This document shows, in pieces, positions 1 through 64,000 of a stretch of 64,000 nt of DNA. Where the stretch lies: NCBI GenBank assembly GCA_020631855.1, contig JACKGU010000001.1, forward strand, positions 295,601 through 359,600, written 5' to 3'. The DNA is from Candidatus Nomurabacteria bacterium. Lineage in GTDB: Bacteria > Patescibacteriota > WWE3 > UBA101185 > UBA10185. The translations under genes and the position numbers were made by a program. The notes under the pieces were generated by a model, which did not search any database, was not told the DNA's origin, and worked only from the letters and a program-made list of their open reading frames with translations. Within the stretch, counting starts at the first letter, position 1. The number at the start of each line of letters is the position of its first letter.

Positions 1-209
1 TTCTCACTTAAATCGAGATTGTGTCTGGCATTAGCAACTGCGGAATCAAGCACTTTTAGTATTAAAGTCGAAGCATTTGTTCGATTAAACATTAGTACTC
101 TTTTTGCCTCAGCTACGTTTTTGCCCCTTATCAGTGCTAAGACGGGATTCACCTTCTTAACAGATGACTTAGCGTATTTATGTTTTGCATAGACTATTGC
201 GTTACTCAT
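1..209 (-). CDS. rplV: 50S ribosomal protein L22 (N-terminal part; gene runs off the left edge)
   Basis: Manual minus-strand translation from the ATG at 207-209 gives MSNAIVYAKHKYAKSSVKKVNPVLALIRGKNVAEAKRVLMFNRTNASTLILKVLDSAVANARHNLDLSE. This matches the L22 core and follows rpsS as in the S10 operon. Confidence 0.85.
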   Translation of the reverse strand, partial: MSNAIVYAKHKYAKSSVKKVNPVLALIRGKNVAEAKRVLMFNRTNASTLILKVLDSAVANARHNLDLSE

Positions 210-211
210 TT

Positions 212-481
212 TTATTTCTTCTTCTTAGAGGAATGCCCTCTAAATGTCCTTGTAGGCGAAAATTCGCCCAACTTATGCCCCACCATTGCTTCCGAAATGG
301 ACACTTCAATGTGCTTTTTGCCATTGTGTACTGCTATAACCATGCCTACCATCTCAGGTGTTATAGTTGACGCTCGTGCCCATGTAATTATAGGGCCCTT
401 TTTACCGGCCGCTTTTATTTTAGCGACTTTTTCCATTAGTTTTTGGTCAACGTAAGGACCTTTTTTAAGCGATCTTGACAT
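212..481 (-). CDS. rpsS: 30S ribosomal protein S19
   Basis: 89-aa [15 protein letters not shown]...VHNGKKH...GHKLGEF is a canonical S19. S10-operon synteny. Confidence 0.97.
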
Positions 482-1314
482 TATTTACCCTTTCTCTTTC
501 TTGGTCGAGCTGTTACTACAAACTTATTAGTGTGTGTACGGCTACGTGTCTTAAACCCTCTTGTAGGTTTTCCCCAAGGAGTCTTTGGATGACCTGTACC
601 GTTATCTCTGTAAGAACCTGCATGTGGGTGGTCTTTTGGATTCGACATAGCGACACCTCGTACATGTGGTCTTCTACCCAAATGTCTCATTTTACCTGCT
701 TTTCCTAGTCTTGCAAGTCTATGGTCAGCATTCCCGAGGGTTCCTATTGTAGCATAGCATTTTGCAGCAACTTTTTTAACCTCTCCACTAGGGAGTTTAA
801 CGTTTACGAAATTTCCTTCTTTGGCCAAAACAACAGCGCTGTTACCTGCGCCCCTTACCATCTGTGCACCTTTTCCCGGGTTTAGCTCAATATTATGTAT
901 AGGCATACCTGCAGGAATGTTACTTAACGGTAAGCTATTTCCAACCTGAGCTTTTGCATCTTCCCCTACCTCAACGACCATCCCGACTTCTAAACCTTCG
1001 GGTGCCAAAATATAAGACTTCTCCCCATCTGCATAGTGTAAAAGGGCTAAATCGGGCCCTCGGTTCGGATCATATTCGATTGCGGCCACTTTTGCAGGAA
1101 TGCCGAATTTTATTCTTTTAAATTCTATTATTCTGTAATGCTTTTTTGCGCCTCTTTCTCTGAAGCGACTTGTAACAGTGCCTTTACTACGTCCAACATG
1201 GCCTTTTATTGATTTCGTTAATCTTTTTTCAGGCTTTGATTTAGTTATATTACTCTTTACGAGTGTTTTTCTTGTCCTAATTCCCGGACTTGTAGGCTTA
1301 TATTTTTTTAGCAT
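481..1314 (-). CDS. rplB: 50S ribosomal protein L2
   Basis: 277-aa ORF with L2 hallmarks (GRNN-type core, ...[13 protein letters not shown]...). Synteny. Confidence 0.97.
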
Positions 1315-1315
1315 T

Positions 1316-1609
1316 TTACTTCGTCTCCTCCGTCAGTTTTATCTTTTGCCCTTTTTTAATCTCGATTACCGCTTTCTTCCACTTTGGGGTTTTGGTAAAT
1401 CTTCTGGATTTCAGTATTCTTCTCTTTTTTCCGGGCATAATATATGTTTTTACATCCAAAACTTCAACACCAAACATTTTTGCCGCCACTTCAGCAATTG
1501 CACCTTTGGAGGCTTTCACACCCACTTCGAAAGTGTATTTGTTCTGCCCCTCGGCTTGTACAGACTTTTCGGTTATTATCGGTTTTTTAATTATTTCGTT
1601 TAACTTCAT
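1316..1609 (-). CDS. rplW: 50S ribosomal protein L23
   Basis: 97-aa ORF, IIKKPIITEKS... start typical of L23. Lies between L4 and L2. Confidence 0.93.
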   Translation of the reverse strand: MKLNEIIKKPIITEKSVQAEGQNKYTFEVGVKASKGAIAEVAAKMFGVEVLDVKTYIMPGKKRRILKSRRFTKTPKWKKAVIEIKKGQKIKLTEETK

Positions 1610-2244
1610 TATTTAAATCTCCCTTTGTATTTTGTCTGTATTATATCAACGGCCTTTTTTGTAAAAATAACTTTGTGGGCATTCATAAGTTCATAAGCAT
1701 TAACATTTTGTACCAAAGCAGTATGAACCCAAGGAATATTGGCGACACTCTTTCTCACATTCATATCATTATCATCTAGTATTATTAAGGATCTTCTTGA
1801 GTCTAAACCGGCAGCCTTCATCATTGCTGCAAATTTAGAAGTACTTGGCTCTGCTGCCTTTAGCGTATCCACAACAAAAACGTTATCCTTAGACACCTTC
1901 AAAGATAGTGCGCTTAGAAGTGCTAAAGATTTCATCTTCTTTGTAAGTTTTAAGCTCCACGATTTTGGCTTAGGTCCGTGCACAATTCCACCTTTTCTCC
2001 ATAGAGGGCTTCTGATAGACCCGACTCTAGCGCGTCCCGTACCTTTTTGACGCCAAGGCTTTCGACCAGCCCCGGATACTTCAGCTCTGGTTTTAGTTGA
2101 TGAAGTTCCCTGTCGCATATTATGCAAAAAGACTCTTACATACTGTTTTAAAGTCTCTATACGAGGCTCAAGTTTAAACACAGAAGTATCAAGATCCATT
2201 TTCTCTAAAACTTCACCCTTTGTATTAATTACATTAATTTGCAT
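1609..2244 (-). CDS. rplD: 50S ribosomal protein L4
   Basis: ORF 1609..2259 contains GAGRKPWRQKGTGRARVGSIRSPLWRKGG. The start is probably MQINV at 2244 (the upstream MRRYR would deepen the overlap with rplC). Confidence 0.93.
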   Translation of the reverse strand: MQINVINTKGEVLEKMDLDTSVFKLEPRIETLKQYVRVFLHNMRQGTSSTKTRAEVSGAGRKPWRQKGTGRARVGSIRSPLWRKGGIVHGPKPKSWSLKLTKKMKSLALLSALSLKVSKDNVFVVDTLKAAEPSTSKFAAMMKAAGLDSRRSLIILDDNDMNVRKSVANIPWVHTALVQNVNAYELMNAHKVIFTKKAVDIIQTKYKGRFK

Positions 2245-2719
2245 TCTGTACCTCCTCAACGACTGTTCCTTGTTGCGGTAAATCTATGTAAATCGTTATA
2301 TCTGCGTTTCTCGCTCCCGGAACCGGGCCCGTTAAAGCTATGATTTTGGTTTCATTATTAATATCAACAATTCGCAGGCCTTTCAAAGTAACCTGCTTGT
2401 TGCCTTGGTTTCCGGCCATCTTCTTACCCTTAAAAACCTTGCTTGGTGTCTGAGCTCCAATAGAGCCGCCGGATCTTGCCTTGTCTGACTGACCTCGGGT
2501 AGCCTGGGCACCTTTAAAATTCCATTTTTTCATAACTCCTGTAAATCCTTTACCTTTGGAGATGCTGGAAATTACAACTTCATTATTTAAAACCGAGCTG
2601 TCTAAAGCAGACTCCAACGAAACATACGTAACGGGAATAACTTTACCTTCAGGTGTAAATACCTGACTCATGTTAAGTTTCTTACCTTTTAATTTGTTCC
2701 AATTCTTATAGTCTTGCAT
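2234..2719 (-). CDS. rplC: 50S ribosomal protein L3, unusually short (161 aa)
   Basis: N-terminal KGKKLNMSQVF..PVTYV and C-terminal SKGKGFTGVMKKWNF...GSIGAQTPSKVFKGKKMAG blocks match L3. The middle segment is strongly shortened. Confidence 0.9.
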   Translation of the reverse strand: MQDYKNWNKLKGKKLNMSQVFTPEGKVIPVTYVSLESALDSSVLNNEVVISSISKGKGFTGVMKKWNFKGAQATRGQSDKARSGGSIGAQTPSKVFKGKKMAGNQGNKQVTLKGLRIVDINNETKIIALTGPVPGARNADITIYIDLPQQGTVVEEVQNAN

Positions 2720-2832
2720 TTTATCTCGCTAACTTCGCTTATTACTAAGCATTGGCTCTAAGCTCTATTTTAAACTTTTCAGTTTGTTTTTAGTAATAAA
2801 TGCCGAGCTAAAAGCATTTATATTATTTAAAT

Positions 2833-2852
2833 AAAAAAAGCCCTAAAGGGCT
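2833..2852 (-). terminator. Intrinsic terminator between rpsJ and rplC
   Basis: Minus strand reads AGCCC-UUUA-GGGCU followed by seven U. It lies in a 220-bp spacer inside the S10 operon. Confidence 0.55.
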
Positions 2853-2940
2853 CCTAATACTTTATATTATTTGCCCTGTTATGTAAACCTTTTTATTAAA
2901 ATCAACATTTTTTATTTTGCGCAGTAGGCGCATTTGGCAG

Positions 2941-3264
2941 CTACATTTTAATAGAAATACCTACACCTGCCGGTAAGCTAAGGTTTGATAAGGTTTCTAT
3001 TGTTGCAGCTGTTGGATTGACTACATCCAACACTCTCTTGTGAGTTCTAAGTTCAAACTGCTCTCGAGACCTTTTATCTATGTGGGGGCCTCTTATTACA
3101 GTGTATCGTTCTGTTTTTGTTGGCAAAGGAACAGGTCCTACTATCGACGCTCCGGTTCGAACCGTTGCATCGGCAATTTTTTGGCAACTCAAATCAATGA
3201 TTCTGCTATCGTATGCCTTTAGTTTTATTCTAATTTTTATGTCTTTTTTTTCTGTTTTTGCCAT
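2941..3264 (-). CDS. rpsJ: 30S ribosomal protein S10
   Basis: 107-aa [12 protein letters not shown]...LDVVNPT is a canonical S10. Confidence 0.97.
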
Positions 3265-3274
3265 TTTTTCTGGG

Positions 3275-3299
3275 GAGGGGCGCCTGAATGGCGCCCCTC
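3275..3299 (-). other. GC-rich 10-bp stem-loop between tuf and rpsJ (no U-tract)
   Basis: GAGGGGCGCC-5 nt-GGCGCCCCUC, a perfect complement in an AT-rich background. Confidence 0.6.
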
Positions 3300-3310
3300 A
3301 TTAAATAATC

Positions 3311-4489
3311 TTAAGCAAGCACCTTTGTAATAACTCCGGCTCCTACTGTGTGACCGCCTTCTCTAATTGCGAATTTTAGGCCTTCTTCTAATGCTACAGG
3401 TGTAATAAGCTTAACTTTTATGTTTGTGCTGTCACCCGGCATTATCATCTCAACACCTTCGGTTAAAGTGATTTCTCCGGTTACATCTGTTGTTCTAAGA
3501 TAAAATTGAGGCCTATATCCTGCAAAGAATGGCTTGTGTCTTCCGCCCTCTTCTTTTGACAGAACATATATTTCAGCTTCGAATTCGGTGTGAGGTGTAA
3601 CAGAACCTGCCTTGGCAAGTACTTGTCCTCTTTCTATATCTTCTCGACCAATACCTCTAAGAAGAATTCCGACGTTGTCTCCAGCCTGACCCTCCTGCAT
3701 TGATTTTTTGAACATTTCAACACCGGTTACTGTGGTCTTTCTAGTGTCTTTTATACCAACGATTTCGATTTCTTCTCCTACTTTAACGACACCTCTCTCG
3801 ATTCTTCCCGTTGAAACGGTACCTCTACCTGAAATAGAGAATACGTCTTCAACTGGCATCAAGAATGGCTTGTCAAGGTCTCTCTTAGGAGTTGGGATAT
3901 AACTGTCTACAGCGTCCATTAATTTAACAATTGACTCTGCGGCTTCAGCATCGCCTTCTAGAGCCTTTAATGCTGAACCTCTTATTACAGGGATCTCTTC
4001 TCCCGGGAAACCATACTTTGTTAGAAGCTCTCTAACTTCAAGTTCCACCAGATCTAAGAGCTCTGCGTCTTGAACCATGTCTGTTTTATTCATGAACACT
4101 ACTATTGCAGGAACGTTAACCTGTCTTGCAAGAAGTATGTGTTCTCTAGTTTGAGGCATCGGTCCATCAGGTGCAGAAACAACCAAAATAGCCCCGTCCA
4201 ACTGTGCAGCACCGGTAATCATGTTCTTGATGTAGTCGGCGTGACCCGGACAGTCAATATGAGCGTAGTGCCTTGCGGCGGTCTCGTACTCAACGTGGGT
4301 AATATTTATGGTAATACCTCTTGCTCTCTCTTCAGGAGCTTTGTCTATATCTTCAAATTTTTTAAAGTCTGCCATACCTTTGTCTGATAAGACTTTTGTA
4401 ATAGCAGCAGTAAGTGTTGTCTTTCCATGATCGACGTGACCGATGGTACCGACATTGGCATGTGGTTTATTTCTAATAAAATCTGCCAT
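3311..4489 (-). CDS. tuf: Elongation factor Tu
   Basis: 392-aa [21 protein letters not shown], NKxD motifs. Confidence 0.98.
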
Positions 4490-4637
4490 TTTTGGCCTTT
4501 CTTTATATCTTCAACGGCTTGAACGTAATTTCAAACCCTAAAGACATAAACAATTCTATACTACTTGTTCTTAAAGCAACTAACAGTTAACCAAATAATC
4601 ACGAGAAAATCAAGCCTTTGGGCATAAAACAAAAAAC

Positions 4638-6722
4638 CTACCTATGACTTGAAATGTTTTCAGCAATGTTTGCGGGAACTTCTTCGTAGTGACTTGGCTC
4701 CATTGTAAAAGATGCTCGTCCTTGAGTCATGCCTCGAAGATCGGTCGCGTAACCAAACATTTCGGCAAGGGGAACCTTAGCTCTTACAACTGTTGCTTTT
4801 CCTCGTGTTTCAGTACCTTCTATCTTTCCTCGCTTTGAAGAAAGATTTCCTATGACATCGCCCATAAACTCATCGGGAGTGATTACTTCAACTTTCATGA
4901 TAGGCTCAAGAAGATAAGGCTTAGCCGCCCTCTGCGCCATTTTAAATGCTTCAGATGCCGCTATCTTGAAGGCTATTTCTGAAGAGTCAACTTCGTGGTA
5001 CGAACCATCAGTAAGTGTAACAGATACGTCTACAACCGGATAACCTGCAACTACCCCTGCCTCTGTAGCTTCTCTTATTCCCTTTTCTACAGCAGGAACG
5101 TATTCTTTGGGTATAGAACCTCCAACAATCTTATCGTGGAACTCTATGCCTTTTCCGGGTTCGAGAGGTGCCACAGTTATTACAACATGCCCGTACTGAC
5201 CGCGACCCCCTGACTGTCTTATATACTTGTTTTCTTTTTCAACTGTATCTTTAATAGATTCTCTGTATGCTACCTGTGGTCTGCCGGTGTTTACTTCAAC
5301 CTTAAATTCTCTTTTCATTCTATCTACAATAATTTCTAAATGAAGCTCGCCCATTCCATATAAAACTGTTTCACCGGTTTCAACGTCAGATTTCACCTTC
5401 AATGTAGGATCTTCTTCTAAGAATTTTTTAAGAGCTACGCCCATCTTATCTCGGTCGGTTTTTGTTTTTGGCTCTATCATGAGCCCTATAACAGGCTCTG
5501 CGAAATCAATTGATTCTAAAACAACAGGCCTGCCTTCGTCACAAAGAGTGTCTCCAGTGGTGGTCTCACTTAATCCCACTGCAGCTGCGATTTCTCCTGC
5601 AGAAATTTCTTTGATTTCTTCACGATGGTTTGCATGCATTAATAAAATTCGGCTTAATCTTTCTTTTTTGTCTTTTGTGGAGTTGTACAAATATGAGCCG
5701 GATGTTATTTTTCCAGAGTAAACTCTGAAGTAAGTGAGTCTTCCAACAAAAGGGTCGGTCTGAATCTTAAATGCAAGGGCTGTAAAAGGCTCATTCTCAT
5801 CTGTAAGTAATGTAACTTCTTGGTTATTTTTTGTGTTTACACAAACTATATCAGGAGTGTCTTGGGGAGAAGGTAAATATGCGGTTACACCATCTAAAAG
5901 CTTTTGAACCCCAACGTTTCCTAGCGCAGATCCGCAGAACACAGGATACAACTTAGCTTTTATTGTTAGTTTTCGAATGCCTGCCTTTATTTCTTCTGGT
6001 GTAAATTCATCTCCATTTAAGAACCTTTCAAGCATTGCATCGTCTGCCTCAGCAACCTTTTCAATTAACATGGCTCTAAACTCTTTTACTTTTTCTTTAT
6101 AATCTTCGGGAATCGGAATCTCAGAAACCTCTTCACCAAATTTTCCTGCAAAAGAATAGGCTTTCTGCTCTACTAAATCTATTACTGAGTGCATGTCATT
6201 TTCTATACCAATTGGAATCTGTACGGGAACTGCATCTTTTGACAAACGATCATGAATCGAGTTAAGAGACATGTAGAAATCGCCGCCAACTTTATCCAAT
6301 TTGTTAATGAAACATAAAAGAGGAACGTGATATTTTTCGGATTGTCGCCAAACTGTTTCACTTTGAGGTTCAACGCCCTGGGATCCGTCAAATACAACTA
6401 CTCCGCCATCCAAAACTCTTAATGATCTTTCAACTTCAGCAGTGAAATCTACGTGCCCCGGAGTATCAATAATATTAATTCTAAAATCACTCCAGAAACA
6501 AGTAGTAGCGGCAGATGTAATAGTTATGCCCCGCTCGCGCTCCTGCGCCATCCAGTCCATTTGTGCGGCGCCTTCGTGAACCTCGCCGATTTTGTGGGAT
6601 CTCCCTGTGTAGTAAAGAACACGCTCGGTTAGGGTTGTTTTACCGGCATCTACGTGGGCAATAATACCTATGTTTCTAATTTTATCTAGGGTATATTTTT
6701 TATCGGCATTTGCTTTGGACAT
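4638..6722 (-). CDS. fusA: Elongation factor G
   Basis: [17 protein letters not shown], full-length EF-G. The ORF-track start at 6728 is a TTG directly after the rpsG stop; the ATG two codons later (6722) is more likely. Confidence 0.97.
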
Positions 6723-6728
6723 AAACAA

Positions 6729-7193
6729 TTAGAACCTAAAATGCGCAAAAGCTCTATTTGCTTCAGCCATTTTATGAGTGTCATCTCTCTTTTTAACAGA
6801 ATCACCTATACCCTCGTAAGCGTTCTTAATTTCTACATATAATTTTTCTTCCATGGGCTTACCGTGCTTGGTTCTTGCAGATCTTACAATCCAGCGTAAA
6901 GCTAAAGCTTCAGCCCTTGTATGTTTAACGGGCATAGGAACCTGGTATGTCGCCCCACCTATTCTTCGAGATCTAACCTCTTGTTTTGGCATTACTACCT
7001 TAACGGCTTCTTCAAACATTGCGAGCCCTTCTTTTCGATCTTCAGCTAACTTTTCCAATGCTCCATAAACAACCTTTTCGGCGGTGGACTTTTCACCATC
7101 TAACATAACAATATTAATAAAACGTGCAACGACTCTTGATTTGTATAAAGGATCTGGGGTTGTTATTCTTTTTTTTGCTTTTTTAGATCTCAT
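6729..7193 (-). CDS. rpsG: 30S ribosomal protein S7
   Basis: 154-aa ORF typical of S7. str-operon synteny. Confidence 0.96.
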   Translation of the reverse strand: MRSKKAKKRITTPDPLYKSRVVARFINIVMLDGEKSTAEKVVYGALEKLAEDRKEGLAMFEEAVKVVMPKQEVRSRRIGGATYQVPMPVKHTRAEALALRWIVRSARTKHGKPMEEKLYVEIKNAYEGIGDSVKKRDDTHKMAEANRAFAHFRF

Positions 7194-7207
7194 TAACTAT
7201 ATTCTCC

Positions 7208-7624
7208 TTAGTTAGCCTTTGGCTTTTTAGTACCGTAAATTGACCTTGATGATTTTCGCTTTTGAACTCCCTGTAAATCGTATTTTCCTCTCACAATTGT
7301 GTATTTAATACCGGGCAAGTCTTTAACTCTTCCGCCTCTAACTAACACAACAGAGTGTTCCTGCAAATTATGACCTTCTCCTGGAATATAAGCAGTTATT
7401 TCCTTTTTATTTGTGAGTCTTACCCTAGCAACTTTTCTCAAAGCCGAGTTTGGCTTTCTTGGTGTTTGCGTTTTAACTTGAATACAAACTCCTCGTTTAA
7501 AAGGGCCATTTAAATTTTTGAAGACTCTCTTTTTCGTGTTAAACATCAAAGACAAAGCAGGTGTACTGGCTTTTCTAACAGCCGTCTTTCTACCTTTTCT
7601 TACTAATTGATTAATTGTTGGCAT
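7208..7624 (-). CDS. rpsL: 30S ribosomal protein S12
   Basis: [12 protein letters not shown]...PNSALRK is a canonical S12. Confidence 0.97.
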
Positions 7625-7660
7625 AACTTTCTTTCTTTATTCCATCTATCATAAACTCAA

Positions 7661-10600
7661 TTACTCTATCTCCGCCCGTTCGCCGGTTGGGATTAATCTA
7701 CCAATAATAACATTTTCTTTCAATCCCTGGAGCATATCGACTTTACCAGACGAGGCGGCATCGGTCAACACTTGGCTTGTCTGAATAAAAGCCGCGGCAG
7801 ATAAGAAACTGTCTGTATTGAGAGAGGCTTTTGTAATACCAAGAAGTGTGACTCTTGCAGTAGCAGGAGTTCCGCCCTCAGCTATAACCCTTTCGTTCTC
7901 CTCAATAAAGGTATCTTTTGTTGCTATATCGGTCGGCAAAAATGAAGTATCTCCCGCATCCTCAACCTTAACGTGGCCAAACATCTGCTTAACTATAACT
8001 TCAATATGCTTATCGTTCAAAGGCACTCCCTGACTTGCATAAACATTTTGAATTTCACTTAAGATATATTCTTTTGTCTTTGCTACACCCACAGTACTTA
8101 ACAAGTCCGCTAGATCAAGATGACCTTCGGTAAGCTTGTCGCCCTTGGCGACAAGCTGCCCATCCTCAACTATGATTGTTGCAATAGGATCGACAACATA
8201 CTCAACCATCTTTTGTTCCTCAGACGGATCACTTGCTTTAACAAGTATTTTTCTCTCATCTCCGGATTCAATAATAGTAACAGACCCTGTAATATCGCTC
8301 ATAACCGACAAGAATTTAGGAGCCCTGGCTTCAACTAATTCCTCTATTCTCGGCAAACCTTGAGTAATGTCTTTACCAACAACACCTCCGGTGTGGAATG
8401 TTCTCATTGTAAGCTGAGTTCCCGGCTCACCTATTGCTTGGGCTGCTGAAACTCCAACGGCCACGCCCATATCTACCAACGATTGGGTCATTATGTCGGC
8501 GCCATAACATTGTGCACAAATACCTCTGCGGGTTTCACAAGAAAGCGGCGATCTAATAACTACTGTATCTACTTTTTCGTCTTGCAATAAACGTAAATCC
8601 TCAGCTGTTAACATATGCCCACGCTCCAATAGCTTTTTATTGCCTTTCTTCACTTCTTCAGCTAAAATTCTTCCTTTAAATCTTTCCTCAAAGGAATTTA
8701 AGAGAGTCTTTTCTCCCACACGAATTGTTCTACCTGAGGTAGTTCCACAGTCATCTTGTCTAACAATAACCTCCTGGGCTACATCAACCAATTTTCTGGT
8801 CAAGTATCCTGCATCAGCAGTCTTAAGAGATTTATCAACTAGACCTTTACGAGCGCCTCTTGCACCTACGAAGTATTCCAAGGCTGACAATCCAAGCTTA
8901 TAGTTACCGAGCAAAGGCATGGTAACAATGTTTCCTGAAGCATCAAATACTAAACCTCTAATACCGGCCAATTGTGAAACTTGAGTTCTCGAAGCTCTTG
9001 TTGCTTTTGAGTTTATTAGTAATTTCAATGGGTTGCTGTCAGTCAAGTTGCCCCAGATTTTGTCATCTATCTCGGATCTTACGCCTTCCCATAAGTCTTC
9101 CGTATGTCTGTGTTTTTCACGTTCAGTAATGTATCCCATATTAAAGTTTTTATTTACCTCAAAAACTTTAGCTTTTCCTGCTTCAATTAAGGTTTCTCTT
9201 TCGGCTGGAATCGCGACATCGTCAAGTGAAACAGACTGGCCTGCCGATGTTCCGTATTTAAGACCAAAGTCTTTAAGATTGTCGATTAAATCTGCTATAT
9301 CTTGATTTGGGAGCTCATCAAAAACTTTTACTAAAATTTCTTCTACTTTACTCTTATCTACCGCCTCGTTCACAAATGCATAGTTTTCAGGCAAATACTC
9401 ATTAAATCTCAGTCTTCCCAGTGTAGTTTCAACTATTTTTCCGTTTATTCTTACCTTAATTAACTGTCTTTCGGAAATAATTGATAGAGCATCAAAGGCA
9501 TATCTTGCCTCTGCAGCAGAAGCGAATACTTTTTCGTAAAGCTCTGTACTATTATCAAGAGATGTAATGTAGTAAATACCAAACAAAACGATCTTTGCGG
9601 GAATTGAGAAAGGTTTACCGTCGGAAGGGCGTCTTAAATTAGCTATTGAAATCATCTTAGTTTTTGCTTCCTCAACTGATTGCTTTGATAAAGGAACCAA
9701 AACAGCCATTTGGTCTCCGTCAAAGTCAGCGTTATAGCCCGGGCATACGCACAAATGTAATCTAATAGCATTGCCTTCAATTAGCTTGGGATAAAATGCT
9801 TGAATACCTAACCTCCAAAGAGTTGGTTGTCTGTTCAGAAGCACTGGGTGATCTTTAACTACTTCCTCTAAGATGTCCCAGACTTCTGATACTCTTGATT
9901 CTAATACATACTTTGCACTTTTAACATTTGGGGCAATGCCTCGAGATAATAATTCTCTTAACACAAAAGGTTTAAAAAGTTCCAATGCCATTTCCTTTGG
10001 AATTCCACACTCATCCAATCTCAAAGTAGGGCCATTAACAATAACCCCTCTACCGGAGTAATCAACTCTCTTACCTAATAAGTTTTGTCTGAAACGACCC
10101 TGCTTACCTTTTAACTGGTCAGCTAAAGATTTTAAGGTCTTCTTTCCTCTTGAGGATCTCGCCTTATTTCGTTGCTTTGAAGAATCCAACAAAGCATCAA
10201 CCGATTCCTGAAGCATTCTTTTTTCATTTCTAATTATTACTTCCGGGGCTCCTAGATCCAACAATTTTTTCAATCGGTTATTTCTATTTATAACTCTTCT
10301 ATATAGATCGTTTGCGTCTGAAGTTGCGAAACGTCCGCCATCAAGCTGTACCATAGGTCTTAGTTCCGGCGGTATTACGGGCAAAACATCAATAACCATG
10401 CGCGCGGGCTGTATGCCGGCTCTTCTGAAACCCTCAACTACTTTTAATCTTTTCGATAGCTTTACTGCTTTTTGTCCCTTAGATCTCTCTAACTCAGACC
10501 TTAATGATTCGGAAAGATCGTTTAAATCAAGCTCTTCCAAAATATACTTTATGGCATCAGCTCCAATCGCAACTTCACAGAAAAGATCAATGTAATCTGC

Positions 10601-11332
10601 AAGATTAAGATATTCCATGTCTGAAAGAATTGAATGTAGCTGCAATCCTTCGATTTTCTTTTGAACTAGTGAAAAATGGCTTTCAAGATCTTTTATCGAA
10701 TCGTCGTGTTTTTCTTTAAGGACTTGCTGTTTTTGCTTAATCTTAAGTTCCGTTTCTTGTTTCGCCAAATCATTTCCCTTTTGGACACTCTTCAATTCGT
10801 CCTCAACGTCTTTTAGTGCCGAAGTTAGAGTCTTCTCTAAATAAGCTTTTTGCGCTTCTAAATCTTCTGAAATTTTTGAAATAGCCTCTGCTTTTTGATT
10901 CTTATCAATTTCAGTAATTATAAAAGATGAAAAATATATAACAGACTCAAGGCTTCTAGGAGATATATTCAACAATGTTGCCATTTTTGAAGGAATTCCC
11001 TTAAAGAACCAGACATGAACTACAGGGGAGGCCAAAGTAATATGCCCCATACGTTCTCGTCGAACTCTCGATAGAGTTACTTCTACTCCGCACTTATCGC
11101 AAATCACGCCTTTGTATCGGTAACCCTTATACTTACCGCAATAACAATGAAAATCTCGAACCGGTCCAAATATTCTTTCATCAAATAGGCCGTCGCGCTC
11201 AGGCCTAAAAGTTCTATAGTTTATAGTTTCCGGTTTGGTAATCTCGCCGTAAGACCATTCAAGAATATTTTCTTTTGATGCCAGCTCAATTTTTAATGCT
11301 TCAAAATCTTTAAGTTTGGTTAAATCTTTCAT
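7661..11332 (-). CDS. rpoC: RNA polymerase beta-prime subunit
   Basis: 1223 aa. Zinc-binding CYCGKYKG..CDKCGVEV and catalytic NADFDGDQM. Confidence 0.98.
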   Translation of the reverse strand: MKDLTKLKDFEALKIELASKENILEWSYGEITKPETINYRTFRPERDGLFDERIFGPVRDFHCYCGKYKGYRYKGVICDKCGVEVTLSRVRRERMGHITLASPVVHVWFFKGIPSKMATLLNISPRSLESVIYFSSFIITEIDKNQKAEAISKISEDLEAQKAYLEKTLTSALKDVEDELKSVQKGNDLAKQETELKIKQKQQVLKEKHDDSIKDLESHFSLVQKKIEGLQLHSILSDMEYLNLADYIDLFCEVAIGADAIKYILEELDLNDLSESLRSELERSKGQKAVKLSKRLKVVEGFRRAGIQPARMVIDVLPVIPPELRPMVQLDGGRFATSDANDLYRRVINRNNRLKKLLDLGAPEVIIRNEKRMLQESVDALLDSSKQRNKARSSRGKKTLKSLADQLKGKQGRFRQNLLGKRVDYSGRGVIVNGPTLRLDECGIPKEMALELFKPFVLRELLSRGIAPNVKSAKYVLESRVSEVWDILEEVVKDHPVLLNRQPTLWRLGIQAFYPKLIEGNAIRLHLCVCPGYNADFDGDQMAVLVPLSKQSVEEAKTKMISIANLRRPSDGKPFSIPAKIVLFGIYYITSLDNSTELYEKVFASAAEARYAFDALSIISERQLIKVRINGKIVETTLGRLRFNEYLPENYAFVNEAVDKSKVEEILVKVFDELPNQDIADLIDNLKDFGLKYGTSAGQSVSLDDVAIPAERETLIEAGKAKVFEVNKNFNMGYITEREKHRHTEDLWEGVRSEIDDKIWGNLTDSNPLKLLINSKATRASRTQVSQLAGIRGLVFDASGNIVTMPLLGNYKLGLSALEYFVGARGARKGLVDKSLKTADAGYLTRKLVDVAQEVIVRQDDCGTTSGRTIRVGEKTLLNSFEERFKGRILAEEVKKGNKKLLERGHMLTAEDLRLLQDEKVDTVVIRSPLSCETRRGICAQCYGADIMTQSLVDMGVAVGVSAAQAIGEPGTQLTMRTFHTGGVVGKDITQGLPRIEELVEARAPKFLSVMSDITGSVTIIESGDERKILVKASDPSEEQKMVEYVVDPIATIIVEDGQLVAKGDKLTEGHLDLADLLSTVGVAKTKEYILSEIQNVYASQGVPLNDKHIEVIVKQMFGHVKVEDAGDTSFLPTDIATKDTFIEENERVIAEGGTPATARVTLLGITKASLNTDSFLSAAAFIQTSQVLTDAASSGKVDMLQGLKENVIIGRLIPTGERAEIE

Positions 11333-11334
11333 AC

Positions 11335-14300
11335 TTACTCCTGATCTTCAGAAATTTCTACCTGTTCAATTTCGAGATCGTCCACAATCTCTTCATCTGA
11401 ATCAACAACAGTCATACCGTCATCCTCGTCCGAGTCATCGAGTAAAACTGCGTTCTTTAAATCGTCGGCGTCTATTGCGCTCTTTGCGGCATCAAATTTA
11501 TCTTGAATCTCGTCTTCTACCTCATCTTCCGAATCAGTACCAACCGATCCCGAAGGAGATATATTCAAGCACAATCCATTCAGCTCTCTTATTAAAAGCT
11601 TAAATGATTCAGGCACGTTAGATTCCGGAATTGGCTGGCCTTGTAATATAGCTTTATAAGCCTGCGTTCTTCCTAACCAGTCGTCCGACTTAATTGTGAG
11701 CATTTCTTTCAAAATATGGGCTGCCCCGTAAGCTTCAAGTGCCCACACTTCCATTTCTCCGAATCTTTGTCCGCCCATCTGAGACTTACCGCCCAAAGGT
11801 TGTTGGGTAATCAAGGAGTATGGTCCGGTAGATCTTGCGTGCATCTTGAGGCTACTCATGTGAACCAGCTTCAAAATGTATGTGCTTCCTACAACCACCT
11901 CGTTATCAAAATACTCTCCGGTTCTTCCGTCAATAAGCTTCATTTTTCCTGACAACGGAATGCCGGCTTCTTGAAGCTCTTTATCAATTTCTACGTGGGG
12001 AACCTCTTCAAAATTAGGCACAATATACTTTCGTCCTAATCTTTCTCCTGCCATGCTTAATGGGGTCTCTAAGAGCTGTCCCATATTCATTCTTTTAATG
12101 ATGGCCTCCGAAGAAAAAATAACGTCAATTATGGTTCCGTCTTCTAGATGAGGCATGTCCGATGCAGGCAAGATAGCTGAAATGACTCCTTTATTTCCGT
12201 GTCGACTTGAGAGCTTGTCTCCGACTTGTATTTTCTTTTGAGTTGCGACATAGACTGTAATTTCTTCAATAACTCCGGTCGGAAGATTGGAGTTTTCCTT
12301 CTTGCTCACTCTTTTAACCCCTATCACCACACCTTTTTTACCGTGAGGAAGTATAAGTGAGGTATCTCTAACTTCTTTTGCTTTCTCTCCGAATATAGCT
12401 CGTAGAAGCCTTTCCTCTGCAGAAAGCTCAACTTCACCTTTTGGAGCAACTTTACCTACCAAAATATCTCCTGCCTTCACTTTTGCGCCTATGGATATTA
12501 TTCCGTCTTCATTTAGATTCCTTAGAGCTTCTTCGGAAATATTAGGTATATCGAAGGTTAGCTCTTCAGGTCCAAGCTTTGTTTCGAGAACTGCAATCTT
12601 ATAATTTTCTATATGGACCGAGGTTAAAACATCTTCAGTAACAAGCCTATCTGACAAAATAATTCCGTCTTCAAACTCATAACCCTCAAAAATCATATAG
12701 CAAGCATTTAAATTTGCTCCTAAAGCAATCTCACCATCCTGCGAAGCCGGACCTTCTAATATAATGTCGCCTTTTTTAATTTTCTGGCCTGTAGATACCT
12801 TTACTCTCTGGTTTAAGGATGTGTCGGAGTTTGATTTAACAAACTTTTTAGCTAAATATTCGGCCGTACCTGCTTTTTCATATTTTACTTTTACTTTTGT
12901 GGAGTCTGCGTATAAAACCTCTCCTTTATCTTCTGCAACTATGACTATTCCCGAGTTACGGGCAATATCGCTCTCCAAACCTGTAGCTATAATCGGGGAT
13001 TCTACTTTCACTAAAGGTACTGCCTGAGACATTTGCTGAGTACCCATTAAAGCTCTGGAAATATCATCATTTGCCAAAAAAGGAATCTGGCTTGCCATAA
13101 TTCCAACCGCCTGTCCGGGAACAAGCTCCATATACTGAGCTTTTGCAGTAGATCCTAAAGTAAAGTCATTTCCTTTTCGCAAAGGAATTTGCTCCTGTGT
13201 TATAAAACCCTTTTCATCTATACTAACTGTGCTATCTGTTATGTAATAGAGCTCTTCGTCGTAGGCCGCCAAGTAAACCACCTCATCGGTTATTCTTACT
13301 TTGCCGTTCTTTTCTTCCAGCTTTACATATGGTGTCTCTAAAAAACCATACTCATTTACCCTAGCGTACGAAGCTATGTAGTTAATAAGACCGATGTTGG
13401 GGCCTTCGGGAGTTCTAACAGGACAGATCTTGCCGAATGAAGAATAATGAACGTCTCGTACAGACATGCTTGCTCTTTCTTTTGTAAGTCCTCCCGGACC
13501 GGTAACCGAAAGTCTGCGCAAATGATCCAGTGCCGTAACCGGATTTTGTTGGTCATGATGCTGTGAAAGCTGACCGGTAGCAAAAAAGCTGTGAATCGCT
13601 GAGGCTACTGTTCTGGAAGAAATGAGTAAAGATGGTTCAGGCATTTCTTCTCGAGGCTGCAAACTCATTCTTTCTTTTATGTTCCTCTCCATTCGAAGGA
13701 AACCGATTCTAATTTCATCTTGAAGTAATTCCCCCACAGAGCGCACTCTTCTGTTTGACAAGTGATCCAGGTCACTCTCCGATTCAATACCGTTGTTTAT
13801 ATTTATTACCTTTTTTAAAGCAGCTACAAGATCATCTTTGTGAAGTAAATAATGTTCCGGCTCATTAGGGAAATTTAAACCTAACACCTGATTCATTTTA
13901 AATCTACCGACTTTTCCTAGGCTATATCTTCTTCTATTAAAGAAGGTTCCTTGCACTAAAGAACGGGCATTCTCAAGCACTAAAGGCTCGCCCGGTCTCA
14001 TTTTTTTGTATATTTCAAGAATTGCTTCGTTATAGGAAGAGCTCGGATCCTTAGAAAGTGTGCTTTCAATAAAACTAATTTCGGGATTTGAATCAACATC
14101 TTCAAAGGCAGCTCTTATATCGTCATTGGTCTCCAGTCCAAAAATTCTAAGCAATACAGAAACAGGAATTTTTCGGCGTCTGTCTATTTTTACGCTCATC
14201 AAACCGGTCTTTGTTGTATCAACCTCTAACCAAGCCCCATTTTTCGGAAGAATCTTACATCCGCCTAAAATGGCCCCTGTGCTGGGGTGAATCTCTTTTG

Positions 14301-14709
14301 TGAAGAGCACACCTTCTGACCTTTTTAACTGACTAACAACTATTCTTTCAACACCATTAATAATAAAGGTCCCGGTAGGTGTCATTAACGGGATATCTCC
14401 CATATATATTTTTTGCTTCTTTTTCTTATTGTTTATCGGGTCTCGCATTTCAGCATTTAAATACCAAGGAGCGTCGTAGGTACGACCTTTGTATAAAGCT
14501 TCGTCCATTGATATGTTCGGCTTGTCAAAAGACGGATCTGAGAGTTCTAAAACCCATCCGCGACCTGAGAAGTCCTCAACGGGACCAATCTCATCTAAAA
14601 CCTCGGCTATGCCGTTTTTCAAGAGGTCGTTATAGGAGTTGATTTGAATTTCTATTAAATTTGGTACGATTTGGTTATTTTTTCTTTTTGAAAAATCGTG
14701 TCTTTTCAT
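11335..14709 (-). CDS. rpoB: RNA polymerase beta subunit with a ~70-aa acidic C-terminal tail
   Basis: 1124 aa with conserved beta-subunit blocks (..GKVGRFK.., ..SRHGNKGV..). The tail is D/E-rich. Confidence 0.98.
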   Translation of the reverse strand: MKRHDFSKRKNNQIVPNLIEIQINSYNDLLKNGIAEVLDEIGPVEDFSGRGWVLELSDPSFDKPNISMDEALYKGRTYDAPWYLNAEMRDPINNKKKKQKIYMGDIPLMTPTGTFIINGVERIVVSQLKRSEGVLFTKEIHPSTGAILGGCKILPKNGAWLEVDTTKTGLMSVKIDRRRKIPVSVLLRIFGLETNDDIRAAFEDVDSNPEISFIESTLSKDPSSSYNEAILEIYKKMRPGEPLVLENARSLVQGTFFNRRRYSLGKVGRFKMNQVLGLNFPNEPEHYLLHKDDLVAALKKVININNGIESESDLDHLSNRRVRSVGELLQDEIRIGFLRMERNIKERMSLQPREEMPEPSLLISSRTVASAIHSFFATGQLSQHHDQQNPVTALDHLRRLSVTGPGGLTKERASMSVRDVHYSSFGKICPVRTPEGPNIGLINYIASYARVNEYGFLETPYVKLEEKNGKVRITDEVVYLAAYDEELYYITDSTVSIDEKGFITQEQIPLRKGNDFTLGSTAKAQYMELVPGQAVGIMASQIPFLANDDISRALMGTQQMSQAVPLVKVESPIIATGLESDIARNSGIVIVAEDKGEVLYADSTKVKVKYEKAGTAEYLAKKFVKSNSDTSLNQRVKVSTGQKIKKGDIILEGPASQDGEIALGANLNACYMIFEGYEFEDGIILSDRLVTEDVLTSVHIENYKIAVLETKLGPEELTFDIPNISEEALRNLNEDGIISIGAKVKAGDILVGKVAPKGEVELSAEERLLRAIFGEKAKEVRDTSLILPHGKKGVVIGVKRVSKKENSNLPTGVIEEITVYVATQKKIQVGDKLSSRHGNKGVISAILPASDMPHLEDGTIIDVIFSSEAIIKRMNMGQLLETPLSMAGERLGRKYIVPNFEEVPHVEIDKELQEAGIPLSGKMKLIDGRTGEYFDNEVVVGSTYILKLVHMSSLKMHARSTGPYSLITQQPLGGKSQMGGQRFGEMEVWALEAYGAAHILKEMLTIKSDDWLGRTQAYKAILQGQPIPESNVPESFKLLIRELNGLCLNISPSGSVGTDSEDEVEDEIQDKFDAAKSAIDADDLKNAVLLDDSDEDDGMTVVDSDEEIVDDLEIEQVEISEDQE

Positions 14710-14715
14710 TAAAAA

Positions 14716-14721
14716 ATTCTA
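14716..14721 (-). promoter_or_regulatory. Candidate -10 box (TAGAAT) 6 nt upstream of the rpoB ATG
   Basis: Minus strand reads TAGAAT-TTTTTA-ATG. No convincing -35 and no SD. Confidence 0.3.
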
Positions 14722-14801
14722 CTTAAAATTTTGATAAACTAAGAAGCCAATAGACAAAGCGAAAGTTACCATTTTAACAGCATCCTGTCAATAGTTTCGC
14801 A

Positions 14802-15404
14802 CTAAAAAAACATGATATCACTAATCGGCCAAAAACGAAACACAACTTTTCCAACAATGGCTTCTGATTGCACTATACCAAAAATCCTTGAATCTTGGGA
14901 AACATCTCGATTATCCCCCAATACAAAAAATTCATTTTCCTCAAGATGCAACGACCTTCCATCTCTAAATCTTGTACCTGAGGTTGTACACTGATCCGTA
15001 AATAAATACTTTTCCTCTAACTCAAACTTGCCATCGGAGTTAGATACATAGACCTTACAATTGAAAATTTTTATATCTTCTCCAGGTAAAGCTACGATTC
15101 TTTTTACATATTCTTTCTGCTCATGCCCCGGGGGATGCAACACAACTATGTCTCCGCGCCTATAAGGTTTAAAGTGCTTTGAAACTTTTTCGACTAAAAC
15201 CCTCTCTTTGTCGTATAAAGTAGGCTCCATGCTTGCCCCGTCAACTTTTTCTGGCACAGCAATAAGAGTAAAAATTAACAGCAGAACAATAAAAGACATG
15301 GAAACTGTTTCAATTATTTCCGCCAACAAGGCTTTGAAGGGTGTTTTTTTAAGCTCCTCATTCGAATCGCTCACTTGCTGTGAAGGCCTGCTGATTTTCT
15401 TCAT
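14802..15404 (-). CDS. lepB: Signal peptidase I
   Basis: N-terminal TM, GASMEPTL (Ser box), KRIVALPGE, GDNRDVSQDSR. Confidence 0.9.
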   Translation of the reverse strand: MKKISRPSQQVSDSNEELKKTPFKALLAEIIETVSMSFIVLLLIFTLIAVPEKVDGASMEPTLYDKERVLVEKVSKHFKPYRRGDIVVLHPPGHEQKEYVKRIVALPGEDIKIFNCKVYVSNSDGKFELEEKYLFTDQCTTSGTRFRDGRSLHLEENEFFVLGDNRDVSQDSRIFGIVQSEAIVGKVVFRFWPISDIMFF

Positions 15405-15408
15405 CTAA

Positions 15409-16041
15409 TTACCGTCCTTCCAAAATTACGTTCTTAAGTTGTTCCGGAGTATCAACAAGAAACTTGGGTGATTTTTTTGCTAAAGTTGCTGAGTCATTAA
15501 AGCCCCAAGTCACCGAGGCAATATCAATTCCTGCTTTTTCGCAAGCTACGATATCCCTAATCTCATCGCCAACATAGAGCGTTTCCTTTTTTCGTAAGTG
15601 CTTTTTTCGAAGCATTTTTTTTATTAATCTATGCTTTTTAAACAATTTACGCCCTGAATAAATGTCTAAAATGCCTGATATTTTGTGCATTTTAAGATAT
15701 GCCGTAACTATTCTCCTGTCATTGCTTGTAAGAATGTAAATTTTATAGCCATGCGACTGCAGCCCTGAAATTATCTCTGCCATTCCTTCAATGAGGGCTA
15801 AGTCGGAAAGATTATTTCGCATCTCTTCGCGAAGCATTTTTACAAAACGAGGTATTTTAAAAACATTTATATTAAATTCGCGGAAGATGTATCGCATAGA
15901 CAAACTCCTCAACTTAGGAATTTCGTTAGCATCAATACCGTCTATACCGTATTTTGAGGGATTAGAATTTACTACCTTTAATAAAAAGTTAAATGAATCG
16001 GCTATAGTACCGTCAAAATCAAAGATTATGTTTTTATACAC
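15409..16041 (-). CDS. HAD-superfamily hydrolase (phosphoglycolate phosphatase-like)
   Basis: FDFDGTIADS motif I, LTSN motif II, GDEIRD motif IV. GTG start preceded by GGAG. Confidence 0.8.
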   Translation of the reverse strand: MYKNIIFDFDGTIADSFNFLLKVVNSNPSKYGIDGIDANEIPKLRSLSMRYIFREFNINVFKIPRFVKMLREEMRNNLSDLALIEGMAEIISGLQSHGYKIYILTSNDRRIVTAYLKMHKISGILDIYSGRKLFKKHRLIKKMLRKKHLRKKETLYVGDEIRDIVACEKAGIDIASVTWGFNDSATLAKKSPKFLVDTPEQLKNVILEGR

Positions 16042-16067
16042 TTTAAAAATTCTCCAATAATATCATC

Positions 16068-16181
16068 AAAACTACCAATCACCGCCAGCTTACGCAGGTG
16101 TTTTGCTGTAATTTCTTTTTGTTGCAAAGCCCAACATGCTGGGTAAGCTACCTCTACTAGCTTACGCAAGCAGCTATAAGT
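16068..16181 (-). ncRNA. Candidate structured small RNA, repeat-family copy A
   Basis: Aligns over its whole length with 30257-30366 and 32796-32904. Conserved TATAAT at 16188-16193 (minus). Three hairpins with compensatory changes. Confidence 0.55.
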
Positions 16182-16196
16182 AACAAAATTATAAAA

Positions 16197-18755
16197 TTAA
16201 GCGTCTTTGCCGTGGCATTTCTTGTATTTTTTACCGCTCCCGCAAGGACAAGGATCATTTCTACCAATCTTATCTACAGATTTAGTAGTTGGGGCTTTTG
16301 TACTTTTATTTTTTAACTTTGCTTCGTCTTCGACACCGCTATTTAGCTCTCCCTGCTCATAAACGGCCGACTGCAACTCACTCTTTAGTTTGCTTTCTAA
16401 TCTATTTTCTACGCTACGAACTTGCTCAGGAGCTCTTTTTATTTCTTTTAACCTCAGCAGTCTCTCGCTAATACCCGAGTATATACTATCAACCAGCATA
16501 TCAAATCTGGTGTGACCTTCTCGTTTATATTCAACAATAGGATCTTTTTGCGCGTAACCTCTGAGCCCAATTCCATCTCGTAAGTTGTCCATATCTACCA
16601 AATGCTCCATCCATAGCATATCAACAACTTCCACACTCAGCTGTGCAACAACCTGGGCCCATATTTCTTCACCTAGCTCTTTGCTATAATAATCCCAACG
16701 CTCCGAAACCTCAGAAGAAAGTTTTTCCAAAAACCAATCTTTGTGTGTCAAATCTTTGGACCCAATTTCAAGAATTCTACGCCTCAGTTTATACACTACT
16801 TCCCTATGCACATTCATAACATCGTCCATTTCAACGACCTGTTTTCGTCTGTCGAAGTTAAAGTTTTCAACTTTCTTTTGCGCGTTTTCGATAGCCTTAG
16901 ACACTATACCGGCTTCTAAAGGAACCGAATCATCTATGCCAAAGCGGTTCATCAACCTTTCTACCTGGGCGCCTCCGAAAACGCGCATCAGGTCATCCTG
17001 CAACGAAACATAAAACCTCGAAGAGCCGGGGTCGCCCTGTCGACCGGAGCGACCTCTCAACTGATTATCAATTCTTCTAGACTCATGTCTTTCGGTTCCA
17101 ATAACATGCAGGCCTCCAAGCTCCCTGATTTCAGCTTGTTCTTCTTCAGTCGACGGATCTCCACCTAATATAATGTCCACACCTCGGCCCGCCATATTAG
17201 TTGAAATAGTTACAGCACCTTTTTTACCCGCTTGAGCAACAATTAATGCCTCACGTTCGTGATTCTTTGCGTTTAATATCTCGTGTGGAATTTTTCTTCG
17301 TTGTAAGAAATTATGTAGAAGTTCGCTTTTTTCAACCGTTGTTGTACCAACAAGAACCGGCTGACCTTTTTCATGTAGTTTTGCTATTTCATCGGCCACG
17401 GCCTTAAATTTTCCTGCCTCTGTTTTGTACACCACATCGTTATAGTCAATTCTAGCTACAGGCATGTGGGTAGGAATTACAACTACTTCAAGTTTATAGA
17501 TTTTAAACAACTCCTCGGCCTCAGTCACCGCAGTACCGGTCATGCCGGCCAGCTTTGAATACATTCTAAAATAATTTTGATAAGAAATCTCAGCTACTGT
17601 TTTGCTTTCTTGCTGTATTTGAACATTTTCTTTAGCTTCAATTGCCTGATGCAATCCTTGAGAGAATCTATTCGAGGGCAAAAGTCTGCCGGTAAATTGA
17701 TCTACAATTACAACCTGGCCGTCTTTCACAACATAATCTCTGTCTTTCTCATACAAGGCGTGTGCGCTCAAAGACTGCTCTATCAAATGAACCATCTCGA
17801 AATCTTGTTCATAAAGATTATCTATTTTTAGTAAATTCTCAACTCTCCTTATACCAAAATCTGTTAGCGAGGCGTTTCTAAATTTTTCTTCTACTTCATA
17901 GTCAGTATTTTTTTCTAGCTGATCTATAATTCTGTTCGCCTGCATGTAACGTTCAGTGGGTTGAGCTGAAGAAGTGGAAATTATTAAAGGCGTTCTAGCT
18001 ACATCAATTAAAATTGAATCTACTTCATCAACAATAGCAAAATTATGGCTCCCCCAATCACCGTTTGGATTGGTCTGTACGGTTTGATCAAGTGTAAGTA
18101 CCATGTTATCTCTTAAGTAATCGAAGCCGAATTCGTGGTTAGTACCATAAGTTATATCTGCACGGTAGGCATCAGCCTTGCTGATCTCGCGCAGATGCTT
18201 TGTATACTCATCTTGAAACTCGGAACTAACAAACTCAGGATCGAAAATAAACGCTCGTTGCTGCATAATTACACCCGTCTTCAGTCCAAGATAATCGTAC
18301 ACTCCGCCCATCCATCCGGCCCCGTGTTTTGAAAGATAATCGTTAGGCGTTACGAGATGAGCACCCTTACCTGTTAGTGCATTAAGATACAAGGGTAAAA
18401 CGGCCGTAAGAGTCTTACCTTCGCCGGTCTTCTGTTCCGCTACCTTGCCTTGGTGCAAAGCAATGCCGGCCAACATTTGCACATCATGAATTCTGATTGT
18501 CTTATTCTCATCGCTCAAAACCCTTCTTGCCGCCTCTCTTACTAATGCGAAAGCTTCCGGCAAAATTGAATCCATATACCTTGAGGCTTCCTTGTCATCC
18601 ATTTTGGATAGAGCCTCTTTCCAAAAAGCCGTCTTTTGTAAAAAAGCAGGTCGGTCTAACCTCTCGAATTCAGGTTCAAAAGAACTGATCTTACTCAGTA
18701 TGGGGGCTTGCTTGGCAAGCAATTTTGAATTTGTATCGAAAAATTTTTTAAACAT
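16197..18755 (-). CDS. secA: Preprotein translocase ATPase SecA
   Basis: 852 aa, DEAD-like motor motifs, C-terminal zinc motif [14 protein letters not shown]. Confidence 0.98.
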
Positions 18756-18763
18756 GCTGAATG

Positions 18764-18772
18764 ATTATAGCA
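18764..18772 (-). promoter_or_regulatory. Extended -10 promoter (TGCTATAAT) 8 nt from the secA ATG
   Basis: Minus strand reads TGCTATAAT-CATTCAGC-ATG. No SD. Confidence 0.5.
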
Positions 18773-18783
18773 CTATAGAAAAG

Positions 18784-18812
18784 TTGAAGTGTAAATTCTT
18801 TATTTATATAAT
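18784..18812 (+). promoter_or_regulatory. Promoter TTGAAG-17-TATAAT, 6 nt from the ATG at 18819
   Basis: Hexamers and spacing read directly from the sequence. No SD between the -10 box and the ATG. Confidence 0.5.
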
Positions 18813-18818
18813 TTTCTC

Positions 18819-19322
18819 ATGGGATATATACTCGACCTTGATACCGTTGTTTATATCTCACAAGACCTTAGAAGAAGAAAAAAGAAAATAATATACACCC
18901 ACGGAAGCTTCGATCTATTTCATTCCGGACACTCATACCTATTTAATAAAGCAAAAAAACTGGGCGACGTATTAATAGTAGGCGTAGATTCTGACGAAAA
19001 AGTAAGGAAATTTAAAGGGGAGAGAAGACCGGTAAATCAGCACTCGCTTAGAGCTGAGATGGTAAACAACCATAAAGATGTTGATATAGTCTTTTCAATA
19101 GAAGGGTTAGCAGAAAACGAGGAAGATTACTATGTTGGACTATATAAAAAGCTATCTCCGCACATCGTCGTTGTAGGAAACTCTTTTGGGTTTCGGAACA
19201 ATTTCAGAAAGAAACTTGCAAACACTGAGTTCGTTTTAATAGATCTTTTACCCGAACACCAGATCTCTACCACCGACATAATTCAAAAAGTATTAGATAC
19301 GCACGTAGAAAAGTCCGAGTAG
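18819..19322 (+). CDS. Cytidylyltransferase-family nucleotidyltransferase (TagD / RfaE domain II-like)
   Basis: THGSFDLFHSGH (HxGH motif), LIVGVDSDE. Confidence 0.8.
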   Translation: MGYILDLDTVVYISQDLRRRKKKIIYTHGSFDLFHSGHSYLFNKAKKLGDVLIVGVDSDEKVRKFKGERRPVNQHSLRAEMVNNHKDVDIVFSIEGLAENEEDYYVGLYKKLSPHIVVVGNSFGFRNNFRKKLANTEFVLIDLLPEHQISTTDIIQKVLDTHVEKSE

Positions 19323-20114
19323 AACCAAAACAATAAGAATCCTATAGACTATAAAGGTTGTTAAAGAATTGTTACGCAAAAATTTCATTAAAAAGCTTAT
19401 TGCTAAAATTCCGGTTATAAAGCTCGATAGAAAACCAACAACTACAAGCAGGCCGCCCAATTGCTGAAGACTTTCAAAAGAGGAATAGATTTTATACAAA
19501 GCGGCGCCGAGTATAGTGGGAATAGCCATAATAAAAGAGAATCTTGCCGCTTCTTTTCTGCTTAAACCAACGATCATGCCTCCGGAGATTGTGGATCCTG
19601 ATCTGGAGAAACCTGGCAACAAGGCGAGCATCTCAAAAAGTCCTATTGCGATTGATTTTTTTAAGGTAAGTTCTGACTTAGTTTCGATACGAGCAAATCT
19701 TTTTTCAGCCACGTACATTAAAATCGTGCCTAAAAGCAAAAAGAGCTCGACCCACAAAGCACTTCTAAAAACTTGTTCGAGAGTAGCATCTAATACAATA
19801 CCGGCGATACCTGCAGGAATAACTGCAACCAGAGCAAATAAGCCGTACTTTCCAGATCGGGAATATTCTTGCAACTTGTTTCTTTTTTGAGCAATGTTGA
19901 AAAATAAAGCCTTGGCAATATCCAAAAGATCGCGAAAAAAATACACTATAAGAGCAACCGAGGTTCCCACATGCAGGACCAAATCAAATGCCAAAGACTG
20001 CTCATTCCAGCGTAGAAGATAGGGTAAAAGAATGAGATGTCCTGAGGACGAAATAGGTAGAAACTCGCTAAGACCCTGAATAGTTCCTAAAACCAGTGCT
20101 TGAAAAATTGTCAT
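19293..20114 (-). CDS. uppP: Undecaprenyl-diphosphate phosphatase
   Basis: QGLSEFLPISSSGHLIL and a polytopic membrane profile. The 3' end overlaps the convergent gene by 30 bp. Confidence 0.93.
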   Translation of the reverse strand: MTIFQALVLGTIQGLSEFLPISSSGHLILLPYLLRWNEQSLAFDLVLHVGTSVALIVYFFRDLLDIAKALFFNIAQKRNKLQEYSRSGKYGLFALVAVIPAGIAGIVLDATLEQVFRSALWVELFLLLGTILMYVAEKRFARIETKSELTLKKSIAIGLFEMLALLPGFSRSGSTISGGMIVGLSRKEAARFSFIMAIPTILGAALYKIYSSFESLQQLGGLLVVVGFLSSFITGILAISFLMKFLRNNSLTTFIVYRILIVLVLLGLFYVRI

Positions 20115-20116
20115 AA

Positions 20117-20827
20117 CTAAGCTCGGCCAAAAATTAAAATATTATCGGCATTGCTTTTACCGGGAATGATTTCAGTCTCAACGTTTGTAAAAAAATCTTT
20201 TACATTATCCAAAAACATATGGGCCTCATCCTGGTGGTCATCGGTTTTATAGTATCTGTGAAACACAACTAAGCCCCCAGGGTGAGTCATGCTTTTTAAA
20301 AGTGAAAAAAAGTTTCCGGAATTCCCTAAATCTGGGTATACATCACCAATAAAAATATCAACAACAACAGCACTAAAAGATTGTTTACGCAGTCCGTACT
20401 TTTCAGGCGATACAACCACCGCACAAGCATCGGCAACTATAATCGAGTGGTTTGGAATCTCGTCCGCACGGAAATGTGTCCTTGCTATATCAACTACAAC
20501 CGGGTCAATTTCCACACTAACAATATGTACACCGGGATACGCTTTTGCAAGGAGATGCTGGAAAGTCGCGCCTCCCAGACCCATTACAAGAACACTCTGC
20601 AGTTCGGGCTCTTGCTCTTTAATGACCTGTACCATATTTCCCCACACCAATGCCTCAGCAGATTTGGAATCATGCGCTACAGAGTGAATCACACCATTAT
20701 TAATAAGTTTTTTTGTAGTTCCAACTTTTACGACCTTCAAAGATTTACTGAAATCCGATGATGTAGATAATATAACCTCAGGCTCCTTGATATTACTAAA
20801 TACGGAATACATATTTTGATAATACAA
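20117..20827 (-). CDS. Spermidine synthase-like class I SAM-dependent transferase
   Basis: VLVMGLGGATF...VEIDPVVVDIAR motif. The start is uncertain (TTG at 20827 or ATG at 20812). Confidence 0.65.
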   Translation of the reverse strand: MYYQNMYSVFSNIKEPEVILSTSSDFSKSLKVVKVGTTKKLINNGVIHSVAHDSKSAEALVWGNMVQVIKEQEPELQSVLVMGLGGATFQHLLAKAYPGVHIVSVEIDPVVVDIARTHFRADEIPNHSIIVADACAVVVSPEKYGLRKQSFSAVVVDIFIGDVYPDLGNSGNFFSLLKSMTHPGGLVVFHRYYKTDDHQDEAHMFLDNVKDFFTNVETEIIPGKSNADNILIFGRA

Positions 20828-20862
20828 TAAAATTTAATCTAAACATATACTGTACTCCATGC

Positions 20863-22164
20863 TCACTGAGGTCTGGGCTTATCTCTCAAAGAAATTGGTC
20901 TAATAACCTCCAAGCCATTCATGTAGGGCTTTAAAACTTCCGGTATTAAAACAGAGCCGTCTGCTTGCTGGTAATTTTCCAATATAGCGATAATTGTTCT
21001 TGACGTTGCAACTGCAGTTCCGTTTAACATGTGAACATACTCAGTGCCGCCTGTGTCTAATTTATACTTAATATTTAAATTTCTCGCTTGGTAATCTGTA
21101 CAATTTGAAGTGGATGTCACTTCCCCATAGTCTTTTCTACCAGGCATCCAAGCCTCTATATCATATTTTCTTGCTGCCATCGCACCTAAGTCTCCGGTGC
21201 ATTGCTTTAGAACCCTATAAGAAATGCCCAGGCCTTGGTAAATTGATTCTTCCATCTCCAGCAGATAATCATGCATCTGCATTGATTCTTCAGGCTTACA
21301 ATAAATAAACATTTCCACTTTTGTAAATTGGTGAACTCTATATAGCCCTTTTGAATACTTTCCATAAGCGCCGGCCTCTTTTCTAAAACAGTGAGAATAG
21401 CCAACATATTTTAAGGGTAAATTTTCCAGAAGTAGAACCTCGTCAGCATGCTTACCGGCAAGAGTTACTTCAGCAGTTGCAATTAAACCCAAATCCTCAC
21501 CTTCGATTGTATAAGTTTGGGCCTCATCTCCTCTAGGGGCATAGCCTGTTCCAAGATAATAACGGGACTTTGCTAAATCAGGCGTCAAGGTCGGAGTAAA
21601 ACCAGCTTTACTAAGCTTTTCAAACGCGTATTGCACAAGCGCAAGCTCCATTAAGACACCGGCACCATATAGAAAATAAAATTGAGAACCTGAAACTTTG
21701 GCACCGTCTTCAAAACTTATAATTCCGAGGGATTCTCCCAATTCAACGTGATCTTTTGGTTCAAAATCAAGCTTTGGAATGTCACCCACATGCTTTAATA
21801 TTTCATTTCCTGATTCATCTCTTCCTACAGGAACGTCTGCCGAAGGTATATTTGGAACAGCCATAACCATAGCGTCCAATTCGTTTTTTAAAACCAACAG
21901 TTTATCTTCCAACCCCTTTAGTTCCTCTTTCGTGTCACTAGCTTGTGTGATTAATTTTTCACGAGCATCGCCAGATACTTTTGAAATGTCTTGAGAGAGC
22001 TCGTTGCGAATTGCTCTAAGCTCTTCTACTTTCTTAAGTAAATTTCTATACTCAACGTCAACTTGTAGAAGCCTATCTATGTCCACAACGCCATTCATGT
22101 TTTTGTCTTCTATTGCTTTTTTTACAACCTCAGGGTTTTCTCTTATTATTTTTATGTCCAACAT
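20863..22164 (-). CDS. serS: Seryl-tRNA synthetase
   Basis: 433 aa, N-terminal coiled-coil arm, class II motifs (..FRKEAGAYG.., ..GTAVATSRT..). Confidence 0.97.
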   Translation of the reverse strand: MLDIKIIRENPEVVKKAIEDKNMNGVVDIDRLLQVDVEYRNLLKKVEELRAIRNELSQDISKVSGDAREKLITQASDTKEELKGLEDKLLVLKNELDAMVMAVPNIPSADVPVGRDESGNEILKHVGDIPKLDFEPKDHVELGESLGIISFEDGAKVSGSQFYFLYGAGVLMELALVQYAFEKLSKAGFTPTLTPDLAKSRYYLGTGYAPRGDEAQTYTIEGEDLGLIATAEVTLAGKHADEVLLLENLPLKYVGYSHCFRKEAGAYGKYSKGLYRVHQFTKVEMFIYCKPEESMQMHDYLLEMEESIYQGLGISYRVLKQCTGDLGAMAARKYDIEAWMPGRKDYGEVTSTSNCTDYQARNLNIKYKLDTGGTEYVHMLNGTAVATSRTIIAILENYQQADGSVLIPEVLKPYMNGLEVIRPISLRDKPRPQ

Positions 22165-22204
22165 AATTTATTCCTAAAATATAAATAACTACTAACCGGG
22201 GATT

Positions 22205-22405
22205 GAGAATAAAAAACCCCCTGGTTTTACCCAAGAGGCTCAATACTAATGTATTGAAGGTGCCAGCCTTCTTCATACTTATTAACAGCTATAACGGGCA
22301 TTCCCGACTTGGCATTTCCTCCAAGCAGCTCCGTGATTGGAAAATTCACATCAAAGCTTTTTTAGTTTTTTTATACAAACAAACTCAATTATTTGTTAGT
22401 CTGTG
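22205..22405 (-). promoter_or_regulatory. T-box riboswitch leader of serS
   Basis: Antiterminator AGGC-[UGGCACC bulge]-UCAAUAC-AUUA-GUAUUGA-GCCU is mutually exclusive with the terminator. F-box-like CCGUUA at 22292-22297. Confidence 0.7.
22208..22240 (-). terminator. T-box expression-platform terminator
   Basis: AGCCUCUUGG-GUAAAA-CCAGGGGGUU overlapping a U6 tract, about 40 nt upstream of the serS ATG. Confidence 0.7.
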
Positions 22406-22411
22406 TTCGTA

Positions 22412-22440
22412 AATATAACAATTAAGTGGTCGAGATTCAA
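22412..22440 (-). promoter_or_regulatory. Promoter TTGAAT-17-(TGT)TATATT driving the T-box leader
   Basis: Hexamers, 17-nt spacer and extended TGn read on the minus strand. Confidence 0.55.
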
Positions 22441-22578
22441 CCAGTAAATACTTTTTTTAGCAACGATTGATTGCTTTACAGGTCTGCAATCAACACTAAG
22501 AAATGATCCGGACGAAAAACCTGTTCAAACGGTAAGAGCTGGGGAAGAAGCGCAGAAACTTAAATGTTTAATCCCTAT

Positions 22579-24696
22579 CTATTTGGCTTGATTTTTGTAA
22601 ACATTGATCAAAAACTCTACATGTGCATCAAAACCCTCACCTAGTTGTTCAACACCATATAAAATCTCTTCACGATCAATTTTAGCCGCAAAAGCCCTAT
22701 CTTTAAATTTCTTCTTTACTGACGATACTTTCATGCCGTCGTAACCTTCGGGGCGCATCAATGCGTACGCATATAGAAATCCGGCCATCTCATCCACGGC
22801 AATAAGCGCAGAGGCCAGCCTGGTCTGAGGTTTTACATTGGTTCTCATGTGAGCATGAGCTGCAACTGCATGAATTAAACTCTCAGGATAGTTTCTCTCT
22901 TTAAACCATTCTAATGATTTTGCAGGATGCTCATCAGGGTATTCAAAATAATCAAGGTCATGTAATAAACCTGTGATATACCAGAGTTCGCGATCTTCAT
23001 TGAATTTTTCAGCATATGCTTCAAGACCGCGGGCGATCATAAGAGCATGCTGTATTTGATAGCTGTCCTTGACATGGTCCCGTAAAAGCGCCTCCGCCTC
23101 CTTTCTAGAAGGTAGAAATCCCTCGGAGCTAATGTATAAACTCTCGTTTAAATCAGTTTTACTTAGAGAGTCTTCTACTAGAGGATCGCTCTTGGATAAC
23201 CCGTAGATTTCAGCGTTTGCATCGTCGTAAACATGCTTCAATTGAGGAAATGGAACTCCTTCCCTTGCTGTAACATCCTCTAAAAACCAAAAAACTCTTT
23301 CTGAATGACCATAACCAAATGTCGGCGGCATGCCGTATTCAAGCATTTCAACATAATCAATATCGAGCCACTGCGCTTCCGAATCACCGGAATCTCTCAT
23401 TGACTGCTGTTCCGAAAATCGTTCAAACTGATCCAAGCCACTATTTATTTCCGACCAGCCATTTCCGAGTTCGGAGCCGGCAATAATTGGCTGGAAACGC
23501 TCTGTTATTCTGGTATCTTTTGGGTTCGCCTTTGCTAACGGCGACAAATACTTAGGGTGATTAATTAAAAAGGCAGGCCCCCCAATAGTTCTACGTATTT
23601 CTTTCCAAAGAGCGTCCACTAATCGTGGCCGATTCTCTGTCTCTGCCTTTATTCCGGCTTTTTCGCAAGCTAGCTTTAAATCTTCAATACTTGAATTGTG
23701 TACGTCTACTCCATATCTCTGCTTCATGATGTCAGAGAAATCAATCCTTTCCCACTCTTTTTTGGAGAAATCAACTTCAAAACCCCTAATACTGAACTTC
23801 TTCTTATCTCCGTAAAGAGATTCAATCACGTAATTAAAAAGGTCTTGAATAAAATCCATACCTGATTGCCAATCAGCGTAAGCCCAATAAACCTCCATCG
23901 CCATGTGTTCGGGAAGATGCTCGTCGGATAAACCCTCATTTCTGAATCTTGGGCCTATTTCATAAACTTTTTCATAGCCCCCTCCAATTAATCTTTTCAA
24001 AAAAAGTTCATGGGAAATTCTAAGATAAAGAGTCTCATCGATGGAGTCCATATGAGTCACAAAAGGATTCGCGTCTGCCCCTCCGGGCACTGCTTCTAAA
24101 ACAGGAATATTAATCTCATAGAAACCCCTTTTTTCAAAAAACTCGCGATGAGCAGCCCAAAACTTAGAACGTCTAATGTATCTATCACGAACATCATCAT
24201 TTATCCTTGTATCTAGATATCTTTTACGCATTCTGGTCTCTCTGTCTTTAAGCCCATCGTGCTTGTCGGGCAATGGTCTAAGGGATTTGGCCAATATTCT
24301 TATGCTGTGGGGCTCTATAGACTGCTCGCCGCTATTTGTTATTACTAAAGCTCCCTTGCACTCTATATAATCTCCAATATCTAATAAATCCAGCTCAGAG
24401 TAGGATATTTCACTATTTTTGTGTTCAACTTTTTCAAGATTTTGTTCCTTAATATATACCTGAATTGTGCCTGAAAAATCTTTTATATCAAAAAATGTCA
24501 GCTTTCCATGTCTTCTCAACGACATGATCCAACCGGCTAAAATTACTTCCTTTCCCCCAAGTTTGCCAAAGCTGCTTATAACTTCAGAGATTAGGTGGGT
24601 CCTAAAAGACGTTGCCGGATAAGGATCAACGCCTAGATCTTGAAGATTTTTAAGTTTTTGTAATCTTACATCCCTTAGCTCTTTTAAAGTGGCCAT
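22579..24696 (-). CDS. lysS: Lysyl-tRNA synthetase (class II) fused to a C-terminal HD-domain phosphohydrolase
   Basis: N-terminal OB and class II core, then a ~180-aa HD module (QHAL...LLHDLDY...AAHAH). The start is taken at MATLKEL (24696), behind AGGAAA. Confidence 0.9.
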   Translation of the reverse strand: MATLKELRDVRLQKLKNLQDLGVDPYPATSFRTHLISEVISSFGKLGGKEVILAGWIMSLRRHGKLTFFDIKDFSGTIQVYIKEQNLEKVEHKNSEISYSELDLLDIGDYIECKGALVITNSGEQSIEPHSIRILAKSLRPLPDKHDGLKDRETRMRKRYLDTRINDDVRDRYIRRSKFWAAHREFFEKRGFYEINIPVLEAVPGGADANPFVTHMDSIDETLYLRISHELFLKRLIGGGYEKVYEIGPRFRNEGLSDEHLPEHMAMEVYWAYADWQSGMDFIQDLFNYVIESLYGDKKKFSIRGFEVDFSKKEWERIDFSDIMKQRYGVDVHNSSIEDLKLACEKAGIKAETENRPRLVDALWKEIRRTIGGPAFLINHPKYLSPLAKANPKDTRITERFQPIIAGSELGNGWSEINSGLDQFERFSEQQSMRDSGDSEAQWLDIDYVEMLEYGMPPTFGYGHSERVFWFLEDVTAREGVPFPQLKHVYDDANAEIYGLSKSDPLVEDSLSKTDLNESLYISSEGFLPSRKEAEALLRDHVKDSYQIQHALMIARGLEAYAEKFNEDRELWYITGLLHDLDYFEYPDEHPAKSLEWFKERNYPESLIHAVAAHAHMRTNVKPQTRLASALIAVDEMAGFLYAYALMRPEGYDGMKVSSVKKKFKDRAFAAKIDREEILYGVEQLGEGFDAHVEFLINVYKNQAK

Positions 24697-24730
24697 TATT
24701 TTATTTCCTAAACTGAATACGTACTTCGCA

Positions 24731-24739
24731 ATTATAACA
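24731..24739 (-). promoter_or_regulatory. Extended -10 promoter (TGTTATAAT) of lysS, 34-nt leader with an SD
   Basis: Read on the minus strand. AGGAAA lies about 10 nt before the ATG. Confidence 0.45.
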
Positions 24740-24907
24740 GAAAAGGGGCAGGTACAAAGCACCCAAAAATAGTGCTAAAACATTTTTACGGCCTAAATTT
24801 TTTTATTTGCTTTTATATTGCTAACCCGAACAAAATTCTTTTAGTACATGGCCTAACCTGCTTATACTAGCCACAAACAACAAAGAACTGTAAAATATCT
24901 GCAGAGT

Positions 24908-25873
24908 ATGAAAAAAATAACTGAAGCTACGATCGCTCAAGGCACTAGGGTTTTTGTGAGTACAGATATAGATGTACCTATAGATAATGGGCATATTAGA
25001 AATACTTTTAGACTCGACCGTGGCTTAGAAACTCTTAAGTACATAGTAGATAAAGGAGCAATCCCAGTAATTGGGGGCCATATAAAAAATCCTCAAGGAA
25101 AATACGATCCCCAGCTTAGTACAGCACCTCTTAAAAAGTATTATAATGAAAAATTAGGGGAGGGTTCTTACGAACTATTAGAAAATCTGCGTTTTGACAT
25201 TAGAGAAGATCAGAATGAGGATACCTACGCACAGGAACTGGCAAATAAAACAGAGGTCTTTGTAAACGAGAATTTTGCAACCTCACATCGAACAAATGCT
25301 TCTTTAGTTGCTATTACTAAATACTTACCTTCATTCGCGGGACTTAATTTGAGCAGAGAAATCGAAGCTTTGGATAAAATACTTATCGACTACAAAAAGC
25401 CTTTTACTGCAGTTATTGGCGGAGCGAAAGTTGAAAGCAAGGCACCTGTTATTGATTCGCTTTGCAACATAGCTGACAATATCCTGCTTGGTGGGAAAAT
25501 AGGCTTAAACTATTCTACGGATAATGCTAGGGTGAGCTCTCCGGCCGACTACGCAGACGGTAATCAAGATATCGGCCCGAAAACAATCCTAAACTATACA
25601 GGATACATACTGTCAGCCCAAACACTTTTATGGGCCGGGCCTATGGGAGCTTATGAAAAAGACGAATTCTGTATTGGTACAAATCTAATCGCAGATGCGA
25701 TAGTGGAAGCAACAAAAGGCGGCGCTTATAGCATAATAGGAGGCGGAGATACGATTACAGCTTATAGCAAGAACCACGCATTGGGAGAAGTAAGTTTTGT
25801 TTCAACAGGAGGAGGGGCCATGCTGACATATCTGGCGCATAAGAATATGCCCGGCATTGAGGCTTTAGGATAA
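24908..25873 (+). CDS. pgk: Phosphoglycerate kinase (compact, 321 aa)
   Basis: NENFATSHR, IGGAKVESK, GGGDT, STGGGAML motifs. Confidence 0.92.
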   Translation: MKKITEATIAQGTRVFVSTDIDVPIDNGHIRNTFRLDRGLETLKYIVDKGAIPVIGGHIKNPQGKYDPQLSTAPLKKYYNEKLGEGSYELLENLRFDIREDQNEDTYAQELANKTEVFVNENFATSHRTNASLVAITKYLPSFAGLNLSREIEALDKILIDYKKPFTAVIGGAKVESKAPVIDSLCNIADNILLGGKIGLNYSTDNARVSSPADYADGNQDIGPKTILNYTGYILSAQTLLWAGPMGAYEKDEFCIGTNLIADAIVEATKGGAYSIIGGGDTITAYSKNHALGEVSFVSTGGGAMLTYLAHKNMPGIEALG

Positions 25874-25876
25874 ATT

Positions 25877-26179
25877 ATGGCAAAAAGTTTAAAAGTTCAG
25901 TTTCCGGAACGTTGCATAGGCTGCGAACTGTGCATCATGGAAATACAAAGACAGCTTAAAAAACACGGCCTCGAAGGTTCTCTGATTAGAGTTTTTAAAA
26001 GTGCCAAAGAAGGAAAAGAAATATGCGAGACTCTGGAATACTCAATAGATCTAGACCCGAGCATAAATTCATACGACATTGAACAAATTAGGAAAATTTG
26101 CCCAAAAAGTGTTTTTGTTGTGGCCGACATGACAGAAGAAGAGAACTACGAAGACGCTCTGCTGGAACAGAAAGATTAA
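25877..26179 (+). CDS. Small ferredoxin-like protein (single CxxCxxC...CP cluster motif)
   Basis: FPERCIGCELC plus a distal ICP. Starts 4 nt after the pgk stop and ends 2 nt before the next start. Confidence 0.6.
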   Translation: MAKSLKVQFPERCIGCELCIMEIQRQLKKHGLEGSLIRVFKSAKEGKEICETLEYSIDLDPSINSYDIEQIRKICPKSVFVVADMTEEENYEDALLEQKD

Positions 26180-26181
26180 AT

Positions 26182-27015
26182 ATGCATAAATCAGTCTTAT
26201 TTGTTAATTTAAAAAATAAAACATACGAGGTTAAAAAATTTGACGAACTCGCAAAATACATAGGAGGAGTTGCTGTTGGATTTAAACTTCTTCTTGATAA
26301 TATAGAGCACGATCCAATTATATTTTCTATCGGACCTTTGAACGGCGTGTTTCCTTTCGCATCAAAAACTTCTATCGTTCTGCATAACAATGGCGTAGTC
26401 GAAGACTTATATATCGGGGGTTCCCTAAGCTCCAGAATGGCCTTTTCCGGGGTTGACTCCATAGTATTTATAGAATCCGCAGAAGAGCCCACATACGTTG
26501 AAATAACGAATGAGGAAGTGTTCTTTAAACCAATAACAACTGATATAGATTCTTTAGGATTACCGGGGAAAAGATCAGTTTTAAAACCAATTAAAAATAA
26601 ATACTTTTTAGATGATTATTTTTTAACTCCGGAGTTATTTTTTGAAGAAAAGCTTGCAAAGAAAAATGTAGGAGGAATAGTGTTAACAGGAACAAAAACA
26701 CGTGAAATAAAAAATCCTGAAAAATATAAGGAACTTTTACACGAAATATTAGGTAAAAAGTCTTTAATGGAAATAGATGAGGGAGATAGCCCCTCTTGCA
26801 CATTTTGTCCAATGGGGTGCTCAAAGTCTCGTACCGGAGAAATTGGAGGAAACATATTGGTACACAGCATGGTGGGATGCAAGCTTAGCCAAAAAATATA
26901 CAGCGACGTGGGAACAATTTTTTCTTGCTTGAGTGTGTTGGGCTATTCCTACACACACGAAGATATTGAAGACCTGCCTCTTCTGGTAAAAGAGGTACTG
27001 GAAAAATTAAATTAA
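26182..27015 (+). CDS. Truncated aldehyde:ferredoxin oxidoreductase-like protein (AOR N-domain plus CxxCxxxC)
   Basis: MHKSVLFVNLKNKTYEVKKF..YIGGVAVGFKLL..IFSIGPLNG..SSRMAFSGVDSIVFIE resembles the AOR N-terminal domain. CTFCPMGC matches the AOR 4Fe-4S motif. Only 277 aa. Confidence 0.6.
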   Translation: MHKSVLFVNLKNKTYEVKKFDELAKYIGGVAVGFKLLLDNIEHDPIIFSIGPLNGVFPFASKTSIVLHNNGVVEDLYIGGSLSSRMAFSGVDSIVFIESAEEPTYVEITNEEVFFKPITTDIDSLGLPGKRSVLKPIKNKYFLDDYFLTPELFFEEKLAKKNVGGIVLTGTKTREIKNPEKYKELLHEILGKKSLMEIDEGDSPSCTFCPMGCSKSRTGEIGGNILVHSMVGCKLSQKIYSDVGTIFSCLSVLGYSYTHEDIEDLPLLVKEVLEKLN

Positions 27016-27671
27016 TGAAATATTTAGTAGCAAACTGGAAATCTAATATGACAGTCTCCGAGGTTATTGTCTGGCTAAAAGCTTGGGATAAACTAATAAA
27101 AAGCGCAGAGAGTAATGATGCGGTAAGAGTTTTAGTAGCCCCTTGTTTTATACATCTTCCATTATTTACCGGTCTGGAAAATATTTATTCTTGCGGGCAG
27201 GATGTCTCGGAGAACAGCGTAGGGCCTTATACCGGATACGTGAATGCTACACAGCTAAGGGAATTCGCTGATTACAGCATAGTCGGGCACAGCGAAAGAA
27301 ATGAAGACTCTGAAACAGTTGTCAAAAAGATTAATCAGTGTAGAAATAACGGAATTGAGGCCATTGCTTGTTTCACTCACACTGAAAATGCAACAGAGTA
27401 TTCAAAATTCACAAAGATCTTAGCTTGGGAGGACCCTGAAAATATATCAAAACAAGGAAAGTATGCAGAATTAAGGTATGGTGAAATAAATCACTCTATT
27501 GAAAAAATTTACTCTAATATTGAACCCGATACTGTGTTATTATACGGAGGCTCTGTTAACTCGAATAATATTAGCGAATTAACTAGAATTAAGAGTATAT
27601 CGGGGTTTTTAGTAGGAAACGCAAGTCTGGACGTGGCTCACTTTTATAAGCTATACTGCTCCATGATCTAG
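27015..27671 (+). CDS. tpiA: Triosephosphate isomerase (compact, 218 aa)
   Basis: ANWKSN, GHSERN, GGSV motifs. The start overlaps the previous stop (TAATG). Confidence 0.9.
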   Translation: MKYLVANWKSNMTVSEVIVWLKAWDKLIKSAESNDAVRVLVAPCFIHLPLFTGLENIYSCGQDVSENSVGPYTGYVNATQLREFADYSIVGHSERNEDSETVVKKINQCRNNGIEAIACFTHTENATEYSKFTKILAWEDPENISKQGKYAELRYGEINHSIEKIYSNIEPDTVLLYGGSVNSNNISELTRIKSISGFLVGNASLDVAHFYKLYCSMI

Positions 27672-27750
27672 TACAATAAAGTGTAAGAAGTTAAAATTAA
27701 CTTTCTAAAGAAGTCTTTTTAATAGTAGAGAGCTAAGAGAAAAATTTAAA

Positions 27751-28815
27751 ATGAAATACATTGATGCGCATAAAAAAATAAATACAATTACTAAACCTGT
27801 AGCTAAAAAAAACTCAAAAGGAAGCTTCAAGGGTATTGCTACACTGGCACTTATACTTCTAATCTTCGTTGCCGTCGGGGGAACAGTTTTACTTTTTAAA
27901 AGCAAGCTGAACCCCGTTTCAATTGTTGCAAGCGCAACAAAGGCAAATATCAAAGAAACTGACGGGAGAACAAACATTCTAGTTCTCGGAAGCGACAAGA
28001 GAGATAACGGCAATGCTGTCACGTCAGTATTGACCGACACCATACTGCTAGTCTCAATAGGAAGGGTCGAGCACGACGTACTACTACTTTCCATGCCCAG
28101 AGATCTGTATGTTGAAAATTCAAAGGGATACAGTACAAAAATTAACGCTGTGTATACTTTAGAGGGGCCGGAGGAACTCCAGTCTGTAGTTGAAGACGTT
28201 CTTGGTGTTCCAATTCATTACTATGCCGTAGTTGACTTTAATTTGTTTGTAAATGCCATAAACGTACTTGGCGGCATTGATGTTAATGTTCAAAATGCGT
28301 TCACAGACTACCAGTATCCTATTGAGGGTAAGGAGAACGCGCCTATTGAGGAAAGATACGAAACAATATCTTTTGCGGCCGGAAAACAACACATGGACGG
28401 AGAGACAGCATTGAAATTCGCGAGATCAAGAAAAGGCGACAATAACGAAGGTACTGATTTCGCAAGAGCAGCAAGACAACAGTTGGTGATTGAGGCAATT
28501 AAGGAAAAGGCCCTATCCTTAAAAACAGTTACAAACGCTTCAAAGATTAAAGAGTTATACGACCTATACGCAGAAGGAATAGATACAAACCTGGGGTTTG
28601 CTGACGTCCAGGGCTTCTACCTATTGTCACAACAAATCAACTTTGACAGCATCAGATCTATTGTTCTCGACGACAGGAGCGAGGCAGATAAAGGTGGTCT
28701 ACTTTATGCTCCAATCGATACGGCCCTTTACGGCAATCAATATGTTCTCATTCCGCAGTCCGGAGACTATAGCCAAATACATGCATATGTTCAAAGATAT
28801 CTCTTTGGAGAATAA
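27751..28815 (+). CDS. LytR-CpsA-Psr (LCP) family cell-wall glycopolymer transferase
   Basis: N-terminal TM, NILVLGSD, TDTILLVSI, SMPRDLYV, VDFNLFVNAINVLGGIDV. Confidence 0.88.
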   Translation: MKYIDAHKKINTITKPVAKKNSKGSFKGIATLALILLIFVAVGGTVLLFKSKLNPVSIVASATKANIKETDGRTNILVLGSDKRDNGNAVTSVLTDTILLVSIGRVEHDVLLLSMPRDLYVENSKGYSTKINAVYTLEGPEELQSVVEDVLGVPIHYYAVVDFNLFVNAINVLGGIDVNVQNAFTDYQYPIEGKENAPIEERYETISFAAGKQHMDGETALKFARSRKGDNNEGTDFARAARQQLVIEAIKEKALSLKTVTNASKIKELYDLYAEGIDTNLGFADVQGFYLLSQQINFDSIRSIVLDDRSEADKGGLLYAPIDTALYGNQYVLIPQSGDYSQIHAYVQRYLFGE

Positions 28816-28817
28816 AA

Positions 28818-29456
28818 ATGATCGTTTTAGTTCACGGTAATAACTCTGTAAACAAAGCCGATGTAGTTTTTAAACTTAGTGAAAAAATCTCAACCCCAAG
28901 AAAATATCTTTCAATTGACGAGAATTCACCAACAGATGTTCTAACTGCAACAGCGACTAATAATATGTTTACCGGTGCACCAATTGTAATTCTGGATCTG
29001 GGTTCAAATACAAAAAGCGATGCAAAGAGTTTCCTAGATATTTTCCCGCGAGTACCTGCAAAAAGTTTGCTAATTTTATTGGCACAAAAAGAACTTCCTA
29101 AGTCAAATCAATTCCTTCAGCACGCACAGCAACAAGGCTATAAAATAATACTTAGCAACACTACTCCCACAGCAAACATTTTTTCTTTTGTCAGCTCCCT
29201 ATACTCAAAAAATAGAAAGAAAACATATAGAGAATACGAGACTTTAATAGCAGAAGGTGCTGATCCTTTTTACATTCTTTCTATGGTAATGTTCGGCGCG
29301 AGAAAGCAAGCAAAAGCTGTGAATGGGGATAAAATAGATGAAAAAACACTATCTTTATATAAATATATCTTCGAGACCGACCTAAAAACAAAAACCGGCA
29401 AAATTCCTGTTGACGTTGCTCTTCCTTTGATCATAGAAAAAGTGCTAACATCTTAG
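28818..29456 (+). CDS. Hypothetical protein, possibly a short DNA polymerase III delta (HolA-like)
   Basis: MIVLVHGNN start, MFTGAPIVILD and a helical C-terminus resemble HolA. This is a weak by-eye match. Confidence 0.4.
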   Translation: MIVLVHGNNSVNKADVVFKLSEKISTPRKYLSIDENSPTDVLTATATNNMFTGAPIVILDLGSNTKSDAKSFLDIFPRVPAKSLLILLAQKELPKSNQFLQHAQQQGYKIILSNTTPTANIFSFVSSLYSKNRKKTYREYETLIAEGADPFYILSMVMFGARKQAKAVNGDKIDEKTLSLYKYIFETDLKTKTGKIPVDVALPLIIEKVLTS

Positions 29457-29459
29457 TGC

Positions 29460-30215
29460 ATGGGAAAATTTAAAAAGAAGGTTTACCACAAAAAATATAC
29501 TAATGATCAGATCTATAACAACGTAAATCTGGGATTTACCTTAAAAAGCTCTGCGGTCCCACTTGTACTTACAGTTACGGCATGCGCCATATTTGCAACC
29601 CAAGTACTTTACCCGCTTATAAATTTTACGACCCAAGATCTTACGTCCGTCGCCGCTCAACACACAGCTTTAGCAAAAATATCAGGTTTTCGCGAGTTTC
29701 AATACTCAGAGTTACAAAGAAATGTACTAGGCTCAACAAATAATAGCGAACAGGTACAGGAGAAGTTTTATATTTCGATTCCAAAACTTAATATTGAAAA
29801 CGCTGAGGTAGAGACAAACTCTTCGAACCTAAATCCTGAAACCGCTCTTGGCCATTATCTGGGCTCAGCCTTACCGGGGCAAAATGGCACAGCGTTTGTG
29901 TACGGACACTCTGTGCTGCCTTTCTTTTACAACCCAAAAAACTATAAAACTATATTTTCAACCCTGGGAGATCTAGAAAAAGGAGATTTGATATATGTCA
30001 TATACGGCAATAGATCTTATACATACGAGGTAGAAGGGCAGAGAGAGCTTAAACCGGAAGAGGTTAATCCTATTGAGAACATAAAACCTGAATATCTACG
30101 AAAATCGTCCTTAGTTCTTATGACCTGCTCACCGCCGGGAACAAAGCTTAAAAGGCTACTTATAGACTCTGTTCTAATAAACACATCGATAATACAACAG
30201 AATTCAATAGAATAG
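29460..30215 (+). CDS. Sortase-family transpeptidase
   Basis: N-terminal TM, catalytic His in VYGHS, Cys in LVLMTCSPPG (TLxTC type), downstream Arg (KLKRLL). Confidence 0.85.
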   Translation: MGKFKKKVYHKKYTNDQIYNNVNLGFTLKSSAVPLVLTVTACAIFATQVLYPLINFTTQDLTSVAAQHTALAKISGFREFQYSELQRNVLGSTNNSEQVQEKFYISIPKLNIENAEVETNSSNLNPETALGHYLGSALPGQNGTAFVYGHSVLPFFYNPKNYKTIFSTLGDLEKGDLIYVIYGNRSYTYEVEGQRELKPEEVNPIENIKPEYLRKSSLVLMTCSPPGTKLKRLLIDSVLINTSIIQQNSIE

Positions 30216-30256
30216 TGTTATTTACTGACAATAGCAGATTTAATGAGCCAGGTCTT

Positions 30257-30366
30257 AAAATCATCCGCCACCAGCTTACGCGGGTGGTTTGCTGTAATTT
30301 CTTTGCGTTGCAAACCCAACATGTTGGGTAAACTATACCTACTAGCTTAAGCAAGTAGTTTTAAGT
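30257..30366 (-). ncRNA. Candidate structured small RNA, repeat-family copy B
   Basis: About 89 percent identical to copy C by eye. TATAAT at 30373-30378. Preceded by a terminator. Confidence 0.55.
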
Positions 30367-30378
30367 AATGAGATTATA

Positions 30379-30413
30379 AACAAGAATACAGAAATACGCC
30401 TCATGGGCGTATT
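30379..30413 (-). terminator. Terminator of the VPVTG-protein operon
   Basis: AAUACGCC-CAUGA-GGCGUAUU followed by U-rich UCUGUAUUCUUGUUU. Confidence 0.5.
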
Positions 30414-30459
30414 CCTAAAATGTTCTATAATTATAGTGCTCTGGGCTCAACGCAGATAC

Positions 30460-31011
30460 CTAATCTCTTAGAATCTTCTTTTCAAATCTAGTTTTAATAT
30501 AGCTCTTTGGGTTCATGAAGAAGTTGTAAAAGACAAACGTAAACAATGTTAACGAAATTAGCAAACCCAAAGTTACGCTAGTAGAGCCAGTTACAGGAAC
30601 TGGTGCGGTAGTTTGAGTTGTTTGAATTACTCCCCCGCCACCTCCTGCTGCAGCAGCTAAGACTGCAGGTGTATTTACTCCTCCTACCGACTCGGAATCA
30701 CCAGCACCGGTTACTAAAGATGCAAAAACACTTGGCTCTTCCATTGCCCCATCGGTTGCCTGAGTCACGGAAGTTGTTGTAGGTTCAGCAGAACCTGTTT
30801 CTTTTATTGAATAAATTCCCATAACGGCCTCATTGTCGCCTGGAGTCTTTTTCTGAGCATTTTTAGAGGAAATTGAAGAATCGGAAATTGAAACCGAATC
30901 AACGGAAGTCTCAGAAACCATAAAATACAGCGCACTGAAAACCAAAACTGATATCGAAAAAGTTATTATAAATGTTTTTAAGCCATTCTTAGCTTGACTG
31001 TTAGTATTCAT
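30460..31011 (-). CDS. Ser/Thr-rich surface protein with a C-terminal sortase sorting signal (VPVTG + TM + basic tail)
   Basis: N-terminal signal/anchor, low-complexity body, VPVTG at 30586-30600, then the hydrophobic stretch LGLLISLTLFTFVFYNFF and KSYIKTRFEKKILRD. Start taken at MNTNSQ. Confidence 0.7.
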   Translation of the reverse strand: MNTNSQAKNGLKTFIITFSISVLVFSALYFMVSETSVDSVSISDSSISSKNAQKKTPGDNEAVMGIYSIKETGSAEPTTTSVTQATDGAMEEPSVFASLVTGAGDSESVGGVNTPAVLAAAAGGGGGVIQTTQTTAPVPVTGSTSVTLGLLISLTLFTFVFYNFFMNPKSYIKTRFEKKILRD

Positions 31012-31189
31012 AGGCAGGAATCCTAATACTATCAATATACTGAATGTCGAGATCTCCCTTAAACGGCACAGCATTTATTCTAGCTTGTTCCGAAATTTCA
31101 AAGGATCTTGAGATCTCTTCTCTTCCTTTTGAAAGTACTATAAAAAGTATAAAGATACTTGAGCAAAAAATCAACAAGAACCATTTCAT
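31001..31189 (-). CDS. Possible small membrane protein (62 aa)
   Basis: The ORF has a hydrophobic N-terminus (MKWFLLIFCSSIFILFIVL) and overlaps the next start by 11 nt. No SD and no homology recognised. Confidence 0.25.
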   Translation of the reverse strand: MKWFLLIFCSSIFILFIVLSKGREEISRSFEISEQARINAVPFKGDLDIQYIDSIRIPAYEY

Positions 31190-31246
31190 ATTATTATTTT
31201 ATATCTTTCTACAAACAAATACTTCATAAAAATGCAAAGCTTAGTA

Positions 31247-31828
31247 TCAATTAATATAGTAAATAGCAAATGTAACTATAAGAGTATCCTTTCCGGAATT
31301 GGGATTGGAATCTACATCCGCCCGTGCACTAACCACTGCGTATACTCTTTTTGAGACACTCAGGTCCTGCAGAAATTTAGGCAAAGCAGAAATATCTCCT
31401 GTTAACTTAGCAGAATAGAGCTCAGAGTATTCAACATAATCCGACTTCGTCACACTGGAATCATTGGAGGATGTCCCCTTGACTTCATCAAGCGACAGTC
31501 CGTTAATCCTTGCTATCTGTGATAGTTCAAAAATCATACCATCGTAGTCCTTTTCAACGGGAACTCCATTCATAATAATTTCAGTTTTTAAATTTCTTAC
31601 TAAATAAGGCTCGAGCAGAGCTACACGATTTATATTGTTTTTTATAATAGTTCCTTGCTCCGAAAACTCTTTAACGAGATCTTTCTTATATTTATAGGCG
31701 GAATAACCCCTAACGGCACCGAAATATCCCACAACAACTACATTAAAAGCTAAAAAGCACAGAAACAAAACAAAATTTCTGTAAGGTCGGCTTTGTATTT
31801 CTCGATCATAATAATTATTCAACTTCAT
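31247..31828 (-). CDS. Bitopic membrane protein, PilO-like topology
   Basis: Short cytoplasmic N-terminus, one TM, coiled segment, then an alpha/beta C-domain. 4-nt overlap with the upstream gene. The assignment is tentative. Confidence 0.4.
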   Translation of the reverse strand: MKLNNYYDREIQSRPYRNFVLFLCFLAFNVVVVGYFGAVRGYSAYKYKKDLVKEFSEQGTIIKNNINRVALLEPYLVRNLKTEIIMNGVPVEKDYDGMIFELSQIARINGLSLDEVKGTSSNDSSVTKSDYVEYSELYSAKLTGDISALPKFLQDLSVSKRVYAVVSARADVDSNPNSGKDTLIVTFAIYYIN

Positions 31829-32466
31829 TTGTATGTAACCTCTATCGAAATATCATACGAGCCCCCGCGATTTAAGCCTGCGTACAATAAACTGATTGAT
31901 TCTATATCTTTGTTTGAAAAAAGATTAGACATATAGATAGAAGCGTTTATCGGCTCGGAAACAACAATGTTTAGGTTTGCTTTATCAGTATCAAATGACG
32001 TGCTAGAGTAAAAACCCTTCGGCACATCCGTATTCATTACTTCTGCGTGTCTGCTGATCAGACTTCTTTTTGACTCTATAGATTTGTAAGTAGCTATACG
32101 ATCATTTACTTTAGTAACATCGGCAATAATATCTTTTCTGCTGCTGAAAGTATCTGACAAGTCTTCGACTTCTATTACAAGCTGCTCAAGCTGTCGGTTA
32201 ACTGAAAAGTTAAGCAGAAGGATAATCAAATATATTACCTGAATAAAAATGATTAAATAAACTATTATCCTCGGGGTAGAGTCGGGAATACTAATACTTT
32301 TTTCTTGAAATAAGTTTGGGGTATAAATAGGCTCAGTTGCCTCTAGCGGCTCATTTAGTGGCTGGTTTAGTCTTTGCTTTAGATTTTGAAGCTTTTTCTT
32401 TGCTGGCAGTAGAAACTTTAGTTTCTTTTTCAGCTGTATTTTTTTCTTTTTCTGGACCTTGGGCAT
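31825..32466 (-). CDS. Bitopic membrane protein, PilN-like topology, Lys-rich N-terminus
   Basis: One TM (IIVYLIIFIQVIYLIILLL), coiled coil, C-domain. The ATG at 32466 lies inside the rpsT tail. The assignment is tentative. Confidence 0.4.
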   Translation of the reverse strand: MPKVQKKKKIQLKKKLKFLLPAKKKLQNLKQRLNQPLNEPLEATEPIYTPNLFQEKSISIPDSTPRIIVYLIIFIQVIYLIILLLNFSVNRQLEQLVIEVEDLSDTFSSRKDIIADVTKVNDRIATYKSIESKRSLISRHAEVMNTDVPKGFYSSTSFDTDKANLNIVVSEPINASIYMSNLFSNKDIESISLLYAGLNRGGSYDISIEVTYK

Positions 32467-32728
32467 TGGCAGATACTTTCTTTGAAATCTTTGATTTTAT
32501 TCTGGCAGCCTTGTTCTTATGAATAACGTTATTTTTTGCAGCTTTATCTACTACTTTATACAATACTCTTTCCTGCTCTTTGATTATATCAAGTTCTTTT
32601 GTATTTGTAGAAAGCAATTTTTCTATTGCCTTCACAGAAGCCTTAATCTTGGTTTTCCAGAATATGTTATGAAGTCTTTTCTTCGCAGAAGATCTGACGG
32701 CTTTTTTTGCTGACTGTGTATTTGCCAT
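32351..32728 (-). CDS. rpsT: 30S ribosomal protein S20 with a ~40-aa Lys-rich C-terminal extension
   Basis: MANTQSAKKAVRSSAKKR...VIHKNKAARIKSKISKK is the S20 core. The frame stays open to the TGA at 32351. Confidence 0.88.
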   Translation of the reverse strand: MANTQSAKKAVRSSAKKRLHNIFWKTKIKASVKAIEKLLSTNTKELDIIKEQERVLYKVVDKAAKNNVIHKNKAARIKSKISKKVSANAQGPEKEKNTAEKETKVSTASKEKASKSKAKTKPATK

Positions 32729-32739
32729 ACTGCGGTAGT

Positions 32740-32767
32740 ATGATAACACAGTAGCACAATTTGACAA
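32740..32767 (-). promoter_or_regulatory. rpsT promoter TTGTCA-16-(TGT)TATCAT, 11 nt from the ATG
   Basis: Read on the minus strand. No SD. Confidence 0.5.
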
Positions 32768-32795
32768 TACTTTGTTATACTAGGACCCCATAACT

Positions 32796-32904
32796 GATCA
32801 ACCACCACCAGCTGACGCAGGTGATTTGCTGTAATTTCTTTGCGCTGTAAAGCCCAACATGTTGGGCAAACTACATTTACTAGCTTACGCAAGTAGTTTT
32901 AAGT
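32796..32904 (-). ncRNA. Candidate structured small RNA, repeat-family copy C
   Basis: TATAAT at 32911-32916. Hairpins AAACUAC/GUAGUUU, GCCCAAC/GUUGGGC and CACC/GGUG. Lies upstream of a separate rpsT promoter. Confidence 0.6.
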
Positions 32905-33009
32905 AACGAAATTATATAAGATAGCAAAAATTAAGACGGTGCTTAAATAATCGGCTGTGTACACAGGCCGTAATTTTTGCTAAAAAGAAACATACATAGA
33001 TACAAAAAA

Positions 33010-34671
33010 ATGAAAAAGTTTTACAAAAACATAACCAATAAAATAAAAATTCGCGGAAGATGGAGCTTTATAGCCAAGGCGCAAAAAACTATACTTTCGG
33101 CAGCATTCGTGATCGCACTCTTTGCAGGCCTTTCTTCCATACTGGGCTTTGTCAAAGGGAGAATGCTAATTAACTTTTTCGGAGTTAGCGACGAGCTGGG
33201 TATCTTTTACGCCGCAGACAGAGTGCCCAACATGGTGTACTCAATAATAGTTGCCGGAGCTATATCCACTATATTCATTCCTGTATTCACCGATTTATTA
33301 AAAAAAGACAAAAAGGAGGCGTGGAAAACAGCCTCGAACGTCATTAACATTACACTGATTTCTTTCCTTTTTTTAGGGGGATTTCTGGTAATTTTTGCTT
33401 ATCCTGTCATGAATCTTTTATCCCTGGGCGAATTAACGCCGGAACAACTTAAGCTAGGGGCGGGCTTAATGAGAATAATGGTAGGATCACAGTTAATTTT
33501 AATTTTGAGCAGCCTGCTCTCAAGTATTCTCCAATCACATAAGTTCTTTTTAGTCCCAGCTGCAGCTCCAGTACTTTACAATGTGGGCATGATCGTCGGC
33601 TTGATTGCTCTATCCGGAAAATATGGGATATATGCTCCGGCGCTGGGCACAGTAGTTGGAGCCGCACTCCATTTGCTAATTCAGATACCTTTATTAAAAA
33701 AGACAAGCTTCTCCTATGTTGTAAGTAAAACATTGCTAAACAAAGAGACACGAAAAATTTTTTCACTTGTACCGCCTAGAATTGCGAGTGTGGTTCTAAC
33801 ACAGCTCTCCATTGTGGTCAACAACTCTCTTGCCATACTTATATCTCCTGCCTCGGTAGTTATCTTAAAATCCGCAAGCCAAGTTCAGTTTTTACCTGTA
33901 AACATTTTTGGGGCTTCTATGGCTTTAGCCTCGCTCCCCGTTCTTGCGGAACATGCGGATACAAGCGAGCACGACAAGTTTAAACGAATTTTTATAACCA
34001 CCTTACACCAAACCGCATACCTAGTACTTCCTTTTAGCGCCCTGATGCTTGTTCTAAGAGTTCCCATAGTGAGGATTGTTTATGGGGTTGCCAACTTTCC
34101 GTGGGAGGCCACGATAGAGACAGCCTTAACGCTTGGATTTTTCAGCTTATCAATATTTTCTCAAAGCGTAGTGTACCTGTTTACCAGAGCTTTTTATGCT
34201 CTAAAAGACACTACCACTCCTGTCACAGTGAGTTTGCTCACCATTATTATAAATACAACTCTTTCAGTATTTTTTGTACATTTTTTAAGATTGGGGGTGT
34301 GGTCTCTCGCAATGTCTTACACAATTACCAGCCTTCTGGACTCTATCTTACTTTTCTACAAACTGGATAGAAAATTAAACGGATTTATATTATCCGAGGT
34401 TTTAGTTCCTTTAATAAAGATATCGACCGCCTCCGCTATGATGGGTGTTTTCGTTTACGTGCCAATGAAAATACTTGATCTGTACGTTCTTGATACGTCC
34501 AGAACAATTCAACTTATCATAACCACAGGCACGTCTGCAGCGTCAGGGCTAGGGATCTACCTACTTCTTACTAAACTACTAAAAGTAGAGGAAGTGAATC
34601 TATTCTATAAACTGATACTCAAAATTAAACCGAAAAAAACTTTTCAAGAAGTAGTTTCAGAAGAACAGTAA
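33010..34671 (+). CDS. murJ: Lipid II flippase MurJ (MviN family)
   Basis: Polytopic, with an MviN-type N-terminus (ILGFVKGRMLINFFG..). The start is ATG 33010 or TTG 32977. Confidence 0.88.
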   Translation: MKKFYKNITNKIKIRGRWSFIAKAQKTILSAAFVIALFAGLSSILGFVKGRMLINFFGVSDELGIFYAADRVPNMVYSIIVAGAISTIFIPVFTDLLKKDKKEAWKTASNVINITLISFLFLGGFLVIFAYPVMNLLSLGELTPEQLKLGAGLMRIMVGSQLILILSSLLSSILQSHKFFLVPAAAPVLYNVGMIVGLIALSGKYGIYAPALGTVVGAALHLLIQIPLLKKTSFSYVVSKTLLNKETRKIFSLVPPRIASVVLTQLSIVVNNSLAILISPASVVILKSASQVQFLPVNIFGASMALASLPVLAEHADTSEHDKFKRIFITTLHQTAYLVLPFSALMLVLRVPIVRIVYGVANFPWEATIETALTLGFFSLSIFSQSVVYLFTRAFYALKDTTTPVTVSLLTIIINTTLSVFFVHFLRLGVWSLAMSYTITSLLDSILLFYKLDRKLNGFILSEVLVPLIKISTASAMMGVFVYVPMKILDLYVLDTSRTIQLIITTGTSAASGLGIYLLLTKLLKVEEVNLFYKLILKIKPKKTFQEVVSEEQ

Positions 34672-34730
34672 TTATCTTTTCAATACAGAGAGGGGTTGTA
34701 GTTTTAGATCAAGAATTATAAAGTACTTTT

Positions 34731-36542
34731 GTGAACCATACAGCCAATATTAGAAATTTTAGTATTATTGCCCACATTGATCACGGCAAGTCTACCTTGG
34801 CGGATCGCTTGCTGGATATAACCGGCACTATAGAAAAAAGACAACTCAAAGATCAAACGTTAGACAGCATGGAGCTTGAAAGAGAAAAGGGTATAACAAT
34901 AAAGCTAAAGGCCGTTCGCATGAACTATACCCTCGATTCAATTGAATATCAGCTTAATCTCATTGATACGCCCGGACATGTGGACTTTTCCTATGAAGTT
35001 TCACGCTCTCTGGCTGCTTGTGAGGGCGCTGTTTTAGTTGTAGATGCTACACAAGGAATTCAGGCACAAACCGTTTCAAATGTTTATAAAGCTATAGATG
35101 CTAACCTAACAATCATTCCGGTCATAAATAAGGTAGATTTGGCAGGAAGTAATGTGGAAAAAACGGCCCAAGATTTAGTGGATACTTTTGGTTTTAAACA
35201 CGATGAAATTTTGCAAATCTCGGCAAAAACCGGCCTCGGGATTGAACGGCTACTTTCCGAAATTATTAAGAGAGTTCCTGCACCAAAAGATACCTATGAC
35301 AAGAATTTTCGAGGATTAATATTTGATACATATTACGATGAGTTCTTGGGCGTCATCGCGCTTATTAAGGTCGAGGACGGAAAAATTGAACTCCAGGATG
35401 TGAAAAACCATAGAAAAATATACTTAATGGCAACCAAAGCAGAGTCTGATCCTGAAAGTATAGGAATAATGGTTCCCCACCGCAAAGAAGTGGGATCTTT
35501 ATCTGCGGGGGAGGTTGGCTTCATCTCGACAGGCGTCAAAGATATAAAAACGGTCCGAGTAGGCGACACGGTTACTTTTAAAGATATCGCCTCCGCAACA
35601 CAGCAACTGGAGGGATACAAAGAAGTTAAACCCTTCGTATTCATGTCCATCTACCCAATTGAAAACGATAAATACCCTGAATTAAAAGACGCTTTAGAGA
35701 AGCTGTCTTTATCAGATTCTGCCCTTCAATACACCGCCGAAAGTAACTCCGCTCTAGGATTCGGATATCGTTGCGGTTTTTTAGGACTTCTTCACGCTGA
35801 CATAGTGCAGGAAAGGCTTGAAAGAGAATACAATCTGGAACTGATATCGACTACCCCTAGCGTAGAATATACCGCAACACTAACCACAGGGGAAACCGTA
35901 AAAGTGAAAAACCCATCAGAAATGCCCGAGCCCACTAGAATACAGAGTGTGCAAGAGCCGTGGATTATTTTACATATTTTTTCGCCGGCAACATACACAG
36001 GAGGGATAATTACCCTATGTGAAAGTCGGAGGGGCATTATGAGAAAAATGGAATACCCTACACAAGACACGATTATGTTTGAATACGAACTGCCTCTATC
36101 TGAACTTGTAAATAATTTTTTCGATGAACTCAAAACAATATCTTCCGGATATGCATCAATTGATTACGACTTTCTGGAATACAGAAATGTAAAAGTAATA
36201 AAAATGGACATTCTGGTACACGGAGCTGAGGTTGAGCCTTTGGCACAAATAGTTCTAAAAGATAACGCCCAAGCAATCGGCAAAAAAATAATAAACAGAC
36301 TAAAAGATGTAATACCACGACAACAGTTTGCAGTCGCTGTTCAAGCCGCCATAGGCGGAAAAATCATAGCTCGCGAGACCATACCGGCCATGAGAAAAGA
36401 TGTTCTATCGGGCATATATGGAGGCCACAGAGAAAGAAAAGATAAGTTATTAGAAAGACAAAAAAAAGGTAAAAAAAGAATGAAGAGACTAGGAAAAGTT
36501 GATATTCCGCAAGAAGCCTTTAGACAAGTTCTAAGTAATTGA
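34731..36542 (+). CDS. lepA: Elongation factor 4 (LepA)
   Basis: [25 protein letters not shown], and a conserved LepA C-terminal domain. Confidence 0.97.
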   Translation: MNHTANIRNFSIIAHIDHGKSTLADRLLDITGTIEKRQLKDQTLDSMELEREKGITIKLKAVRMNYTLDSIEYQLNLIDTPGHVDFSYEVSRSLAACEGAVLVVDATQGIQAQTVSNVYKAIDANLTIIPVINKVDLAGSNVEKTAQDLVDTFGFKHDEILQISAKTGLGIERLLSEIIKRVPAPKDTYDKNFRGLIFDTYYDEFLGVIALIKVEDGKIELQDVKNHRKIYLMATKAESDPESIGIMVPHRKEVGSLSAGEVGFISTGVKDIKTVRVGDTVTFKDIASATQQLEGYKEVKPFVFMSIYPIENDKYPELKDALEKLSLSDSALQYTAESNSALGFGYRCGFLGLLHADIVQERLEREYNLELISTTPSVEYTATLTTGETVKVKNPSEMPEPTRIQSVQEPWIILHIFSPATYTGGIITLCESRRGIMRKMEYPTQDTIMFEYELPLSELVNNFFDELKTISSGYASIDYDFLEYRNVKVIKMDILVHGAEVEPLAQIVLKDNAQAIGKKIINRLKDVIPRQQFAVAVQAAIGGKIIARETIPAMRKDVLSGIYGGHRERKDKLLERQKKGKKRMKRLGKVDIPQEAFRQVLSN

Positions 36543-37445
36543 CGAGATATAGGACTTCAATTTTTTCAGCTTAATTACATCTTCTAGCCTTCTGGTGCCG
36601 GCCTTTATCTCCATATAATATTCAAAAATATTAGTCACATCGTTGAGAAACTTCTTTGTTGAAACAACATACCCGGCTATTAGAACGAGCTCGGAGATTT
36701 GTTTAGTACCCATAAATACATCGCGCACAACAAGTAGCAAAATACTAAGTTTAAAAAAAGACACTAATGATTGAAGGCTGAACCAGGAAATAAAACGAAA
36801 AGACTGAACATCACCATACTTACCCCAAACTTTCTCAGCATAACTTTTTACGCGATCATTAACCAAAAGCCGTGAGTAATATTTCTCTCTAACCTGATCG
36901 AATTTTTCGTATAAAACCTCATAGTGTCTTGAAAGAAAATAAGAAGAGATAATATAGAAAGATATCGCAGAAACCTCTAAATAAAAGACTCGTACATCAA
37001 TCAACAATAAGATGAAAGGGATTAAAATAAACTCAACAATTCCCTGAAAACCATCGTCAATCATATGAGTTACAAACCGTCTAATGGCATGAGTTAAATT
37101 ACGAACTGCCTGCACTACCTCCATACGGTCTTTTTCTTTCGGAGAAAACGTTATTAAAAAGTCTGTTTGAACTTCAACAAGCTTTTTTTCTGTCGTAAAA
37201 GAAATCAAAGATTTTGATCCGACACGAACAAGGTGCTCAATAATTTCTGTAACTAGAATAAGGGCAAGGGGCAAAACGATTTCGCTAAGGGACATTCTTT
37301 GCTCTATACGATAAATGCCTAATGAAAATAGAAAAGTTACTAAAAGAGGCCCTAAGGTGCAAATAAGACGCAACAAAATATACAGGTTATACTCTCGCGT
37401 GAAAAAAAATTTAATTAAGTAGTTTCTTATAAGACGGGCAGTCAT
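36531..37445 (-). CDS. Polytopic membrane protein resembling an ABC-exporter transmembrane domain without an ATPase domain
   Basis: 304 aa, about 5-6 TM helices with long intracellular helical linkers. No Walker motifs. Weak by-eye call. Confidence 0.35.
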   Translation of the reverse strand: MTARLIRNYLIKFFFTREYNLYILLRLICTLGPLLVTFLFSLGIYRIEQRMSLSEIVLPLALILVTEIIEHLVRVGSKSLISFTTEKKLVEVQTDFLITFSPKEKDRMEVVQAVRNLTHAIRRFVTHMIDDGFQGIVEFILIPFILLLIDVRVFYLEVSAISFYIISSYFLSRHYEVLYEKFDQVREKYYSRLLVNDRVKSYAEKVWGKYGDVQSFRFISWFSLQSLVSFFKLSILLLVVRDVFMGTKQISELVLIAGYVVSTKKFLNDVTNIFEYYMEIKAGTRRLEDVIKLKKLKSYISSIT

Positions 37446-37540
37446 GAATCAATTATACACAGCTAGACACTAGTTTAAACAAATTTTGCATTATAGGTTT
37501 TGTAAGAATTTCAAAGATTAATACAAGCAAACCATACTGC

Positions 37541-37576
37541 TTGACACTCTTAGCACTCATGATAATATAGTGACAA
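37541..37576 (+). promoter_or_regulatory. hrcA promoter (TTGACA-16-TGATAATAT) overlapping a half-degenerate CIRCE operator
   Basis: TTAGCACTC (37550-37558) - N9 - TAGTGACAA (37568-37576), against the CIRCE consensus TTAGCACTC-N9-GAGTGCTAA. Confidence 0.6.
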
Positions 37577-37577
37577 T

Positions 37578-38309
37578 ATGTTGTTAACAGAAAGACAGAT
37601 AAACCTACTAAAAGCTATCATAGAAGAGTATTTAGATACTGCTCAACCTGTTGGGTCCTCTCTTATTGTCGAGAAATACAACGTTAAATGCTCCCCTGCC
37701 ACAGTTAGAAACGAAATGGCAAGATTGCTCAGCGAAGGTTTTTTGCAGATGGAGCATACATCTTCGGGAAGAATTCCAACTTCTTCGGCTTATAAGTTCT
37801 TTTTGGAGGAATTGATGGAAGAAGAAGAGCTGGATGTCCTGCAGGAAGTTGCGATGAAACAGAAACTTTGGGCTAACAGATATGAATTTGAAAAACTTCT
37901 AAGACAAGCGGTACTCGCGTTATCTGAAATAACGCAAGAATTGGCCCTAGCTACAACCGATGACGGATACGTAATTCATGCAGGATCGGTTAACCTTTTG
38001 GATCACAAGGAGTTCACTGATGAAAATACAATAAAAAGCATACTACATATGCTGGACAGACACGAGGCGCTAGCAAAAATATTTGAAAAAATAAGCTTAG
38101 TAGATGACGGAGAAGTAAAATGTCTGATAGGCGCAGATTTGGAGCACCCGAACTTAGAAGGTTGCAGCGCAATTGTCGCAAAATACAGCGTGGGGAAAAG
38201 AAAAGGTTATATAGCGGTATTAGGTCCCTCAAGACTTCAGTATCAAAGAATAATCCCTTCACTTAGGTACACTAAAAATTTAGTAGAAGAACTTGGCGGT
38301 TCTTGGTAA
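37578..38309 (+). CDS. hrcA: Heat-inducible transcription repressor HrcA (short, 243 aa)
   Basis: LTERQINLLKAIIEEY..PVGS...SPATVRNEMARL. Synteny with grpE-dnaK-dnaJ. Confidence 0.9.
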   Translation: MLLTERQINLLKAIIEEYLDTAQPVGSSLIVEKYNVKCSPATVRNEMARLLSEGFLQMEHTSSGRIPTSSAYKFFLEELMEEEELDVLQEVAMKQKLWANRYEFEKLLRQAVLALSEITQELALATTDDGYVIHAGSVNLLDHKEFTDENTIKSILHMLDRHEALAKIFEKISLVDDGEVKCLIGADLEHPNLEGCSAIVAKYSVGKRKGYIAVLGPSRLQYQRIIPSLRYTKNLVEELGGSW

Positions 38310-38314
38310 TCAAA

Positions 38315-38776
38315 ATGACAAGTAAAAAAAGCACAACAAAAGTAGTCGAAGAACTACAGAAAAAAATTGAAGAATACGAAGAAAATTGGAAACGAGCTCT
38401 AGCGGACTATAAAAATCTTCAAAAAAGGGTTGAGGAAGAAAGGGCTGAGATATTCGGGTACGCAAATAAAAACCTAATTCAAAGATTTATACCTGTTCTG
38501 GACAACCTGGAAACTATGGCAAAGCACTTTGAAGACCAAGGAATAAAATTAATTTTAAAACAATTGATACAAATTCTTGAAGAAGAGGGTGTAGCAGAGA
38601 TAGAGTCCGATAAGAAAACGTTTGATCCACATGAAATGGAAGCAGTTGAGCATGTAGAAACCGGAGGCGATCTAGACAACAAAGTTATTGAGACTACTCA
38701 AAAAGGATACAAGATGGGAAACAAAGTTATCAGGCCTGCTAGAGTAAAAGTAGGCAAAACAAAAGGAGAAAAATAG
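38315..38776 (+). CDS. grpE: Nucleotide exchange factor GrpE
   Basis: [12 protein letters not shown]..., [23 protein letters not shown]. The ATG at 38315 is preferred over the TTG at 38303. Confidence 0.93.
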
Positions 38777-38777
38777 T

Positions 38778-40658
38778 ATGGGTAAAATAATAGGCATAGA
38801 CCTAGGTACAACAAACAGTGCGATGGCCGTAATGGAAAGTGGCCAACCAAAAATAATTCCAAACTCTGAGGGTATGAATACAACTCCCTCGATAGTAAAC
38901 CCTACTGCAAACTTGGTAGGCGTAGCTGCAAAGAGACAGCAGGTGGTAAATCCAAAAAACACCATTTTCAGCATCAAAAGGCTGATAGGTATGAAGTTCA
39001 ACGATCCTGAGATTGACACACTCAAAAAAAACTATCCCTACACTATAGTGGAAGGTAAAAATGGAATGGCTGCAGTAGAGGTAGACGGGAAAACCTTCAC
39101 GCCACAAGAAATATCAGCCATGATTTTAAGAAAACTTAAAGCTGATGCTGAAAAATATTTGGGGCAAGAAGTAACAGAGGCGGTAATTACCGTCCCTGCC
39201 TACTTTAATGACGCGCAAAGATCAGCAACTAAAGAAGCCGGACAAATAGCAGGCTTAGAGGTTAAAAGAATAATTAACGAGCCTACTGCAGCTTCTCTAG
39301 CCTATGGCTTGGATAAGAAATCAAATGAAAAGATAGTGGTTTATGACTTAGGTGGAGGAACCTTTGATGTTTCTGTACTTGAGGTGGGAGACGGAGTTTT
39401 TGAGGTTAAATCAACGAACGGAGATACACATTTAGGGGGAGATGACTTTGACGTATGTTTAATAAATTGGCTGCTTGAGGAGTTTAAGAAAGAAACAGGC
39501 ATAGAACTAACTCAAGACAAGCAAGCAATGCAAAGACTAAAAGATGCAGCGGAAAAAGCCAAAATAGAGCTATCAAGTACTCTTGAAACAGAAGTAAATA
39601 TACCTTTCATCACTGCAGATGCAAATGGCCCAAAACACATGAATATTAAACTCACTCGATCTAAATACGAACAACTAGTCGAGGAGTTGATTAATAAAAC
39701 ACTCAAGCCAATAGAAAACGCACTAAAAGATGCGTCCTTAGATAAAGGGCAGATAGACGAAATTGTGATGGTCGGAGGTATGACTAGAACTCCAAAAGTG
39801 AACGAGGTTGTTAAAAAATCTTTCGGAAAAGAGCCGCATAAAGGAGTTAACCCCGATGAAGTTGTTGCAATTGGGGCCGCTATACAAGGGGGCGTACTAG
39901 GTGGGGACGTAAAAGATGTTCTACTACTCGATGTCACACCCCTAACCTTGGGGATCGAAACACTAGGCGGAATTATGACTCCTTTAATTAAACGGAACAC
40001 AACAGTGCCGACTGCAGCAAATCAAATATTCAGCACTGCTGCCGATAGCCAAACTAGCGTGGAAATAAACATTCTTCAAGGAGAACGCGAAATGGCAATA
40101 GATAACAAGAGTCTTGGCCGCTTTATATTAGACGGAATACCGCCGGCCCCAAGAGGCGTTCCTCAGATAGAAGTTACATTTGACTTAGATGCCAGCGGCA
40201 TAATACACGTTAGCGCCAAAGACAAGACCTCAGGCAAAGAACAAAAAATAAAGATTGAAGGTGGAACAGGCCTTAGTCAAGAAGAAATAGATAAAATGGT
40301 AAAAGACGCCCAACTTCATGCTGAAGAAGATAAAAAGAAAAAAGAACAAATAGAGGCCAGGAATATAGCTGATAACATGTGCCATGCCGCAGAGAAAGCC
40401 TTAAAGGATTCCGAAGGTAAGCTGACAGAGGAAATTGTTTCTGATATTACAGCTAAGGTGAAGGGTGTCAGAGATGTTCTGTCCACAGCTTCCACAGAAG
40501 AACTCAAGCAAAAAACCGAAGAGTTAAGTAGCGCTATGCAGAAAATAGGAGAGCACCTTGCAAAGCAATCACAAACCGGCACGGAAGAGCAAGGAAATGA
40601 CCCTAAAAGAGAAGGTCCGGAGGATGAAGTAACAGAAGGGGAAGTGGTGCAAGAGTAG
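38778..40658 (+). CDS. dnaK: Chaperone DnaK (Hsp70)
   Basis: [17 protein letters not shown], and a full substrate-binding domain. AAAGGAG SD. Confidence 0.98.
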
Positions 40659-40688
40659 AGTTTACGGACAGATTCTGAGTGTCTTTTG

Positions 40689-40714
40689 GTGTGCGGGCCG
40701 TAAGGCCCGCACAC
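40689..40714 (+). other. GC-rich 11-bp stem-loop with a GUAA tetraloop after dnaK (no U-tract)
   Basis: GUGUGCGGGCC-GUAA-GGCCCGCACAC. Confidence 0.65.
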
Positions 40715-40746
40715 TACGTTAAAACTAAGAGAAAGAAAAGAACAAT

Positions 40747-41661
40747 ATGGAAAAAAGAGATTACTATGAAATACTAGGCATTTCTAAAAGCGCCTCTCCG
40801 GAAGAAATAAAAAGCGCTTACAGAAAACTTGCCAGAGAGCACCATCCGGATATGGTAAAAGATGGGGACAAGGCAGCTGCTGAGAAAAGATTTAAAGAAA
40901 TAAATGAAGCTTATCAAATATTAAGCGAGCCCGATAAAAGAAAAATGTACGATCAATTCGGCCACGAAGGCGCTAAATATCGAAATACCGGACAAGGTTT
41001 TAGCGGGGGAGGCGCCGGAGGTCCTTTCAGCTATACCTACACAACGGGAGGCGCGGGCTTTGACGGAATAGATCCTTTTGATATATTCGAACAATTTTTC
41101 GGGTTTCGCGGCTTCGGGGGAAGAAGGCAAAACAAAGGAAAGAATCTTTACTACGAACTACATGTTGCATTTGAAGACGCAGTGCATGGTGCAAAAAAAG
41201 ATATAACCACAGAAGCCGGCAAAATAACAATAAAAATCCCGCAAGGAGCCAGAGACGGTATAGAGCTAAGATTCGCGGGCAAGGGAATGCCGGGTCCGGC
41301 AAAAGACATACCTAACGGAGATTTATTTATAACATTAAGGATCGCAACACCGAAGATTTTTCAAAGAGCCGGAGATAATCTTGGGACACTACTAAAAATT
41401 GACTTCATTCAGGCTATATTGGGTGACGAGGTGCCTGTAGATGTAATAGATACATCAGAGAAAACAGGCATGGGCCACGTGAAACTTAAAATACCAGCGG
41501 GTACTCAAAACGGGGCCCAATTCAGGCTTAAAAACCGAGGTATGCCGAAACTTCAAGGAACAGGACAAGGAGATTTAATAGTTCAAGTTGAGGTAATAAC
41601 ACCAAAAAAAGTTTCAAAGAAACAGAAACAGCTACTTGAAGAATACCGTAAAAACTCATAA
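40747..41661 (+). CDS. dnaJ: J-domain co-chaperone (DnaJ/CbpA type) lacking the Cys-rich zinc-finger domain
   Basis: J domain with HPD, G/F region and C-terminal beta domains. No CxxCxGxG repeats. Confidence 0.9.
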
Positions 41662-41797
41662 AACAGGCATGGTAAGGGGGCGACTTTAGTACAACGCCGG
41701 TCTTAAAATAACATAATCATCAATGCACTATTTTAAGTTGCTAGATTTTCCTGTACACTTTCATACACACAAACTTAACATGGGAAGTTAAAGAATC

Positions 41798-42469
41798 ATG
41801 ACAACTATTTATCTAGTTAGACACGGAGAAAACCTAGCAAACATTACCAGAGAACTTTCTTATAAACACATAGACTATGAGCTGACGAACAAAGGACATT
41901 TTCAAGCAGCTCAAACTGCTACAGCCTTTGATAATATAACCATAGATGCAATCTACTCTTCTCCTCTTAAAAGAGCGATGCAAACGGCAGAATATATAGC
42001 TAAAAGAAAGAAACTAATACCAAAAATTTTAGAAAACTTCAGAGAAATAAATATGGGAAAGGTCGAAGGGATGAAGCCAAATGAAGAAAGTTGGAAACAA
42101 TATTTTTTAATCACACATAAATGGTATATGGGCGAAGAAGACATAAGCTTTCCTGAAGGAGAAAACTACTCTCAGCTAGTTAACCGCTTTGCAACGGGCC
42201 TACTAGAAGCAATCAAAAAAACTCTGCACGGTAATATTGCAGTTATTGGGCATGCAGGCATCTTTGCAGCCGGAGTGATCCATCTTTGTAAAATAGAAAA
42301 TAAAAAAGAGTTTTCTGCTATACAAAACCATAACTGCTCAATAAGCGAGCTGTCGGTCACACAAAACAATCAAAACCTATCTTACTCCTTAGTCAAGTGG
42401 GCCGACAGCTCGCACTTAACGGGCAGCGCCGCGAAACTAGTTAAAGGCATGCCCGAATCGTCATCCTGA
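41798..42469 (+). CDS. Histidine phosphatase family protein (phosphoglycerate mutase-like)
   Basis: LVRHGEN (RHG motif), SSPLKRAMQTAE, downstream GHAG. Confidence 0.85.
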   Translation: MTTIYLVRHGENLANITRELSYKHIDYELTNKGHFQAAQTATAFDNITIDAIYSSPLKRAMQTAEYIAKRKKLIPKILENFREINMGKVEGMKPNEESWKQYFLITHKWYMGEEDISFPEGENYSQLVNRFATGLLEAIKKTLHGNIAVIGHAGIFAAGVIHLCKIENKKEFSAIQNHNCSISELSVTQNNQNLSYSLVKWADSSHLTGSAAKLVKGMPESSS

Positions 42470-42609
42470 GGCCAAGCTTGACCAACACACTTAATGTGTG
42501 GTAATTTACCTAGTGGACTTAAAAGGTGCTTAAAAACACCTATTAGCAAAAAACCATTATTCTTAGCCCAAGCTTAGGCTTGGAAAGATTAACTATAAAA
42601 ACAAAATGA

Positions 42610-42632
42610 GGTGGGAAGTTCCCGCCTTTTTT
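42610..42632 (+). terminator. Intrinsic terminator 140 nt downstream of the phosphatase gene
   Basis: GGUGGG-AAGUU-CCCGCC followed by U6. Confidence 0.6.
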
Positions 42633-42690
42633 GATAGAATTATACTGTTAGTAAAGGTTAATTGCTAAAGTAATAAATTTGGATAAAAAA

Positions 42691-43815
42691 ATGGCAACAA
42701 CAGAATTTAAAGCAGCATTAATACAGGTGGCAACTGAAAGAGGAATATCGGCCGAAGATGTTATAGAGTCTATTAAAAGTGCGCTGATTTCGGCATACAA
42801 AAAAGATTATGGGGCTGATCTCACTGAAGAGCAAATAGAGGAAATTACTGTAATTGTTGATCCTGACACCGGAGAAGCTAAAATAATTAAAGACAAGAAA
42901 GACGTTACGCCTCCGGGATTTGGCCGCATTGCAGCTCAGACGGCAAAACAGGTTATTTTGCAAAAAATACGCGAAAGCGAGAAAAAGGTCTTATTCGACG
43001 AATTTAAAGATAAGATAGGAATCTTAATTACAGGACAAATTTTTAGAATTGAGAACGGTCTTATTATATTGGACATCGGAAAAGCACAGGGCGTACTACC
43101 TCAGTCGGAACAAGTTGAGAATGAGCATTACAGAATTAATCAAAGACTAAAAGTTTACGTAAAAGACGTTAGAACAGGCCCTAGAGGCACAGAAGTAATT
43201 TTAAGCAGGAGCGACGCTGAATTAGTAAGAAGGCTTTTTGAACAGGAAGTTCCTGAAGTGTCCTCCGGGGTCGTAGAAATAAAAGCTATAGCTAGAGAAG
43301 CCGGCTCACGAACAAAAATAGCGGTTTCATCAAACGACGCAAAAATAGATCCGGTGGGCAGCTGTGTGGGCCAAAAGGGTGTAAGAGTACAGGCTATAAT
43401 CTCAGAGCTATTCGGGGAAAAAATAGATATAATCCCCTTTTCTGCTAGTATTGAAAAGTACATAGCAGCAGCGCTATCGCCAGCTAGAGTTACGGGAGTA
43501 GAAATAATCGAAGATGAAAATAGGGCCGTAGTATCGGTTCCGGAAGATCAGCAGAGCCTTGCTATAGGACGCGAAGGACAAAACGCCCGCCTAGCAAATA
43601 AACTAACTAAATGGAAAATAGATATAAAGGGCACAAAAGGGGTATTCGACACAACCGAAGACACATCTTCACAGTCAACTGAAAATAGGGATGTGGTAGG
43701 AGTATGGGACGCTGCTATTGAAAAAGTAAACAAGCAGTTAGAGGACTCTGCCAAAACAACAGAAGAAAAAATACAAGAAAACACTGAGAGCGAAAAAACA
43801 GAATCTACCCAATAG
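42691..43815 (+). CDS. nusA: Transcription termination/antitermination factor NusA
   Basis: N-terminal domain, S1 and two KH domains (..GSCVGQKGVRVQAI.., ..AIGREGQNARLA..). ATG at 42691 preferred over TTG at 42679. Confidence 0.95.
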   Translation: MATTEFKAALIQVATERGISAEDVIESIKSALISAYKKDYGADLTEEQIEEITVIVDPDTGEAKIIKDKKDVTPPGFGRIAAQTAKQVILQKIRESEKKVLFDEFKDKIGILITGQIFRIENGLIILDIGKAQGVLPQSEQVENEHYRINQRLKVYVKDVRTGPRGTEVILSRSDAELVRRLFEQEVPEVSSGVVEIKAIAREAGSRTKIAVSSNDAKIDPVGSCVGQKGVRVQAIISELFGEKIDIIPFSASIEKYIAAALSPARVTGVEIIEDENRAVVSVPEDQQSLAIGREGQNARLANKLTKWKIDIKGTKGVFDTTEDTSSQSTENRDVVGVWDAAIEKVNKQLEDSAKTTEEKIQENTESEKTESTQ

Positions 43816-43881
43816 TAAGACCTAAACAAGAAGCATTAGAGTGTGAGGAAAAAAATAAAAGGGCTTTTTAAATCCTTCCCG

Positions 43882-43890
43882 TGCTAAAAT
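43882..43890 (+). promoter_or_regulatory. Extended -10 promoter (TGCTAAAAT) upstream of infB
   Basis: Read directly. About 50-nt leader ending in AAGGTG-N4-ATG. Confidence 0.4.
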
Positions 43891-43943
43891 ATTGCGTTAG
43901 ATTTACACATAATTAAAAGATCGGTGTATAGTAAAAGGTGAAC

Positions 43944-45440
43944 ATGAGTACAACAAATAAAACAAATACTAAATCAAATAAAGCTGTGAGACCTCCTATT
44001 GTAACAATAATGGGACATGTGGACCACGGTAAAACGAGCATACTGGATTACATTAGAAAAACAAAAATCCAAGAACGAGAGTACGGCGGAATAACTCAGC
44101 ACATAGGCGCATACCAAATAAGTCATAAATCTAAATTGATAACATTTATCGATACACCGGGGCACGCAGCCTTTTCTCAAATGCGTTCCAGAGGGGGCAA
44201 AGCTGCCGATTTGGTGGTTTTAGTTGTAGCCGCTGAAGAAGGCGTAAAGCCGCAAACAAAAGAAGCGATTCTACACGCTAAAGCGGCTGGGGTACCAATT
44301 ATTGTTGCAATAAACAAAATAGATAAACCCGGCGCGGATTCTCAAAAAGTAAAACAAGAGCTTGCCCAAGCCAATATAATGGTCGAGGATTGGGGCGGAG
44401 ACATAGTATGTGTAGAAACCTCAGCAATCTCCGGAAAAGGCATATCTGAGCTTTTAGACGCCATTTTAGCTGTAGCCGAGATGGAGAATTTAGTAGCAGA
44501 CAGCAATGCGGAACTTGAAGCAATAATCATTGAATCAAAACTTGACCCTAAAAGAGGTGTGGTTGTAAGTTGCATAGTTAAAAGCGGCTCCTTGAAAGTC
44601 GGCTCTGAAGTTACGGGCAGCGGCATAGAGGCAAAAGTAAAATCAATGGTAAATCCTTATGGTATAAGCATTGATATCGCAGGCCCTTCTACCCCTGTTG
44701 AAATACTGGGTTTTAAAACCACGCCGCACATAGGCGATTTGATTGTCGAAAAAGGAAGCGAACTTGCTGAGTTAAGCATTGTTGATGATCACAACGAAGT
44801 TATAGGGGCTAACACAAAACGTACTGTAGGAATTATTATTAGAGCCGACACGCAAGGCACACTCGAAGCAGTTAAACAGAGCCTAGCCAACCTCATTACC
44901 GAATCGGTGGGCTTAGACTTTTCTATAAAATTTGTACACACTGCAACGGGAGATATTACAGACTCAGACGTACTTCTGGCTTCAACAACCGACAGCGTTA
45001 TCGTGGGCTTTAATGTTAAAGAGGGAAAATCGGTTACTGAGCTCGCATCAGAACTAAAAGTAACAGCAAAAACATATAAAACTATATACGACCTCATAGA
45101 TGAAATAAAGGATCTTTTAGAAGGTACTGCGATTAAAGAGGAGCAAAAAATAAAAGGTCGTGCTCAGGTTATAAAAAAGTTTAAACTTCCATCCGGAGAC
45201 GTAATTTTGGGCAGTAAAATTTTGGCAGGAAAAGTAAAAGAAAACGACAGGGTCGGCATATTTCTAATCAATCCATCAGAGGCCACCGAGCAAGATACGC
45301 CTCTATATTACTCTAAAATTAAGAAAATCAAGGTTCAAAAAAACGAAGTAAAAGAAATAAAAAAAGGTCTTGAATGCGGCCTACTGTTAAAACCTCAAAT
45401 AGACGAAATCGAGCCCGGCATGTACATAGAAGTTCTTTAG
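43944..45440 (+). CDS. infB: Translation initiation factor IF-2 (short form, no long N-terminal region)
   Basis: [31 protein letters not shown] at 43944 is preferred because the GTG at 43938 is part of the SD AAGGTG. Confidence 0.95.
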
Positions 45441-45474
45441 AAACTGCAGTTCGCAAGCAAATAAGGCCAATACA

Positions 45475-45503
45475 TTGACACTATAGGACATTTATTGTAT
45501 ACT
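45475..45503 (+). promoter_or_regulatory. Consensus-like promoter TTGACA-17-TATACT
   Basis: Perfect -35 and 17-nt spacer. The -10 ends 4 nt before the GTG at 45508, so the first usable start may be the ATG at 45532. Confidence 0.6.
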
Positions 45504-45531
45504 CTACGTGTTCCAGCCCATACAGATTAAT

Positions 45532-46191
45532 ATGCAGATAGAAAACTACGACAATAATCAAATAGCCGAGCTTTTGCGTGATGCAAAAAGCGTTGGCATA
45601 ATAGCCTCAAGACTAAATCAACCGGATACTTTCTGTGCCGCTTCTGGACTCTACTTGATGCTCAAAAATACGTTCGAAGACAAAGAAATTAAACTTATTT
45701 ACAAAGGCGACATCCCCACAGAATGCAGCAATTTAATAAATAGCGAAGACGTTCACGCCAATGTCGATGAGAGAGACTTGGTAGTGACTGTGAACTACAA
45801 AGGGACAAGCGCATCAAAGGTACAATATAGCACTGAAGACGGAGTATTTCAGTTCAGGCTCGGCCCTGTGCCGAAATATTTTGATTTGGGCAACATTCAA
45901 AGCGTACTTTCAGGATTCGACTTCGATGTTGTGGTTACCATAGGTATTCCTGACCTCGAGGTAACAGGGAGTCTATACAGTAGCCTGAAGCACGAACTTA
46001 GCAGCGCAAAAATTGTAAACATAGACAATACAGGACTAAATAAAAGGTTTGGGAGCGTCAATGTAATTGATACGCAAGCAAGCTCACTTAGTACACTGGT
46101 CTTTAATTTAGCGGCAGAATGGAAACTCAAACCAACTGCAAAATCTGCAAAAATGCTGTTAGTAGGGGTTTCATCTACAAGCATAGACTAG
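45532..46191 (+). CDS. DHH-phosphoesterase-like protein with degenerate catalytic motifs
   Basis: Layout resembles an NrnA N-domain (GIIAS..QPDTFCAASGLYL; VVVTIGIPD; VNIDNTG where DHH is expected). The ORF-track start is at 45508. Confidence 0.4.
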   Translation: MQIENYDNNQIAELLRDAKSVGIIASRLNQPDTFCAASGLYLMLKNTFEDKEIKLIYKGDIPTECSNLINSEDVHANVDERDLVVTVNYKGTSASKVQYSTEDGVFQFRLGPVPKYFDLGNIQSVLSGFDFDVVVTIGIPDLEVTGSLYSSLKHELSSAKIVNIDNTGLNKRFGSVNVIDTQASSLSTLVFNLAAEWKLKPTAKSAKMLLVGVSSTSID

Positions 46192-46220
46192 TTGAAATAA
46201 GTATTTAATATTGTTACAAT
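46192..46220 (+). promoter_or_regulatory. rpsO promoter TTGAAA-17-(TGT)TACAAT, 10 nt from the ATG
   Basis: Hexamers and spacing read directly. No SD. Confidence 0.55.
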
Positions 46221-46230
46221 GTTTTAGCAT

Positions 46231-46491
46231 ATGGCATTAGATAAAAAGAATAAAACACAATTAATACAAGGTAGCAGACTTCACGATACCGACACAGGTT
46301 CCCCAGAGGTTCAAATAACTATATTGTCAAAAAGAATAGCCGAACTTTCTGAACACCTAAAAAAACACAAAAAAGACAACCACTCACGAAGAGGTCTTTT
46401 GCAAATGGTAAATAAACGAAGAAGGCTCCTTGCATTTTTGAAGAAAAAAGATCCTGAAAGATTCGAGAAATACGTAGAAAAACACGAGTAA
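46231..46491 (+). CDS. rpsO: 30S ribosomal protein S15
   Basis: 86 aa, ..[35 protein letters not shown]... Confidence 0.96.
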
Positions 46492-46764
46492 TGGCTTTTC
46501 CATATATCGGGGTATAGCGCCCGAAACTTTTTCAGTTTTTCCATATTTATAGAGTATCTTGAGGCCAAGCCTGGGATCCATGTGCTTCAAAGCACTTAGG
46601 CAGATTTGCCAAATATACGCACAGCGTATAAAGTATATAGTTGAAAGTATAAAAATTAAGGCGGAAGCTTTGTGATTAGGGTCAGACATAATGTACATAA
46701 TGTTTTAAATATTATGGATAGTATCTCTCATCTTAGTCACACAACAGCACTCCGAATAAAATAA

Positions 46765-48999
46765 ATGAAACAAGTCAAAAAAGAAATAGACTTTAACGGT
46801 AAAAAAATTACGCTTGAAACAGGCAAATTAGCCCCTCAAGCAAATGTATCAATCAAGGCCACATACGGCGAAACGGTCATCTTGGTGACCGCAGTGTCAG
46901 GCGGGCAGAATCCAGACCTGGATTACTTCCCTCTTCAGATGTCTTACGAAGAGAAACTTTATGCAAGCGGAACAATAAAAACTTCCAGATTTGTAAAAAG
47001 AGACGGAAGACCCACTGACGATGCAACAGTCACACGAAGACTCATAGATAGAGCTATTAGACCTCTTTTTCCGGATGACTTTTCGGATGAAATACAAATA
47101 ATCATGACAGTATTATCCTTGGACGAAGATTCCGATCCTGCATTTCTAGCGGGCTTGGCGGCTTCTGCTGCGCTGCAAGCCTCAAATATTCCATTTGAAG
47201 GCCCCATGATTCCTGTAAAAGTAGGCTATGCGGATCAAAAATATATTCTCATACCGACCAGAAAACAAACCGAAGAAGATTCCGATCTTAATATGATGGT
47301 CTCTTTTTCAGGAACAGATAGAAAATTTTTATCAATTGATGCCAGCGCCAATATCTTGCCAGAAAAAGTAATTTTAGGAGCAATAGAATTTGCAAGAGAT
47401 AACGCGGAACCATTGTTAAACCTAGTTATGGATTTCGCTAAGGAATATAATCCAGATGGTACGAAATATACTTATATTTCATCAAAACCTTCGGATGAAG
47501 TCATTAACTCCGTAAAAGCAATTGTAAAAGACGAGCTCGCAACGTTAATAAAGGGAAACTACAAGTACAACGAAGCTTTAAATAATCAAAAGAGCATGCT
47601 TGTAGAAAAAGTCTTTACAGAACTTGAAGGCAAGTTTAAGAAATCCGAAATGGTTAAAGCGCTGGAGAAAATAGAGAAAAACATAGCTCGAGCTCTCATA
47701 ATGGAATCAGGAAAAAGAATTGACGGTCGTTCAGAGAGCGACCTTAGACCGATTTCAGGAGAAGTCGGGCTATTGCCACGAACACACGGCAGCGGATTAT
47801 TTAACAGAGGGCTGACTCAAGCTCTAACAGTTGCTACATTAGGAAATCCTTCTTTAGAGCTGCTTATTCAAGACATGTATGGAGAAAAAACAAAACGATA
47901 CCTCCATTACTATAACTTCCCTCCTTTTGCTACAGGCGAAGTAGGACGAATAGGCGGAGCCAATCCAAGAGAAATTGGCCATGGGATGTTAGCTGAAAAA
48001 GCACTTGTCCCTGTAATACCAAGCAAAGAAGAGTTTCCATATACAATTTTACTTATGACCGAAACTTTATCTTCAAACGGCTCCAGCTCGATGGCCGCGA
48101 CATGTGGCTCTACCCTGGCTCTGATGGATGCTGGCGTACCAATTAAAGGCGCTGTAGGAGGAGTTGCAATGGGACTTATGGCAAACGAAGATCAATCAGA
48201 ATTTATGATTCTTAACGATCTTAGCGGCTATGAAGACTCTGTTGGCTACATGGACTTTAAAATGACAGGAACAAAAGAAGGAATAACCGCTATACAAGTC
48301 GACATCAAACTAAAAGGCTTACCAATGGACTTGATTCCGAGAATAATTGAGAAATCGAGAGAAGCTCGACTGGAAATTATTGAAAAAATAGAAGAGATTA
48401 TCTCCTCACCAAGAGATAGTTTGAGTAAATACGCGCCGAAAATGTGTGTAGTCAAGATTGATCCTACAAAAATCGGAATGGTTATAGGCAGCGGAGGCAA
48501 AACCATCAAGGAAATTCAGGAGCAGACTAATACTGAGCTTGGCATCGATGATGATGGGACAGTATTTATCTCAGGAGAATCCGAAGAAGATGTTGCACGC
48601 GCTCAAGGAATGGTTGAGGGCCTGACCAAGGATATTGAGGTTGGAGAAGTGTACGAAGGAACTGTAAAAGAAATAGTAGACTTTGGTGCTTTCGTAGAAA
48701 TTCTTCCTAATAAACAAGGGTTACTTCATATAAGCGAGATTACAGATGATTACGTAGAAAAGGCTTCAGATCACCTAAAAGAAGGTCAAGTGGTTACCGT
48801 AAAGGTAATAGAAACAGGCCCTAATGGAAAAGTCTCTCTATCGATGAGAGCCATGAATCCCGGGTATGAGCCCAAACCAAGGCACAGCGACAGAGGAGGA
48901 AGATCTTCAAGTGGCGGACACAGCGGGCGCGATAGAAACTCACACAATTCCGGAGGCGGAAGAGATAGAGGCGGAAGGAACTTCAGAGATAGAAGATAG
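46765..48999 (+). CDS. pnp: Polynucleotide phosphorylase with an Arg/Gly-rich C-terminal tail
   Basis: Two RNase PH domains, KH (GSGGKTIKEI) and S1 (GEVYEGTVKEIVDFGAFVEI), then an RGG-type tail. Confidence 0.97.
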   Translation: MKQVKKEIDFNGKKITLETGKLAPQANVSIKATYGETVILVTAVSGGQNPDLDYFPLQMSYEEKLYASGTIKTSRFVKRDGRPTDDATVTRRLIDRAIRPLFPDDFSDEIQIIMTVLSLDEDSDPAFLAGLAASAALQASNIPFEGPMIPVKVGYADQKYILIPTRKQTEEDSDLNMMVSFSGTDRKFLSIDASANILPEKVILGAIEFARDNAEPLLNLVMDFAKEYNPDGTKYTYISSKPSDEVINSVKAIVKDELATLIKGNYKYNEALNNQKSMLVEKVFTELEGKFKKSEMVKALEKIEKNIARALIMESGKRIDGRSESDLRPISGEVGLLPRTHGSGLFNRGLTQALTVATLGNPSLELLIQDMYGEKTKRYLHYYNFPPFATGEVGRIGGANPREIGHGMLAEKALVPVIPSKEEFPYTILLMTETLSSNGSSSMAATCGSTLALMDAGVPIKGAVGGVAMGLMANEDQSEFMILNDLSGYEDSVGYMDFKMTGTKEGITAIQVDIKLKGLPMDLIPRIIEKSREARLEIIEKIEEIISSPRDSLSKYAPKMCVVKIDPTKIGMVIGSGGKTIKEIQEQTNTELGIDDDGTVFISGESEEDVARAQGMVEGLTKDIEVGEVYEGTVKEIVDFGAFVEILPNKQGLLHISEITDDYVEKASDHLKEGQVVTVKVIETGPNGKVSLSMRAMNPGYEPKPRHSDRGGRSSSGGHSGRDRNSHNSGGGRDRGGRNFRDRR

Positions 49000-49011
49000 C
49001 TTGAATTTTGT

Positions 49012-49038
49012 ATGCGGCACATTACCAATGTGCCGCAT
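49012..49038 (+). other. 11-bp stem-loop after pnp (no U-tract)
   Basis: AUGCGGCACAU-UACCA-AUGUGCCGCAU. Confidence 0.65.
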
Positions 49039-49050
49039 ATCTGATAGAAT
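49022..49050 (+). promoter_or_regulatory. Promoter TTACCA-17-(TGA)TAGAAT, 6 nt from the ATG at 49057
   Basis: The -35 lies in the loop of the pnp hairpin. No SD before the ATG. Confidence 0.45.
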
Positions 49051-49056
49051 TTAAAC

Positions 49057-50157
49057 ATGCCCGACAAAAACTTTAGCATTGCAGACACCCCCAATCTTTC
49101 AGCCGCAGACTACGCATTTGCGGAACTCAGAACACTTTCGTCACTGGTTAATGACACCAGAGATATTCCTGAAGACCTTAAAGATAGGCTGAACCAGATG
49201 CTCGATCGTCTTGATAGAATGGCTAAGCTTGGTCACTATGCCCAAGAGTTCGATACCCTTTCCAGATATATCGAGACTATTGCAGAAATACCTTGGGGAG
49301 AAAAAACAAAAGACAATCTTGATCTAACAGAAACAAAAAATATTTTGGATAAGAATCACTATGGAATGGAGTGGGTCAAAGAGAGAATACTTGAATACCT
49401 AGCAACTATAAAACTTTTAAAAGACAGACAAAAAGAAGGGGTTGGAAAATCTCCGGTTTTGTTATTAGTGGGCTTACAGGGCATTGGAAAAACCACACTT
49501 GCAATGTCAGTAGCTGAAGCCTTGGGCAGAAAATTTATTAGAATATCCATGGGAGGTATAGGGAGTACTCTAGAATTAAGAGGAAGAAGCAAAGCCTACC
49601 CTGAAGCTGAGCCCGGGCAAATAATTAAAGCGTTGATCAAAACTGGCGTTAAAAACCCGGTAATCTTACTTGATGAAATTGAAAAAGCAAGCGGAGAGTC
49701 GGGGCTTAGATCGGATATCATGGCGATACTTCTGGAAATACTTGATCCGAGCCAAAATAACAGCTTTAGAGACCATTATATTGACTATCCGATAGATTTA
49801 TCCGACGTATTGTTCATTTGCTCAGCAAACAACACCGGCACAATAACAACTGCACTTATGGATAGGTTGGAAATAATCAAAATGCCTTCCTACACGGATG
49901 CGGAAAAAGCTACTATAGCCAAAGACTACTTATTACCTAAAGTTATCGAACTAAGTGGACTAAAGCCGGAAGAATTAGAAATTGATCCGGCTCTTTGGCC
50001 TAGCATTGTGCGTCCTTTTGGTTTTGATAGTGGTATTAGAAGCCTAAGTAGAACTTTAGAGGCTATTTGCAGAAAAGTAGCCAAAGAAATAGTTGAAGGA
50101 AAAACTAAAAAAGTAAGGGTAGACGAATCAAATTTAAAATACTACCTTCCCAGCTAA
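49057..50157 (+). CDS. Stand-alone Lon-type AAA+ ATPase module (no LON N-domain, no protease domain)
   Basis: Collinear with the Lon ATPase region: HYGMEWVKERILEYLA, GLQGIGKTT, ILLDEIEK, LLEILDPSQNNSFRDHY, LMDRLEII. It ends where the protease domain would begin, and there is no DGPSAG-type serine motif. Confidence 0.8.
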   Translation: MPDKNFSIADTPNLSAADYAFAELRTLSSLVNDTRDIPEDLKDRLNQMLDRLDRMAKLGHYAQEFDTLSRYIETIAEIPWGEKTKDNLDLTETKNILDKNHYGMEWVKERILEYLATIKLLKDRQKEGVGKSPVLLLVGLQGIGKTTLAMSVAEALGRKFIRISMGGIGSTLELRGRSKAYPEAEPGQIIKALIKTGVKNPVILLDEIEKASGESGLRSDIMAILLEILDPSQNNSFRDHYIDYPIDLSDVLFICSANNTGTITTALMDRLEIIKMPSYTDAEKATIAKDYLLPKVIELSGLKPEELEIDPALWPSIVRPFGFDSGIRSLSRTLEAICRKVAKEIVEGKTKKVRVDESNLKYYLPS

Positions 50158-50192
50158 CACGAACGGGATAAACAGGTGTAAGCAAGAAAAAA

Positions 50193-50804
50193 ATGAGCCA
50201 AAATACAGAAAAACTACAAATTATAGAAAGAGAAATACGCAAGTGCGAAAAGTGTTCTCTGTGCAAAACTGCCCTACAGGCAGTACCCGGAGAAGGTTCA
50301 AGCACGGCAAAAGTAGTTTTTATCGGCGAAGCTCCGGGAGCAACAGAAGATAAAACAGGCCGACCATTTGTAGGAAGAGCCGGAAATCTACTGGAAAAGC
50401 TTCTTGAAAAAATAAACCTGTCGAGGGAGGAAGTTTGGATAGGAAATATTATCAAACACAGGCCCCCTAAGAACCGCGACCCTCTGCCTGAAGAAATTAA
50501 AGCTTGCAGAGGGTATCTTGAAAACCAATTGGCAGTAATAAAGCCATCCCTGATAGTGACTTTGGGGAGATTCGCAATGAACCACTTCTATCCCGAAGGA
50601 AAAATTACAAAAGATCACGGCAAACTAATCAAACTGCACAATTTCAATGTTTTTCCTGTTTATCATCCTGCCGCGGCTTTAAGAAACAGATCATTTGCTG
50701 AAGCTTTAGCAAAAGATTTTTTAAATATTCCGAACGTACTTACGGAACTTAGTAAAAATGAGAAGAGTACAAATAACACAATGATGGCGAAGCCGTTATT
50801 GTAA
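50193..50804 (+). CDS. Uracil-DNA glycosylase, family 4
   Basis: CEKCSLC, VFIGEAPGATEDKTGRPFVGRAGNLL, HPAAALR. Confidence 0.9.
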   Translation: MSQNTEKLQIIEREIRKCEKCSLCKTALQAVPGEGSSTAKVVFIGEAPGATEDKTGRPFVGRAGNLLEKLLEKINLSREEVWIGNIIKHRPPKNRDPLPEEIKACRGYLENQLAVIKPSLIVTLGRFAMNHFYPEGKITKDHGKLIKLHNFNVFPVYHPAAALRNRSFAEALAKDFLNIPNVLTELSKNEKSTNNTMMAKPLL

Positions 50805-50841
50805 ATAACTAATTCACAATAGAAAGGATTTTTAGTTAATA

Positions 50842-52551
50842 ATGAATACAAATAATTTTAATAGCGTCAATTCAATTCAACCTGAATTACGAATAATAGG
50901 TTTTAGCGGCGCCGAAGGCGCCACAAAAAACATGACAGTATATGAGTCCGGAACCGATATCATAATCGTAGACTGTGGTATAGGCTTTCCCGACGACGAA
51001 CTAAGAGGGGTCGACGTAGTAATACCTGATTTCACGTATATTCTGGAAAATATCGAGAAAGTAAGAGGGCTCTTTGTAACACACGGGCACGAGGACCATC
51101 TTGGTGCCATACCATATCTCCTGAAAGAAGCGAATATCAAGATCTTCACAACCCCGATTGTTCAAGGATTTATAAGGTCTAGGCTTTTAGACAGAGGGTC
51201 TCAGAAAATACACGATGATGTGAGTTTTTATACAATGGTGCCCGGAGGAGAAGCAGTAACATTAGGAAATTTCTCTGTTTCAGCTTTTCATGTTAATCAT
51301 TCCGTACCCGATTCAGTAGGGCTTGCAATAAAAACTCCGCAAGGCACAGTATTGCATATGGCGGACTATAAAATTGACCTTGCACCGGTAATTGATAAGC
51401 CCATGGATTTTGCAGCAATATCAAACTTCGGTAAAGAGGGAGTGCTGTGCCTGCTTTCGGACTGTCTAGGAGCCAATAAAGAAGGCCATTCTAAATACGA
51501 GCAATCGATGAAGGGCGTTTTTACAGATCTCTACGAAAAGGGCGAAGGTAAGCAAATAATCATTACTACGATATCTTCAAATATATCCAGAATGTATCAG
51601 ATAATGGACGCCGCTACTAAATCAGGGAGAAAGGTTGTTTTATTAGGCAGATCAATAAATAACAGTGTTGAGATTGCAAGAGGTTTAGATATGTTGCCTT
51701 TTTCAGATGAACTTTTTGTCAGCCATAGAGACTCCATGAAACATAGTCAGTCGGAGCTGGTTTACATTGCGGCCGGATGTTTCGGCCAGCAAGGTTCCGC
51801 TCTCGATAGAATAAGTAGAGGAGAACACAGAGATGTTACGCTTGAAGAAGATGCGTTAGTGATTTTCTCGGCAGATCCTGCACCTCCGGGAACAAGAATA
51901 CCTGTCGAAAGATTAATGGACCAACTAACCTTAAAAGGTGCTGAGGTTATATACACAAAGATTCAGGACAATCTGCACGTCTCGGGGCACGGCCCAAAGG
52001 GAGATCTCGAACTTGTAGCCTCAATGGTAAATCCAAAATATTTCATACCGATTGGCGGAAGCGTAACTCAAATGAGAGCTTACACGAGCATGGTAAAAGG
52101 TTTGGGATATTCAACAGATCAGGTTTTTGAAATGCTTGAGGGGGAAATATTGGAATTTACTGAAAATGGAGCTTTGATGTTGGACGAGAAAATAGACGTA
52201 AAACAGGTCTATGTTGACGGCACAGATGTAGGAGAAATAGGCGAAGTAGTAATAAAAGACAGAGAAATCCTCGCAAATGAAGGTGTCTTTGTAGTTGTAG
52301 TTCCTTACTCAAAAACAGACAAACAGGTGAAGGGCAATTCTGACGTCATAACCAGGGGCTTTGTATATGTTAAAAACTCAAAACAACTCATGGGGACTGC
52401 TAAAGACTTAGTAAACAAAATTATCGATAAGTCATCAACGGACGAGCCTTGGACAAAGCTACAAGCTAAAATTGAACAAGAAGTCTCAAAACTACTGAAA
52501 AAAGAGACCGGAAGAGATCCGATGGTAATAGTCCATGCATTATACGTGTAA
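50842..52551 (+). CDS. rnj: Ribonuclease J
   Basis: Metallo-beta-lactamase/beta-CASP: VTHGHEDHLGAIPYL, HVSGHG. Confidence 0.92.
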   Translation: MNTNNFNSVNSIQPELRIIGFSGAEGATKNMTVYESGTDIIIVDCGIGFPDDELRGVDVVIPDFTYILENIEKVRGLFVTHGHEDHLGAIPYLLKEANIKIFTTPIVQGFIRSRLLDRGSQKIHDDVSFYTMVPGGEAVTLGNFSVSAFHVNHSVPDSVGLAIKTPQGTVLHMADYKIDLAPVIDKPMDFAAISNFGKEGVLCLLSDCLGANKEGHSKYEQSMKGVFTDLYEKGEGKQIIITTISSNISRMYQIMDAATKSGRKVVLLGRSINNSVEIARGLDMLPFSDELFVSHRDSMKHSQSELVYIAAGCFGQQGSALDRISRGEHRDVTLEEDALVIFSADPAPPGTRIPVERLMDQLTLKGAEVIYTKIQDNLHVSGHGPKGDLELVASMVNPKYFIPIGGSVTQMRAYTSMVKGLGYSTDQVFEMLEGEILEFTENGALMLDEKIDVKQVYVDGTDVGEIGEVVIKDREILANEGVFVVVVPYSKTDKQVKGNSDVITRGFVYVKNSKQLMGTAKDLVNKIIDKSSTDEPWTKLQAKIEQEVSKLLKKETGRDPMVIVHALYV

Positions 52552-52554
52552 TTT

Positions 52555-52563
52555 TGTTATTAT
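52555..52563 (+). promoter_or_regulatory. Extended -10 (TGTTATTAT) 7 nt from the ftsK ATG
   Basis: Read directly. Lies within the 3' end and spacer after rnj. No SD. Confidence 0.4.
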
Positions 52564-52570
52564 CTAAGCA

Positions 52571-54832
52571 ATGTCCGCAAGAAGAGGCCGTAAAAAAAAG
52601 TTTAAGCTGAAGTTTAATATACGTGGGGAAACTGTACGATCAATTGCAGCGTTATTACTAATATTGCTGGCTGGGGTCGTGCTAGTGTCCTTTGCTGCAG
52701 GAGTAGTCTCAGTTGACTCATCTATTCAAAGAGTTCTAAAAATTCTATTTGGATACGCGCACCTTGCTCTAGTGCCGATTTTCCTTATCACCGGACTACT
52801 CTTAATAGACAGTATTGATTGGAGATTTGTAGAGGGCCGGGTCTTAGCCGGCTTCAGTATACTACTTTTCGGAGCATCGGGATTACTTCACGCATTCTAT
52901 CTCGGAGACGGCTACGAGGCAGCAAAAGCAGGAAAAGGCGGGGGAATAGTAGGATACAAGATTTTTTCTGTACTAAGTTCTAATACCAGCTCTCTTGGGG
53001 CAATTCTTGTTCTGCTTACCCTGGTTATAATCTCTATCCTTCTTATCTGGGATAAGCCTATCGAAGAACTTGCAGCAAAACTTTCTGCATTAGGTCTACC
53101 CTTCTCTAAACTCAAGGCGGCGGGACTTGAAAGAAAATCAAAGAACGCTAGCACACACCAGAAAGAGGATATTCACATTACTTCAGGACTCAATCTAAAC
53201 TTCAGCGATAACACAGGTTACAACGAAAGCATAGAGAGTTCTCCGGAAGAAGATGCAACAAATTATCACGACGAAGATTCTGCAGCCGAGGAGATAGAAA
53301 TAATTCCTTCTCTAGCCGAGCCTAAATCTAAGAATTCTCACGAATTCAAAACAAATCCAAAAGTAACAGATACTTTGGCCCCGGCACCCCTTCCCTATTC
53401 GGATAGGGTGTGGGAAAATCCCCCCTTGGATATCTTAAACGATCCTCCGAATACTCCCGTAGATCGAGGAGACATCAATCAGAGATCGGCAATTATTGTT
53501 AACGCCTTAGCTTCTTTCGGCATAAATGTTGTGGTTAAAGACGTGCGTTTTGGTCCCTCTGTAACCCAGTATGCGCTAGAAACGGAGCCGGGAACCAAAA
53601 TTACTAAAATTTTAAGCCACCAATACGACTTAGCCCTAGCTTTGGCTTCGCCCACAGGTTCGGTTAGAATAGAAGCTCCAATCCCCGGAAAAAGTTTAAT
53701 CGGTGTGGAAGTACCAAATAACACGAGGGTCGTAGTTCATTTCAAAGAACTCTTACTGTCTGAGCAGATGAAAAACATGAAATCAAAAATCGGCATGGTT
53801 CTGGGGCTTGATGTTGGGGGGCAGCCGAAAGTTTATAATATCGCAAAAATGCCACACTTACTTATCGCAGGAGCTACAAACTCAGGTAAATCGGTACTCA
53901 TTCACAACATAATGTTCTCAATACTTTTTAGGGCAAGTCCGGAAGAAGTAAAGTTCATACTCATAGATCCCAAGCGCGTTGAACTAATGTACTACAACGA
54001 CATACCGCACTTGCTAACCCCTGTAATCACAGAGACAGAAAAAGCTCCTGCAGCTTTTAAATGGTTGGTGGGCGAAATGACCAGGAGATACAACCTTCTG
54101 GAATCGGCGCACGTAAGAAATATAGAATCTTACAACGAAAAGTCGGGCTTTCAAGCAATGCCATACATAGTAATGATAGTCGACGAGCTGGGGGAAATAA
54201 TGGTAACCGATCCTGCAGCAGTAGAAAAAAGTATTATAAGACTAGCTCAATTAGCAAGGGCTACCGGAATACACTTGGTGTTAGCGCTGCAAAGGCCTTC
54301 CGCAAATGTAGTTACAGGACTTATTAAAGCCAACGTGCCTTGTAGGATCGCGTTTAATGTTACCAGCCAGGTAGATTCCAGGGTAATTATCGACCAGCCG
54401 GGGGCGGAAAAATTGCTAGGAAAAGGAGACATGCTTTTTATTCCTCCAGACGACTCCAAACCCACCAGAATTCAAGGCTCTTATATTGCCGATAACGAAA
54501 TCAATGCCCTGGTATCATATCTTAAAAGCACAGGCGTAAAACCCGACTATAAAGAAGAGATTCTCTCCACACACGAGCCGGAAAAAAGCGTCTCTCTAGG
54601 AGGAGATAATGTCGATGAATATTATGACGAAGCTATGCGAACTGTAATTTCGGAAGGCAGGGCTTCCGCATCCTTATTGCAGAGACGACTGCAGATAGGT
54701 TATTCACGAGCAGCAAGAATTCTGGACGAGCTTGAGGCAAACGGTGTTATAGGTCCGGCGAGAGGTGCAAAACCCAGAGAAATTCTAAACAACTCCATTG
54801 CCGATCTTGAAGACGAAGAAGATGTGATATAA
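52571..54832 (+). CDS. ftsK: DNA translocase FtsK/SpoIIIE
   Basis: N-terminal TM helices, linker, motor domain (IAGATNSGKS, VDELG), C-terminal winged-helix gamma domain (SASLLQRRLQIGYSRAARILDELE). Confidence 0.95.
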   Translation: MSARRGRKKKFKLKFNIRGETVRSIAALLLILLAGVVLVSFAAGVVSVDSSIQRVLKILFGYAHLALVPIFLITGLLLIDSIDWRFVEGRVLAGFSILLFGASGLLHAFYLGDGYEAAKAGKGGGIVGYKIFSVLSSNTSSLGAILVLLTLVIISILLIWDKPIEELAAKLSALGLPFSKLKAAGLERKSKNASTHQKEDIHITSGLNLNFSDNTGYNESIESSPEEDATNYHDEDSAAEEIEIIPSLAEPKSKNSHEFKTNPKVTDTLAPAPLPYSDRVWENPPLDILNDPPNTPVDRGDINQRSAIIVNALASFGINVVVKDVRFGPSVTQYALETEPGTKITKILSHQYDLALALASPTGSVRIEAPIPGKSLIGVEVPNNTRVVVHFKELLLSEQMKNMKSKIGMVLGLDVGGQPKVYNIAKMPHLLIAGATNSGKSVLIHNIMFSILFRASPEEVKFILIDPKRVELMYYNDIPHLLTPVITETEKAPAAFKWLVGEMTRRYNLLESAHVRNIESYNEKSGFQAMPYIVMIVDELGEIMVTDPAAVEKSIIRLAQLARATGIHLVLALQRPSANVVTGLIKANVPCRIAFNVTSQVDSRVIIDQPGAEKLLGKGDMLFIPPDDSKPTRIQGSYIADNEINALVSYLKSTGVKPDYKEEILSTHEPEKSVSLGGDNVDEYYDEAMRTVISEGRASASLLQRRLQIGYSRAARILDELEANGVIGPARGAKPREILNNSIADLEDEEDVI

Positions 54833-54878
54833 TTTTTTCATATACTGCATGTATCAGTAATCTAAAAATAAACTGCCT

Positions 54879-55166
54879 ATGGAATTACAAACATTTTTAA
54901 TAATTACCTTAATATTCATCACTTTAAGTATAGTTGCAGTTTCTGTTTACATAATACTAATACTTAGAGAGTTTAAATCCACGGTACAAAAAGTTAATGG
55001 TGTCCTCTCTGTTACCGAGACACTATCGACTAAGCTCGCTAATACGAGCATAACCTTTGGAAATATTGTAAATGCCGTAATGGGTGCTGTGAAAACTGTC
55101 AAAACAATAAGATCCATAGCTGATTTTGGAGATGAGGAGAATAAAGATGCCAAAAGCAAAAGGTAA
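54879..55166 (+). CDS. Small membrane protein (DUF948-like)
   Basis: N-terminal TM followed by a helical segment. Pairing with a YtxH-like gene resembles the Firmicutes arrangement. Confidence 0.5.
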   Translation: MELQTFLIITLIFITLSIVAVSVYIILILREFKSTVQKVNGVLSVTETLSTKLANTSITFGNIVNAVMGAVKTVKTIRSIADFGDEENKDAKSKR

Positions 55167-55446
55167 ATTCATAAAAGGTTTGTTTCTTGGTGCTGCTATT
55201 GGAACCGTGCTCGGGCTTCTTAACGCACCGGCAAAAGGCTCTGAAACAAAAAAAAGCCTTAAAAGCAAGTCAGAAAACTTTAAAAAGAAAATCAATGCTT
55301 TAGAACAAGAAGATATTGAGCAGCTCAAAAAAAGAGTAAATAAAGATGTGAAAAGCTCTATAAGCAAAAGTCTTAAAATACTAGCTTCAAAAATAGAAAA
55401 AGAAAACGAAAAATCTAACAAGGATAAAACAGATCGTATTGCATAG
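55147..55446 (+). CDS. YtxH-like protein
   Basis: KGKFIKGLFLGAAIGTVLGLLNAPAKGSETKK motif, then a coiled Lys/Glu-rich region. Start taken at MPKAKG. Confidence 0.6.
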   Translation: MPKAKGKFIKGLFLGAAIGTVLGLLNAPAKGSETKKSLKSKSENFKKKINALEQEDIEQLKKRVNKDVKSSISKSLKILASKIEKENEKSNKDKTDRIA

Positions 55447-55460
55447 TACTCCCGGAATAA

Positions 55461-55469
55461 TGATACAAT
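55461..55469 (+). promoter_or_regulatory. Extended -10 (TGATACAAT) 6 nt from the ATG at 55476
   Basis: Read directly. No SD. Confidence 0.45.
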
Positions 55470-55475
55470 TACAGT

Positions 55476-56285
55476 ATGGACCTTAATGCTGCTCAAAACA
55501 CCAATAATCAACAGCTAAACTCGCACCCAGACGATGCTCAGAAAAATAAGCTCAATACGATTTTACCGGGCACCAATTCTCAAAGCTTGGGAGGGAATTC
55601 TCCGATTACAAGCATTGCAGGGGTGTCGGACGACGATCTTCAAAACAAAAGCATAAATCTAGACACGCAAGATACCCTAAGTACAGAAAATAAGACCAAC
55701 ACAAACAAAGAAATAGAAAAAGCAAAAGGCTACAAAGATGACATAAGTAAAATTGTATATGACTTTCTAGAAAAAAACGGAGAGAGCCTAGACAGTATGG
55801 AAGAGGTTCCATCAGACATAGGACCCTCAATAAATAACCATCCCGCAACACTTGGCCCCGGAAAAGGAAGAAGGGAGATTTTTACAAGCCCTGTAATAGG
55901 AACTATTAGTGAAAATGCGCCTATAAGCCATCGCGAAACCTTCCAAACTGAAATAGACCCGGCTTCTCAAACAGAGCAGATTTCTGTAGCTAAGGCAGAA
56001 ACATCCGCTCAAGAAGAAAAAAATTCTTCGGAAATTCAAAGTATACAGGAAGTATTACAAAACCCACAACCAGATTCCGAGAATTACGATAAAATATCAA
56101 CATTGATTCCAGAAACCGAACCTATACCGCAGCCGGATAGTGATTTGAACGTTGTTGACCTGAGAACAGGCCATGAAAATTTGCAACAAATTGCCGATCC
56201 AATAGATAAATTAACTGAAGAAGCAGATGAGAAAGAGGCAGACTTTATAACAAAAGTGGAGGATACACATGCTGTCGCTAACTGA
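55476..56285 (+). CDS. Acidic, low-complexity (likely disordered) hypothetical protein
   Basis: 269 aa, rich in D/E/Q/N/S/T/P, no TM. The 3' end overlaps the next gene by 17 nt. Confidence 0.6.
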   Translation: MDLNAAQNTNNQQLNSHPDDAQKNKLNTILPGTNSQSLGGNSPITSIAGVSDDDLQNKSINLDTQDTLSTENKTNTNKEIEKAKGYKDDISKIVYDFLEKNGESLDSMEEVPSDIGPSINNHPATLGPGKGRREIFTSPVIGTISENAPISHRETFQTEIDPASQTEQISVAKAETSAQEEKNSSEIQSIQEVLQNPQPDSENYDKISTLIPETEPIPQPDSDLNVVDLRTGHENLQQIADPIDKLTEEADEKEADFITKVEDTHAVAN

Positions 56286-58677
56286 TATAGCCTACAACAT
56301 CTTCTGGATACTCTTTTACATTATTTTCTTGGCGAGCACTATATTAGGAATATTTTATATGCTTGCCAAAACCAAAAGACAAAGATTTCTAAAAAACAAA
56401 CAATATAATTTGACCTTCTTCCATGTTAAAGTACCACAACAAAACGAATTCGAAATAGATGCGGCAGAACAACTTTTTGCAGGCGTGGCAGGTTTGAGAA
56501 GATCAACTCTGGAAGGACTTTTGAAAGGCCAATACCAAGTCTCATTTGAGATCTTGGCCAAACACGGGCAAATAGGCTTCTATATAGTAATGCCTGACGA
56601 ATTGGTGGAATTTATGGAAAAGCAGATTAACGGGGCCTATCCTACTGCCGAAATAGACATTATTGATCCAAACGAAGTTTGGGACAGAGGGCACTTCACA
56701 GCTATCGCAGAGCTAAAACTTAAAGGACCGGCATTCTACCCTATTAGAACGATAAAAGAGAAAGAAGGTGACCCGCTAAGCACTCTCACCTCGGTACTAA
56801 CAAAGCTGAAAAAAGACGAGGTTATAGCTATTCAGCTTGTAACCTCACCTGCCAGTAACTGGTGGAGGGCTGCAGGAAATGCTTTTATCGGACATGTCAA
56901 ACACGGCGGAAATCCCGAAAAGAAAAGTGCCCCAGACAACTCCATGCTGGAAGGTGTTGAGAAAAAAATAGGAAAAAGCGGGCTTGATGTCGTTGTGAGA
57001 GTTGTCTCAATAGCTGAAACCAAACACATAGCGGAAAGCCACATAATGAACGTTGTAACCGCCTTCGAGCAGTATACTGATGTTAAATACAATAAATTCA
57101 AAAAAAGCAGAGTTTTATTTAAAACAAAATTTGTAAATGATTTCATTTACAGAAACATAACGCCTCTAAATATATACATCCCGATTTTATATAACACACT
57201 TTATAGCAGAACCTCGGTACTGAATATTACTGAGATGGCAAACATCTTCCACATGCCTAACAAAAACATACAAACTCCAAACATTCTGTGGCTAATTGCA
57301 AGAAAGGCGTCAGCCCCGTCAAACATACCTCACGAAGGCCTGTATTTAGGAATCAATCAGTTTAGAGGCTCACAGAGAGGTATCTATATGAAAGAGAAAG
57401 ATCGTACACGACATATGTATATTATAGGGCAAACGGGCACAGGTAAATCCGAGTTTATGAAGACACTGGTACTACAAGATATTGCCGCGGGAAAAGGTTT
57501 GGCTCTAATTGATCCTCACGGAAGCGATATAGACGATATCTTAGAAAAAATCCCGGAAAGCAGAATAGACGACGTAATACTTTTTGATGTTTCAGATATA
57601 GAACGCCCGATGGGATTAAACATGCTTGAAGCTGAAACCGAGGAAGAGAAACACATGATTATTAACTCATTTATTGCCTTGTTATATAAGCTATACGACC
57701 CAAACAGACAAGGTATCATGGGCCCTCAACTTGAAAGGGCTATAAGAAACGTTATGCTAACCGCAATGGTAGATAAAGAATCAACCATGGTAGATGTTCT
57801 AAGGCTATTGATCGACAACAAATATGTAGAAACTTTTATACCAAGAATTCAAGATCCACTAGTTAAACGGTACTGGACTGATGAAATGGCCAACACAAGC
57901 GACTACCATAAAGGCGAGAAAATGGGCTATTTTGTATCAAAATTTGATAGGTTCGTAACAGAGAGGACCATGAGAAATATACTAGGGCAACCAAAAAGTG
58001 CATTTAATTTTAACAAGATTATGGCAGAAAAAAAGATACTGCTCGTAGACCTGTCTAAAGGTAAGATTGGAGAAGAGAATTCAAACTTTATCGGCCTGCT
58101 TCTGGTTCCACGAATACTTGCTGCAGCTCTATCCAGAGCTTCCCTTTTAGGTAAAGAGGATTTCCCTGATTTTTATCTTTATGTAGATGAGTTTCAAAAC
58201 TTTGCCACACCTGACTTTGCTACTATACTGTCGGAAGCCAGAAAATATAAACTAAATTTGGTTGTCGCGCACCAATTTGTGGCACAGTTAACCGACGACA
58301 TTAAAGAAGCCGTGTTTGGTAACGTAGGAACAACTTGTGTTTACAGGGTTGGTCCGGACGATGCCGAATATCTTGAAAAACAGTTTGACCCTTATTTCAC
58401 AAAGTCAGATTTATTAAACTTGCCAATTGGAAACGCTTACATGAGGCTGCTTGTCGACGGCCACCCAACAACGCCTTTTTCCCTTGCTGTAGATTGGGAC
58501 ATGGTTAATAAAACTAAAAAAGATCCTTCTGTGGCAAAGAGAATAAGAGAAAACTCAAGCATGAAATACGGAACACCAGTAAATGAGGTTGAGGAATACA
58601 TAAATAAAAGGGCAGGGCTGAATAAACAAGGCGAGGATAGCCAACTACTTGAAAAAAGAAGTTTAATACCTTTTTAA
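56269..58677 (+). CDS. Membrane-anchored VirD4/TraD-like (type IV coupling protein-like) P-loop ATPase
   Basis: One N-terminal TM, a ~340-aa domain of unknown function, then GQTGTGKSEF (Walker A), IDPHGS, LYVDEFQNF (Walker B), ARKYKLNLVVAHQFVAQL. Confidence 0.8.
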   Translation: MLSLTDIAYNIFWILFYIIFLASTILGIFYMLAKTKRQRFLKNKQYNLTFFHVKVPQQNEFEIDAAEQLFAGVAGLRRSTLEGLLKGQYQVSFEILAKHGQIGFYIVMPDELVEFMEKQINGAYPTAEIDIIDPNEVWDRGHFTAIAELKLKGPAFYPIRTIKEKEGDPLSTLTSVLTKLKKDEVIAIQLVTSPASNWWRAAGNAFIGHVKHGGNPEKKSAPDNSMLEGVEKKIGKSGLDVVVRVVSIAETKHIAESHIMNVVTAFEQYTDVKYNKFKKSRVLFKTKFVNDFIYRNITPLNIYIPILYNTLYSRTSVLNITEMANIFHMPNKNIQTPNILWLIARKASAPSNIPHEGLYLGINQFRGSQRGIYMKEKDRTRHMYIIGQTGTGKSEFMKTLVLQDIAAGKGLALIDPHGSDIDDILEKIPESRIDDVILFDVSDIERPMGLNMLEAETEEEKHMIINSFIALLYKLYDPNRQGIMGPQLERAIRNVMLTAMVDKESTMVDVLRLLIDNKYVETFIPRIQDPLVKRYWTDEMANTSDYHKGEKMGYFVSKFDRFVTERTMRNILGQPKSAFNFNKIMAEKKILLVDLSKGKIGEENSNFIGLLLVPRILAAALSRASLLGKEDFPDFYLYVDEFQNFATPDFATILSEARKYKLNLVVAHQFVAQLTDDIKEAVFGNVGTTCVYRVGPDDAEYLEKQFDPYFTKSDLLNLPIGNAYMRLLVDGHPTTPFSLAVDWDMVNKTKKDPSVAKRIRENSSMKYGTPVNEVEEYINKRAGLNKQGEDSQLLEKRSLIPF

Positions 58678-58687
58678 GAAAGACGCT

Positions 58688-60565
58688 ATGGTAGAAACAG
58701 CAACCGCCGCAAATGACGCTTTAACAGCATTAAAGGGAAGGAGCGAAACAAAAGTTTCGCCTCTTGAAGAATTTTGGACAAATATAAATGCGCTTACTGC
58801 GGCTTCGCGACAACTGCTGACTAAAATAGAAACCAGCCCCCAGAGCGGACTGAATCAACGCAGAGCCGCACAGCTAGCTAGACAGGCTTTGGCTAGCTAT
58901 GAGATGACGACTAGCCTGACAGAAAATCCCACTAATAGAGAGGAAATTAATGCCCTTTCCAGGTTAGGCGCTGCGACAAACATCGACCCAACAAATCTAT
59001 ACAGAGAGACAATATTACTACAGCCGGAAGTACACTCGTATGAATATTCGGTCAAGCTGTTATTCTCCCACATAGTGTCTATGACCACTGAGGACAGAAG
59101 CAACACCACAAAAAACTTAGCATTGGTTTTAGCCGGGAATTGCTTAGACGGGAGTAAGGTTGATGTAAGAAAAATTCAAAACGAGCTCAGAGAATTAAAT
59201 TTTCCGAACCACCACTTATCAGAAGCAGCAGAGGCCATCGCTGCTATAATCCGGCATACGCCTTACAATCTAACAGATCATCAAGAAAAATTGGGGGTAA
59301 CAGGATACCCGGAAGTCTTGGCTAAAGCTTATAAGAGACTCTACGATCTAGCAACCAAACTTGATCCGGATACACCGCCTACAAAAGCGGAAGAAAGGTC
59401 ACAGCACCAACCCTATGCCAATTGGGAAGCCAGGGCCAAAGAAAGAGAATCGATACACTACAACAGTAATCCTAGAGAACACAAAATATTTTCACGTAAA
59501 GGAGAGATTTTGACTGCCAAGGGTTCGGAGAATAAAACAGCCCAAGTCTTAATTCCAACTGCCATACTTACCAGAACCGTACCTTTGGCGGACTTTGCAG
59601 GCAATGACAGGGCTTTCAATAAAGGATACGTAAAACTACAGCAGGTATTTACCTGCACAACATTTCAAGAAGTCGAAGCTACCCTTGAAATGCTAAACGC
59701 AGCATCTATTGCAGAAGAAGAAAAAACAGCACAGGTACCCATATATGTTCCTAAAACCGTGGTTCAAAATGGAAAAACAACAATTGAATATGAGATAACC
59801 TACATGGAGATGCCGATTGGAACCTATAATAGCTGGCGTAAAGCTTTAATGGAGGCTCGCAAATCCTACCTTAGAGCAGGATTTTCTATTCAAAACCAAG
59901 ATATAACTGCTGGAGTACGCTTAGCAACAGAGCAAGAGAATGCCTATGCAGAACAGACAATGTTGAATAGATATCAAGAGCTTTTGTCTGGACCTAGCCA
60001 TATCAAAGATTCTCTAGACGCATGGATGAGTCAAAGTCATTCAAGGGACAGATTTTACATTAAAGAATTGATGCAAAATACAATGGAACTAGTAAATGAG
60101 TTGACTGAAGAGCTTAATTTGACCCGAAACCCTCGCAATATAACATTAGAGGCTATGAAAACTCTTTATGAAGAAGGGCATGAGCAGCACCCACTGACGA
60201 TGGAAAAAGAAATAACACAGATGTTCGACAACAGAATGGCCGAGCGCTCTAACTATTATGTTGCAATGAAGGTAGCTTTGACAACTCTTGAAAATGTAAA
60301 TGCTTTACCGCCGCCAAGAGATCGCAAAGAAGCAAAAGAACAGATTAGAATGATTATAAATGTTCAAACACAAATAAAACAAATAATGCTTTTCTTGGCA
60401 CTTCAAGAAAAGGGCGTCTCCGAGAGCCGTGCCTCACAAGTCGCGCTGGAAAACTTCCCGGAACACTCAGTGATTAAAGCTCAAGTACCTTATAGGGCTA
60501 GAAATAGTCAAGCCAGAAGGGTTGCAGGAAAGAGACAAGCTGTTAGCAACCAAGGCTCTAGTTGA
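58688..60565 (+). CDS. Hypothetical 625-aa soluble protein (no family recognised)
   Basis: Long ORF starting 10 nt after the ATPase gene. Predicted mostly helical, no TM or signal peptide, no motif I can name. Confidence 0.6.
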   Translation: MVETATAANDALTALKGRSETKVSPLEEFWTNINALTAASRQLLTKIETSPQSGLNQRRAAQLARQALASYEMTTSLTENPTNREEINALSRLGAATNIDPTNLYRETILLQPEVHSYEYSVKLLFSHIVSMTTEDRSNTTKNLALVLAGNCLDGSKVDVRKIQNELRELNFPNHHLSEAAEAIAAIIRHTPYNLTDHQEKLGVTGYPEVLAKAYKRLYDLATKLDPDTPPTKAEERSQHQPYANWEARAKERESIHYNSNPREHKIFSRKGEILTAKGSENKTAQVLIPTAILTRTVPLADFAGNDRAFNKGYVKLQQVFTCTTFQEVEATLEMLNAASIAEEEKTAQVPIYVPKTVVQNGKTTIEYEITYMEMPIGTYNSWRKALMEARKSYLRAGFSIQNQDITAGVRLATEQENAYAEQTMLNRYQELLSGPSHIKDSLDAWMSQSHSRDRFYIKELMQNTMELVNELTEELNLTRNPRNITLEAMKTLYEEGHEQHPLTMEKEITQMFDNRMAERSNYYVAMKVALTTLENVNALPPPRDRKEAKEQIRMIINVQTQIKQIMLFLALQEKGVSESRASQVALENFPEHSVIKAQVPYRARNSQARRVAGKRQAVSNQGSS

Positions 60566-60615
60566 AAAATATCGAGGGCCTGTTTTTCAAATATACTACA
60601 AAAGCCCATTTATAG

Positions 60616-60621
60616 TATAAT
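60616..60621 (+). promoter_or_regulatory. -10 box TATAAT 7 nt from the ATG at 60629
   Basis: Read directly. Weak -35 and no SD. Confidence 0.35.
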
Positions 60622-60628
60622 CAAGTAA

Positions 60629-61834
60629 ATGTTTAAACTGCCATTTAAAATAAATTTCAATAAAAAATCAAAAACGGATACTTTTTTAACAATAGACATA
60701 GGATCAAGCACAGTCAAAACACTAGCTTTTTATAATGACAGCGAAAGCAGATTAAAAGTAATCGGGCTGGGGAAGGAATTTTTACCCGAGGGTGCGGTAC
60801 GAGCCGGATATATAACTGATTTAAAAAGTGTCATAGAAGCAGTGGACGAAACAATTTATCAGGCCCTTGCTAATACGGAACACAGAATTACAGATGCGAT
60901 AATAGGAATATCCGAAAACCTGTGCTATTCGCAAGTTACAACCGGCCGGCTAAACAGAACTACGCCGGGAGAACTGGTTACAGAGAAAGAGCTGGATAAT
61001 TTGAAATACAAAATAATTGATGCTGCGTACAACACGGCCCTAGATGATTTTGTCTATAAAACCGGCGATCTTTCAACAGAGCTTATTCATATAAGCTCTA
61101 TTCCGGCCCATACAAAACTTGATTCAAAGATTGTTGACGACCCAACCGACTTGCCGGGAGCAAAAGTTGAGCTGGCAATTTACAATGCCTATTCCCCCGA
61201 ATATCATACAAAGCAACTGCAAAAAATTGCTGACACGCTAAAACTTTCAGTTTTAGCTATGGTTCCCAACATGTTCTCGTTAGGGGAAGCCCTAAAAAAA
61301 CTCACAAAGGACAATGAGTTGGATTGTATCATTTTAGATATCGGGGGAGAAACAACAGATGTAGGAATTATGTTTGGAGGGGGCCTTATAACTACAAAAA
61401 GCTTACCTATAGGAGGAAGGCACTATACAGAACAGCTATCTTTACAGAGCGGCCTTACTTGGGCAGAATCTGAAAAAAAGAAGAATCAGTACTATTTCGG
61501 ACAAACAGCAGATACAGAAACATCTTTCATCGAAACAGTAATGACTGAAACAACCGACCTGTGGCTCAGCGGGCTGGAAACCCTGTTTAATGAATTTAAT
61601 GGGGTCAGGACCTTTGCATCTGATATATTTGTAGTTGGGGGAGGAAGCTTGCTACCCGATATAATGGCAGCTCTAGAGTCCAGGCCATGGACAAAATCCA
61701 TACCTTTTAGAGAGCCGCCAAGAATAAAACGGGTCAGCATTTCTGAGCTGGATTTTGCTAGAGATACAACCGGCAAACTAAATGAATTGGATTATATTCA
61801 AGCCCTGTCTTTAGGTTTGATGGGAGAATATTAA
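60629..61834 (+). CDS. Actin-fold ATPase of the FtsA/PilM type
   Basis: LTIDIGSSTVKTLAF (phosphate 1), ILDIGGETTDVGI (phosphate 2), VVGGGSLLP (adenosine). No adjacent ftsZ. Confidence 0.7.
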   Translation: MFKLPFKINFNKKSKTDTFLTIDIGSSTVKTLAFYNDSESRLKVIGLGKEFLPEGAVRAGYITDLKSVIEAVDETIYQALANTEHRITDAIIGISENLCYSQVTTGRLNRTTPGELVTEKELDNLKYKIIDAAYNTALDDFVYKTGDLSTELIHISSIPAHTKLDSKIVDDPTDLPGAKVELAIYNAYSPEYHTKQLQKIADTLKLSVLAMVPNMFSLGEALKKLTKDNELDCIILDIGGETTDVGIMFGGGLITTKSLPIGGRHYTEQLSLQSGLTWAESEKKKNQYYFGQTADTETSFIETVMTETTDLWLSGLETLFNEFNGVRTFASDIFVVGGGSLLPDIMAALESRPWTKSIPFREPPRIKRVSISELDFARDTTGKLNELDYIQALSLGLMGEY

Positions 61835-63364
61835 ATGACAAAATTTGAAATTGAAATACACGACGATTTAATAAATGTGCTTGGAAAACTACAAACAATA
61901 AATGACGACGGAATTGAGCTCATTATTCCTGAAGGTTCAGTAATTTTTGAAAACATTTTAAATCTTAGAATTATTCAAAAAGAACTTGAAAAATCTGGAA
62001 AAACAATACATTTCGAGACGTCGGATGAAAACGGAAAAAGACTTATAGAAAATCTTGAAAATGACTCCTCCGGCCTTTCTTCCGAGCTGGATTTTACAGA
62101 AGCTGAAGCAACTGAAATAAACCCAAAAACACACAGAAAAAAACAACGCACGGTCTCGCTTGCATTACCTAAATTTAAATTTTCAGGGGGTACAAAATTT
62201 AAAATAGCAGGTTTAATAGGAGTTGTGACCGCCGTAATCATAGGAAGTTTATACCTATTGATTTGGAAACAGCATAAGGCAATCGTAAATTTAGTCGTGG
62301 AGGCACAGCCTCTGGTTAAGAGCGTACAGATTAGAGTGGCAACAAACAGCGAAACAAATACCGAACAAAAAACTCTAAAAGGCTCACAAGTAAGTACAAG
62401 CACCGTCCAGACCGCGAGCGTGCCAACAACAGGGGAAAAACTGGTAGGTAACCAAGCCTCAGGAACTGTAAAAATTTACAACAAAACAACAAATGGTAAA
62501 ACCTTTAAAAAAGGTACGGTTCTTGTCTATAAAAAAGACGATAAAACCCTAAAATATACACTTGACGAAGAAGTAGAAGTACCTGAAAGAACGGAAGATA
62601 TCTTGCAGGATCCGCCATTAATAACTTGGGGTGAAAAAGAAGTTGATGTTACAGCAGAGGAAATAGGAAATTCTTATAATATTGACTCGGGCGAAAGTTT
62701 GGATTTTGATGATTTCGACAAGGACGATTACACTGCAAAGAGCACGACAAAAATCAACGGGGGCAGCAGCGAGACACTTAAAATTGTGGCCCAAGAAGAT
62801 ATAGACAACCTACTTATCGAGCTGGAAAAAAGTGACGATAAAACTAAAACCGAGCTACAGCAAAAAACTTCGACAGGACGAAAATTAATTCCCGGGTCAA
62901 TCAGCCTTCAGACAACAAAAGATTCCTTTAGCGCCGAACTAGGAGACGAGGCGGAAAATCTAGAGCTTGTCAGAGAAGCGACGGCCACAGGGCTAACTTA
63001 TTCCGAAAATGAACTGGAAGTTCTACTAGACAGACTCGTAGATGATTTCGTCCCGGAAGGCTTTGAGCTATCGACAAAAGACAAGGAGATAAAAGCAGAG
63101 GTCTTAGGTGCAACGGAAACTACGACACTTTCAAGCGAACAGGCCGATTTACAGGTAACCATTAAGGCTTACGTGATACCAAAAATTGATGAGATCGAGC
63201 TAAGGGAGAATTTGGCAGGGGCCCCGTTGTCGAAAGCAGAAGAAATATTAAATGCTATTTCTAATGTTGCAACCTATTCTTTAGATGTAAAACCAAATAT
63301 TCCGCTGCTTAATTCCCTTCCCCATAATCCGGAAAATATAGAGATAACAGTAACTAAAAGGTAA
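61835..63364 (+). CDS. Bitopic membrane protein (cytoplasmic ~120-aa N-domain, one TM, ~360-aa external domain)
   Basis: TM segment IAGLIGVVTAVIIGSLYLLIW. The start abuts the stop of the actin-like gene. Confidence 0.6.
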   Translation: MTKFEIEIHDDLINVLGKLQTINDDGIELIIPEGSVIFENILNLRIIQKELEKSGKTIHFETSDENGKRLIENLENDSSGLSSELDFTEAEATEINPKTHRKKQRTVSLALPKFKFSGGTKFKIAGLIGVVTAVIIGSLYLLIWKQHKAIVNLVVEAQPLVKSVQIRVATNSETNTEQKTLKGSQVSTSTVQTASVPTTGEKLVGNQASGTVKIYNKTTNGKTFKKGTVLVYKKDDKTLKYTLDEEVEVPERTEDILQDPPLITWGEKEVDVTAEEIGNSYNIDSGESLDFDDFDKDDYTAKSTTKINGGSSETLKIVAQEDIDNLLIELEKSDDKTKTELQQKTSTGRKLIPGSISLQTTKDSFSAELGDEAENLELVREATATGLTYSENELEVLLDRLVDDFVPEGFELSTKDKEIKAEVLGATETTTLSSEQADLQVTIKAYVIPKIDEIELRENLAGAPLSKAEEILNAISNVATYSLDVKPNIPLLNSLPHNPENIEITVTKR

Positions 63365-63366
63365 AA

Positions 63367-63804
63367 ATGAAAAATAAAAATACTCCCTCAAAAAACACTA
63401 CCTATCTTGGGGTAGATTATGGAAAAAAGAGAACCGGCCTTGCGTTAGGAAGAAACGGACTCACTGCAATACTCACAGCAATAGACTCAAAAGACACGAT
63501 TTATGCATTAAATGAGTTGGCAAAGATTATTGCCCTAAATAAAGTGGATGTCATAGTTTTTGGACTTCCGCTCGATGCCGAGGGTAAAGACACTGCAATG
63601 TCTATAGAAGTTCGAACATTTGCAAACAGCCTAAAAAGAAAAATTAAAAAGAATATTCAATATGTAAACGAATTCCAGTCATCGGTGGAAGCAACAGAAG
63701 ATGCAATAAGCTCGGGTTTATCAAAAAAAGGTCGAAAATCTGTTGACAGTATATCTGCCGGAATTATTTTGAAAAGGTATTTCGAAAATCTTGATACAGA
63801 GTAA
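63367..63804 (+). CDS. ruvX: Holliday-junction-resolvase-like nuclease YqgF/RuvX
   Basis: YLGVDYGKKRTGLALG..., VFGLPLDAEG, SVDSISAGIILKRY. Confidence 0.88.
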   Translation: MKNKNTPSKNTTYLGVDYGKKRTGLALGRNGLTAILTAIDSKDTIYALNELAKIIALNKVDVIVFGLPLDAEGKDTAMSIEVRTFANSLKRKIKKNIQYVNEFQSSVEATEDAISSGLSKKGRKSVDSISAGIILKRYFENLDTE

Positions 63805-63831
63805 AGGCAGGGATCCCGTAGCGAATATGAG

Positions 63832-64000
63832 CTACCTCTTTTCCTCCATTACAACATCCTTTGAGCCGCACTTCATACATTCGAAATTTTCACCCGGCTT
63901 CAAACAAGCAGGGCAAATGTATAAACCGTCCTTATATATTAACTCGGACCTTTCGCATCTATTACATAAAAAAATAACATCGTCCTGTGAAACATCTCCA
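63832..64000 (-). CDS. C-terminal zinc-ribbon segment of a protein that continues beyond the right edge
   Basis: Manual translation gives ...DDVIFLCNRCERSELIYKDGLYICPACLKPGENFECMKCGSKDVVMEEKR*, with three CxxC pairs. The open frame reaches the window end. Confidence 0.45.
   Translation of the reverse strand, partial: GDVSQDDVIFLCNRCERSELIYKDGLYICPACLKPGENFECMKCGSKDVVMEEKR

Follow-up and report, generated by a model that had tools for sequence, protein, structure and literature searches.

What are three similar, hairpin-prone segments doing between housekeeping genes of a Candidatus Nomurabacteria bacterium? The segments lie within one stretch of 64,000 nucleotides, referred to here as the window. 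The original prediction regarded them as candidate genes of a novel family of small RNAs, read from the minus strand as transcripts of about 110 nt, each from a -10 box of its own. The analysis favours a different answer, to which a probability of about 0.6 is attached: the segments are copies of a lineage-specific, dispersed intergenic repeat of about 125–130 bp, that is, of miniature, non-autonomous and probably once-mobile DNA of Candidatus Nomurabacteria.

The starting observation holds. Alignment and a repeat scan found all three segments where they had been reported, in a single orientation and alignable over their full length, so that the window contains three co-oriented copies (A, B, and C) of an intergenic element of about 125–130 nt (Table 1). 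Copies A and B are 82% identical, A and C 85%, and B and C 88%. Across all copies retrieved, including those from outside the window, identity amounts to 75–92%, and amid this divergence no segment or base-pairing is visibly protected. The covariance model that had been proposed as a check was built from five copies and run with filters off. It assigns 145–151 bits (E about 1e-27) to A, B, and C and 17 bits to the runner-up in the window. A repeat scan of the 64 kb revealed no second non-coding repeat family besides that of A, B, and C (D1). The segments are a genuine multi-copy, hairpin-forming intergenic element.

Table 1. Positions of the element and of its internal features in the window.
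Feature	Copy A	Copy B	Copy C	Strand	Remarks
Whole copy	16066..16196	30251..30381	32788..32919	minus	Covariance-model hits of 144.9 bits (A; also alignments and Pfam-identified flanking genes), 145 bits (B; Pfam on flanks), and 151.3 bits (C; Pfam on flanks)
TATAAT hexamer	16188..16193	30373-30378	32911-32916	minus	5' edge of copy
Hairpin 1	16145..16176	30330-30361	32868-32899	minus	YUGC-GUAA-GCUR tip and U.U mismatch
Hairpin 2, central 16-bp palindrome GCCCAACATGTTGGGC	16129..16144	30314-30329	32852-32867		No strand
17-nt stretch AAAGAAATTACAGCAAA	16102..16118	30288-30304	32825-32841	minus	Invariant in A, B, and C
Hairpin 3	16083..16100	30269-30286	32806-32823	minus	Second YUGC-GUAA-GCUR module

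Further copies were sought in metagenome contigs. A pattern scan returned two more true copies, L124:9351-9482 and L127:6180-6309, both from sample ERZ795048, which also holds contigs encoding identical RuvX, sortase, and S12 proteins at a like coverage of roughly 4–5x. The GC content of L124 and L127 is that of the window (0.38–0.39). Since sample, coverage, and GC content are all shared, the two contigs very probably represent other loci of the genome to which the window belongs. A sixth variant occurs in a low-coverage chimeric contig (L123, positions 1-166), in which the 3' half of copy A follows the 5' half of an otherwise unseen copy, the two halves meeting at the conserved core. Misassemblies thus arise at the element in addition to contig breaks. 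The latter recur: short-read assemblies end inside copy A (L116-118, L150, L151), inside copy B (L140, L142, L146), and inside copy C (L171, L173, L174), and the breaking of independent assemblies inside the copies of a sequence is the usual behaviour of genomic repeats.

With only 5–6 copies retrieved in total, statistical power is low. The metagenome scan was moreover incomplete, two contigs known to carry copy B with the exact 22-mer (L139, JGI Ga0116244_10003674; and L141, ERZ795048 NODE_5125) not having been returned, so that negative results of such collection scans are weak evidence. In the GTDB species genomes, a scan with the 22-mer gave only three chance matches (Bacteroides, Dehalococcoidia, and Polaribacter), and the 110 matches of a 17-mer scan of viral sequences were all due to chance, their flanks agreeing at no more than 21 of 60 positions. 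Just one of the peptides of spurious ORFs of the element was present in the protein collection by exact look-up.

The internal architecture is largely as first described. Read on the minus strand, the copies carry TATAAT at 16193-16188, 30378-30373, and 32916-32911, and in copy A this hexamer begins at the fourth base past the secA stop codon (16199-16197). The three hairpins are present, as is the internally duplicated TGCGTAAGCT module, which is exact twice in copy A and once in C, whereas both modules of B and the other one of C deviate by one mismatch. The sequence YTGC-GTAA-GCTR and a conserved pyrimidine-pyrimidine mismatch are common to hairpins 1 and 3; measured from the alignment boundaries, one of them lies about 22 nt from one end and the other about 9 nt from the opposite end, both on the same strand. 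Hairpin 1 can form two alternative stems, GUAG being present twice, and one-sided mutations have left it with two or three mismatches in L124 and L127. The central palindrome is perfect in B and C, whereas in A, L124, L127, and L123 one of its arms is broken; in the last three, the 5' arm alone of hairpin 2 is mutated, with no compensation. The 17-nt stretch is the point at which Logan contigs starting inside copies A and C break, and on the plus strand it is part of a 10-bp, G.U-rich hairpin that forms on that strand only. An invariant run of this length is not longer than a random placement of the variable columns gives (P about 0.2), and L124 and L127, which were found by means of this stretch, cannot count as evidence for its conservation.

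All five located copies are intergenic (5/5), and their junctions have little in common. Copy A fills the whole spacer between secA and the gene of a HAD hydrolase, both on the minus strand, from 3 nt past the secA stop to about 25 nt ahead of the GTG start of HAD. According to Pfam, copy B lies in the convergent spacer between a sortase gene (plus) and an ORF for a 204-aa membrane protein (minus), and copy C in the divergent spacer between rpsT (minus) and murJ (plus). The L124 copy begins 3 nt after a tRNA-Val(GAC) gene and has a GH1 glycosidase (glucosidase) gene downstream, and the L127 copy separates polA, upstream, from the gene of a ClpB-like ATPase, downstream. The ends are sharp, A abutting a stop codon and L124 a tRNA gene at the distances just given. 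The remaining genes of the window are housekeeping genes (rpoBC, the S10/spc ribosomal operons, hrcA-grpE-dnaK-dnaJ, nusA-infB, pnp, and ftsK).

Evidence on the origin of the copies comes from the same junctions in related genomes. The host lineage is isolated, since the closest LepA among 5.8 billion proteins is only 72% identical, and exact look-ups of the S12 and L2 proteins for closer relatives returned the same species only. The comparison was made with three relatives whose LepA is 70–71% identical and in which gene order is kept across the region. The genes for secA and HAD, 155 nt apart in the window, overlap by 23 nt in L164. From the sortase gene to the next gene, the distance is 244 nt in the window and 43, 4, and 2 nt in L158, L161, and L163, respectively, and the distance from rpsT to murJ is about 280 nt in the window and 24 nt in L158 and L163. 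Each of the three sites is therefore empty, its flanks abutting or overlapping, in at least one of the three relatives. In about 96 kb of sequence from these relatives, the covariance model with filters off found nothing above 17 bits; a weak match in L161 (16.8 bits, E 0.2) proved on inspection to be unrelated sequence. Tight junctions in the relatives, together with the absence of a model match there, make the copies look like lineage-specific insertions, although with relatives as distant as these a gain in the host lineage cannot strictly be told apart from losses in the others. Within the host species, presence/absence polymorphism among strains was not seen, every sampled contig that reaches the sites carrying A, B, and C; the family is thus fixed and not currently jumping.

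Two of the sites have a history of their own. In L159 (GCA_964385105.1), two opposite-strand ORFs of 474 and 51 aa with no Pfam match lie between secA and HAD (8381-9963), so this junction takes insertions in more than one lineage. At site B, a strong 12-bp hairpin followed by a T-run (30389-30417, minus strand) forms the terminator of the 204-aa membrane ORF, 11 nt upstream of the copy. The gap of 2–43 nt in the relatives leaves no room for such a terminator, and the spacer in the window has therefore gained more than the element alone.

How could such copies have arisen? At least five unrelated tight junctions contain a unit of the same fixed length but not its flanking sequence, and copying of this kind requires a mechanism by which the ends of the unit are recognised. 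The element would then have spread at the DNA level, by means of a trans-acting enzyme that recognises defined ends. The handle for this enzyme may be the two near-identical imperfect hairpins YTGC-GTAA-GCTR, which are subterminal and lie on one strand, as is the case for the substrates of HUH/Y1 transposases. Mobilisation by an HUH/Y1 single-strand transposase, of the IS200/IS605 or REP-RAYT type, would fit this layout, but it is a guess and a rather unlikely one. The family now looks inactive, its copies apparently fixed and decaying. With each copy, a -10-like TATAAT and some 110 nt of sequence prone to form hairpins come to lie behind an upstream gene, ahead of a downstream gene, or both. 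Side effects on host genes are possible, and the element could also be transcribed.

As is typical of MITEs and other mobile repeats, discrete copies are dispersed over the genome (at least 5–6 are known) and sites A, B, and C are empty in relatives. The original prediction had named two further signs of such DNA, namely many more copies and their presence in both orientations with target-site duplications. More copies have indeed been located, in L124 and L127 and as the variant in L123, whereas the retrieved copies show neither the mixed orientations nor the duplications. By eye, the flanks and ends of six copies reveal no terminal inverted repeats, no target-site duplication, and no conserved insertion target, so the element is not a classical MITE. 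Nor was a transposase of any kind found in the roughly 105 kb formed by the 64-kb window, its extensions of roughly 20 kb, and the 21 kb of L124 and L127. Mobility is also argued against by the lack of strain polymorphism and by the sense orientation of all three copies between co-directional genes, which an expressed RNA would predict as well. On contig L127, a Mrr-type restriction endonuclease and a large serine recombinase are encoded at 1019-3528, 2.6–5 kb from the copy, possibly as part of an integrated element.

As regards lifestyle, the element most resembles the Rickettsia palindromic elements (RPEs), selfish repeats of 100–150 bp that populate a reduced genome with no visible transposase. 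Both kinds of repeat are dispersed, measure roughly 100–150 bp, can form hairpins, and are specific to a lineage with a tiny, repeat-poor genome; both decay after fixation and have neither a transposase nearby nor classical inverted ends. The sequences are unrelated, however, and RPEs also enter protein genes in frame, whereas this element is intergenic wherever it has been located. Furthermore, an RPE forms one long palindrome, whereas the hairpins of the element are short and number three on the minus strand or four on the plus strand.

In structure, the element comes close to the PATEs of the IS200/IS605 family and to REP/REPIN sequences, which are moved by TnpA and RAYT proteins. These also lack inverted termini and target duplications, and they are expected to have an imperfect hairpin close to either end, both on one strand. 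The element has such a pair, and its two hairpins retain their mismatch. The uniform orientation of the element with respect to co-directional genes is what single-strand insertion linked to replication predicts, and in the window such genes also follow the polarity of GC skew. By contrast, the flanks of six copies share no left-end target of 4–5 nt on either strand reading, and no Y1 transposase or RAYT is encoded in the roughly 105 kb that were read. REPINs, in addition, are inverted pairs of REPs, whereas the modules of the element are direct. The link to HUH/Y1 enzymes is therefore put forward as a resemblance and not as a demonstrated membership. A third group of comparable sequences comprises the Correia elements of Neisseria and the pneumococcal BOX and RUP elements, small intergenic repeats with promoter-like hexamers and hairpins that are co-transcribed with their neighbours and able to alter their expression. 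Correia and RUP elements differ in that they end in clear inverted repeats and duplicate their target (TA or another), neither of which is seen here. BOX elements are modular, with A, B, and C boxes in variable number, whereas the architecture of the element is fixed.

Most likely, then, a small dispersed intergenic repeat of a known class has been met in an unusual host. Genomes of CPR bacteria (Patescibacteria) are tiny and tightly packed and are usually held to be repeat-poor. Here, an element of 125 bp has come between genes whose counterparts in relatives abut or overlap, and it has become fixed in all populations sampled, which makes it a clear, if small, case of the gain of selfish or neutral DNA by a streamlined genome. 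On the practical side, metagenome assemblies of this organism repeatedly break at the element or become chimeric there. Should a matching HUH transposase be found, HUH mobilisation would be extended to the CPR group; should the element be expressed, it would be an early example, for CPR bacteria one of the first on record, of a lineage-specific family of non-coding RNAs. A search of the literature on such repeats or on small RNAs in Patescibacteria yielded only TIGR-Tas arrays and tRNA group I introns, which have no bearing on the element.

The alternative that survives best, unlikely as it now appears, is the one first proposed: a multi-copy family of small regulatory RNAs, about 110 nt long, transcribed on the minus strand from their own TATAAT. 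Such an RNA would present two GNRA-capped hairpins around a single-stranded, conserved 'seed' AAAGAAAUUACAGCAAA, and its genes could have spread beforehand as DNA. Several properties speak for it. TATAAT is kept in five of the six copies at a fixed distance from hairpin 1, and GUAA tetraloops cap seven of the 11 hairpin tips. Copy B stands alone in a convergent spacer after a terminator, as an independent transcription unit would, and the three copies between co-directional genes are all in sense orientation to these genes. In six sequences, the three-hairpin model pairs 88% of the cells against 20–54% with slid partners, which means that the hairpins are real consensus features. The family would also be new. 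At gathering thresholds, Rfam release 15 gave no match anywhere in the window; with permissive E-values, copies A, B, and C reached chance-level scores only (13.5–27 bits, far below threshold). Nor were tRNA and tmRNA genes found, all of which agrees with the original remark that the element is not recognisable as a known RNA.

The signals needed for a separate transcript are another matter. Neither a -35 box nor a TG extension accompanies TATAAT at A, B, and C, and no intrinsic terminator follows these copies; to our knowledge, the promoter rules of CPR bacteria are poorly characterised. In five copies, hairpin 3 is not followed by a U-run, and in four of the five a transcript started at TATAAT would enter the next gene. 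The hexamer, which had been taken for a -10 box, is present 57 times in the window, where chance alone predicts 59; its maintenance is within neutral expectation, and in L124 it is lost (TGTAGT).

Conservation of the RNA structure fares no better. Instead of the several compensatory substitutions that had been claimed, six sequences contain one pair in which both partners differ, an A-U of hairpin 1 that is G-C in copy A, and one possible second, the closing pair of hairpin 2 (G-C versus A-U), which depends on where the 1-nt deletion of copy B is placed. With these 5–6 sequences, column shuffles reach the observed pairing and covariation in 157 of 500 cases on the minus strand and in 500 of 500 on the plus strand, and RNAalifold reports no compensatory pairs on either. 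A lack of supported covariation is one of the outcomes that the original prediction had itself named as counting against a small RNA. The choice of strand is equally balanced. A G-U wobble in the central stem of copy A had been adduced for the minus strand. G.U pairs that exist on that strand only occur in hairpins 1 and 2; they are offset by hairpin 3, where copies A and L127 have an A.C mismatch if read on the minus strand and a G.U pair if read on the plus strand. These mismatches and the plus-only core hairpin favour the other strand. A four-hairpin fold of the plus strand pairs 92% of the cells, against 88% for the minus strand, also without covariation, and folding z-scores (-0.03 to -2.4) are alike for both strands. 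Finally, the conservation of the 'seed' is not significant, no site in the window is complementary to it at up to three mismatches, and the element is absent from relatives. Of the novel RNA family, what stands is a multi-copy hairpin element that matches no known family, and what finds no support in covariation, strand preference, promoter, or terminator is the minus-strand small-RNA gene. Multi-copy families of small RNAs known elsewhere include the Qrr1-5 RNAs of Vibrio and the csRNAs of streptococci, which likewise come as several paralogous units of about 100 nt with hairpins around a conserved unpaired stretch. Those RNAs have regulator-dependent promoters, Rho-independent terminators, and positions conserved across related species, none of which was found for the element.

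This idea also has a bolder version. The element might represent a previously undescribed structured RNA family of about 110 nt, specific to a CPR (Nomurabacteria) lineage, with a duplicated GNRA-capped hairpin module and a conserved U.U mismatch, which would have multiplied in the genome and stayed functional. Possible roles would be those of a protein-sequestering or regulatory RNA, or of a guide or cofactor RNA for some enzyme. This too is improbable. That the element encodes a small peptide, starting at the ATG of the central palindrome (15–34 aa, MLGFA..RNYSK..), was discarded, as the frame is shifted in B, a Shine-Dalgarno sequence is lacking, and the changes are mostly non-synonymous.

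Alternatively, the element may have been co-opted by the host as a cis-acting module, i.e. a portable promoter and/or a structured 5' leader (or 3' end) that would act on the expression or the stability of the adjacent mRNAs; a mobile origin would be consistent with this, too. The positions of the copies invite this explanation, since four of five lie directly upstream of a co-oriented gene, ending 25–75 nt before its start (in A and L124 just ahead of the Shine-Dalgarno sequence), and four of five directly follow a gene or tRNA of their own orientation. At site A, moreover, the insertion parted secA and HAD, which overlap in a relative, so HAD may depend on sequence in or beside the element. 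Yet riboswitches and other cis-leaders keep a constant position before functionally related genes, and nothing of the kind is seen here. The downstream genes (HAD hydrolase, rpsT, GH1 glucosidase, ClpB-like ATPase) have no common function, their counterparts upstream (secA, tRNA-Val, polA) are just as unrelated, and copy B has no co-oriented gene downstream. The structure is not conserved, and rpsT keeps a promoter-like site of its own past copy C. A role in cis is quite doubtful.

The site in front of rpsT (32740-32767, minus strand) reads TTGTCA-16-TG-TATCAT, and lies between copy C and rpsT. Only 11 nt separate it from the rpsT ATG, so the mRNA would have almost no leader. Its -10 region is matched in L158 and L163, the relatives that lack the element and have 24 nt between rpsT and murJ. 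On the other side of copy C, between the copy and the murJ start (33010), the plus strand has a palindrome CGGCTGTGTACACAGGCCG and then TAATTTTT (32953-32971), which together resemble a terminator, yet no plus-strand gene ends there.

Very little speaks for duplex DNA sites of a dimeric protein, with the palindrome GCCCAACATGTTGGGC between two TGCGTAAGCT half-palindromes and a chromosome-organising or origin-proximal function. The 16-bp palindrome is perfect in B and C, neither strand is favoured, and B and C lie at a switch of GC skew and gene orientation, possibly an origin region. But one arm of the palindrome is broken in all other copies (A, L124, L127, and L123), the syntenic relatives do without the element, and we know of no resemblance to parS, the DnaA box, or CIRCE; this interpretation is very improbable. 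The switch itself, in the sign of GC skew and in gene orientation, extends over about 24000-36000 around rpsT|murJ. It may mark the replication origin (or terminus), and a dnaA gene was not seen in the window.

Other types of repeat can be dismissed on architecture or context, namely parS-, DnaA-, or CIRCE-like sites, CRISPR-repeat-like GTTTGC...GCAAAC, and a template/variable pair of a DGR. The same applies to integron attC sites, whose RYYYAAC and GTTRRRY cores lie at opposite ends, pair across the site, and occur in cassette arrays; the cores GCCCAAC/GTTGGGC of the element are only 2 nt apart, in its middle, and the flanks are syntenic housekeeping genes, not cassettes.

Two features of the window outside the element deserve mention. 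A non-coding gap of 221 nt (2720-2940) separates the S10 and L3 genes of the S10 operon and has no Rfam match (best score 20.8 bits, E 0.13). At 22579-24762, the window encodes an aspartyl-tRNA synthetase with an extra C-terminal HD (phosphohydrolase) domain, a fusion that is kept in the syntenic relatives.

Follow-up and report, generated by a model that had tools for sequence, protein, structure and literature searches.

Transcriptional T-boxes “generally require” a long Stem I equipped with an elbow-binding motif (PMC7583486, section 6.2), and Stem III is described as “indispensable” for binding of the tRNA 3′ end (PMC7583486, sections 5.2 and 6.2). A purine normally follows the specifier, the aminoacyl group is sterically sensed primarily by the G·U wobble at the base of helix A2, and K-turn-binding proteins may assist T-boxes (PMC7583486). 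Most translational T-boxes possess an intermediate or “ultrashort” Stem I (PMC7583486), with short and ultrashort variants having been reported for ileS leaders (Sherwood et al. 2015, as cited in PMC7583486 and PMC7778990). In the ileS T-box of Mycobacterium tuberculosis, shortening of Stem II abolished tRNA binding (PMC11297988). The TBDB short-Stem-I model has been applied only to Actinobacteria and class I matches (PMC7778990). Within the library searched, we found no literature on T-boxes of the candidate phyla radiation or Patescibacteria.

The locus investigated here is part of a 64-kb stretch of DNA, hereafter referred to as the window. A first-pass annotation had placed a T-box upstream of serS, within a 414-bp gap on the minus strand. 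The gap agrees with the gene coordinates, the lysS stop codon starting at 22579 and serS at 22164, which leaves 414 nt between both genes on this strand. The T-box assignment is supported by an end-to-end Rfam alignment, a matching serine codon, and a competing terminator. Considering these data, the serS leader is very likely a T-box with serine specificity in a minimal form, a conclusion drawn from sequence comparison and RNA modeling. The element, spanning about 125-131 nt from Stem I to A1, is located 46 nt upstream of serS on the same strand, and the encoded SerRS protein is identical to NCBI MCA9301747.1 (serine--tRNA ligase). Following the direction of transcription, the leader and its gene are composed of these features:

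22412..22440, minus strand: candidate sigma-70-type promoter, TTGAAT (22440-22435), 17-nt spacer, and TATATT (22417-22412)
22358..22411, minus strand: AU-rich 5′ leader from the candidate promoter to Stem I, without conserved structure
22328..22357, minus strand: ultrashort Stem I, comprising the pairs G22357-C22328 and C22356-G22329, a K-turn, a 5-bp helix, and a 9-nt apical loop
22357-22351 with 22331-22328, minus strand: K-turn of Stem I, GC-UUU-GA / GA-GC, aligning to the GA motif of Rfam
22341-22339 and A22338, minus strand: specifier UCC (Ser) and its 3′ purine, in the apical loop of Stem I
22307..22326, minus strand: truncated Stem II, a 5-bp helix CUUGG/CCAAG with a G·U closing pair and the 8-nt purine-rich loop AGGAAAUG
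22292..22306, minus strand: Stem IIA hairpin CGGG-AAUG-CCCG (22306-22295) followed by UUA, with the F-box CCGUUA at 22297-22292, as placed by the Rfam alignment
22270..22291, minus strand: linker of 22 nt, with AAGUA at 22280-22276 (“RAG” purines) and then GAAGA, running straight into A1
22236..22269, minus strand: antiterminator, with A1 (22269-22266/22239-22236), bulge (22265-22258), and A2 (22257-22251/22246-22240, loop AUUA)
22211..22241, minus strand: intrinsic terminator, 22241-22231 pairing with 22224-22214, loop GUAAAA, and U6 at 22216-22211
22175-22172, minus strand: Shine-Dalgarno sequence AGGA of serS, 36 nt past the U-run and outside both alternative helices
20863..22164, minus strand: serS, with the Pfam domains Seryl_tRNA_N and tRNA-synt_2b

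Scanning with the Rfam T-box model RF00230 gave a divided result. The model aligns end to end with 22233-22363 of the minus strand (E = 8.1e-7 in a search of 551 nt), but the score of 37.5 bits falls below the gathering score of 93 bits. Applying this gathering score, no T-box match was obtained in the whole 64-kb window nor in 14 related loci. In E-value mode over the whole 64-kb window the match was lost to the filters, so that it became visible only in the 551-nt search. The low score is explained by the reduction of Stem I to a K-turn and a 5-bp helix together with the missing Stem III. The alignment is good at the K-turn, the base of Stem II, the Stem IIA hairpin with its F-box, and the T-box/antiterminator region. 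In Stem I, 75 consensus positions correspond to only 8 nt in the window element, and both the distal part of Stem II and all Stem III columns are deleted. With three canonical modules being absent and the curated score being missed, the element is therefore best addressed as a variant rather than as a plain new member of the T-box family.

Extension of the analysis toward related loci showed that the SerRS relatives at 60-78% identity belong to the Patescibacteria, including Woese-, Levy-, and Daviesbacteria. Exact look-ups of the closer SerRS proteins revealed a matching architecture directly before serS in three loci (L162, L161, and L163), and these were combined with the window leader into a covariance model, R1. 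This model finds five further leaders that are not part of it, namely L172 (77 bits), L169 (58 bits), L171 (58 bits), L168 (57 bits), and L170 (38 bits), with E-values of 3e-7 to 3e-16, each being located upstream of the gene or genes preceding serS in an operon. In four relatives at 67-69% SerRS identity another gene abuts serS, with the T-box positioned upstream of that gene. Of the ten close SerRS loci that yielded DNA, nine contain the reduced T-box. It was found in none of 160 more distant serS loci, which also included other Patescibacteria lineages, and SerRS scans covering one genome for each species (best relative at 63%) and JGI metagenomes (best relative at 57%) revealed no reduced T-box either. 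Within the window, the R1 scan yielded no other T-boxes of the reduced type. A match at 46149-46224 (15.3 bits, E = 0.05-0.5) was considered too weak and taken as a chance hit.

The nine leaders allowed an evaluation of the proposed pairings. Standard pairs occupy 95.1% of all pair cells, compared with 30-41% when the partners are slid by 1-3 columns. Compensatory changes affecting both sides are found in 22 out of 27 base pairs, covering all pairs of the Stem I helix, Stem II, and A2, and the covariation values were reached by none of 500 shuffles. The alignment was guided by the model and favors the model structure to that extent; the slid controls and the independent matches argue against an artefact. 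We conclude that the leaders represent a conserved, previously unannotated minimal T-box variant in related Patescibacteria, as predicted from these comparisons. In three loci (L168, L171, and L172) the T-box is followed first by a gene with the phosphoserine phosphatase PspA as its best NCBIfam match and then by serS. These matches score 133-159 bits against a cut-off of 350, and a PspA-like gene placed together with serS under one T-box would fit a serine regulon, which we take as a hint only. The family conservation in related Patescibacteria, the truncation of Stem II, and the absence of Stem III are observations going beyond the first-pass annotation.

A reduced Stem I had been suspected before, and it indeed consists of nothing but the K-turn, the 5-bp helix, and the 9-nt loop. 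The K-turn is formed by the bulge UUU (22355-22353) and the pairs G22352·A22330 and A22351·G22331. It is followed by the helix UGUGA/UCACG (22350-22346 with 22336-22332) and the loop AUUUUCCAA (22345-22337). The distal platform, i.e., the AG bulge and distal loop docking to the tRNA elbow, is absent from the window element according to the Rfam alignment. All five helix pairs are changed on both sides among the nine leaders and remain 100% paired. The tandem G·A pairs of the K-turn are canonical in four of the nine leaders and variant in the others, with an asymmetric internal loop in all nine. The apical loop measures only 7-9 nt in eight leaders, and L168 carries an extra 4-bp hairpin.

A serine codon in Stem I, left unassigned so far, could be located in this loop as UCC at 22341-22339. 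The sequence UCCA occupies the identical position of the Stem I loop in 9/9 leaders. Reading the specifier in the neighboring register as CCA (Pro) was rejected, since neither the C in the bulge nor the gene, serS, agrees with it and the base after CCA is variable, with pyrimidines in some leaders. A C at this bulge position suits the G73 of bacterial tRNA-Ser, not the A73 of tRNA-Pro. A search of the window and of 16 loci yielded no tRNA-Ser gene.

Stem II is likewise maintained by compensatory exchange, all five pairs being changed on both sides, e.g., to UCGAG/CUCGA in L161 and GUCGG/CCGAC in L168. Its loops comprise 8-9 nt among the leaders and are purine-rich, reading AGGAAAUG or GGUAAnAAA. 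Rfam aligns the loop to the GAA...AGUA columns of the S-turn and deletes the part distal to it. The F-box-like CCGUUA at 22292-22297 that had been pointed out earlier is present and provides the 3′ strand of a 4-bp hairpin, the Stem IIA helix, which is 95% paired in the nine leaders with changes on both sides in two of four pairs. Pairing of the IIA loop AAUG with UGUU (22287-22284), corresponding to IIB, is possible and not better than in shuffles. Complementarity between the IIA loop and the linker occurs in 6-7 of the nine leaders, with a summed score that is matched by 27% of shuffles. Covariation suggestive of an IIA/B pseudoknot seemed apparent by eye but did not exceed chance in a shuffle test of these short AU-rich segments, and we make no claim to this pseudoknot. 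Within the linker, AAG(U/A)A is kept in 9/9 leaders, its upstream purines AAG being 22280-22278 in the window. Stem III is absent in the window element, where the corresponding Rfam columns are deleted, and no hairpin is found at this place in seven of the nine leaders. A Stem III hairpin exists only in L168, and in L161 this position carries an insert of 65 nt.

For the 3′ domain, the first-pass annotation had proposed an antiterminator with A1 as AGGC/GCCU, a bulge UGGCACC plus one U, and A2 as UCAAUAC-AUUA-GUAUUGA, in competition with a 10-bp terminator ending in U6. Every part of the antiterminator was recovered in place, and the terminator emerged as a hairpin from 22241 to 22214 with 11 pairs and the U6 run at 22216-22211. 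The 8-nt bulge (22265-22258) consists of UGGCACC and the unpaired U. It starts with UGGC in 9/9 leaders, reading UGGCACC in six and UGGCAAC in three, and the variable base is C throughout, as had been claimed for the window. All seven pairs of A2 covary. A2 is closed by a U-A pair and not by the usual G·U, and this replacement of the sensor at the A2 base by an unpaired U and a U-A pair counts against a T-box reading.

According to a pattern scan, the 11 pairs of the terminator stem include five G-C and several G-U pairs, and the hairpin is the top-ranked terminator-like site in the 10-30 kb part of the window. The postulated mutual exclusivity of both structures is borne out, as they share the bases 22240-22236, or 22241-22236 when the outermost G-U pair is counted. 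The terminator is the more stable one, with a computed -16.5 kcal/mol compared with -9.7 kcal/mol for the antiterminator. At minimum energy (-24.1; z = -3.2), the 3′ domain is folded in the terminator form. A hairpin with a run of U6-7 directly follows the antiterminator in 8/9 leaders, and L163 shows no terminator. In the Microgenomates-type leaders, the terminator overlaps with A1 by only about 3 nt (AAC).

The promoter suggested earlier, TTGAAT-17-TATATT, is present in the sequence, with a TG at 22420-22419 ahead of the -10 element (TG-n-TATATT) and 9/12 matches plus this TG in the pattern scan. Its frequency does not exceed that in shuffles, as three promoter-like sites were found in the region and 3.0 were expected, making the assignment at 22412-22440 plausible rather than demonstrated. 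The distance between candidate promoter and Stem I amounts to 55 nt. The AU-rich segment in between is located mostly outside the Rfam and R1 matches, both of which start at 22363. In L161, L162, L168, and L170 a TTGACA-17-TAxxxT promoter is found about 12-25 nt upstream of Stem I, and in L161 and L162 the AU-rich segment is missing, with the promoter abutting Stem I. An alternative promoter in the window, TAACAA-17-TATAAA (-10 at 22375-22370), was ranked second, its -35 element matching at only 2/6 positions and the site being a poorer match than the TTGAAT site. Its spacing to Stem I resembles that in the relatives.

Based on these data, we propose with good confidence that the serS leader acts as a tRNA-Ser-responsive transcription attenuator. 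Computation shows which sequence elements and which codon are present, how the elements are conserved and covary, and that the helices are mutually exclusive and differ in stability; tRNA binding, charge sensing, and termination we infer from the established T-box mechanism. Transcription would probably start at the promoter near 22412-22440. In the nascent RNA, the apical loop of the ultrashort Stem I would offer UCC and the following A to the anticodon of tRNA-Ser(GGA), with the basal K-turn, the short Stem II and its purine-rich loop, and the Stem IIA/F-box hairpin forming the remaining decoding module. An uncharged tRNA would pair its 3′ GCCA with UGGC of the bulge, thereby stabilizing the weak antiterminator and permitting read-through into serS. 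With tRNA being charged or absent, the more stable terminator would recruit 5-6 bases of the antiterminator 3′ strand, and transcription would stop at the U-run. The low Rfam score, the missing elbow platform and Stem III, the IIB pairing at chance level, and the lack of a terminator in L163 are observations counting against this proposal.

Three other explanations were weighed. The RNA alone might be too weak or too slow as a switch and depend on a helper, either a protein such as an L7Ae-type K-turn binder or a slow or paused polymerase. The absence of the elbow platform and of Stem III and the shortening of Stem II would be in line with such a dependence, as would the loss of tRNA binding upon Stem II shortening in M. 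tuberculosis ileS (PMC11297988) and the possible assistance of T-boxes by K-turn-binding proteins (PMC7583486). This explanation nevertheless builds solely on absences, as neither a candidate protein nor a conserved neighbor gene suggesting one was found, and we consider it improbable.

Very improbable, in our assessment, is a decayed T-box relic, in which tRNA is no longer sensed, the hairpin and U-run are inert or act as a constitutive or leaky attenuator, and the promoter alone sets serS expression. Such a decay would agree with the low Rfam score, the reduced nature of genomes from the candidate phyla radiation, and the lack of elbow platform, Stem III, and G·U sensor pair, all of which were reported to be essential (PMC7583486). 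However, nine leaders with SerRS proteins 66-78% identical to that of the window keep UCCA, UGGC, and all helices by means of compensatory changes. This retention over such SerRS divergence indicates purifying selection on structure and codon, and the module losses are consistent across the leaders instead of random.

Least of all do we expect a translational or dual T-box that controls ribosome access instead of or besides transcription, as in actinobacterial ileS: T-boxes with an apical-loop Stem I have so far been described as translational (PMC7583486, section 6.2; PMC7778990) and L163 lacks a U-run terminator, but the helix competing with the antiterminator in the window directly precedes U6, the Shine-Dalgarno sequence follows 36 nt further downstream outside both helices, and the hairpin with its U6-7 run recurs in 8/9 leaders.

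Returning to transcription attenuation by a minimal T-box, the leaders might constitute a distinct minimal class that is common within a single branch of the candidate phyla radiation (WWE3/Microgenomates-like), a proposal that we regard as evenly balanced. In this class, a codon loop at the apex of Stem I, a Stem II of 20 nt, and a discriminator without Stem III would suffice for the co-transcriptional decision on read-through. If true, natural transcriptional T-boxes would need neither the contact to the tRNA elbow nor Stem III. To our knowledge, there is no smaller tRNA-sensing switch than this one, should it work at about 125 nt. An element of about 125-130 nt would furthermore lend itself, as a compact natural scaffold, to structural work and to the engineering of tRNA-responsive switches. 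The range of T-boxes would be extended to the candidate phyla radiation, known for reduced genomes and few recognized regulators. Since the curated Rfam threshold misses reduced T-boxes, they are probably unannotated in public genomes; routine Rfam scans leave an annotation gap in which the reduced serS T-boxes are missed entirely. A conserved family bearing terminators and lacking both elbow platform and Stem III would allow a direct test of the two generalizations made in the review (PMC7583486).

In comparison with known systems, the element can be assigned to the T-box family because of its leader position, K-turn, matching specifier, F-box hairpin, T-box bulge, and competing terminator. 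Canonical transcriptional T-boxes (RF00230; Bacillus subtilis tyrS and glyQS) share the position in front of an aminoacyl-tRNA synthetase gene and the K-turn at the base of Stem I. They likewise present a specifier followed by a purine, a Stem IIA with the F-box CCGUUA, and a UGGNACC bulge between A1 and A2, and an intrinsic terminator competes for the 3′ strand of their antiterminator. In contrast to them, Stem I of the window element has no S-turn-bearing internal specifier loop, AG bulge, or distal loop. Stem II is reduced to a 5-bp hairpin and Stem III is missing; the bulge comprises 8 nt, with U-A as the closing pair of A2. The total length of about 125-131 nt compares with 219 consensus positions in RF00230. 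Chloroflexi serS leaders (L066 and L139), encountered in the SerRS scans, carry the same UCC-A specifier and UGGCACC bulge as the window element. Unlike the latter, they possess a Stem III and expose the specifier in an internal loop of a long Stem I, and they reach 76-90 bits with Rfam compared with 37.5 in the window.

The second point of reference is the ileS T-boxes of Actinobacteria (Mycobacterium smegmatis, M. tuberculosis, and Nocardia farcinica; “class II” in TBDB). As in the window element, their very short Stem I exposes the specifier in its apical loop right above the K-turn, with the codon at approximately positions 17-19 counted from the stem base, and an elbow-binding platform is absent from both. 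The actinobacterial leaders are isoleucine-specific and translational, operating by a Shine-Dalgarno sequestrator, whereas the window leader is a putative serine-specific element of Patescibacteria with a hairpin and U-run. The sequestering platform of class II has no counterpart in the window, where the competing helix precedes U6 and the Shine-Dalgarno sequence is outside both helices. The ileS leaders furthermore contain a Stem III and a long Stem II harboring an internal S-turn, compared with a Stem II of 20 nt and no Stem III here. The apical-loop Stem I has been described for translational ileS leaders of Actinobacteria; the leaders found here depart from these by their predicted serine specificity and their predicted terminators. 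Judged by its predicted architecture, the family found in the window unites a decoding loop of the actinobacterial type with a terminator of the Firmicute type, with Stem II having been trimmed and Stem III having been dropped.

In the window, serS is followed on the same strand by three further genes, with short gaps at the first two junctions of the run:

16197-22164, minus strand: serS, then the genes for a spermine-synthase-like methyltransferase, UppP (BacA) and SecA

The order serS-methyltransferase-uppP-secA is identical in the related Patescibacteria locus L161. In respect to this conserved order, the shared strand and the short first junctions, the attenuator may therefore exert an influence beyond serS. 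In three other related loci carrying the reduced serine T-box, a gene of the histidine phosphatase family lies between the T-box and serS:

L168, 535-1176: histidine-phosphatase-family gene
L171, 1625-2326: histidine-phosphatase-family gene
L172, 1398-2048: histidine-phosphatase-family gene

The top NCBIfam match of these genes is phosphoserine phosphatase PspA, with 133-159 bits, thus below the cut-off of 350. Together, the T-box, the phosphatase-family gene and serS may constitute a small serine regulon in these loci.

The reduced T-box of L163 (84-185) has a stable antiterminator, while a terminator overlapping it is absent in this locus and the next hairpin there is devoid of a U-run. In the leader alignment, the members of the Microgenomates type have CCGUAAC or CGUAAC as F-box region, near-identical to the 3' strand of the antiterminator helix A1 (CC-G-UAAC):

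L172, 1243-1372: leader with A1-like F-box
L169, 399-522: leader with A1-like F-box
L170, 102-240: leader with A1-like F-box

Due to this near-identity, the F-box region of these three leaders could, judged from the sequence, serve as an alternative partner for the 5' strand of A1.

Upstream of Stem I, an AU-rich leader of about 50 nt (22358-22411, minus strand) separates it from the candidate promoter in the window. L161 and L162 are without such a leader, their TTGACA-17-TTTAAT/TTAAAT promoters being located directly upstream of Stem I. A weaker promoter-like site in the window (-10 element, 22375-22370) would result in a spacing to Stem I equal to that of L161 and L162.

The lysyl-tRNA synthetase encoded in the window (22579-24762, minus strand) has an HD domain at its C-terminus (residues 570-651, Pfam PF01966), and the same fusion was also called in L161. 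In L172, in the further relatives' loci L001 and L167, and in the neighborhood of the relative P0016, an HD-domain protein is encoded by a gene of its own close to serS or lysS.

At about 24.8 kb, gene orientation flips: to the left, nearly every large ORF lies on the minus strand, and to the right most of them are on the plus strand. The GC skew shifts as well, from a value of about -0.15 to a slightly positive one; this combination would fit a replication origin region. Neither tRNA genes nor Rfam families at curated thresholds were found in the 64-kb window. A second match of R1, the covariance model built from the window leader together with L161, L162 and L163, was weak (46149-46224, plus strand, 15.3 bits, GC 0.28) and was taken as chance.

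The serS leader of L145 (78-223), a metagenome contig of high GC content (0.67), matched Rfam with 36.6 bits. Stem III is present, a clear U-run was not found in this leader, and in the Rfam alignment 13 nt stand in place of 87 consensus positions of Stem I. L145 may represent a further serine T-box with short Stem I, outside both Actinobacteria and Patescibacteria.

Follow-up and report, generated by a model that had tools for sequence, protein, structure and literature searches.

The window, which is the whole 64,000-nucleotide stretch of a Candidatus Nomurabacteria (WWE3) contig analyzed here, contains a tightly packed run of four genes on the + strand. The run opens with pgk, encoding a short phosphoglycerate kinase of 321 aa (24908-25873; Pfam PGK, 6.9e-77). 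It is followed by the gene for a 100-aa ferredoxin-like protein (25877-26179; here fdx), which by its ligand pattern and positional homologues is predicted to be a single-[4Fe-4S], reduced WorS-type partner, and by the gene for a 277-aa derivative of the AOR/WOR large subunit that lacks the pyranopterin domains (26182-27015; here mini-AOR). tpiA, encoding 218 aa, comes last (27015-27671; Pfam TIM, 4e-37). An earlier note on this DNA had described four packed genes at these same coordinates, and the ORF positions proved exact. The gaps between the ORFs are 3, 2 and -1 nt, and the ATG of tpiA overlaps the TAA of the mini-AOR ORF. A weak promoter-like site lies 5' of pgk (24868-24896, +; consensus scan, 9 of 12 matches) and no + strand terminator-like site was found before 29900; the number of sites found by this promoter/terminator scan of the region was no higher than in shuffled sequence. 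Neither gapA nor trx was found within the 64-kb window, the former as the earlier note had observed for the cluster, and a Pfam scan of 56 ORFs in the window gave no match to any family connected with pterin or tungstate.

The N-terminal part of the mini-AOR is homologous to the AOR N-terminal domain, as had been proposed. AFOR_N matches it with 6.6e-20 and 72 bits against a cut-off of 29.8 (Pfam), and all the peptide strings quoted earlier for the resemblance are found in the sequence. This domain 1 consists of residues 1 to ~195 (26182-26766, +), defined by hhalign, which aligns query residues 2-193 with residues 3-232 of a full-length AOR, and by the structure model, where its pLDDT is mostly 85-98. 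It is the best-conserved and best-modelled part of the protein. Downstream is the motif C206-x2-C209-x3-C213 (CTFCPMGC; 26797-26820, +). It aligns with residues 286-298 of Pyrococcus furiosus AOR (1AOR; KPCYACPIGC) and with the CxxCPxGC of full-length relatives, which supports the original reading of it as the AOR [4Fe-4S] motif. The equivalent of the distal fourth AOR cluster ligand is C233 (26878-26880, +), whose segment 'SLvaC..a..iY' aligns with 'SL..C.FAr..Y' of full-length AORs. Each of these four cysteines is 99% conserved among 87 sequences. A fifth conserved cysteine, C249 (26926-26928, +), is 94% conserved and is missing from the long and micro forms of the protein. The Cys-rich stretch 197-241 is modelled with a pLDDT below 50.

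The claim that the pterin-binding domains are missing was borne out, there being no AFOR_C match in the 277-aa protein at E<=1 (Pfam). The earlier description of a simple C-terminal truncation with a stop ~45 residues past the motif was not; the actual distance is 64 residues, and the protein has lost two internal segments by in-frame deletion as well as its C-terminal end, with the C233 segment retained. Compared with full-length AORs, ~50 residues are deleted at the start of domain 2, ~190 residues between CxxCxxxC and the distal cysteine, and ~60 residues from the C-terminus (alignment A5). In a tblastn search with a 538-aa relative (P0172), residues 8-215 and 435-482 match the window in-frame, the latter at 26836-26970 and in the same frame (E 1e-5), and residues 216-434 have no match anywhere in the window in any frame. 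What is retained covers 1AOR residues up to ~224, residues 286-298 and the distal Cys segment, so all four of Thr243, Glu313, Tyr427 and His448 fall in deleted stretches. These are the conserved catalytic or pterin second-shell positions in PfAOR numbering (PMC12096430, PMC13328260). Judged by its sequence, with the pterin regions and these four positions deleted, the mini-AOR cannot use the AOR mechanism to oxidize glyceraldehyde-3-phosphate or any other aldehyde.

In place of the pterin core is a glycine-rich, invariant loop, GEIGGN..HS (219-229). Together with the cluster this loop could form the active site of a new enzyme acting on a phosphorylated triose or a related metabolite. In favor of this, many polar residues besides the cysteines are invariant (K62, E74, D75, R85, E220, N224, H228, H259, E260 and D261), and the linkage to pgk and tpi is conserved. 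However, all four cluster irons appear to be Cys-ligated, leaving no open iron site, the loop region is poorly modelled, and such an enzyme would be without precedent and resembles no known Fe-S (de)hydratase or radical enzyme. A new cluster-based enzyme is very unlikely.

The 100-aa protein had been called ferredoxin-like. This stands on the conserved CxxCxxC...CP pattern and on positional homologues that score above Pfam cut-offs, although its own Fer4 score of 16 bits is under the cut-off of 21.1. The CxxCxxC cysteines C13, C16 and C19 (25913-25933, +), read from the sequence, are invariant in alignments A2 and A6 and 100% conserved among 81 sequences, in which C75 is 99% and P76 98% conserved. 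C75-P76 (26099-26104, +) would supply the fourth cluster ligand and represent the CP of a lost second motif; it aligns with the terminal CP of the positional homologue at locus L093, a canonical 77-aa 2x[4Fe-4S] ferredoxin (Fer4 38.7 bits, Fer4_7 39.2 bits). The homologue at a second locus, L089, matches the single-cluster domain Fer4_15 end to end, 23.3 bits against a cut-off of 22.4. Only one ligand set is present in the window protein (C13, C16, C19 and C75), and the CxxCxxC...CP pattern is invariant across lineages. These alignments point to a ferredoxin that has been cut from two clusters to one. Its AF2 model is of low confidence (pLDDT 56.8), with the order beta-alpha-beta-beta-alpha-beta; Foldseek with this model gave only non-significant, generic matches (PII, CutA, S6; E>=0.015), and a PDB HMM search gave no significant match. 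The motif GLEGSLIRV is invariant and peculiar to the small protein. In the loci examined, the protein was found solely beside the AOR-like gene.

Relatives of the mini-AOR were confirmed in 91 stretches of species-representative genomes. The pair is conserved across the phylum; a lack of such conservation had been named earlier as grounds for rejecting the proposal. Their length is steady, 276-296 aa. The mini-AOR relatives have a median identity of 50.5% to the window protein, compared with 47.9% for PGK and 39.0% for TIM, and 46 columns are invariant in an alignment of 33 mini-AOR sequences. The dN/dS of mini-AOR is ~0.31, that of pgk 0.20 and that of tpi 0.46, rough values only at a dS of ~1.3. 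The possibility that the gene is a decaying AOR pseudogene without function has in its favor the three size classes and the cysteine loss in some lineages, which suggest ongoing reduction. It is already contradicted by an ORF that is intact and hardly varies in length across at least 80 species-level genomes, by the invariant columns, by a dN/dS of ~0.3 and a conservation as good as that of PGK, and by the lack of a frameshift relic. A frameshifted full-length AOR was ruled out by tblastn with seven full-length relatives, which returned two in-frame segments and no pterin core. The earlier suggestion of a decayed remnant can be given next to no weight: the ORF is under purifying selection in those genomes, a complete AOR cannot be recovered by any frameshift, and there is no AFOR_C coding potential anywhere in the window. 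By its conservation pattern, mini-AOR is a selected, working gene, fixed in the WWE3 lineage, and its function is probably electron transfer. Literature searches turned up no account of the mini-AOR. For the complete WWE3 genome, the electron carriers listed by Kantor et al. [quoted passage not shown]

The conserved gene order is (trx-gap)-pgk-fdx-mini-tpi. The genes are closely spaced in relatives too. Between pgk and fdx, 3 nt apart here, the median gap is -1 nt, and 58 of 62 relatives have <=15 nt; the median is -12.5 nt between fdx and mini (<=15 nt at 74 of 78 loci) and -1 nt between mini and tpi (<=15 nt in 74 of 77 relatives). The mirror-tree signal between fdx and mini-AOR is weak, with a partial r of 0.30; it is the highest of any pair, the others having 0.04-0.24. 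The operon membership may reflect descent and not a glycolytic tie, because the whole neighborhood (lytR, holA, sortase, pilO, murJ, lepA, hrcA) is syntenic in WWE3.

A canonical GAPDH gene lies a few kb or less upstream in 64 fetched relative loci, usually in the order trx-gap-pgk-fdx-mini-tpi. The idea that the pair stands in for a missing gapA finds no support here. The premise that glyceraldehyde-3-phosphate oxidizers usually occupy the pgk-tpiA slot is also incorrect, as gap precedes pgk in gap-pgk-tpi operons. An active glyceraldehyde-3-phosphate or aldehyde:ferredoxin oxidoreductase that replaces GAPDH, like archaeal GAPOR or bacterial GOR, would account for the AOR-family homology, the adjacent ferredoxin, the glycolytic operon and the lack of gapA in the window, and the GOR of Caldicellulosiruptor bescii, a WOR of two subunits, has a role in glycolysis. 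But the AFOR_C domains and all four second-shell residues are missing, gapA is present upstream in most relatives, there is no GAPOR_Arch match, and a search for an AFOR_C-only partner gave a single partial sequence; this explanation, already contradicted, is extremely improbable. That search, in which the deleted core of P0172 was used to look for the other half of a split AOR in a gene of its own, has little power, since it relies on a word index; the one partial sequence was the only stand-alone AFOR_C protein it gave. What remains the best reading of the earlier proposal is a minimal Fe-S redox module tied to triose-phosphate metabolism, without its part as a gapA replacement.

By functional analogy with ferredoxin:thioredoxin reductase, the mini-AOR might be a ferredoxin-dependent thiol/disulfide reductase for thioredoxin or for the catalytic cysteine of GAPDH. 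trx is directly upstream of gap in 53 of the 64 relatives with gap at the locus (e.g. L004), the fifth cysteine C249 is strongly conserved, and a variant with Gly in place of the third cluster Cys (P0139) nevertheless retains the C249 equivalent. The CPC...CPC...CHC motif of ferredoxin:thioredoxin reductase, however, is absent from both the mini-AOR sequence and the family alignment, and the four ligands leave just one further cysteine free. Moreover, neither trx nor gap is within the 64-kb window, and the trx-gap adjacency may be mere inherited synteny. Such a reductase is quite unlikely.

By size the relatives form three classes (540-554, 270-292 and 198-217 aa); in the slot that the mini-AOR fills here, other WWE3 lineages have a version of 540-550 aa or of ~200 aa. 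The nearest full-length relatives are long forms (P0172, P0174, P0175, P0177, P0181 and P0189; E 1e-33 to 1e-20). In other WWE3 lineages of the same phylum, AOR-like genes of 538-550 aa occupy the same slot, following the gene for a CxxCxxC...CP protein and preceding lytR-holA-sortase; tpi does not adjoin the gene in these long-form lineages. Unlike the mini-AOR, the 540-554-aa WWE3 forms still match AFOR_C, weakly, and several of them are without the CxxCxxxC motif. At the position of the 'RHSH' of conventional AORs, the long forms read 'STTEE' or 'SQNLE' (alignment A5). This replacement suggests that the pterin site may already be degenerate in the 540-554-aa forms. A conventional AOR of 604 aa (P0178) has an overlapping upstream gene for a 164-aa polyferredoxin. 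This layout, and that of the long forms with their upstream CxxCxxC...CP protein, speak for an ancestral unit of two genes.

Four relatives (P0174, P0177, P0181 and P0216) have lost the cluster cysteines and kept the gene, and at least in these lineages the conserved function is independent of the cluster. The persistence of such variants in the same slot is one of the points for an AOR remnant that is a scaffold or regulator binding PGK, TIM or GAPDH, with a cluster that is structural or an oxygen-labile switch and does not transfer electrons. The high conservation and model quality of domain 1 and the tight packing of stop and start codons with pgk and tpiA would fit as well. Against these stand the 99% conservation of the four cluster cysteines in the main clade and a partner ferredoxin that retains its cluster ligands in every lineage examined. 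A scaffold or regulator is unlikely but credible.

The preferred explanation, given about an even chance of being correct, is that the pair is a degenerate two-subunit (Class II) tungsten oxidoreductase that now works as a two-cluster electron relay or as a redox sensor, expressed together with lower glycolysis. The ancestor would be an enzyme of the AOR/WOR family in which a large subunit carried out the catalysis and a small one held Fe-S clusters (Class II, WorS+WorL). In-frame deletions have stripped the pterin core and kept domain 1 and the four AOR cluster cysteines, leaving fdx and mini-AOR as a two-protein iron-sulfur module with one predicted cluster per protein. The ferredoxin may dock on the side of the AOR remnant that holds the retained cluster, and the docked clusters would form a short electron relay. 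The module could link the ferredoxin pool to a partner or serve as a ferredoxin/O2 redox sensor, and either would act for the lower-glycolysis enzymes that are predicted to be co-expressed with it. The ~195 strongly conserved residues of domain 1 are more than a bare electron relay would need, which counts against a relay. Further points against the preferred explanation are the long-form loci without an adjoining tpi, the lineages that have lost the cluster cysteines, the shared WWE3 synteny, the low-confidence models of the Cys-rich stretch and of the ferredoxin, and the weak mirror-tree signal. A broader proposal is that excision of the cofactor domain made a new ferredoxin-linked protein acting directly on WWE3 lower glycolysis, either as a pterin-free, cluster-based triose-phosphate enzyme or as a ferredoxin-driven redox switch or reductase; this is unlikely. 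The switch or reductase variant of it would have thioredoxin, GAPDH, PGK or TIM as targets. If direct action on glycolysis were true, the lineage's small set of glycolytic enzymes would include an unrecognized Fe-S component.

AOR/WOR enzymes are defined by their tungsto-pyranopterin, and the mini-AOR is a phylum-wide, strongly selected derivative without it. Beyond domain 1 and the [4Fe-4S] site it has kept nothing but a cut-down ferredoxin as its partner; from the pattern of selection, AOR domain 1 and its cluster would have a function of their own. With the longer and shorter intermediates in the same slot, the family forms a natural series in the dismantling of a cofactor enzyme in reduced-genome bacteria. 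The pair sits in gap-pgk-tpi, which belongs to the few metabolic operons that are universally conserved in WWE3 bacteria, and is an expressible target for a connection between ferredoxin redox state and glycolysis in organisms not yet grown alone. The name 'aldehyde:ferredoxin oxidoreductase', given to many members in IMG, is a wrong functional label.

Among known systems, archaeal GAPOR (NF040818) is like the mini-AOR in being an AOR-family protein linked to glycolysis and ferredoxin. GAPOR is however a tungsten enzyme, a 63-kDa monomer, and takes the place of GAPDH, which most relatives here possess. The specific archaeal link drawn earlier found no support: the mini-AOR has no match to NCBIfam GAPOR_Arch (NF040818) at E<=1, and full-length relatives have only weak ones, <=33.6 bits against a cut-off of 1300, the best WWE3-type long form (P0175) scoring 29.5 bits. 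The two-subunit bacterial WorS+WorL type, including C. bescii GOR, appears by analogy to be the better comparator. Class II enzymes (C. bescii GOR; P. furiosus ASOR/WOR5, PDB 6X6U) have an adjacent small Fe-S subunit gene, as here. But WorS has four [4Fe-4S] clusters (IPR017896) where the small protein has one, and WorL is ~600-650 aa with a tungsto-bispyranopterin, the part that is excised in the 277-aa mini-AOR. In its ligand set, CxxCxxC...CP, the small protein resembles the Pfam Fer4_15 / Fer4_13-type single-cluster ferredoxins derived from 2x[4Fe-4S] proteins, but it is too diverged for any Pfam cut-off. Compared with P. furiosus AOR (1AOR) and formaldehyde oxidoreductase (1B25), the mini-AOR is without domains 2 and 3, the pterin/tungsten site and equivalents of Thr243, Glu313, Tyr427 and His448. 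Because the published AOR/WOR classification requires both InterPro domains IPR013983 and IPR001203, it falls outside that classification. A precedent for drift away from aldehyde oxidation is P. furiosus WOR4, a member of the AOR family that carries a 3Fe-4S cluster and for which no activity has been detected. Unlike the mini-AOR, it is a full-length, tungsten-containing protein; WOR4 and the variant P0139 both have Gly in place of a cluster-ligand Cys.

The mini-AOR, inside a core metabolic operon, is an unusual and clear example of a protein that has had its cofactor domain excised and yet retains function. No published description of it was found in a literature search; Kantor et al. 2013 speak only of "a ferredoxin oxidoreductase-like protein", and in the 2026 WOR classification, where both domains are required, Patescibacteria go unmentioned. 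Four forward-strand genes form the cluster: pgk (24908-25873; Pfam PGK, 6.9e-77), a 100-aa ORF for the ferredoxin-like fdx (25877-26179), the 277-aa mini-AOR ORF (26182-27015) and tpiA (27015-27671; Pfam TIM, 4e-37), separated by 3, 2 and -1 nt. The earlier note had placed all four exactly, and every peptide string it quoted is found in the sequence. The resemblance it saw to the AOR N-terminal domain was borne out by an AFOR_N match (6.6e-20, 72 bits vs a cut-off of 29.8), and the absence of most of the pterin-binding C-terminal domains by the lack of any Pfam AFOR_C match. On the smaller protein Fer4 scored 16 bits, under its 21.1 cut-off.

An alignment of the mini-AOR to conventional AORs and to the full-length proteins closest to it served to map the deleted parts. 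Domain 1 is retained except for an internal gap of ~20 residues. About 50 residues are missing at the start of domain 2, the CxxCxxxC motif (C206, C209, C213) is retained, the ~190 residues following it in AORs are absent, the segment "SLvaC..a.kIYsD....F..L..LGy.ythE.le" is kept, and the C-terminal ~60 AOR residues are gone. The kept segment includes C233, which lines up with the cluster's distal cysteine in "SL..C.FAr..Y". This map is confirmed by tblastn with P0172, a 538-aa relative: its residues 8-215 match window positions 26194-26751 and residues 435-482 match 26836-26970 in one frame, and residues 216-434 have no match in any frame of the whole 64-kb window. Thus the protein is not the plain truncation first described but has lost internal stretches, and its stop lies 64, not ~45, residues past CTFCPMGC. 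The second-shell residues conserved in aldehyde-oxidising members, Thr243, Glu313, Tyr427 and His448 (PMC12096430, PMC13328260), all lie within the deleted stretches; with all four positions lost, the mini-AOR, as predicted from its sequence, cannot bind tungsto-bispyranopterin or catalyse AOR-type aldehyde oxidation. The earlier link to GAPOR also fell away, no specific similarity to archaeal GAPOR being found in the mini-AOR or the full-length relatives tested, and an active GAPOR or GOR is hardly credible.

Among solved structures, the mini-AOR family profile matches AOR/WOR enzymes only (1AOR, 7.8e-12), and the HMMER alignment sets its "PsCsgCPmGC" opposite KPCYACPIGC, the cluster motif at 1AOR residues 286-298. 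In profile-profile comparison with 26 full-length AORs, query residues 2-193 aligned with template 3-232 (probability 100), spanning the whole of AOR domain 1. The AlphaFold model (pLDDT 78.7, pTM 0.82), poor only in the Cys-rich residues 197-241, matches AOR, FOR, WOR5, BamB and related chains (Foldseek E 6e-15 to 3e-11), so that nearly the entire mini-AOR, as modelled, is a sub-structure of the AOR large subunit. Since it keeps the family's domain 1 and cluster ligands and lacks the enzyme-defining pterin domains and catalytic residues, it is best filed as an AOR/WOR derivative and not, functionally, as a member. Its database names are "AFOR N-terminal domain-containing protein", "hypothetical protein" and "aldehyde:ferredoxin oxidoreductase"; the last is misleading.

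A search of 5.8 billion proteins returned 312 homologues. Of these, the best 120 share 49-61% identity with the window protein and have 274-296 aa, except one 206-aa fragment at 99%. In an exhaustive representative search, ~40 clusters (50% identity) of 270-300 aa rank above the first full-length AORs. A collection with a single genome for each species has 91 stretches that encode a relative, the complete genome RAAC2_WWE3_1 among them; the labels are WWE3, Patescibacteria or, in one MAG series, "uncultured Candidatus Saccharibacteria". Conservation among 87 sequences is 99% for each of C206, C209, C213 and C233 and 94% for C249, and an alignment of 33 sequences has 46 invariant columns. Median identity to the window proteins at the same loci is 50.5% for the mini-AOR, 47.9% for PGK, 39.0% for TIM and 53.1% for LytR. 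For the mini-AOR, dN/dS is roughly 0.31 (dS being close to saturation), which places it between pgk (0.20) and tpi (0.46). By these measures selection on it is strong. The near-constant length, conserved cysteines, PGK-like identity and dN/dS led us to reject a pseudogene, which has scarcely any probability left, and with it the "decayed GAPOR remnant" of the earlier note.

The PGK has just 321 aa, and its match to the 379-position Pfam profile is broken up into three stretches; the PGKs of relatives are 319-325 aa, and the shortened form seems typical of this lineage. The TIM, at 218 aa, is short too, and none of the cluster's products is less conserved (median identity 39%); Katanobacteria TIM groups with archaeal TIM (Jaffe et al. 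2020).

The fetched loci of relatives show the orders gap-pgk-fdx-mini-tpi (49), pgk-fdx-mini-tpi (20) and gap-fdx-mini-tpi (10), with lytR-holA-sortase downstream. Median gaps are -1 nt at pgk-fdx (<=15 nt in 58/62), -12.5 nt at fdx-mini (74/78) and -1 nt at mini-tpi (74/77), and 41 nt at gap-pgk (1/27). Sixty-four loci have a canonical GAPDH gene upstream, and in 53 of them a thioredoxin gene directly precedes gap, giving trx-gap-pgk-fdx-mini-tpi (e.g. locus L004, 7351-8706). Neither gap nor trx was found within the 64-kb window. The reported absence of gapA therefore holds for the window but is a local feature of its genome and does not characterise the system. A ferredoxin-dependent thiol reductase, suggested by C249 and the trx-gap neighbourhood, is an improbable reading. 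The entire neighbourhood is syntenic across the phylum, which makes conserved order weaker evidence for a functional link to glycolysis. In one relative (L090, 176-4656), genes for NiFe hydrogenase large and small subunits, an FAD/NAD-binding Fe-S protein and a polyferredoxin adjoin pgk-mini-tpi on the opposite strand.

Elsewhere in the window, a lysyl-tRNA synthetase (22579-24762, -) is extended at its C-terminus by an HD domain (Pfam HD, residues 570-651, E 3e-8), a fusion also annotated in relative L003. A histidine-phosphatase family protein (41798-42469, +; His_Phos_1, 9e-41), probably phosphoglycerate mutase, would be a further glycolytic product, unlinked to the pgk-tpiA cluster. ORFs of 193, 213 and 304 aa (31247-32466 and 36531-37445, both -) have no Pfam match; the first two are positional counterparts of PilO-like genes in relatives. 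A cluster at 55476-63364 (+) holds a HerA/TraG-like ATPase (56269-58677), an FtsA/PilM-like protein (60629-61834) and three large ORFs without Pfam match (55476-56285, 58688-60565, 61835-63364).

The ferredoxin-like nature of fdx is upheld by its cysteine motif and positional homologues. C13, C16 and C19 are invariant, C75 is 99% and P76 98% conserved (81 sequences), and C50 is not conserved. In locus L093 the gene in its place encodes a canonical 77-aa 2x[4Fe-4S] ferredoxin, CIGCKLCVLAC...CSGCGKCVQACP, above several Pfam Fer4 cut-offs; the homologue in locus L089 gives a full-length match to Fer4_15, a single-cluster model. In dicluster ferredoxins, one cluster is ligated by the first motif's three cysteines together with the Cys-Pro cysteine of the second. 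In the alignment fdx keeps this set and has lost the ligands of the second cluster, so it appears to be a ferredoxin reduced to one cluster; its structure model was too poor to be informative. In L093 (1473-2574), from a divergent lineage with this canonical partner, the mini-AOR (P0139) is 292 aa and Gly replaces the third cluster Cys, a substitution that in P. furiosus WOR4 is associated with a 3Fe-4S cluster.

In AORs the cluster relays electrons between pterin and ferredoxin. The mini-AOR retains the portion holding that cluster with no catalytic pterin site left, and each protein of the pair has one complete [4Fe-4S] ligand set in its sequence. The two might bind each other in the manner of the small and large subunits WorS and WorL and form a two-cluster relay, which would join the ferredoxin pool to some partner or sense ferredoxin/oxygen redox state for lower glycolysis; we give this reading roughly even chances. 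PFOR and hydrogenase are present in these organisms (Kantor et al. 2013). Against the relay, a bare relay needs no strongly conserved domain 1, variants without the cluster exist, and the fdx-mini mirror-tree signal is weak. A non-redox scaffold or regulator is unlikely, though the likeliest of the rivals; less probable even than the thiol reductase is a new cluster-based enzyme that would use the invariant GEIGGN..HS loop now in place of the pterin core.

The closest full-length relatives are 538-554-aa AOR-like proteins of WWE3 or Patescibacteria, with AFOR_N and a weak AFOR_C match. They share the mini-AOR slot, with a 78-100-aa CxxCxxC...CP protein ahead of them and lytR-holA-sortase behind, and no tpiA follows. 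They have "STTEE" or "SQNLE" at the position of "RHSH" in conventional AORs, so the pterin site of these long forms may be degenerate already. In another WWE3 genome, micro forms of 198-217 aa that lack half of domain 1 come after pgk and a 79-aa ferredoxin. CxxCxxxC is lost in three long forms (P0174, P0177, P0181) and one micro form (P0216), and the ferredoxin upstream still has its cysteines. Three AOR-like size classes thus occur in the same WWE3 slot: 538-554, 270-292 and 198-217 aa (L085 1135-2751; L089 6001-7653; L091 8001-9653; L086 8001-8648). The simplest history is that a two-subunit WOR stood in the ancestor's glycolytic gene cluster and lost its cofactor part stepwise. Among the next-best matches, a conventional 604-aa AOR has an overlapping upstream gene for a 164-aa polyferredoxin, the same WorS+WorL ("Class II") layout as that described for P. 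furiosus ASOR/WOR5 and for Caldicellulosiruptor bescii GOR, a glycolytic GAP oxidoreductase.

Follow-up and report, generated by a model that had tools for sequence, protein, structure and literature searches.

Within the window (the whole 64,000-nt stretch of DNA analysed), a minus-strand ORF at 30460..31074 encodes a 204-aa protein whose translation closes with ...APVPVTG, a hydrophobic segment and a basic tail, a C-terminus resembling a sorting signal; its stop codon ends at 30460. A second ORF, 29460..30215, is a sortase gene (PF04203, E 1.5e-20), in agreement with the first-pass annotation. Between the two lie a terminator-like hairpin, a TATAAT hexamer (30378-30373, minus) and, as had been annotated, a conserved body that comes next, which proved to be 116 nt long (30375->30260, minus). 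This body, copy B, is convergent with the sortase gene, runs from AATCTC... to ...GGATGAT (30260..30375, minus) and scores 145 bits against the covariance model of the repeat family described below.

The hairpin 3' of the VPVTG-protein gene (30389..30417, minus) is formed by AATACGCC (30413-30406), the loop CATGA and GGCGTATT (30400-30393), followed by TCTGTATTCTTGTTT. The terminator proposed earlier at this position was recovered both by inspection of the sequence and by a consensus scan, which independently called 30417-30389 with 12 pairs and a T-rich tail that extends to 30379; the same scan called 5 terminator-like sites in 3.2 kb, compared with 2.3 ± 1.4 in shuffles. The hairpin is plausibly the intrinsic terminator of the VPVTG-protein gene.

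Two mechanically called ORFs start inside copies of the repeat, and both exist as first described: 30160..30354 (minus), beginning in copy B, translates to LLKLVGIVYPTCWVCNAKKLQQTT..., and 32632..32892, beginning in copy C, translates to MRKLVNVVCPTCWALQRKEITANH.... Their peptides share L/M-x-KLV-xx-V-x-PTCW and diverge past a 1-nt indel, which in the alignment of the copies reads GGG-TTTG versus GGGCTTTA on the minus strand and breaks the frame of one ORF relative to the other. ORF 30160..30354 is not a gene. Frame-shifting 1-nt indels are present in several aligned copies, and a conserved ATG in the loop of the second hairpin meets a stop codon immediately in one metagenomic copy (L006) and after 6 codons in another (L004a). 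No reading frame is open in every one of the copies compared. A small ORF was therefore rejected on either strand, with frames broken by indels and stops; the repeat is non-coding, and the earlier view that its conservation is not at the protein level was confirmed.

A repeat family with defined ends

The window contains three copies including copy B, all on the minus strand. Copy A (16074..16190, 117 nt) scores 140 bits and copy C (32797..32913, 117 nt) 151 bits; taken together, the window copies reach 140-152 bits with E-values of 1e-25 to 1e-27, a similarity far beyond chance. Neither the covariance model nor nhmmer found further copies in the window or in the 10 kb beyond each end. A pattern scan of metagenomes yielded six real loci (L003, L004, L006, L008, L010 and L012), among them two head-to-tail copies in L004, a divergent copy in L006, and a copy with a truncated second one in L012. 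The covariance model and nhmmer added copies in L004, L012/L042 and L047; the L012/L042 record is GCA_020631805.1, also present in ERZ795048. At least 14 copies are now known: three in the window, and the others (L003, L004 with three, L006/L047, L008, L010, and L042 with three plus one truncated) in metagenomic contigs that represent at least two further CPR organisms. The window lies on a 629,590-bp contig of the assemblies GCA_020427845.1 and GCA_020631795.1, to whose accession series GCA_020631805.1 also belongs. They are labelled Ca. Nomurabacteria; the nearest SecA relatives, at most 69% identical, are labelled WWE3.

The aligned copies and their flanks demonstrate a single family with a unit length of 115-117 nt. 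Copies are 73-88% identical to one another, and 36 alignment columns never vary. A recent burst of transposition would leave copies more than 95% identical. The interior includes the 17-nt block AAAGAAATTACAGCAAA (30288..30304, minus), invariant in 11 of 13 aligned copies, the exceptions being the L006/L047 pair and L042c with one changed position each. Decayed forms also occur, namely a truncated copy (the L042a partial) and a chimeric one (L004c), as expected of decaying mobile DNA.

Rfam 15, with its IS605-associated, HEARO and ribozyme motifs, gave no match in the window at the gathering threshold, and relaxed searches found nothing overlapping copy B (E<=10) or the copies in L004, L006, L008 and L010 (E<=1). 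The window contains no tRNA or tmRNA. A pattern scan of species-representative genomes returned two chance matches only. The family is absent from Rfam, from the phage records searched by similarity (blastn) and from the viral contigs covered by three pattern scans, the latter two giving chance matches only; the sole weak model match from viral contigs (L039) is coding sequence and was discarded.

The boundaries of the unit are clear-cut. It runs from AATTTCGTTAC... to ...GGTGGTTGAT, and conservation ends abruptly at AATTTC... on the 5' side and at ...TTGAT on the 3' side. Outside the left end, copy B is flanked by the pentamer TTTAT (30376..30380, minus). The corresponding pentamers at 12 independent sites are TTTAT (six), CTTAT (three), TATAT, TTTGT and TTTAC (one each), with T at −4 in 11 of 12, T at −3 in all 12, A at −2 in 11 and T at −1 in 11; upstream of the pentamer, conservation vanishes. 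The right end carries an element-encoded motif, ATGAT in copy B (30260..30264, minus; consensus TTGAT), which finishes 8 nt downstream of the foot of the right hairpin; the sequence beyond it is unrelated among copies.

Two independent tandem arrangements, L004a/b and L042a with its partial copy, demonstrate that the pentamer is not part of the unit. Both junctions read ...GGTTGAT|AATTTC..., so the TTGAT that closes the first copy stands in place of the pentamer, which is not duplicated. Precise head-to-tail junctions of this kind are the outcome given by re-insertion at a retained target. The alignment of copies with their flanks reveals no terminal inverted repeats, the 5' AATTTCGTTAC being unrelated to the reverse complement of the 3' end, and no target duplication, because position 3 consistently distinguishes the left pentamer (T) from the right end (G).

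Since the pentamer lies outside the unit, TATAAT is the joint between a flank-derived TAT and the AAT of the element. The first-pass annotation had read the hexamer as driving an independent transcription unit. The boundary analysis does not support this in the form proposed: the hexamer straddles the element edge and is accompanied by neither a −35 box nor a 3' terminator. The joint may act as a promoter or it may not, and a conserved TTATAAT would be equally expected of a −10 box under selection.

The copies could alternatively be sibling small RNA genes, each with its own TATAAT, a start ~7 nt downstream and a structured RNA of ~105 nt, in which two GNRA-capped hairpins would accompany a single-stranded AAAGAAAUUACAGCAAA acting as a seed or a protein-binding site. 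We consider both the genes and this RNA architecture rather doubtful. A −10-like hexamer nAnnnT is kept in 13 of 14 copies, and the copy with a ruined hexamer (L003, TGTAGT in place of TATAAT) could be co-transcribed with the tRNA gene that ends 13 nt upstream, at its CCA end. Copy B is, furthermore, preceded by a terminator. Against this, the consensus scan found no −35 box and no TG extension and called no copy promoter-like, no copy is followed by a terminator, and precise head-to-tail junctions and truncated copies occur. The upstream terminator, thought at first to insulate the unit, is peculiar to copy B: no other copy is preceded by one, so the family as a whole is not insulated in this way. 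On the mobile-element reading set out below, copy B sits in the T-tract of the terminator because this tract, downstream of the VPVTG-protein gene, offers TTTAT; beside the element it merely provides that pentamer. What stands of the original proposal is a non-coding structured element; the support does not extend to an insulated small RNA unit.

Subterminal hairpins and guide complementarity

Each end of the unit carries an imperfect hairpin of 20 nt, both on the same strand and each with a conserved T.T mismatch in the consensus. In copy B, the left one is CTACT-T-GC TTAA GC-T-AGTAG (30339..30358, minus), with its foot 17 nt from the element start, and the right one is CCACC-C-GC GTAA GC-T-GGTGG (30268..30287, minus), with its foot 8 nt from the 3' end. 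The consensus forms are CTACTTGC-GTAA-GCTAGTAG on the left (CTACT-T-GC GTAA GC-T-AGTAG) and CCACCTGC-GTAA-GCTGGTGG on the right (CCACC-T-GC GTAA GC-T-GGTGG); they are identical at 16 of 20 positions, and the four differences form two compensating pairs. The left loop is GTAA or GCAA in most copies and TTAA in copy B. A second small hairpin, CCCAAC AT GTTGGG (30315..30328, minus), follows 10 nt 3' of the left one; 79.5% of its cells are paired, none of its changes is compensated, and L006/L047 have lost it.

Pairing in the two 20-nt hairpins is retained in 87% and 90% of cells, and sliding the 3' partners by 1-3 columns lowers it from 89% to 21-58%. Compensated changes are demonstrated by the L006/L047 lineage, in which three left-hairpin pairs and two right-hairpin pairs have changed on both sides and still pair. 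Doubly changed cells number 10, compared with 3.7 ± 1.6 in shuffles, a value that 1 of 500 shuffles reached. This covariation is real, though thin, as all the double changes come from one lineage. In that lineage the likeness between the two hairpins is lost, the left one having turned into a perfect stem rich in GC.

Other pairings were considered. A closing stem P1, UAAUUUC/GAAAUUA, can be drawn; being almost invariant, it is at most a putative pairing. The hairpin CUUUGC-AAC-GCAAAG was rejected, being broken in several copies without compensation, as was an outer stem AAACUAC/GUAGUUU around the left hairpin, which fits some G.U changes and is incompatible with L006/L047.

Several of these features could suit a small RNA. 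The GTAA and GCAA loops are of the GNRA type, stem changes on the element strand are of the G.U type (on the opposite strand, one conserved G.U would read C.A), and the invariant unpaired block is conserved beyond any apparent need of transposition, which accounts for its CAAA part only. As RNA, however, copy B folds unexceptionally (z = −1.05) and has no Rfam match; as DNA, the three hairpins make up its minimum-energy fold (z = −2.0). A small RNA also provides no role for the geometry of hairpins, guides and motifs at the two ends.

That geometry has a close precedent in IS608. Its TnpA binds subterminal imperfect palindromes on the top strand (PMC3201880, PMC5934647). Left cleavage occurs 3' of TTAC, 19 nt 5' of the left hairpin foot and outside the IS, and right cleavage 3' of TCAA, 10 nt 3' of the right foot and inside it (PMC3201880). 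Guide tetranucleotides directly 5' of the feet (GL AAAG with CL TTAC; GR GAAT with CR TCAA) recognise the cleavage sites through the pairs G1:C-3 and G2:C-4, the two bases 3' of each foot (AT, AG) add base triples, and a second small hairpin follows the left one (PMC3201880, PMC5934647). A further pair, G4:C-1, was added here by inspection.

In copy B, the four bases directly 5' of the left foot are AAAA (30359..30362, minus), complementary to the flanking TTAT by the IS608 rule, and those 5' of the right foot are CAAA (30288-30291, minus), the last four bases of AAAGAAATTACAGCAAA, complementary to the terminal TGAT. AAAA and CAAA thus correspond to GL and GR, the flanking TTTAT to the TAM with CL, and the terminal ATGAT of copy B to the TEM with CR. 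The rule is satisfied at both ends, and the T-to-G change between the two motifs at −3 is mirrored by an A-to-C change at G1 of the guides. When the guide position was slid across 17 offsets as a control, the one adjoining the foot was the best at both ends, scoring 29/36 on the left (next best 21) and 30/36 on the right (next best 23), while non-cognate combinations of guide and site scored 19-20. Some single copies (copy A, L008 and L042a) break the rule. The two bases 3' of the feet are AT on the left and TG on the right. Complementarity between the guides and the flanking and terminal motifs is thus a demonstrated property of the family.

Taken together, we interpret copy B, with a probability of roughly 0.6, as a protein-less miniature element, PATE-like or REP-like, with ends of the IS200/IS605 type. 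The enzyme, the single-strand pathway and any present-day mobility are drawn by analogy with IS608, ISDra2 and ISGst. A Y1 HUH transposase supplied from another locus would bind the two similar imperfect hairpins of the top strand (the minus strand of the window), with the four bases 5' of the feet serving as DNA guides, AAAA for the flanking TTAT and CAAA for the terminal TGAT. The strand would be cut after TTAT and after TGAT, and the element would depart as a single-stranded circle to re-insert 3' of another (T/C)TTAT in single-stranded DNA, without duplicating the target. Precise excision of copy B would join ...CTTGTTTAT to TTTAAGACC.

Insertion sites and distribution

The copies occupy several kinds of spacer. 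Copy A is flanked by TTTAT (16195-16191) right behind the secA stop codon (16199-16197), so that the element starts 6 nt past this codon, and a HAD hydrolase gene begins with GTG at 16041. Together with L042a and L042c, it belongs to the copies that lie 4-9 nt past stop codons. Copy C, flanked by TATAT (32918-32914), occupies the spacer between the divergent murJ and rpsT genes, with a separate promoter-like site for rpsT (32767-32740) downstream of it; L042b and the L006/L047 copy are likewise in divergent spacers. L042c fills the entire 133-nt spacer between convergent PEGA and Wzy_C genes, and just 8 nt separate it from the stop of the convergent gene, a further difficulty for small RNA genes. 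The same spacer measures 5-12 nt in the relatives L045 and L046, reading TAA-TTATC-TTA in L045; a site filled in one species is thus nearly empty in others.

All copies on a contig share one strand (3/3 in the window, 3/3 in L042 and 3/3 in L004), the element is co-oriented with both flanking genes at each of the five informative sites, and the GC skew of the element strand is at or above zero at every locus. This pattern fits insertion into the top strand or the lagging-strand template, confounded as it is with gene orientation.

The position of copy C upstream of rpsT could suggest a cis-regulatory leader, such as a riboswitch or a ribosomal-protein leader, and a three-way-junction-like fold closed by P1 is drawable; the ATG in the second-hairpin loop could similarly hint at a small protein gene. 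Both are very improbable. No co-oriented gene follows at 4 of 12 sites (copy B, L004c, L042a and L042c), and the genes that do follow elsewhere are unrelated, encoding a HAD hydrolase, S20, GH1, ClpC, an amino-acid permease and an ABC transporter. In addition, a separate promoter-like site lies between the element and the downstream genes at copy C (rpsT), L008 and L010. These sites, together with the four lacking a downstream gene, rule out a leader or riboswitch, and the broken frames speak against a protein, leaving the leader or small-protein reading effectively refuted.

A host-domesticated intergenic repeat acting in cis on mRNAs, comparable to REP/BIME, ERIC, BOX or Correia-like sequences, is a different matter. 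Such a repeat would stabilise 3' UTRs, provide a site for RNase processing or insulate operons, having spread by an extinct or as yet unrecognised mechanism and now held by selection at each site. Ten insertion sites lie just 3' of a co-oriented gene, and all copies are sense to local transcription. The copies are old (73-88%) with intact stems and many conserved positions, which suggests purifying selection on each copy, and the L006/L047 copy, found at the same site in two genomes, has kept its stems via compensatory change. We nevertheless regard this explanation, in each of its roles, as unlikely. Between L006 and L047, which inherited the copy at one shared site, conservation hardly differs between the element (0.94) and the sequence next to it (0.93), so that the comparison is uninformative as a test of selection. 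Three sites are in divergent promoter regions without an upstream gene, and the guide/motif complementarity and target-like flank are left unexplained. The cis-acting repeat is not exclusive of the mobile element, as REPs are both mobilised by Y1 enzymes and functional.

The distribution of the family is patchy. We sampled six relatives, L017 and L018 (SecA 68-69% identical), L045 and L046 (GroEL 81-82%), and L049 and L050 (SBP 79%), and found no copies in ~20 kb each around orthologous genes, which is evidence of patchiness. The window and L042 genomes, which both carry the element, are more distant from each other than the relatives sampled are: their GroEL is not among the best 120 matches, all of which are at least 72% identical. 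The two genomes have no insertion site in common. Their copies are 77-88% alike between them, while those within the window genome are 81-87% alike, so the copies do not cluster by genome. Absence from closer relatives, combined with presence in distant co-occurring genomes at non-syntenic sites, argues against sibling small RNA genes. That the repeat is common to two distantly related CPR organisms of one study suggests that co-resident episymbionts exchange DNA.

No Y1 transposase, TnpB or IscB was found among the Pfam-annotated genes in the ~150 kb sampled (the window with 10 kb at each end, L042, L047, L003, L004, L008 and L010), and no presence/absence polymorphism among strains and no excision joints were seen. 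These results, together with the age of the copies, their invariant block and the altered hairpin of L006/L047, keep an RNA-level role alive alongside transposition. An RNA role of the element is possible, and the small RNA, omega-RNA-like and REP-like mRNA-element readings are not mutually exclusive. In one combined form, a gene-less IS605-type unit would double as an RNA gene: the TATAAT at the junction would start a structured ~105-nt RNA extending into the flank, either an omega-RNA-like guide or a domesticated regulator. Such an arrangement would account for two features that transposition by itself does not call for, the GNRA loops and the internal block that stays invariant; we consider it quite unlikely. 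If the guide version were true, the RNA would serve in trans a nuclease of these CPR bacteria, of the TnpB/IscB type or of another kind.

Comparison with known systems

The closest parallels to the protein-less miniature element are found in the IS200/IS605 family (IS608 of Helicobacter pylori, ISDra2, ISGst1-5 and the gene-less PATEs). Both have subterminal imperfect hairpins at the two ends on one strand, and neither inverted terminal repeats nor target duplication. In both, a 4-5-nt target lies outside the left end, a related motif closes the right end, and guide tetranucleotides 5' of the hairpin feet pair with these motifs by the IS608 rule. With IS608 the repeat also shares a second small hairpin 3' of the left one, and the spacings are similar (17 and 8 nt versus 19 and 10 nt), as are the bases 3' of the feet (AT and TG in the repeat, triplet-forming AT and AG in IS608). 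ISGst2 of Geobacillus stearothermophilus has TTTAT as its TAM, identical to the flank of the repeat, and its family includes gene-less PATE-like members and shows covariation between TAM/TEM and guides. The likeness is one of architecture, sequence similarity to any described member not being established. The repeat further differs in lacking a cognate tnpA or tnpB in the ~150 kb sampled, in its length of 117 nt, near the minimum size, in its unusually divergent copies with a long invariant internal block that is left unexplained, and in its host, a CPR bacterium (WWE3/Nomurabacteria-labelled) with a genome contig of ~0.63 Mb.

REP/BIME sequences, which RAYT (TnpA-REP) Y1 transposases mobilise, are likewise high-copy intergenic hairpins recognised as single strands. 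REPs have GTAG beside their hairpins, and the repeat contains GTAG twice, once 3 nt before the second hairpin; in both cases, copies persist and diverge within one genome and occupy transcribed spacers after genes. However, REPs are single hairpins of 20-40 nt, often in inverted pairs, with the RAYT gene itself flanked by REPs, whereas the repeat has two direct hairpins, a conserved 50-nt spacer, defined left and right ends and no inverted doublets. No RAYT gene was seen in the ~150 kb sampled, and the repeat falls outside REP/RAYT systems as defined.

MITEs and structured repeats such as Correia/NEMIS, ERIC, RUP and BOX resemble the family in their size of 100-150 nt and their intergenic, multi-copy occurrence; they fold on transcription and can form promoter hexamers at their junctions. 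Such elements end in inverted repeats, duplicate their target and integrate in both orientations, whereas the repeat described here lacks the inverted repeats and the duplication and is strand-consistent. Sibling small RNAs (Qrr, LhrC, csRNAs, Yfr2) and the omega-RNAs of TnpB are also multi-copy, sometimes tandem, ~100 nt long and equipped with conserved unpaired motifs. Omega-RNAs are encoded at the right ends of IS605 elements and read into the flank. In contrast to these RNAs, the repeat has no terminator, no conserved −35 box, no Rfam match and no adjoining tnpB. Integron attC sites, DGR template/variable repeats, type I toxin-antitoxin repeats (Sib/Ibs-like), TIGR arrays and IS110 bridge-RNA ends were set aside on architecture.

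The genomes of CPR/Patescibacteria are very small and thought to be poor in mobile elements. Here, IS200/IS605-type ends, including their guide pairing, can be read from sequence alone, and annotators should be aware that intergenic blocks of a conserved TATAAT and hairpins in such genomes are not necessarily small RNA genes. Should there be a matching Y1 transposase or RNA-guided nuclease, its recognition sites can be read directly from the element. Overall, the repeat family probably belongs to a known kind of element and occurs in an unusual host group.

Complementarity within the repeat

The repeat, a ~117-nt non-coding element proposed to be IS200/IS605-like, carries a 7-nt complementarity in all copies: T|AATTTC, comprising the final flank base and the element start, can pair with GAAATTA, which lies directly 5′ of CAGCAAA. 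In copy B, on the minus strand, the partners are 30370-30376 and 30294-30300. The complementarity is near-invariant among the copies, and two A-to-G changes in the copy on contig L003 leave the pairing intact or strengthen it. Possible readings are a closing stem in an RNA, a fold at a circle junction, or chance.

Divergent, chimeric and shortened copies

A divergent copy with tRNA surroundings was found on two contigs (L006:8088-8446 and L047:3226-3583). It is flanked on one side by two opposite-strand tRNA genes, while a same-strand tRNA gene lies ~280 nt downstream and precedes an SBP_bac_5 gene. This tRNA/repeat/SBP_bac_5 layout is common to both genomes; their SBP proteins share 90% identity.

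On contig L004, a chimeric copy (L004:1516-1654, minus strand) is normal at its left end and in its second hairpin (the small hairpin 3′ of the left subterminal one); its 3′ half is unrelated, yet GGTTGAG stands at the end. Its neighbors are a gene for a 1112-aa protein on one side and, on the other, a tmRNA gene (L004:1007-1410; adjoining smpB), whose 3′ end faces the copy. A shortened second copy on contig L042 (L042:12020-12053, minus strand) is limited to the initial ~35 nt of the left end and abuts the TTGAT end of the neighboring copy L042a in a precise join. At ~230 nt beyond it stands GCACCTCC-TTTT-GGAGGTGC, a strong hairpin resembling a bidirectional terminator.

Surroundings of copies B and C

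Both GC skew and gene orientation switch sign within window positions 24000-36000, the region that contains copies B and C. Minus-strand genes occupy 1 to 24.7 kb and plus-strand genes 33 to 64 kb; the minimum of cumulative GC skew falls at ~32-36 kb. The region 24000-36000 may be a replication origin region; no dnaA gene was seen.

A sortase gene (29460-30215, plus strand; PF04203) is convergent with a gene (30460-31074, minus strand) whose product ends in ...APVPVTG, a hydrophobic stretch and a basic tail. The two genes (29460-31074) resemble a sortase and its substrate, the VPVTG motif being an unusual one. Further along, a minus-strand site at 32740-32767 resembles a promoter (TTGTCA-16-TATCAT, TG upstream) and has its 3′ edge only ~11 nt upstream of the rpsT ATG (32726), so the S20 mRNA is predicted to be nearly leaderless.

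Other contigs and taxonomic label

On contig L010, ~2.7 kb from the copy, a restriction endonuclease of the Mrr type is encoded together with a large serine recombinase (510 aa, Resolvase and Recombinase domains) at L010:1019-3528; a tRNA call falls within the recombinase ORF region. The pair may represent an integrated element, one not evidently connected with the repeat. Separately, a perfect DnaA-box-like TTATCCACA is kept in three related genomes directly upstream of a Pribosyltran (ComF-like) gene (L042:~1255-1265, L045:~650-660 and L046:~1430-1440).

Two NCBI assemblies, GCA_020427845.1 and GCA_020631795.1, contain the window region, as do several metagenome assemblies. By SecA and GroEL, its nearest relatives carry the label WWE3, whereas NCBI labels the source Ca. 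Nomurabacteria.
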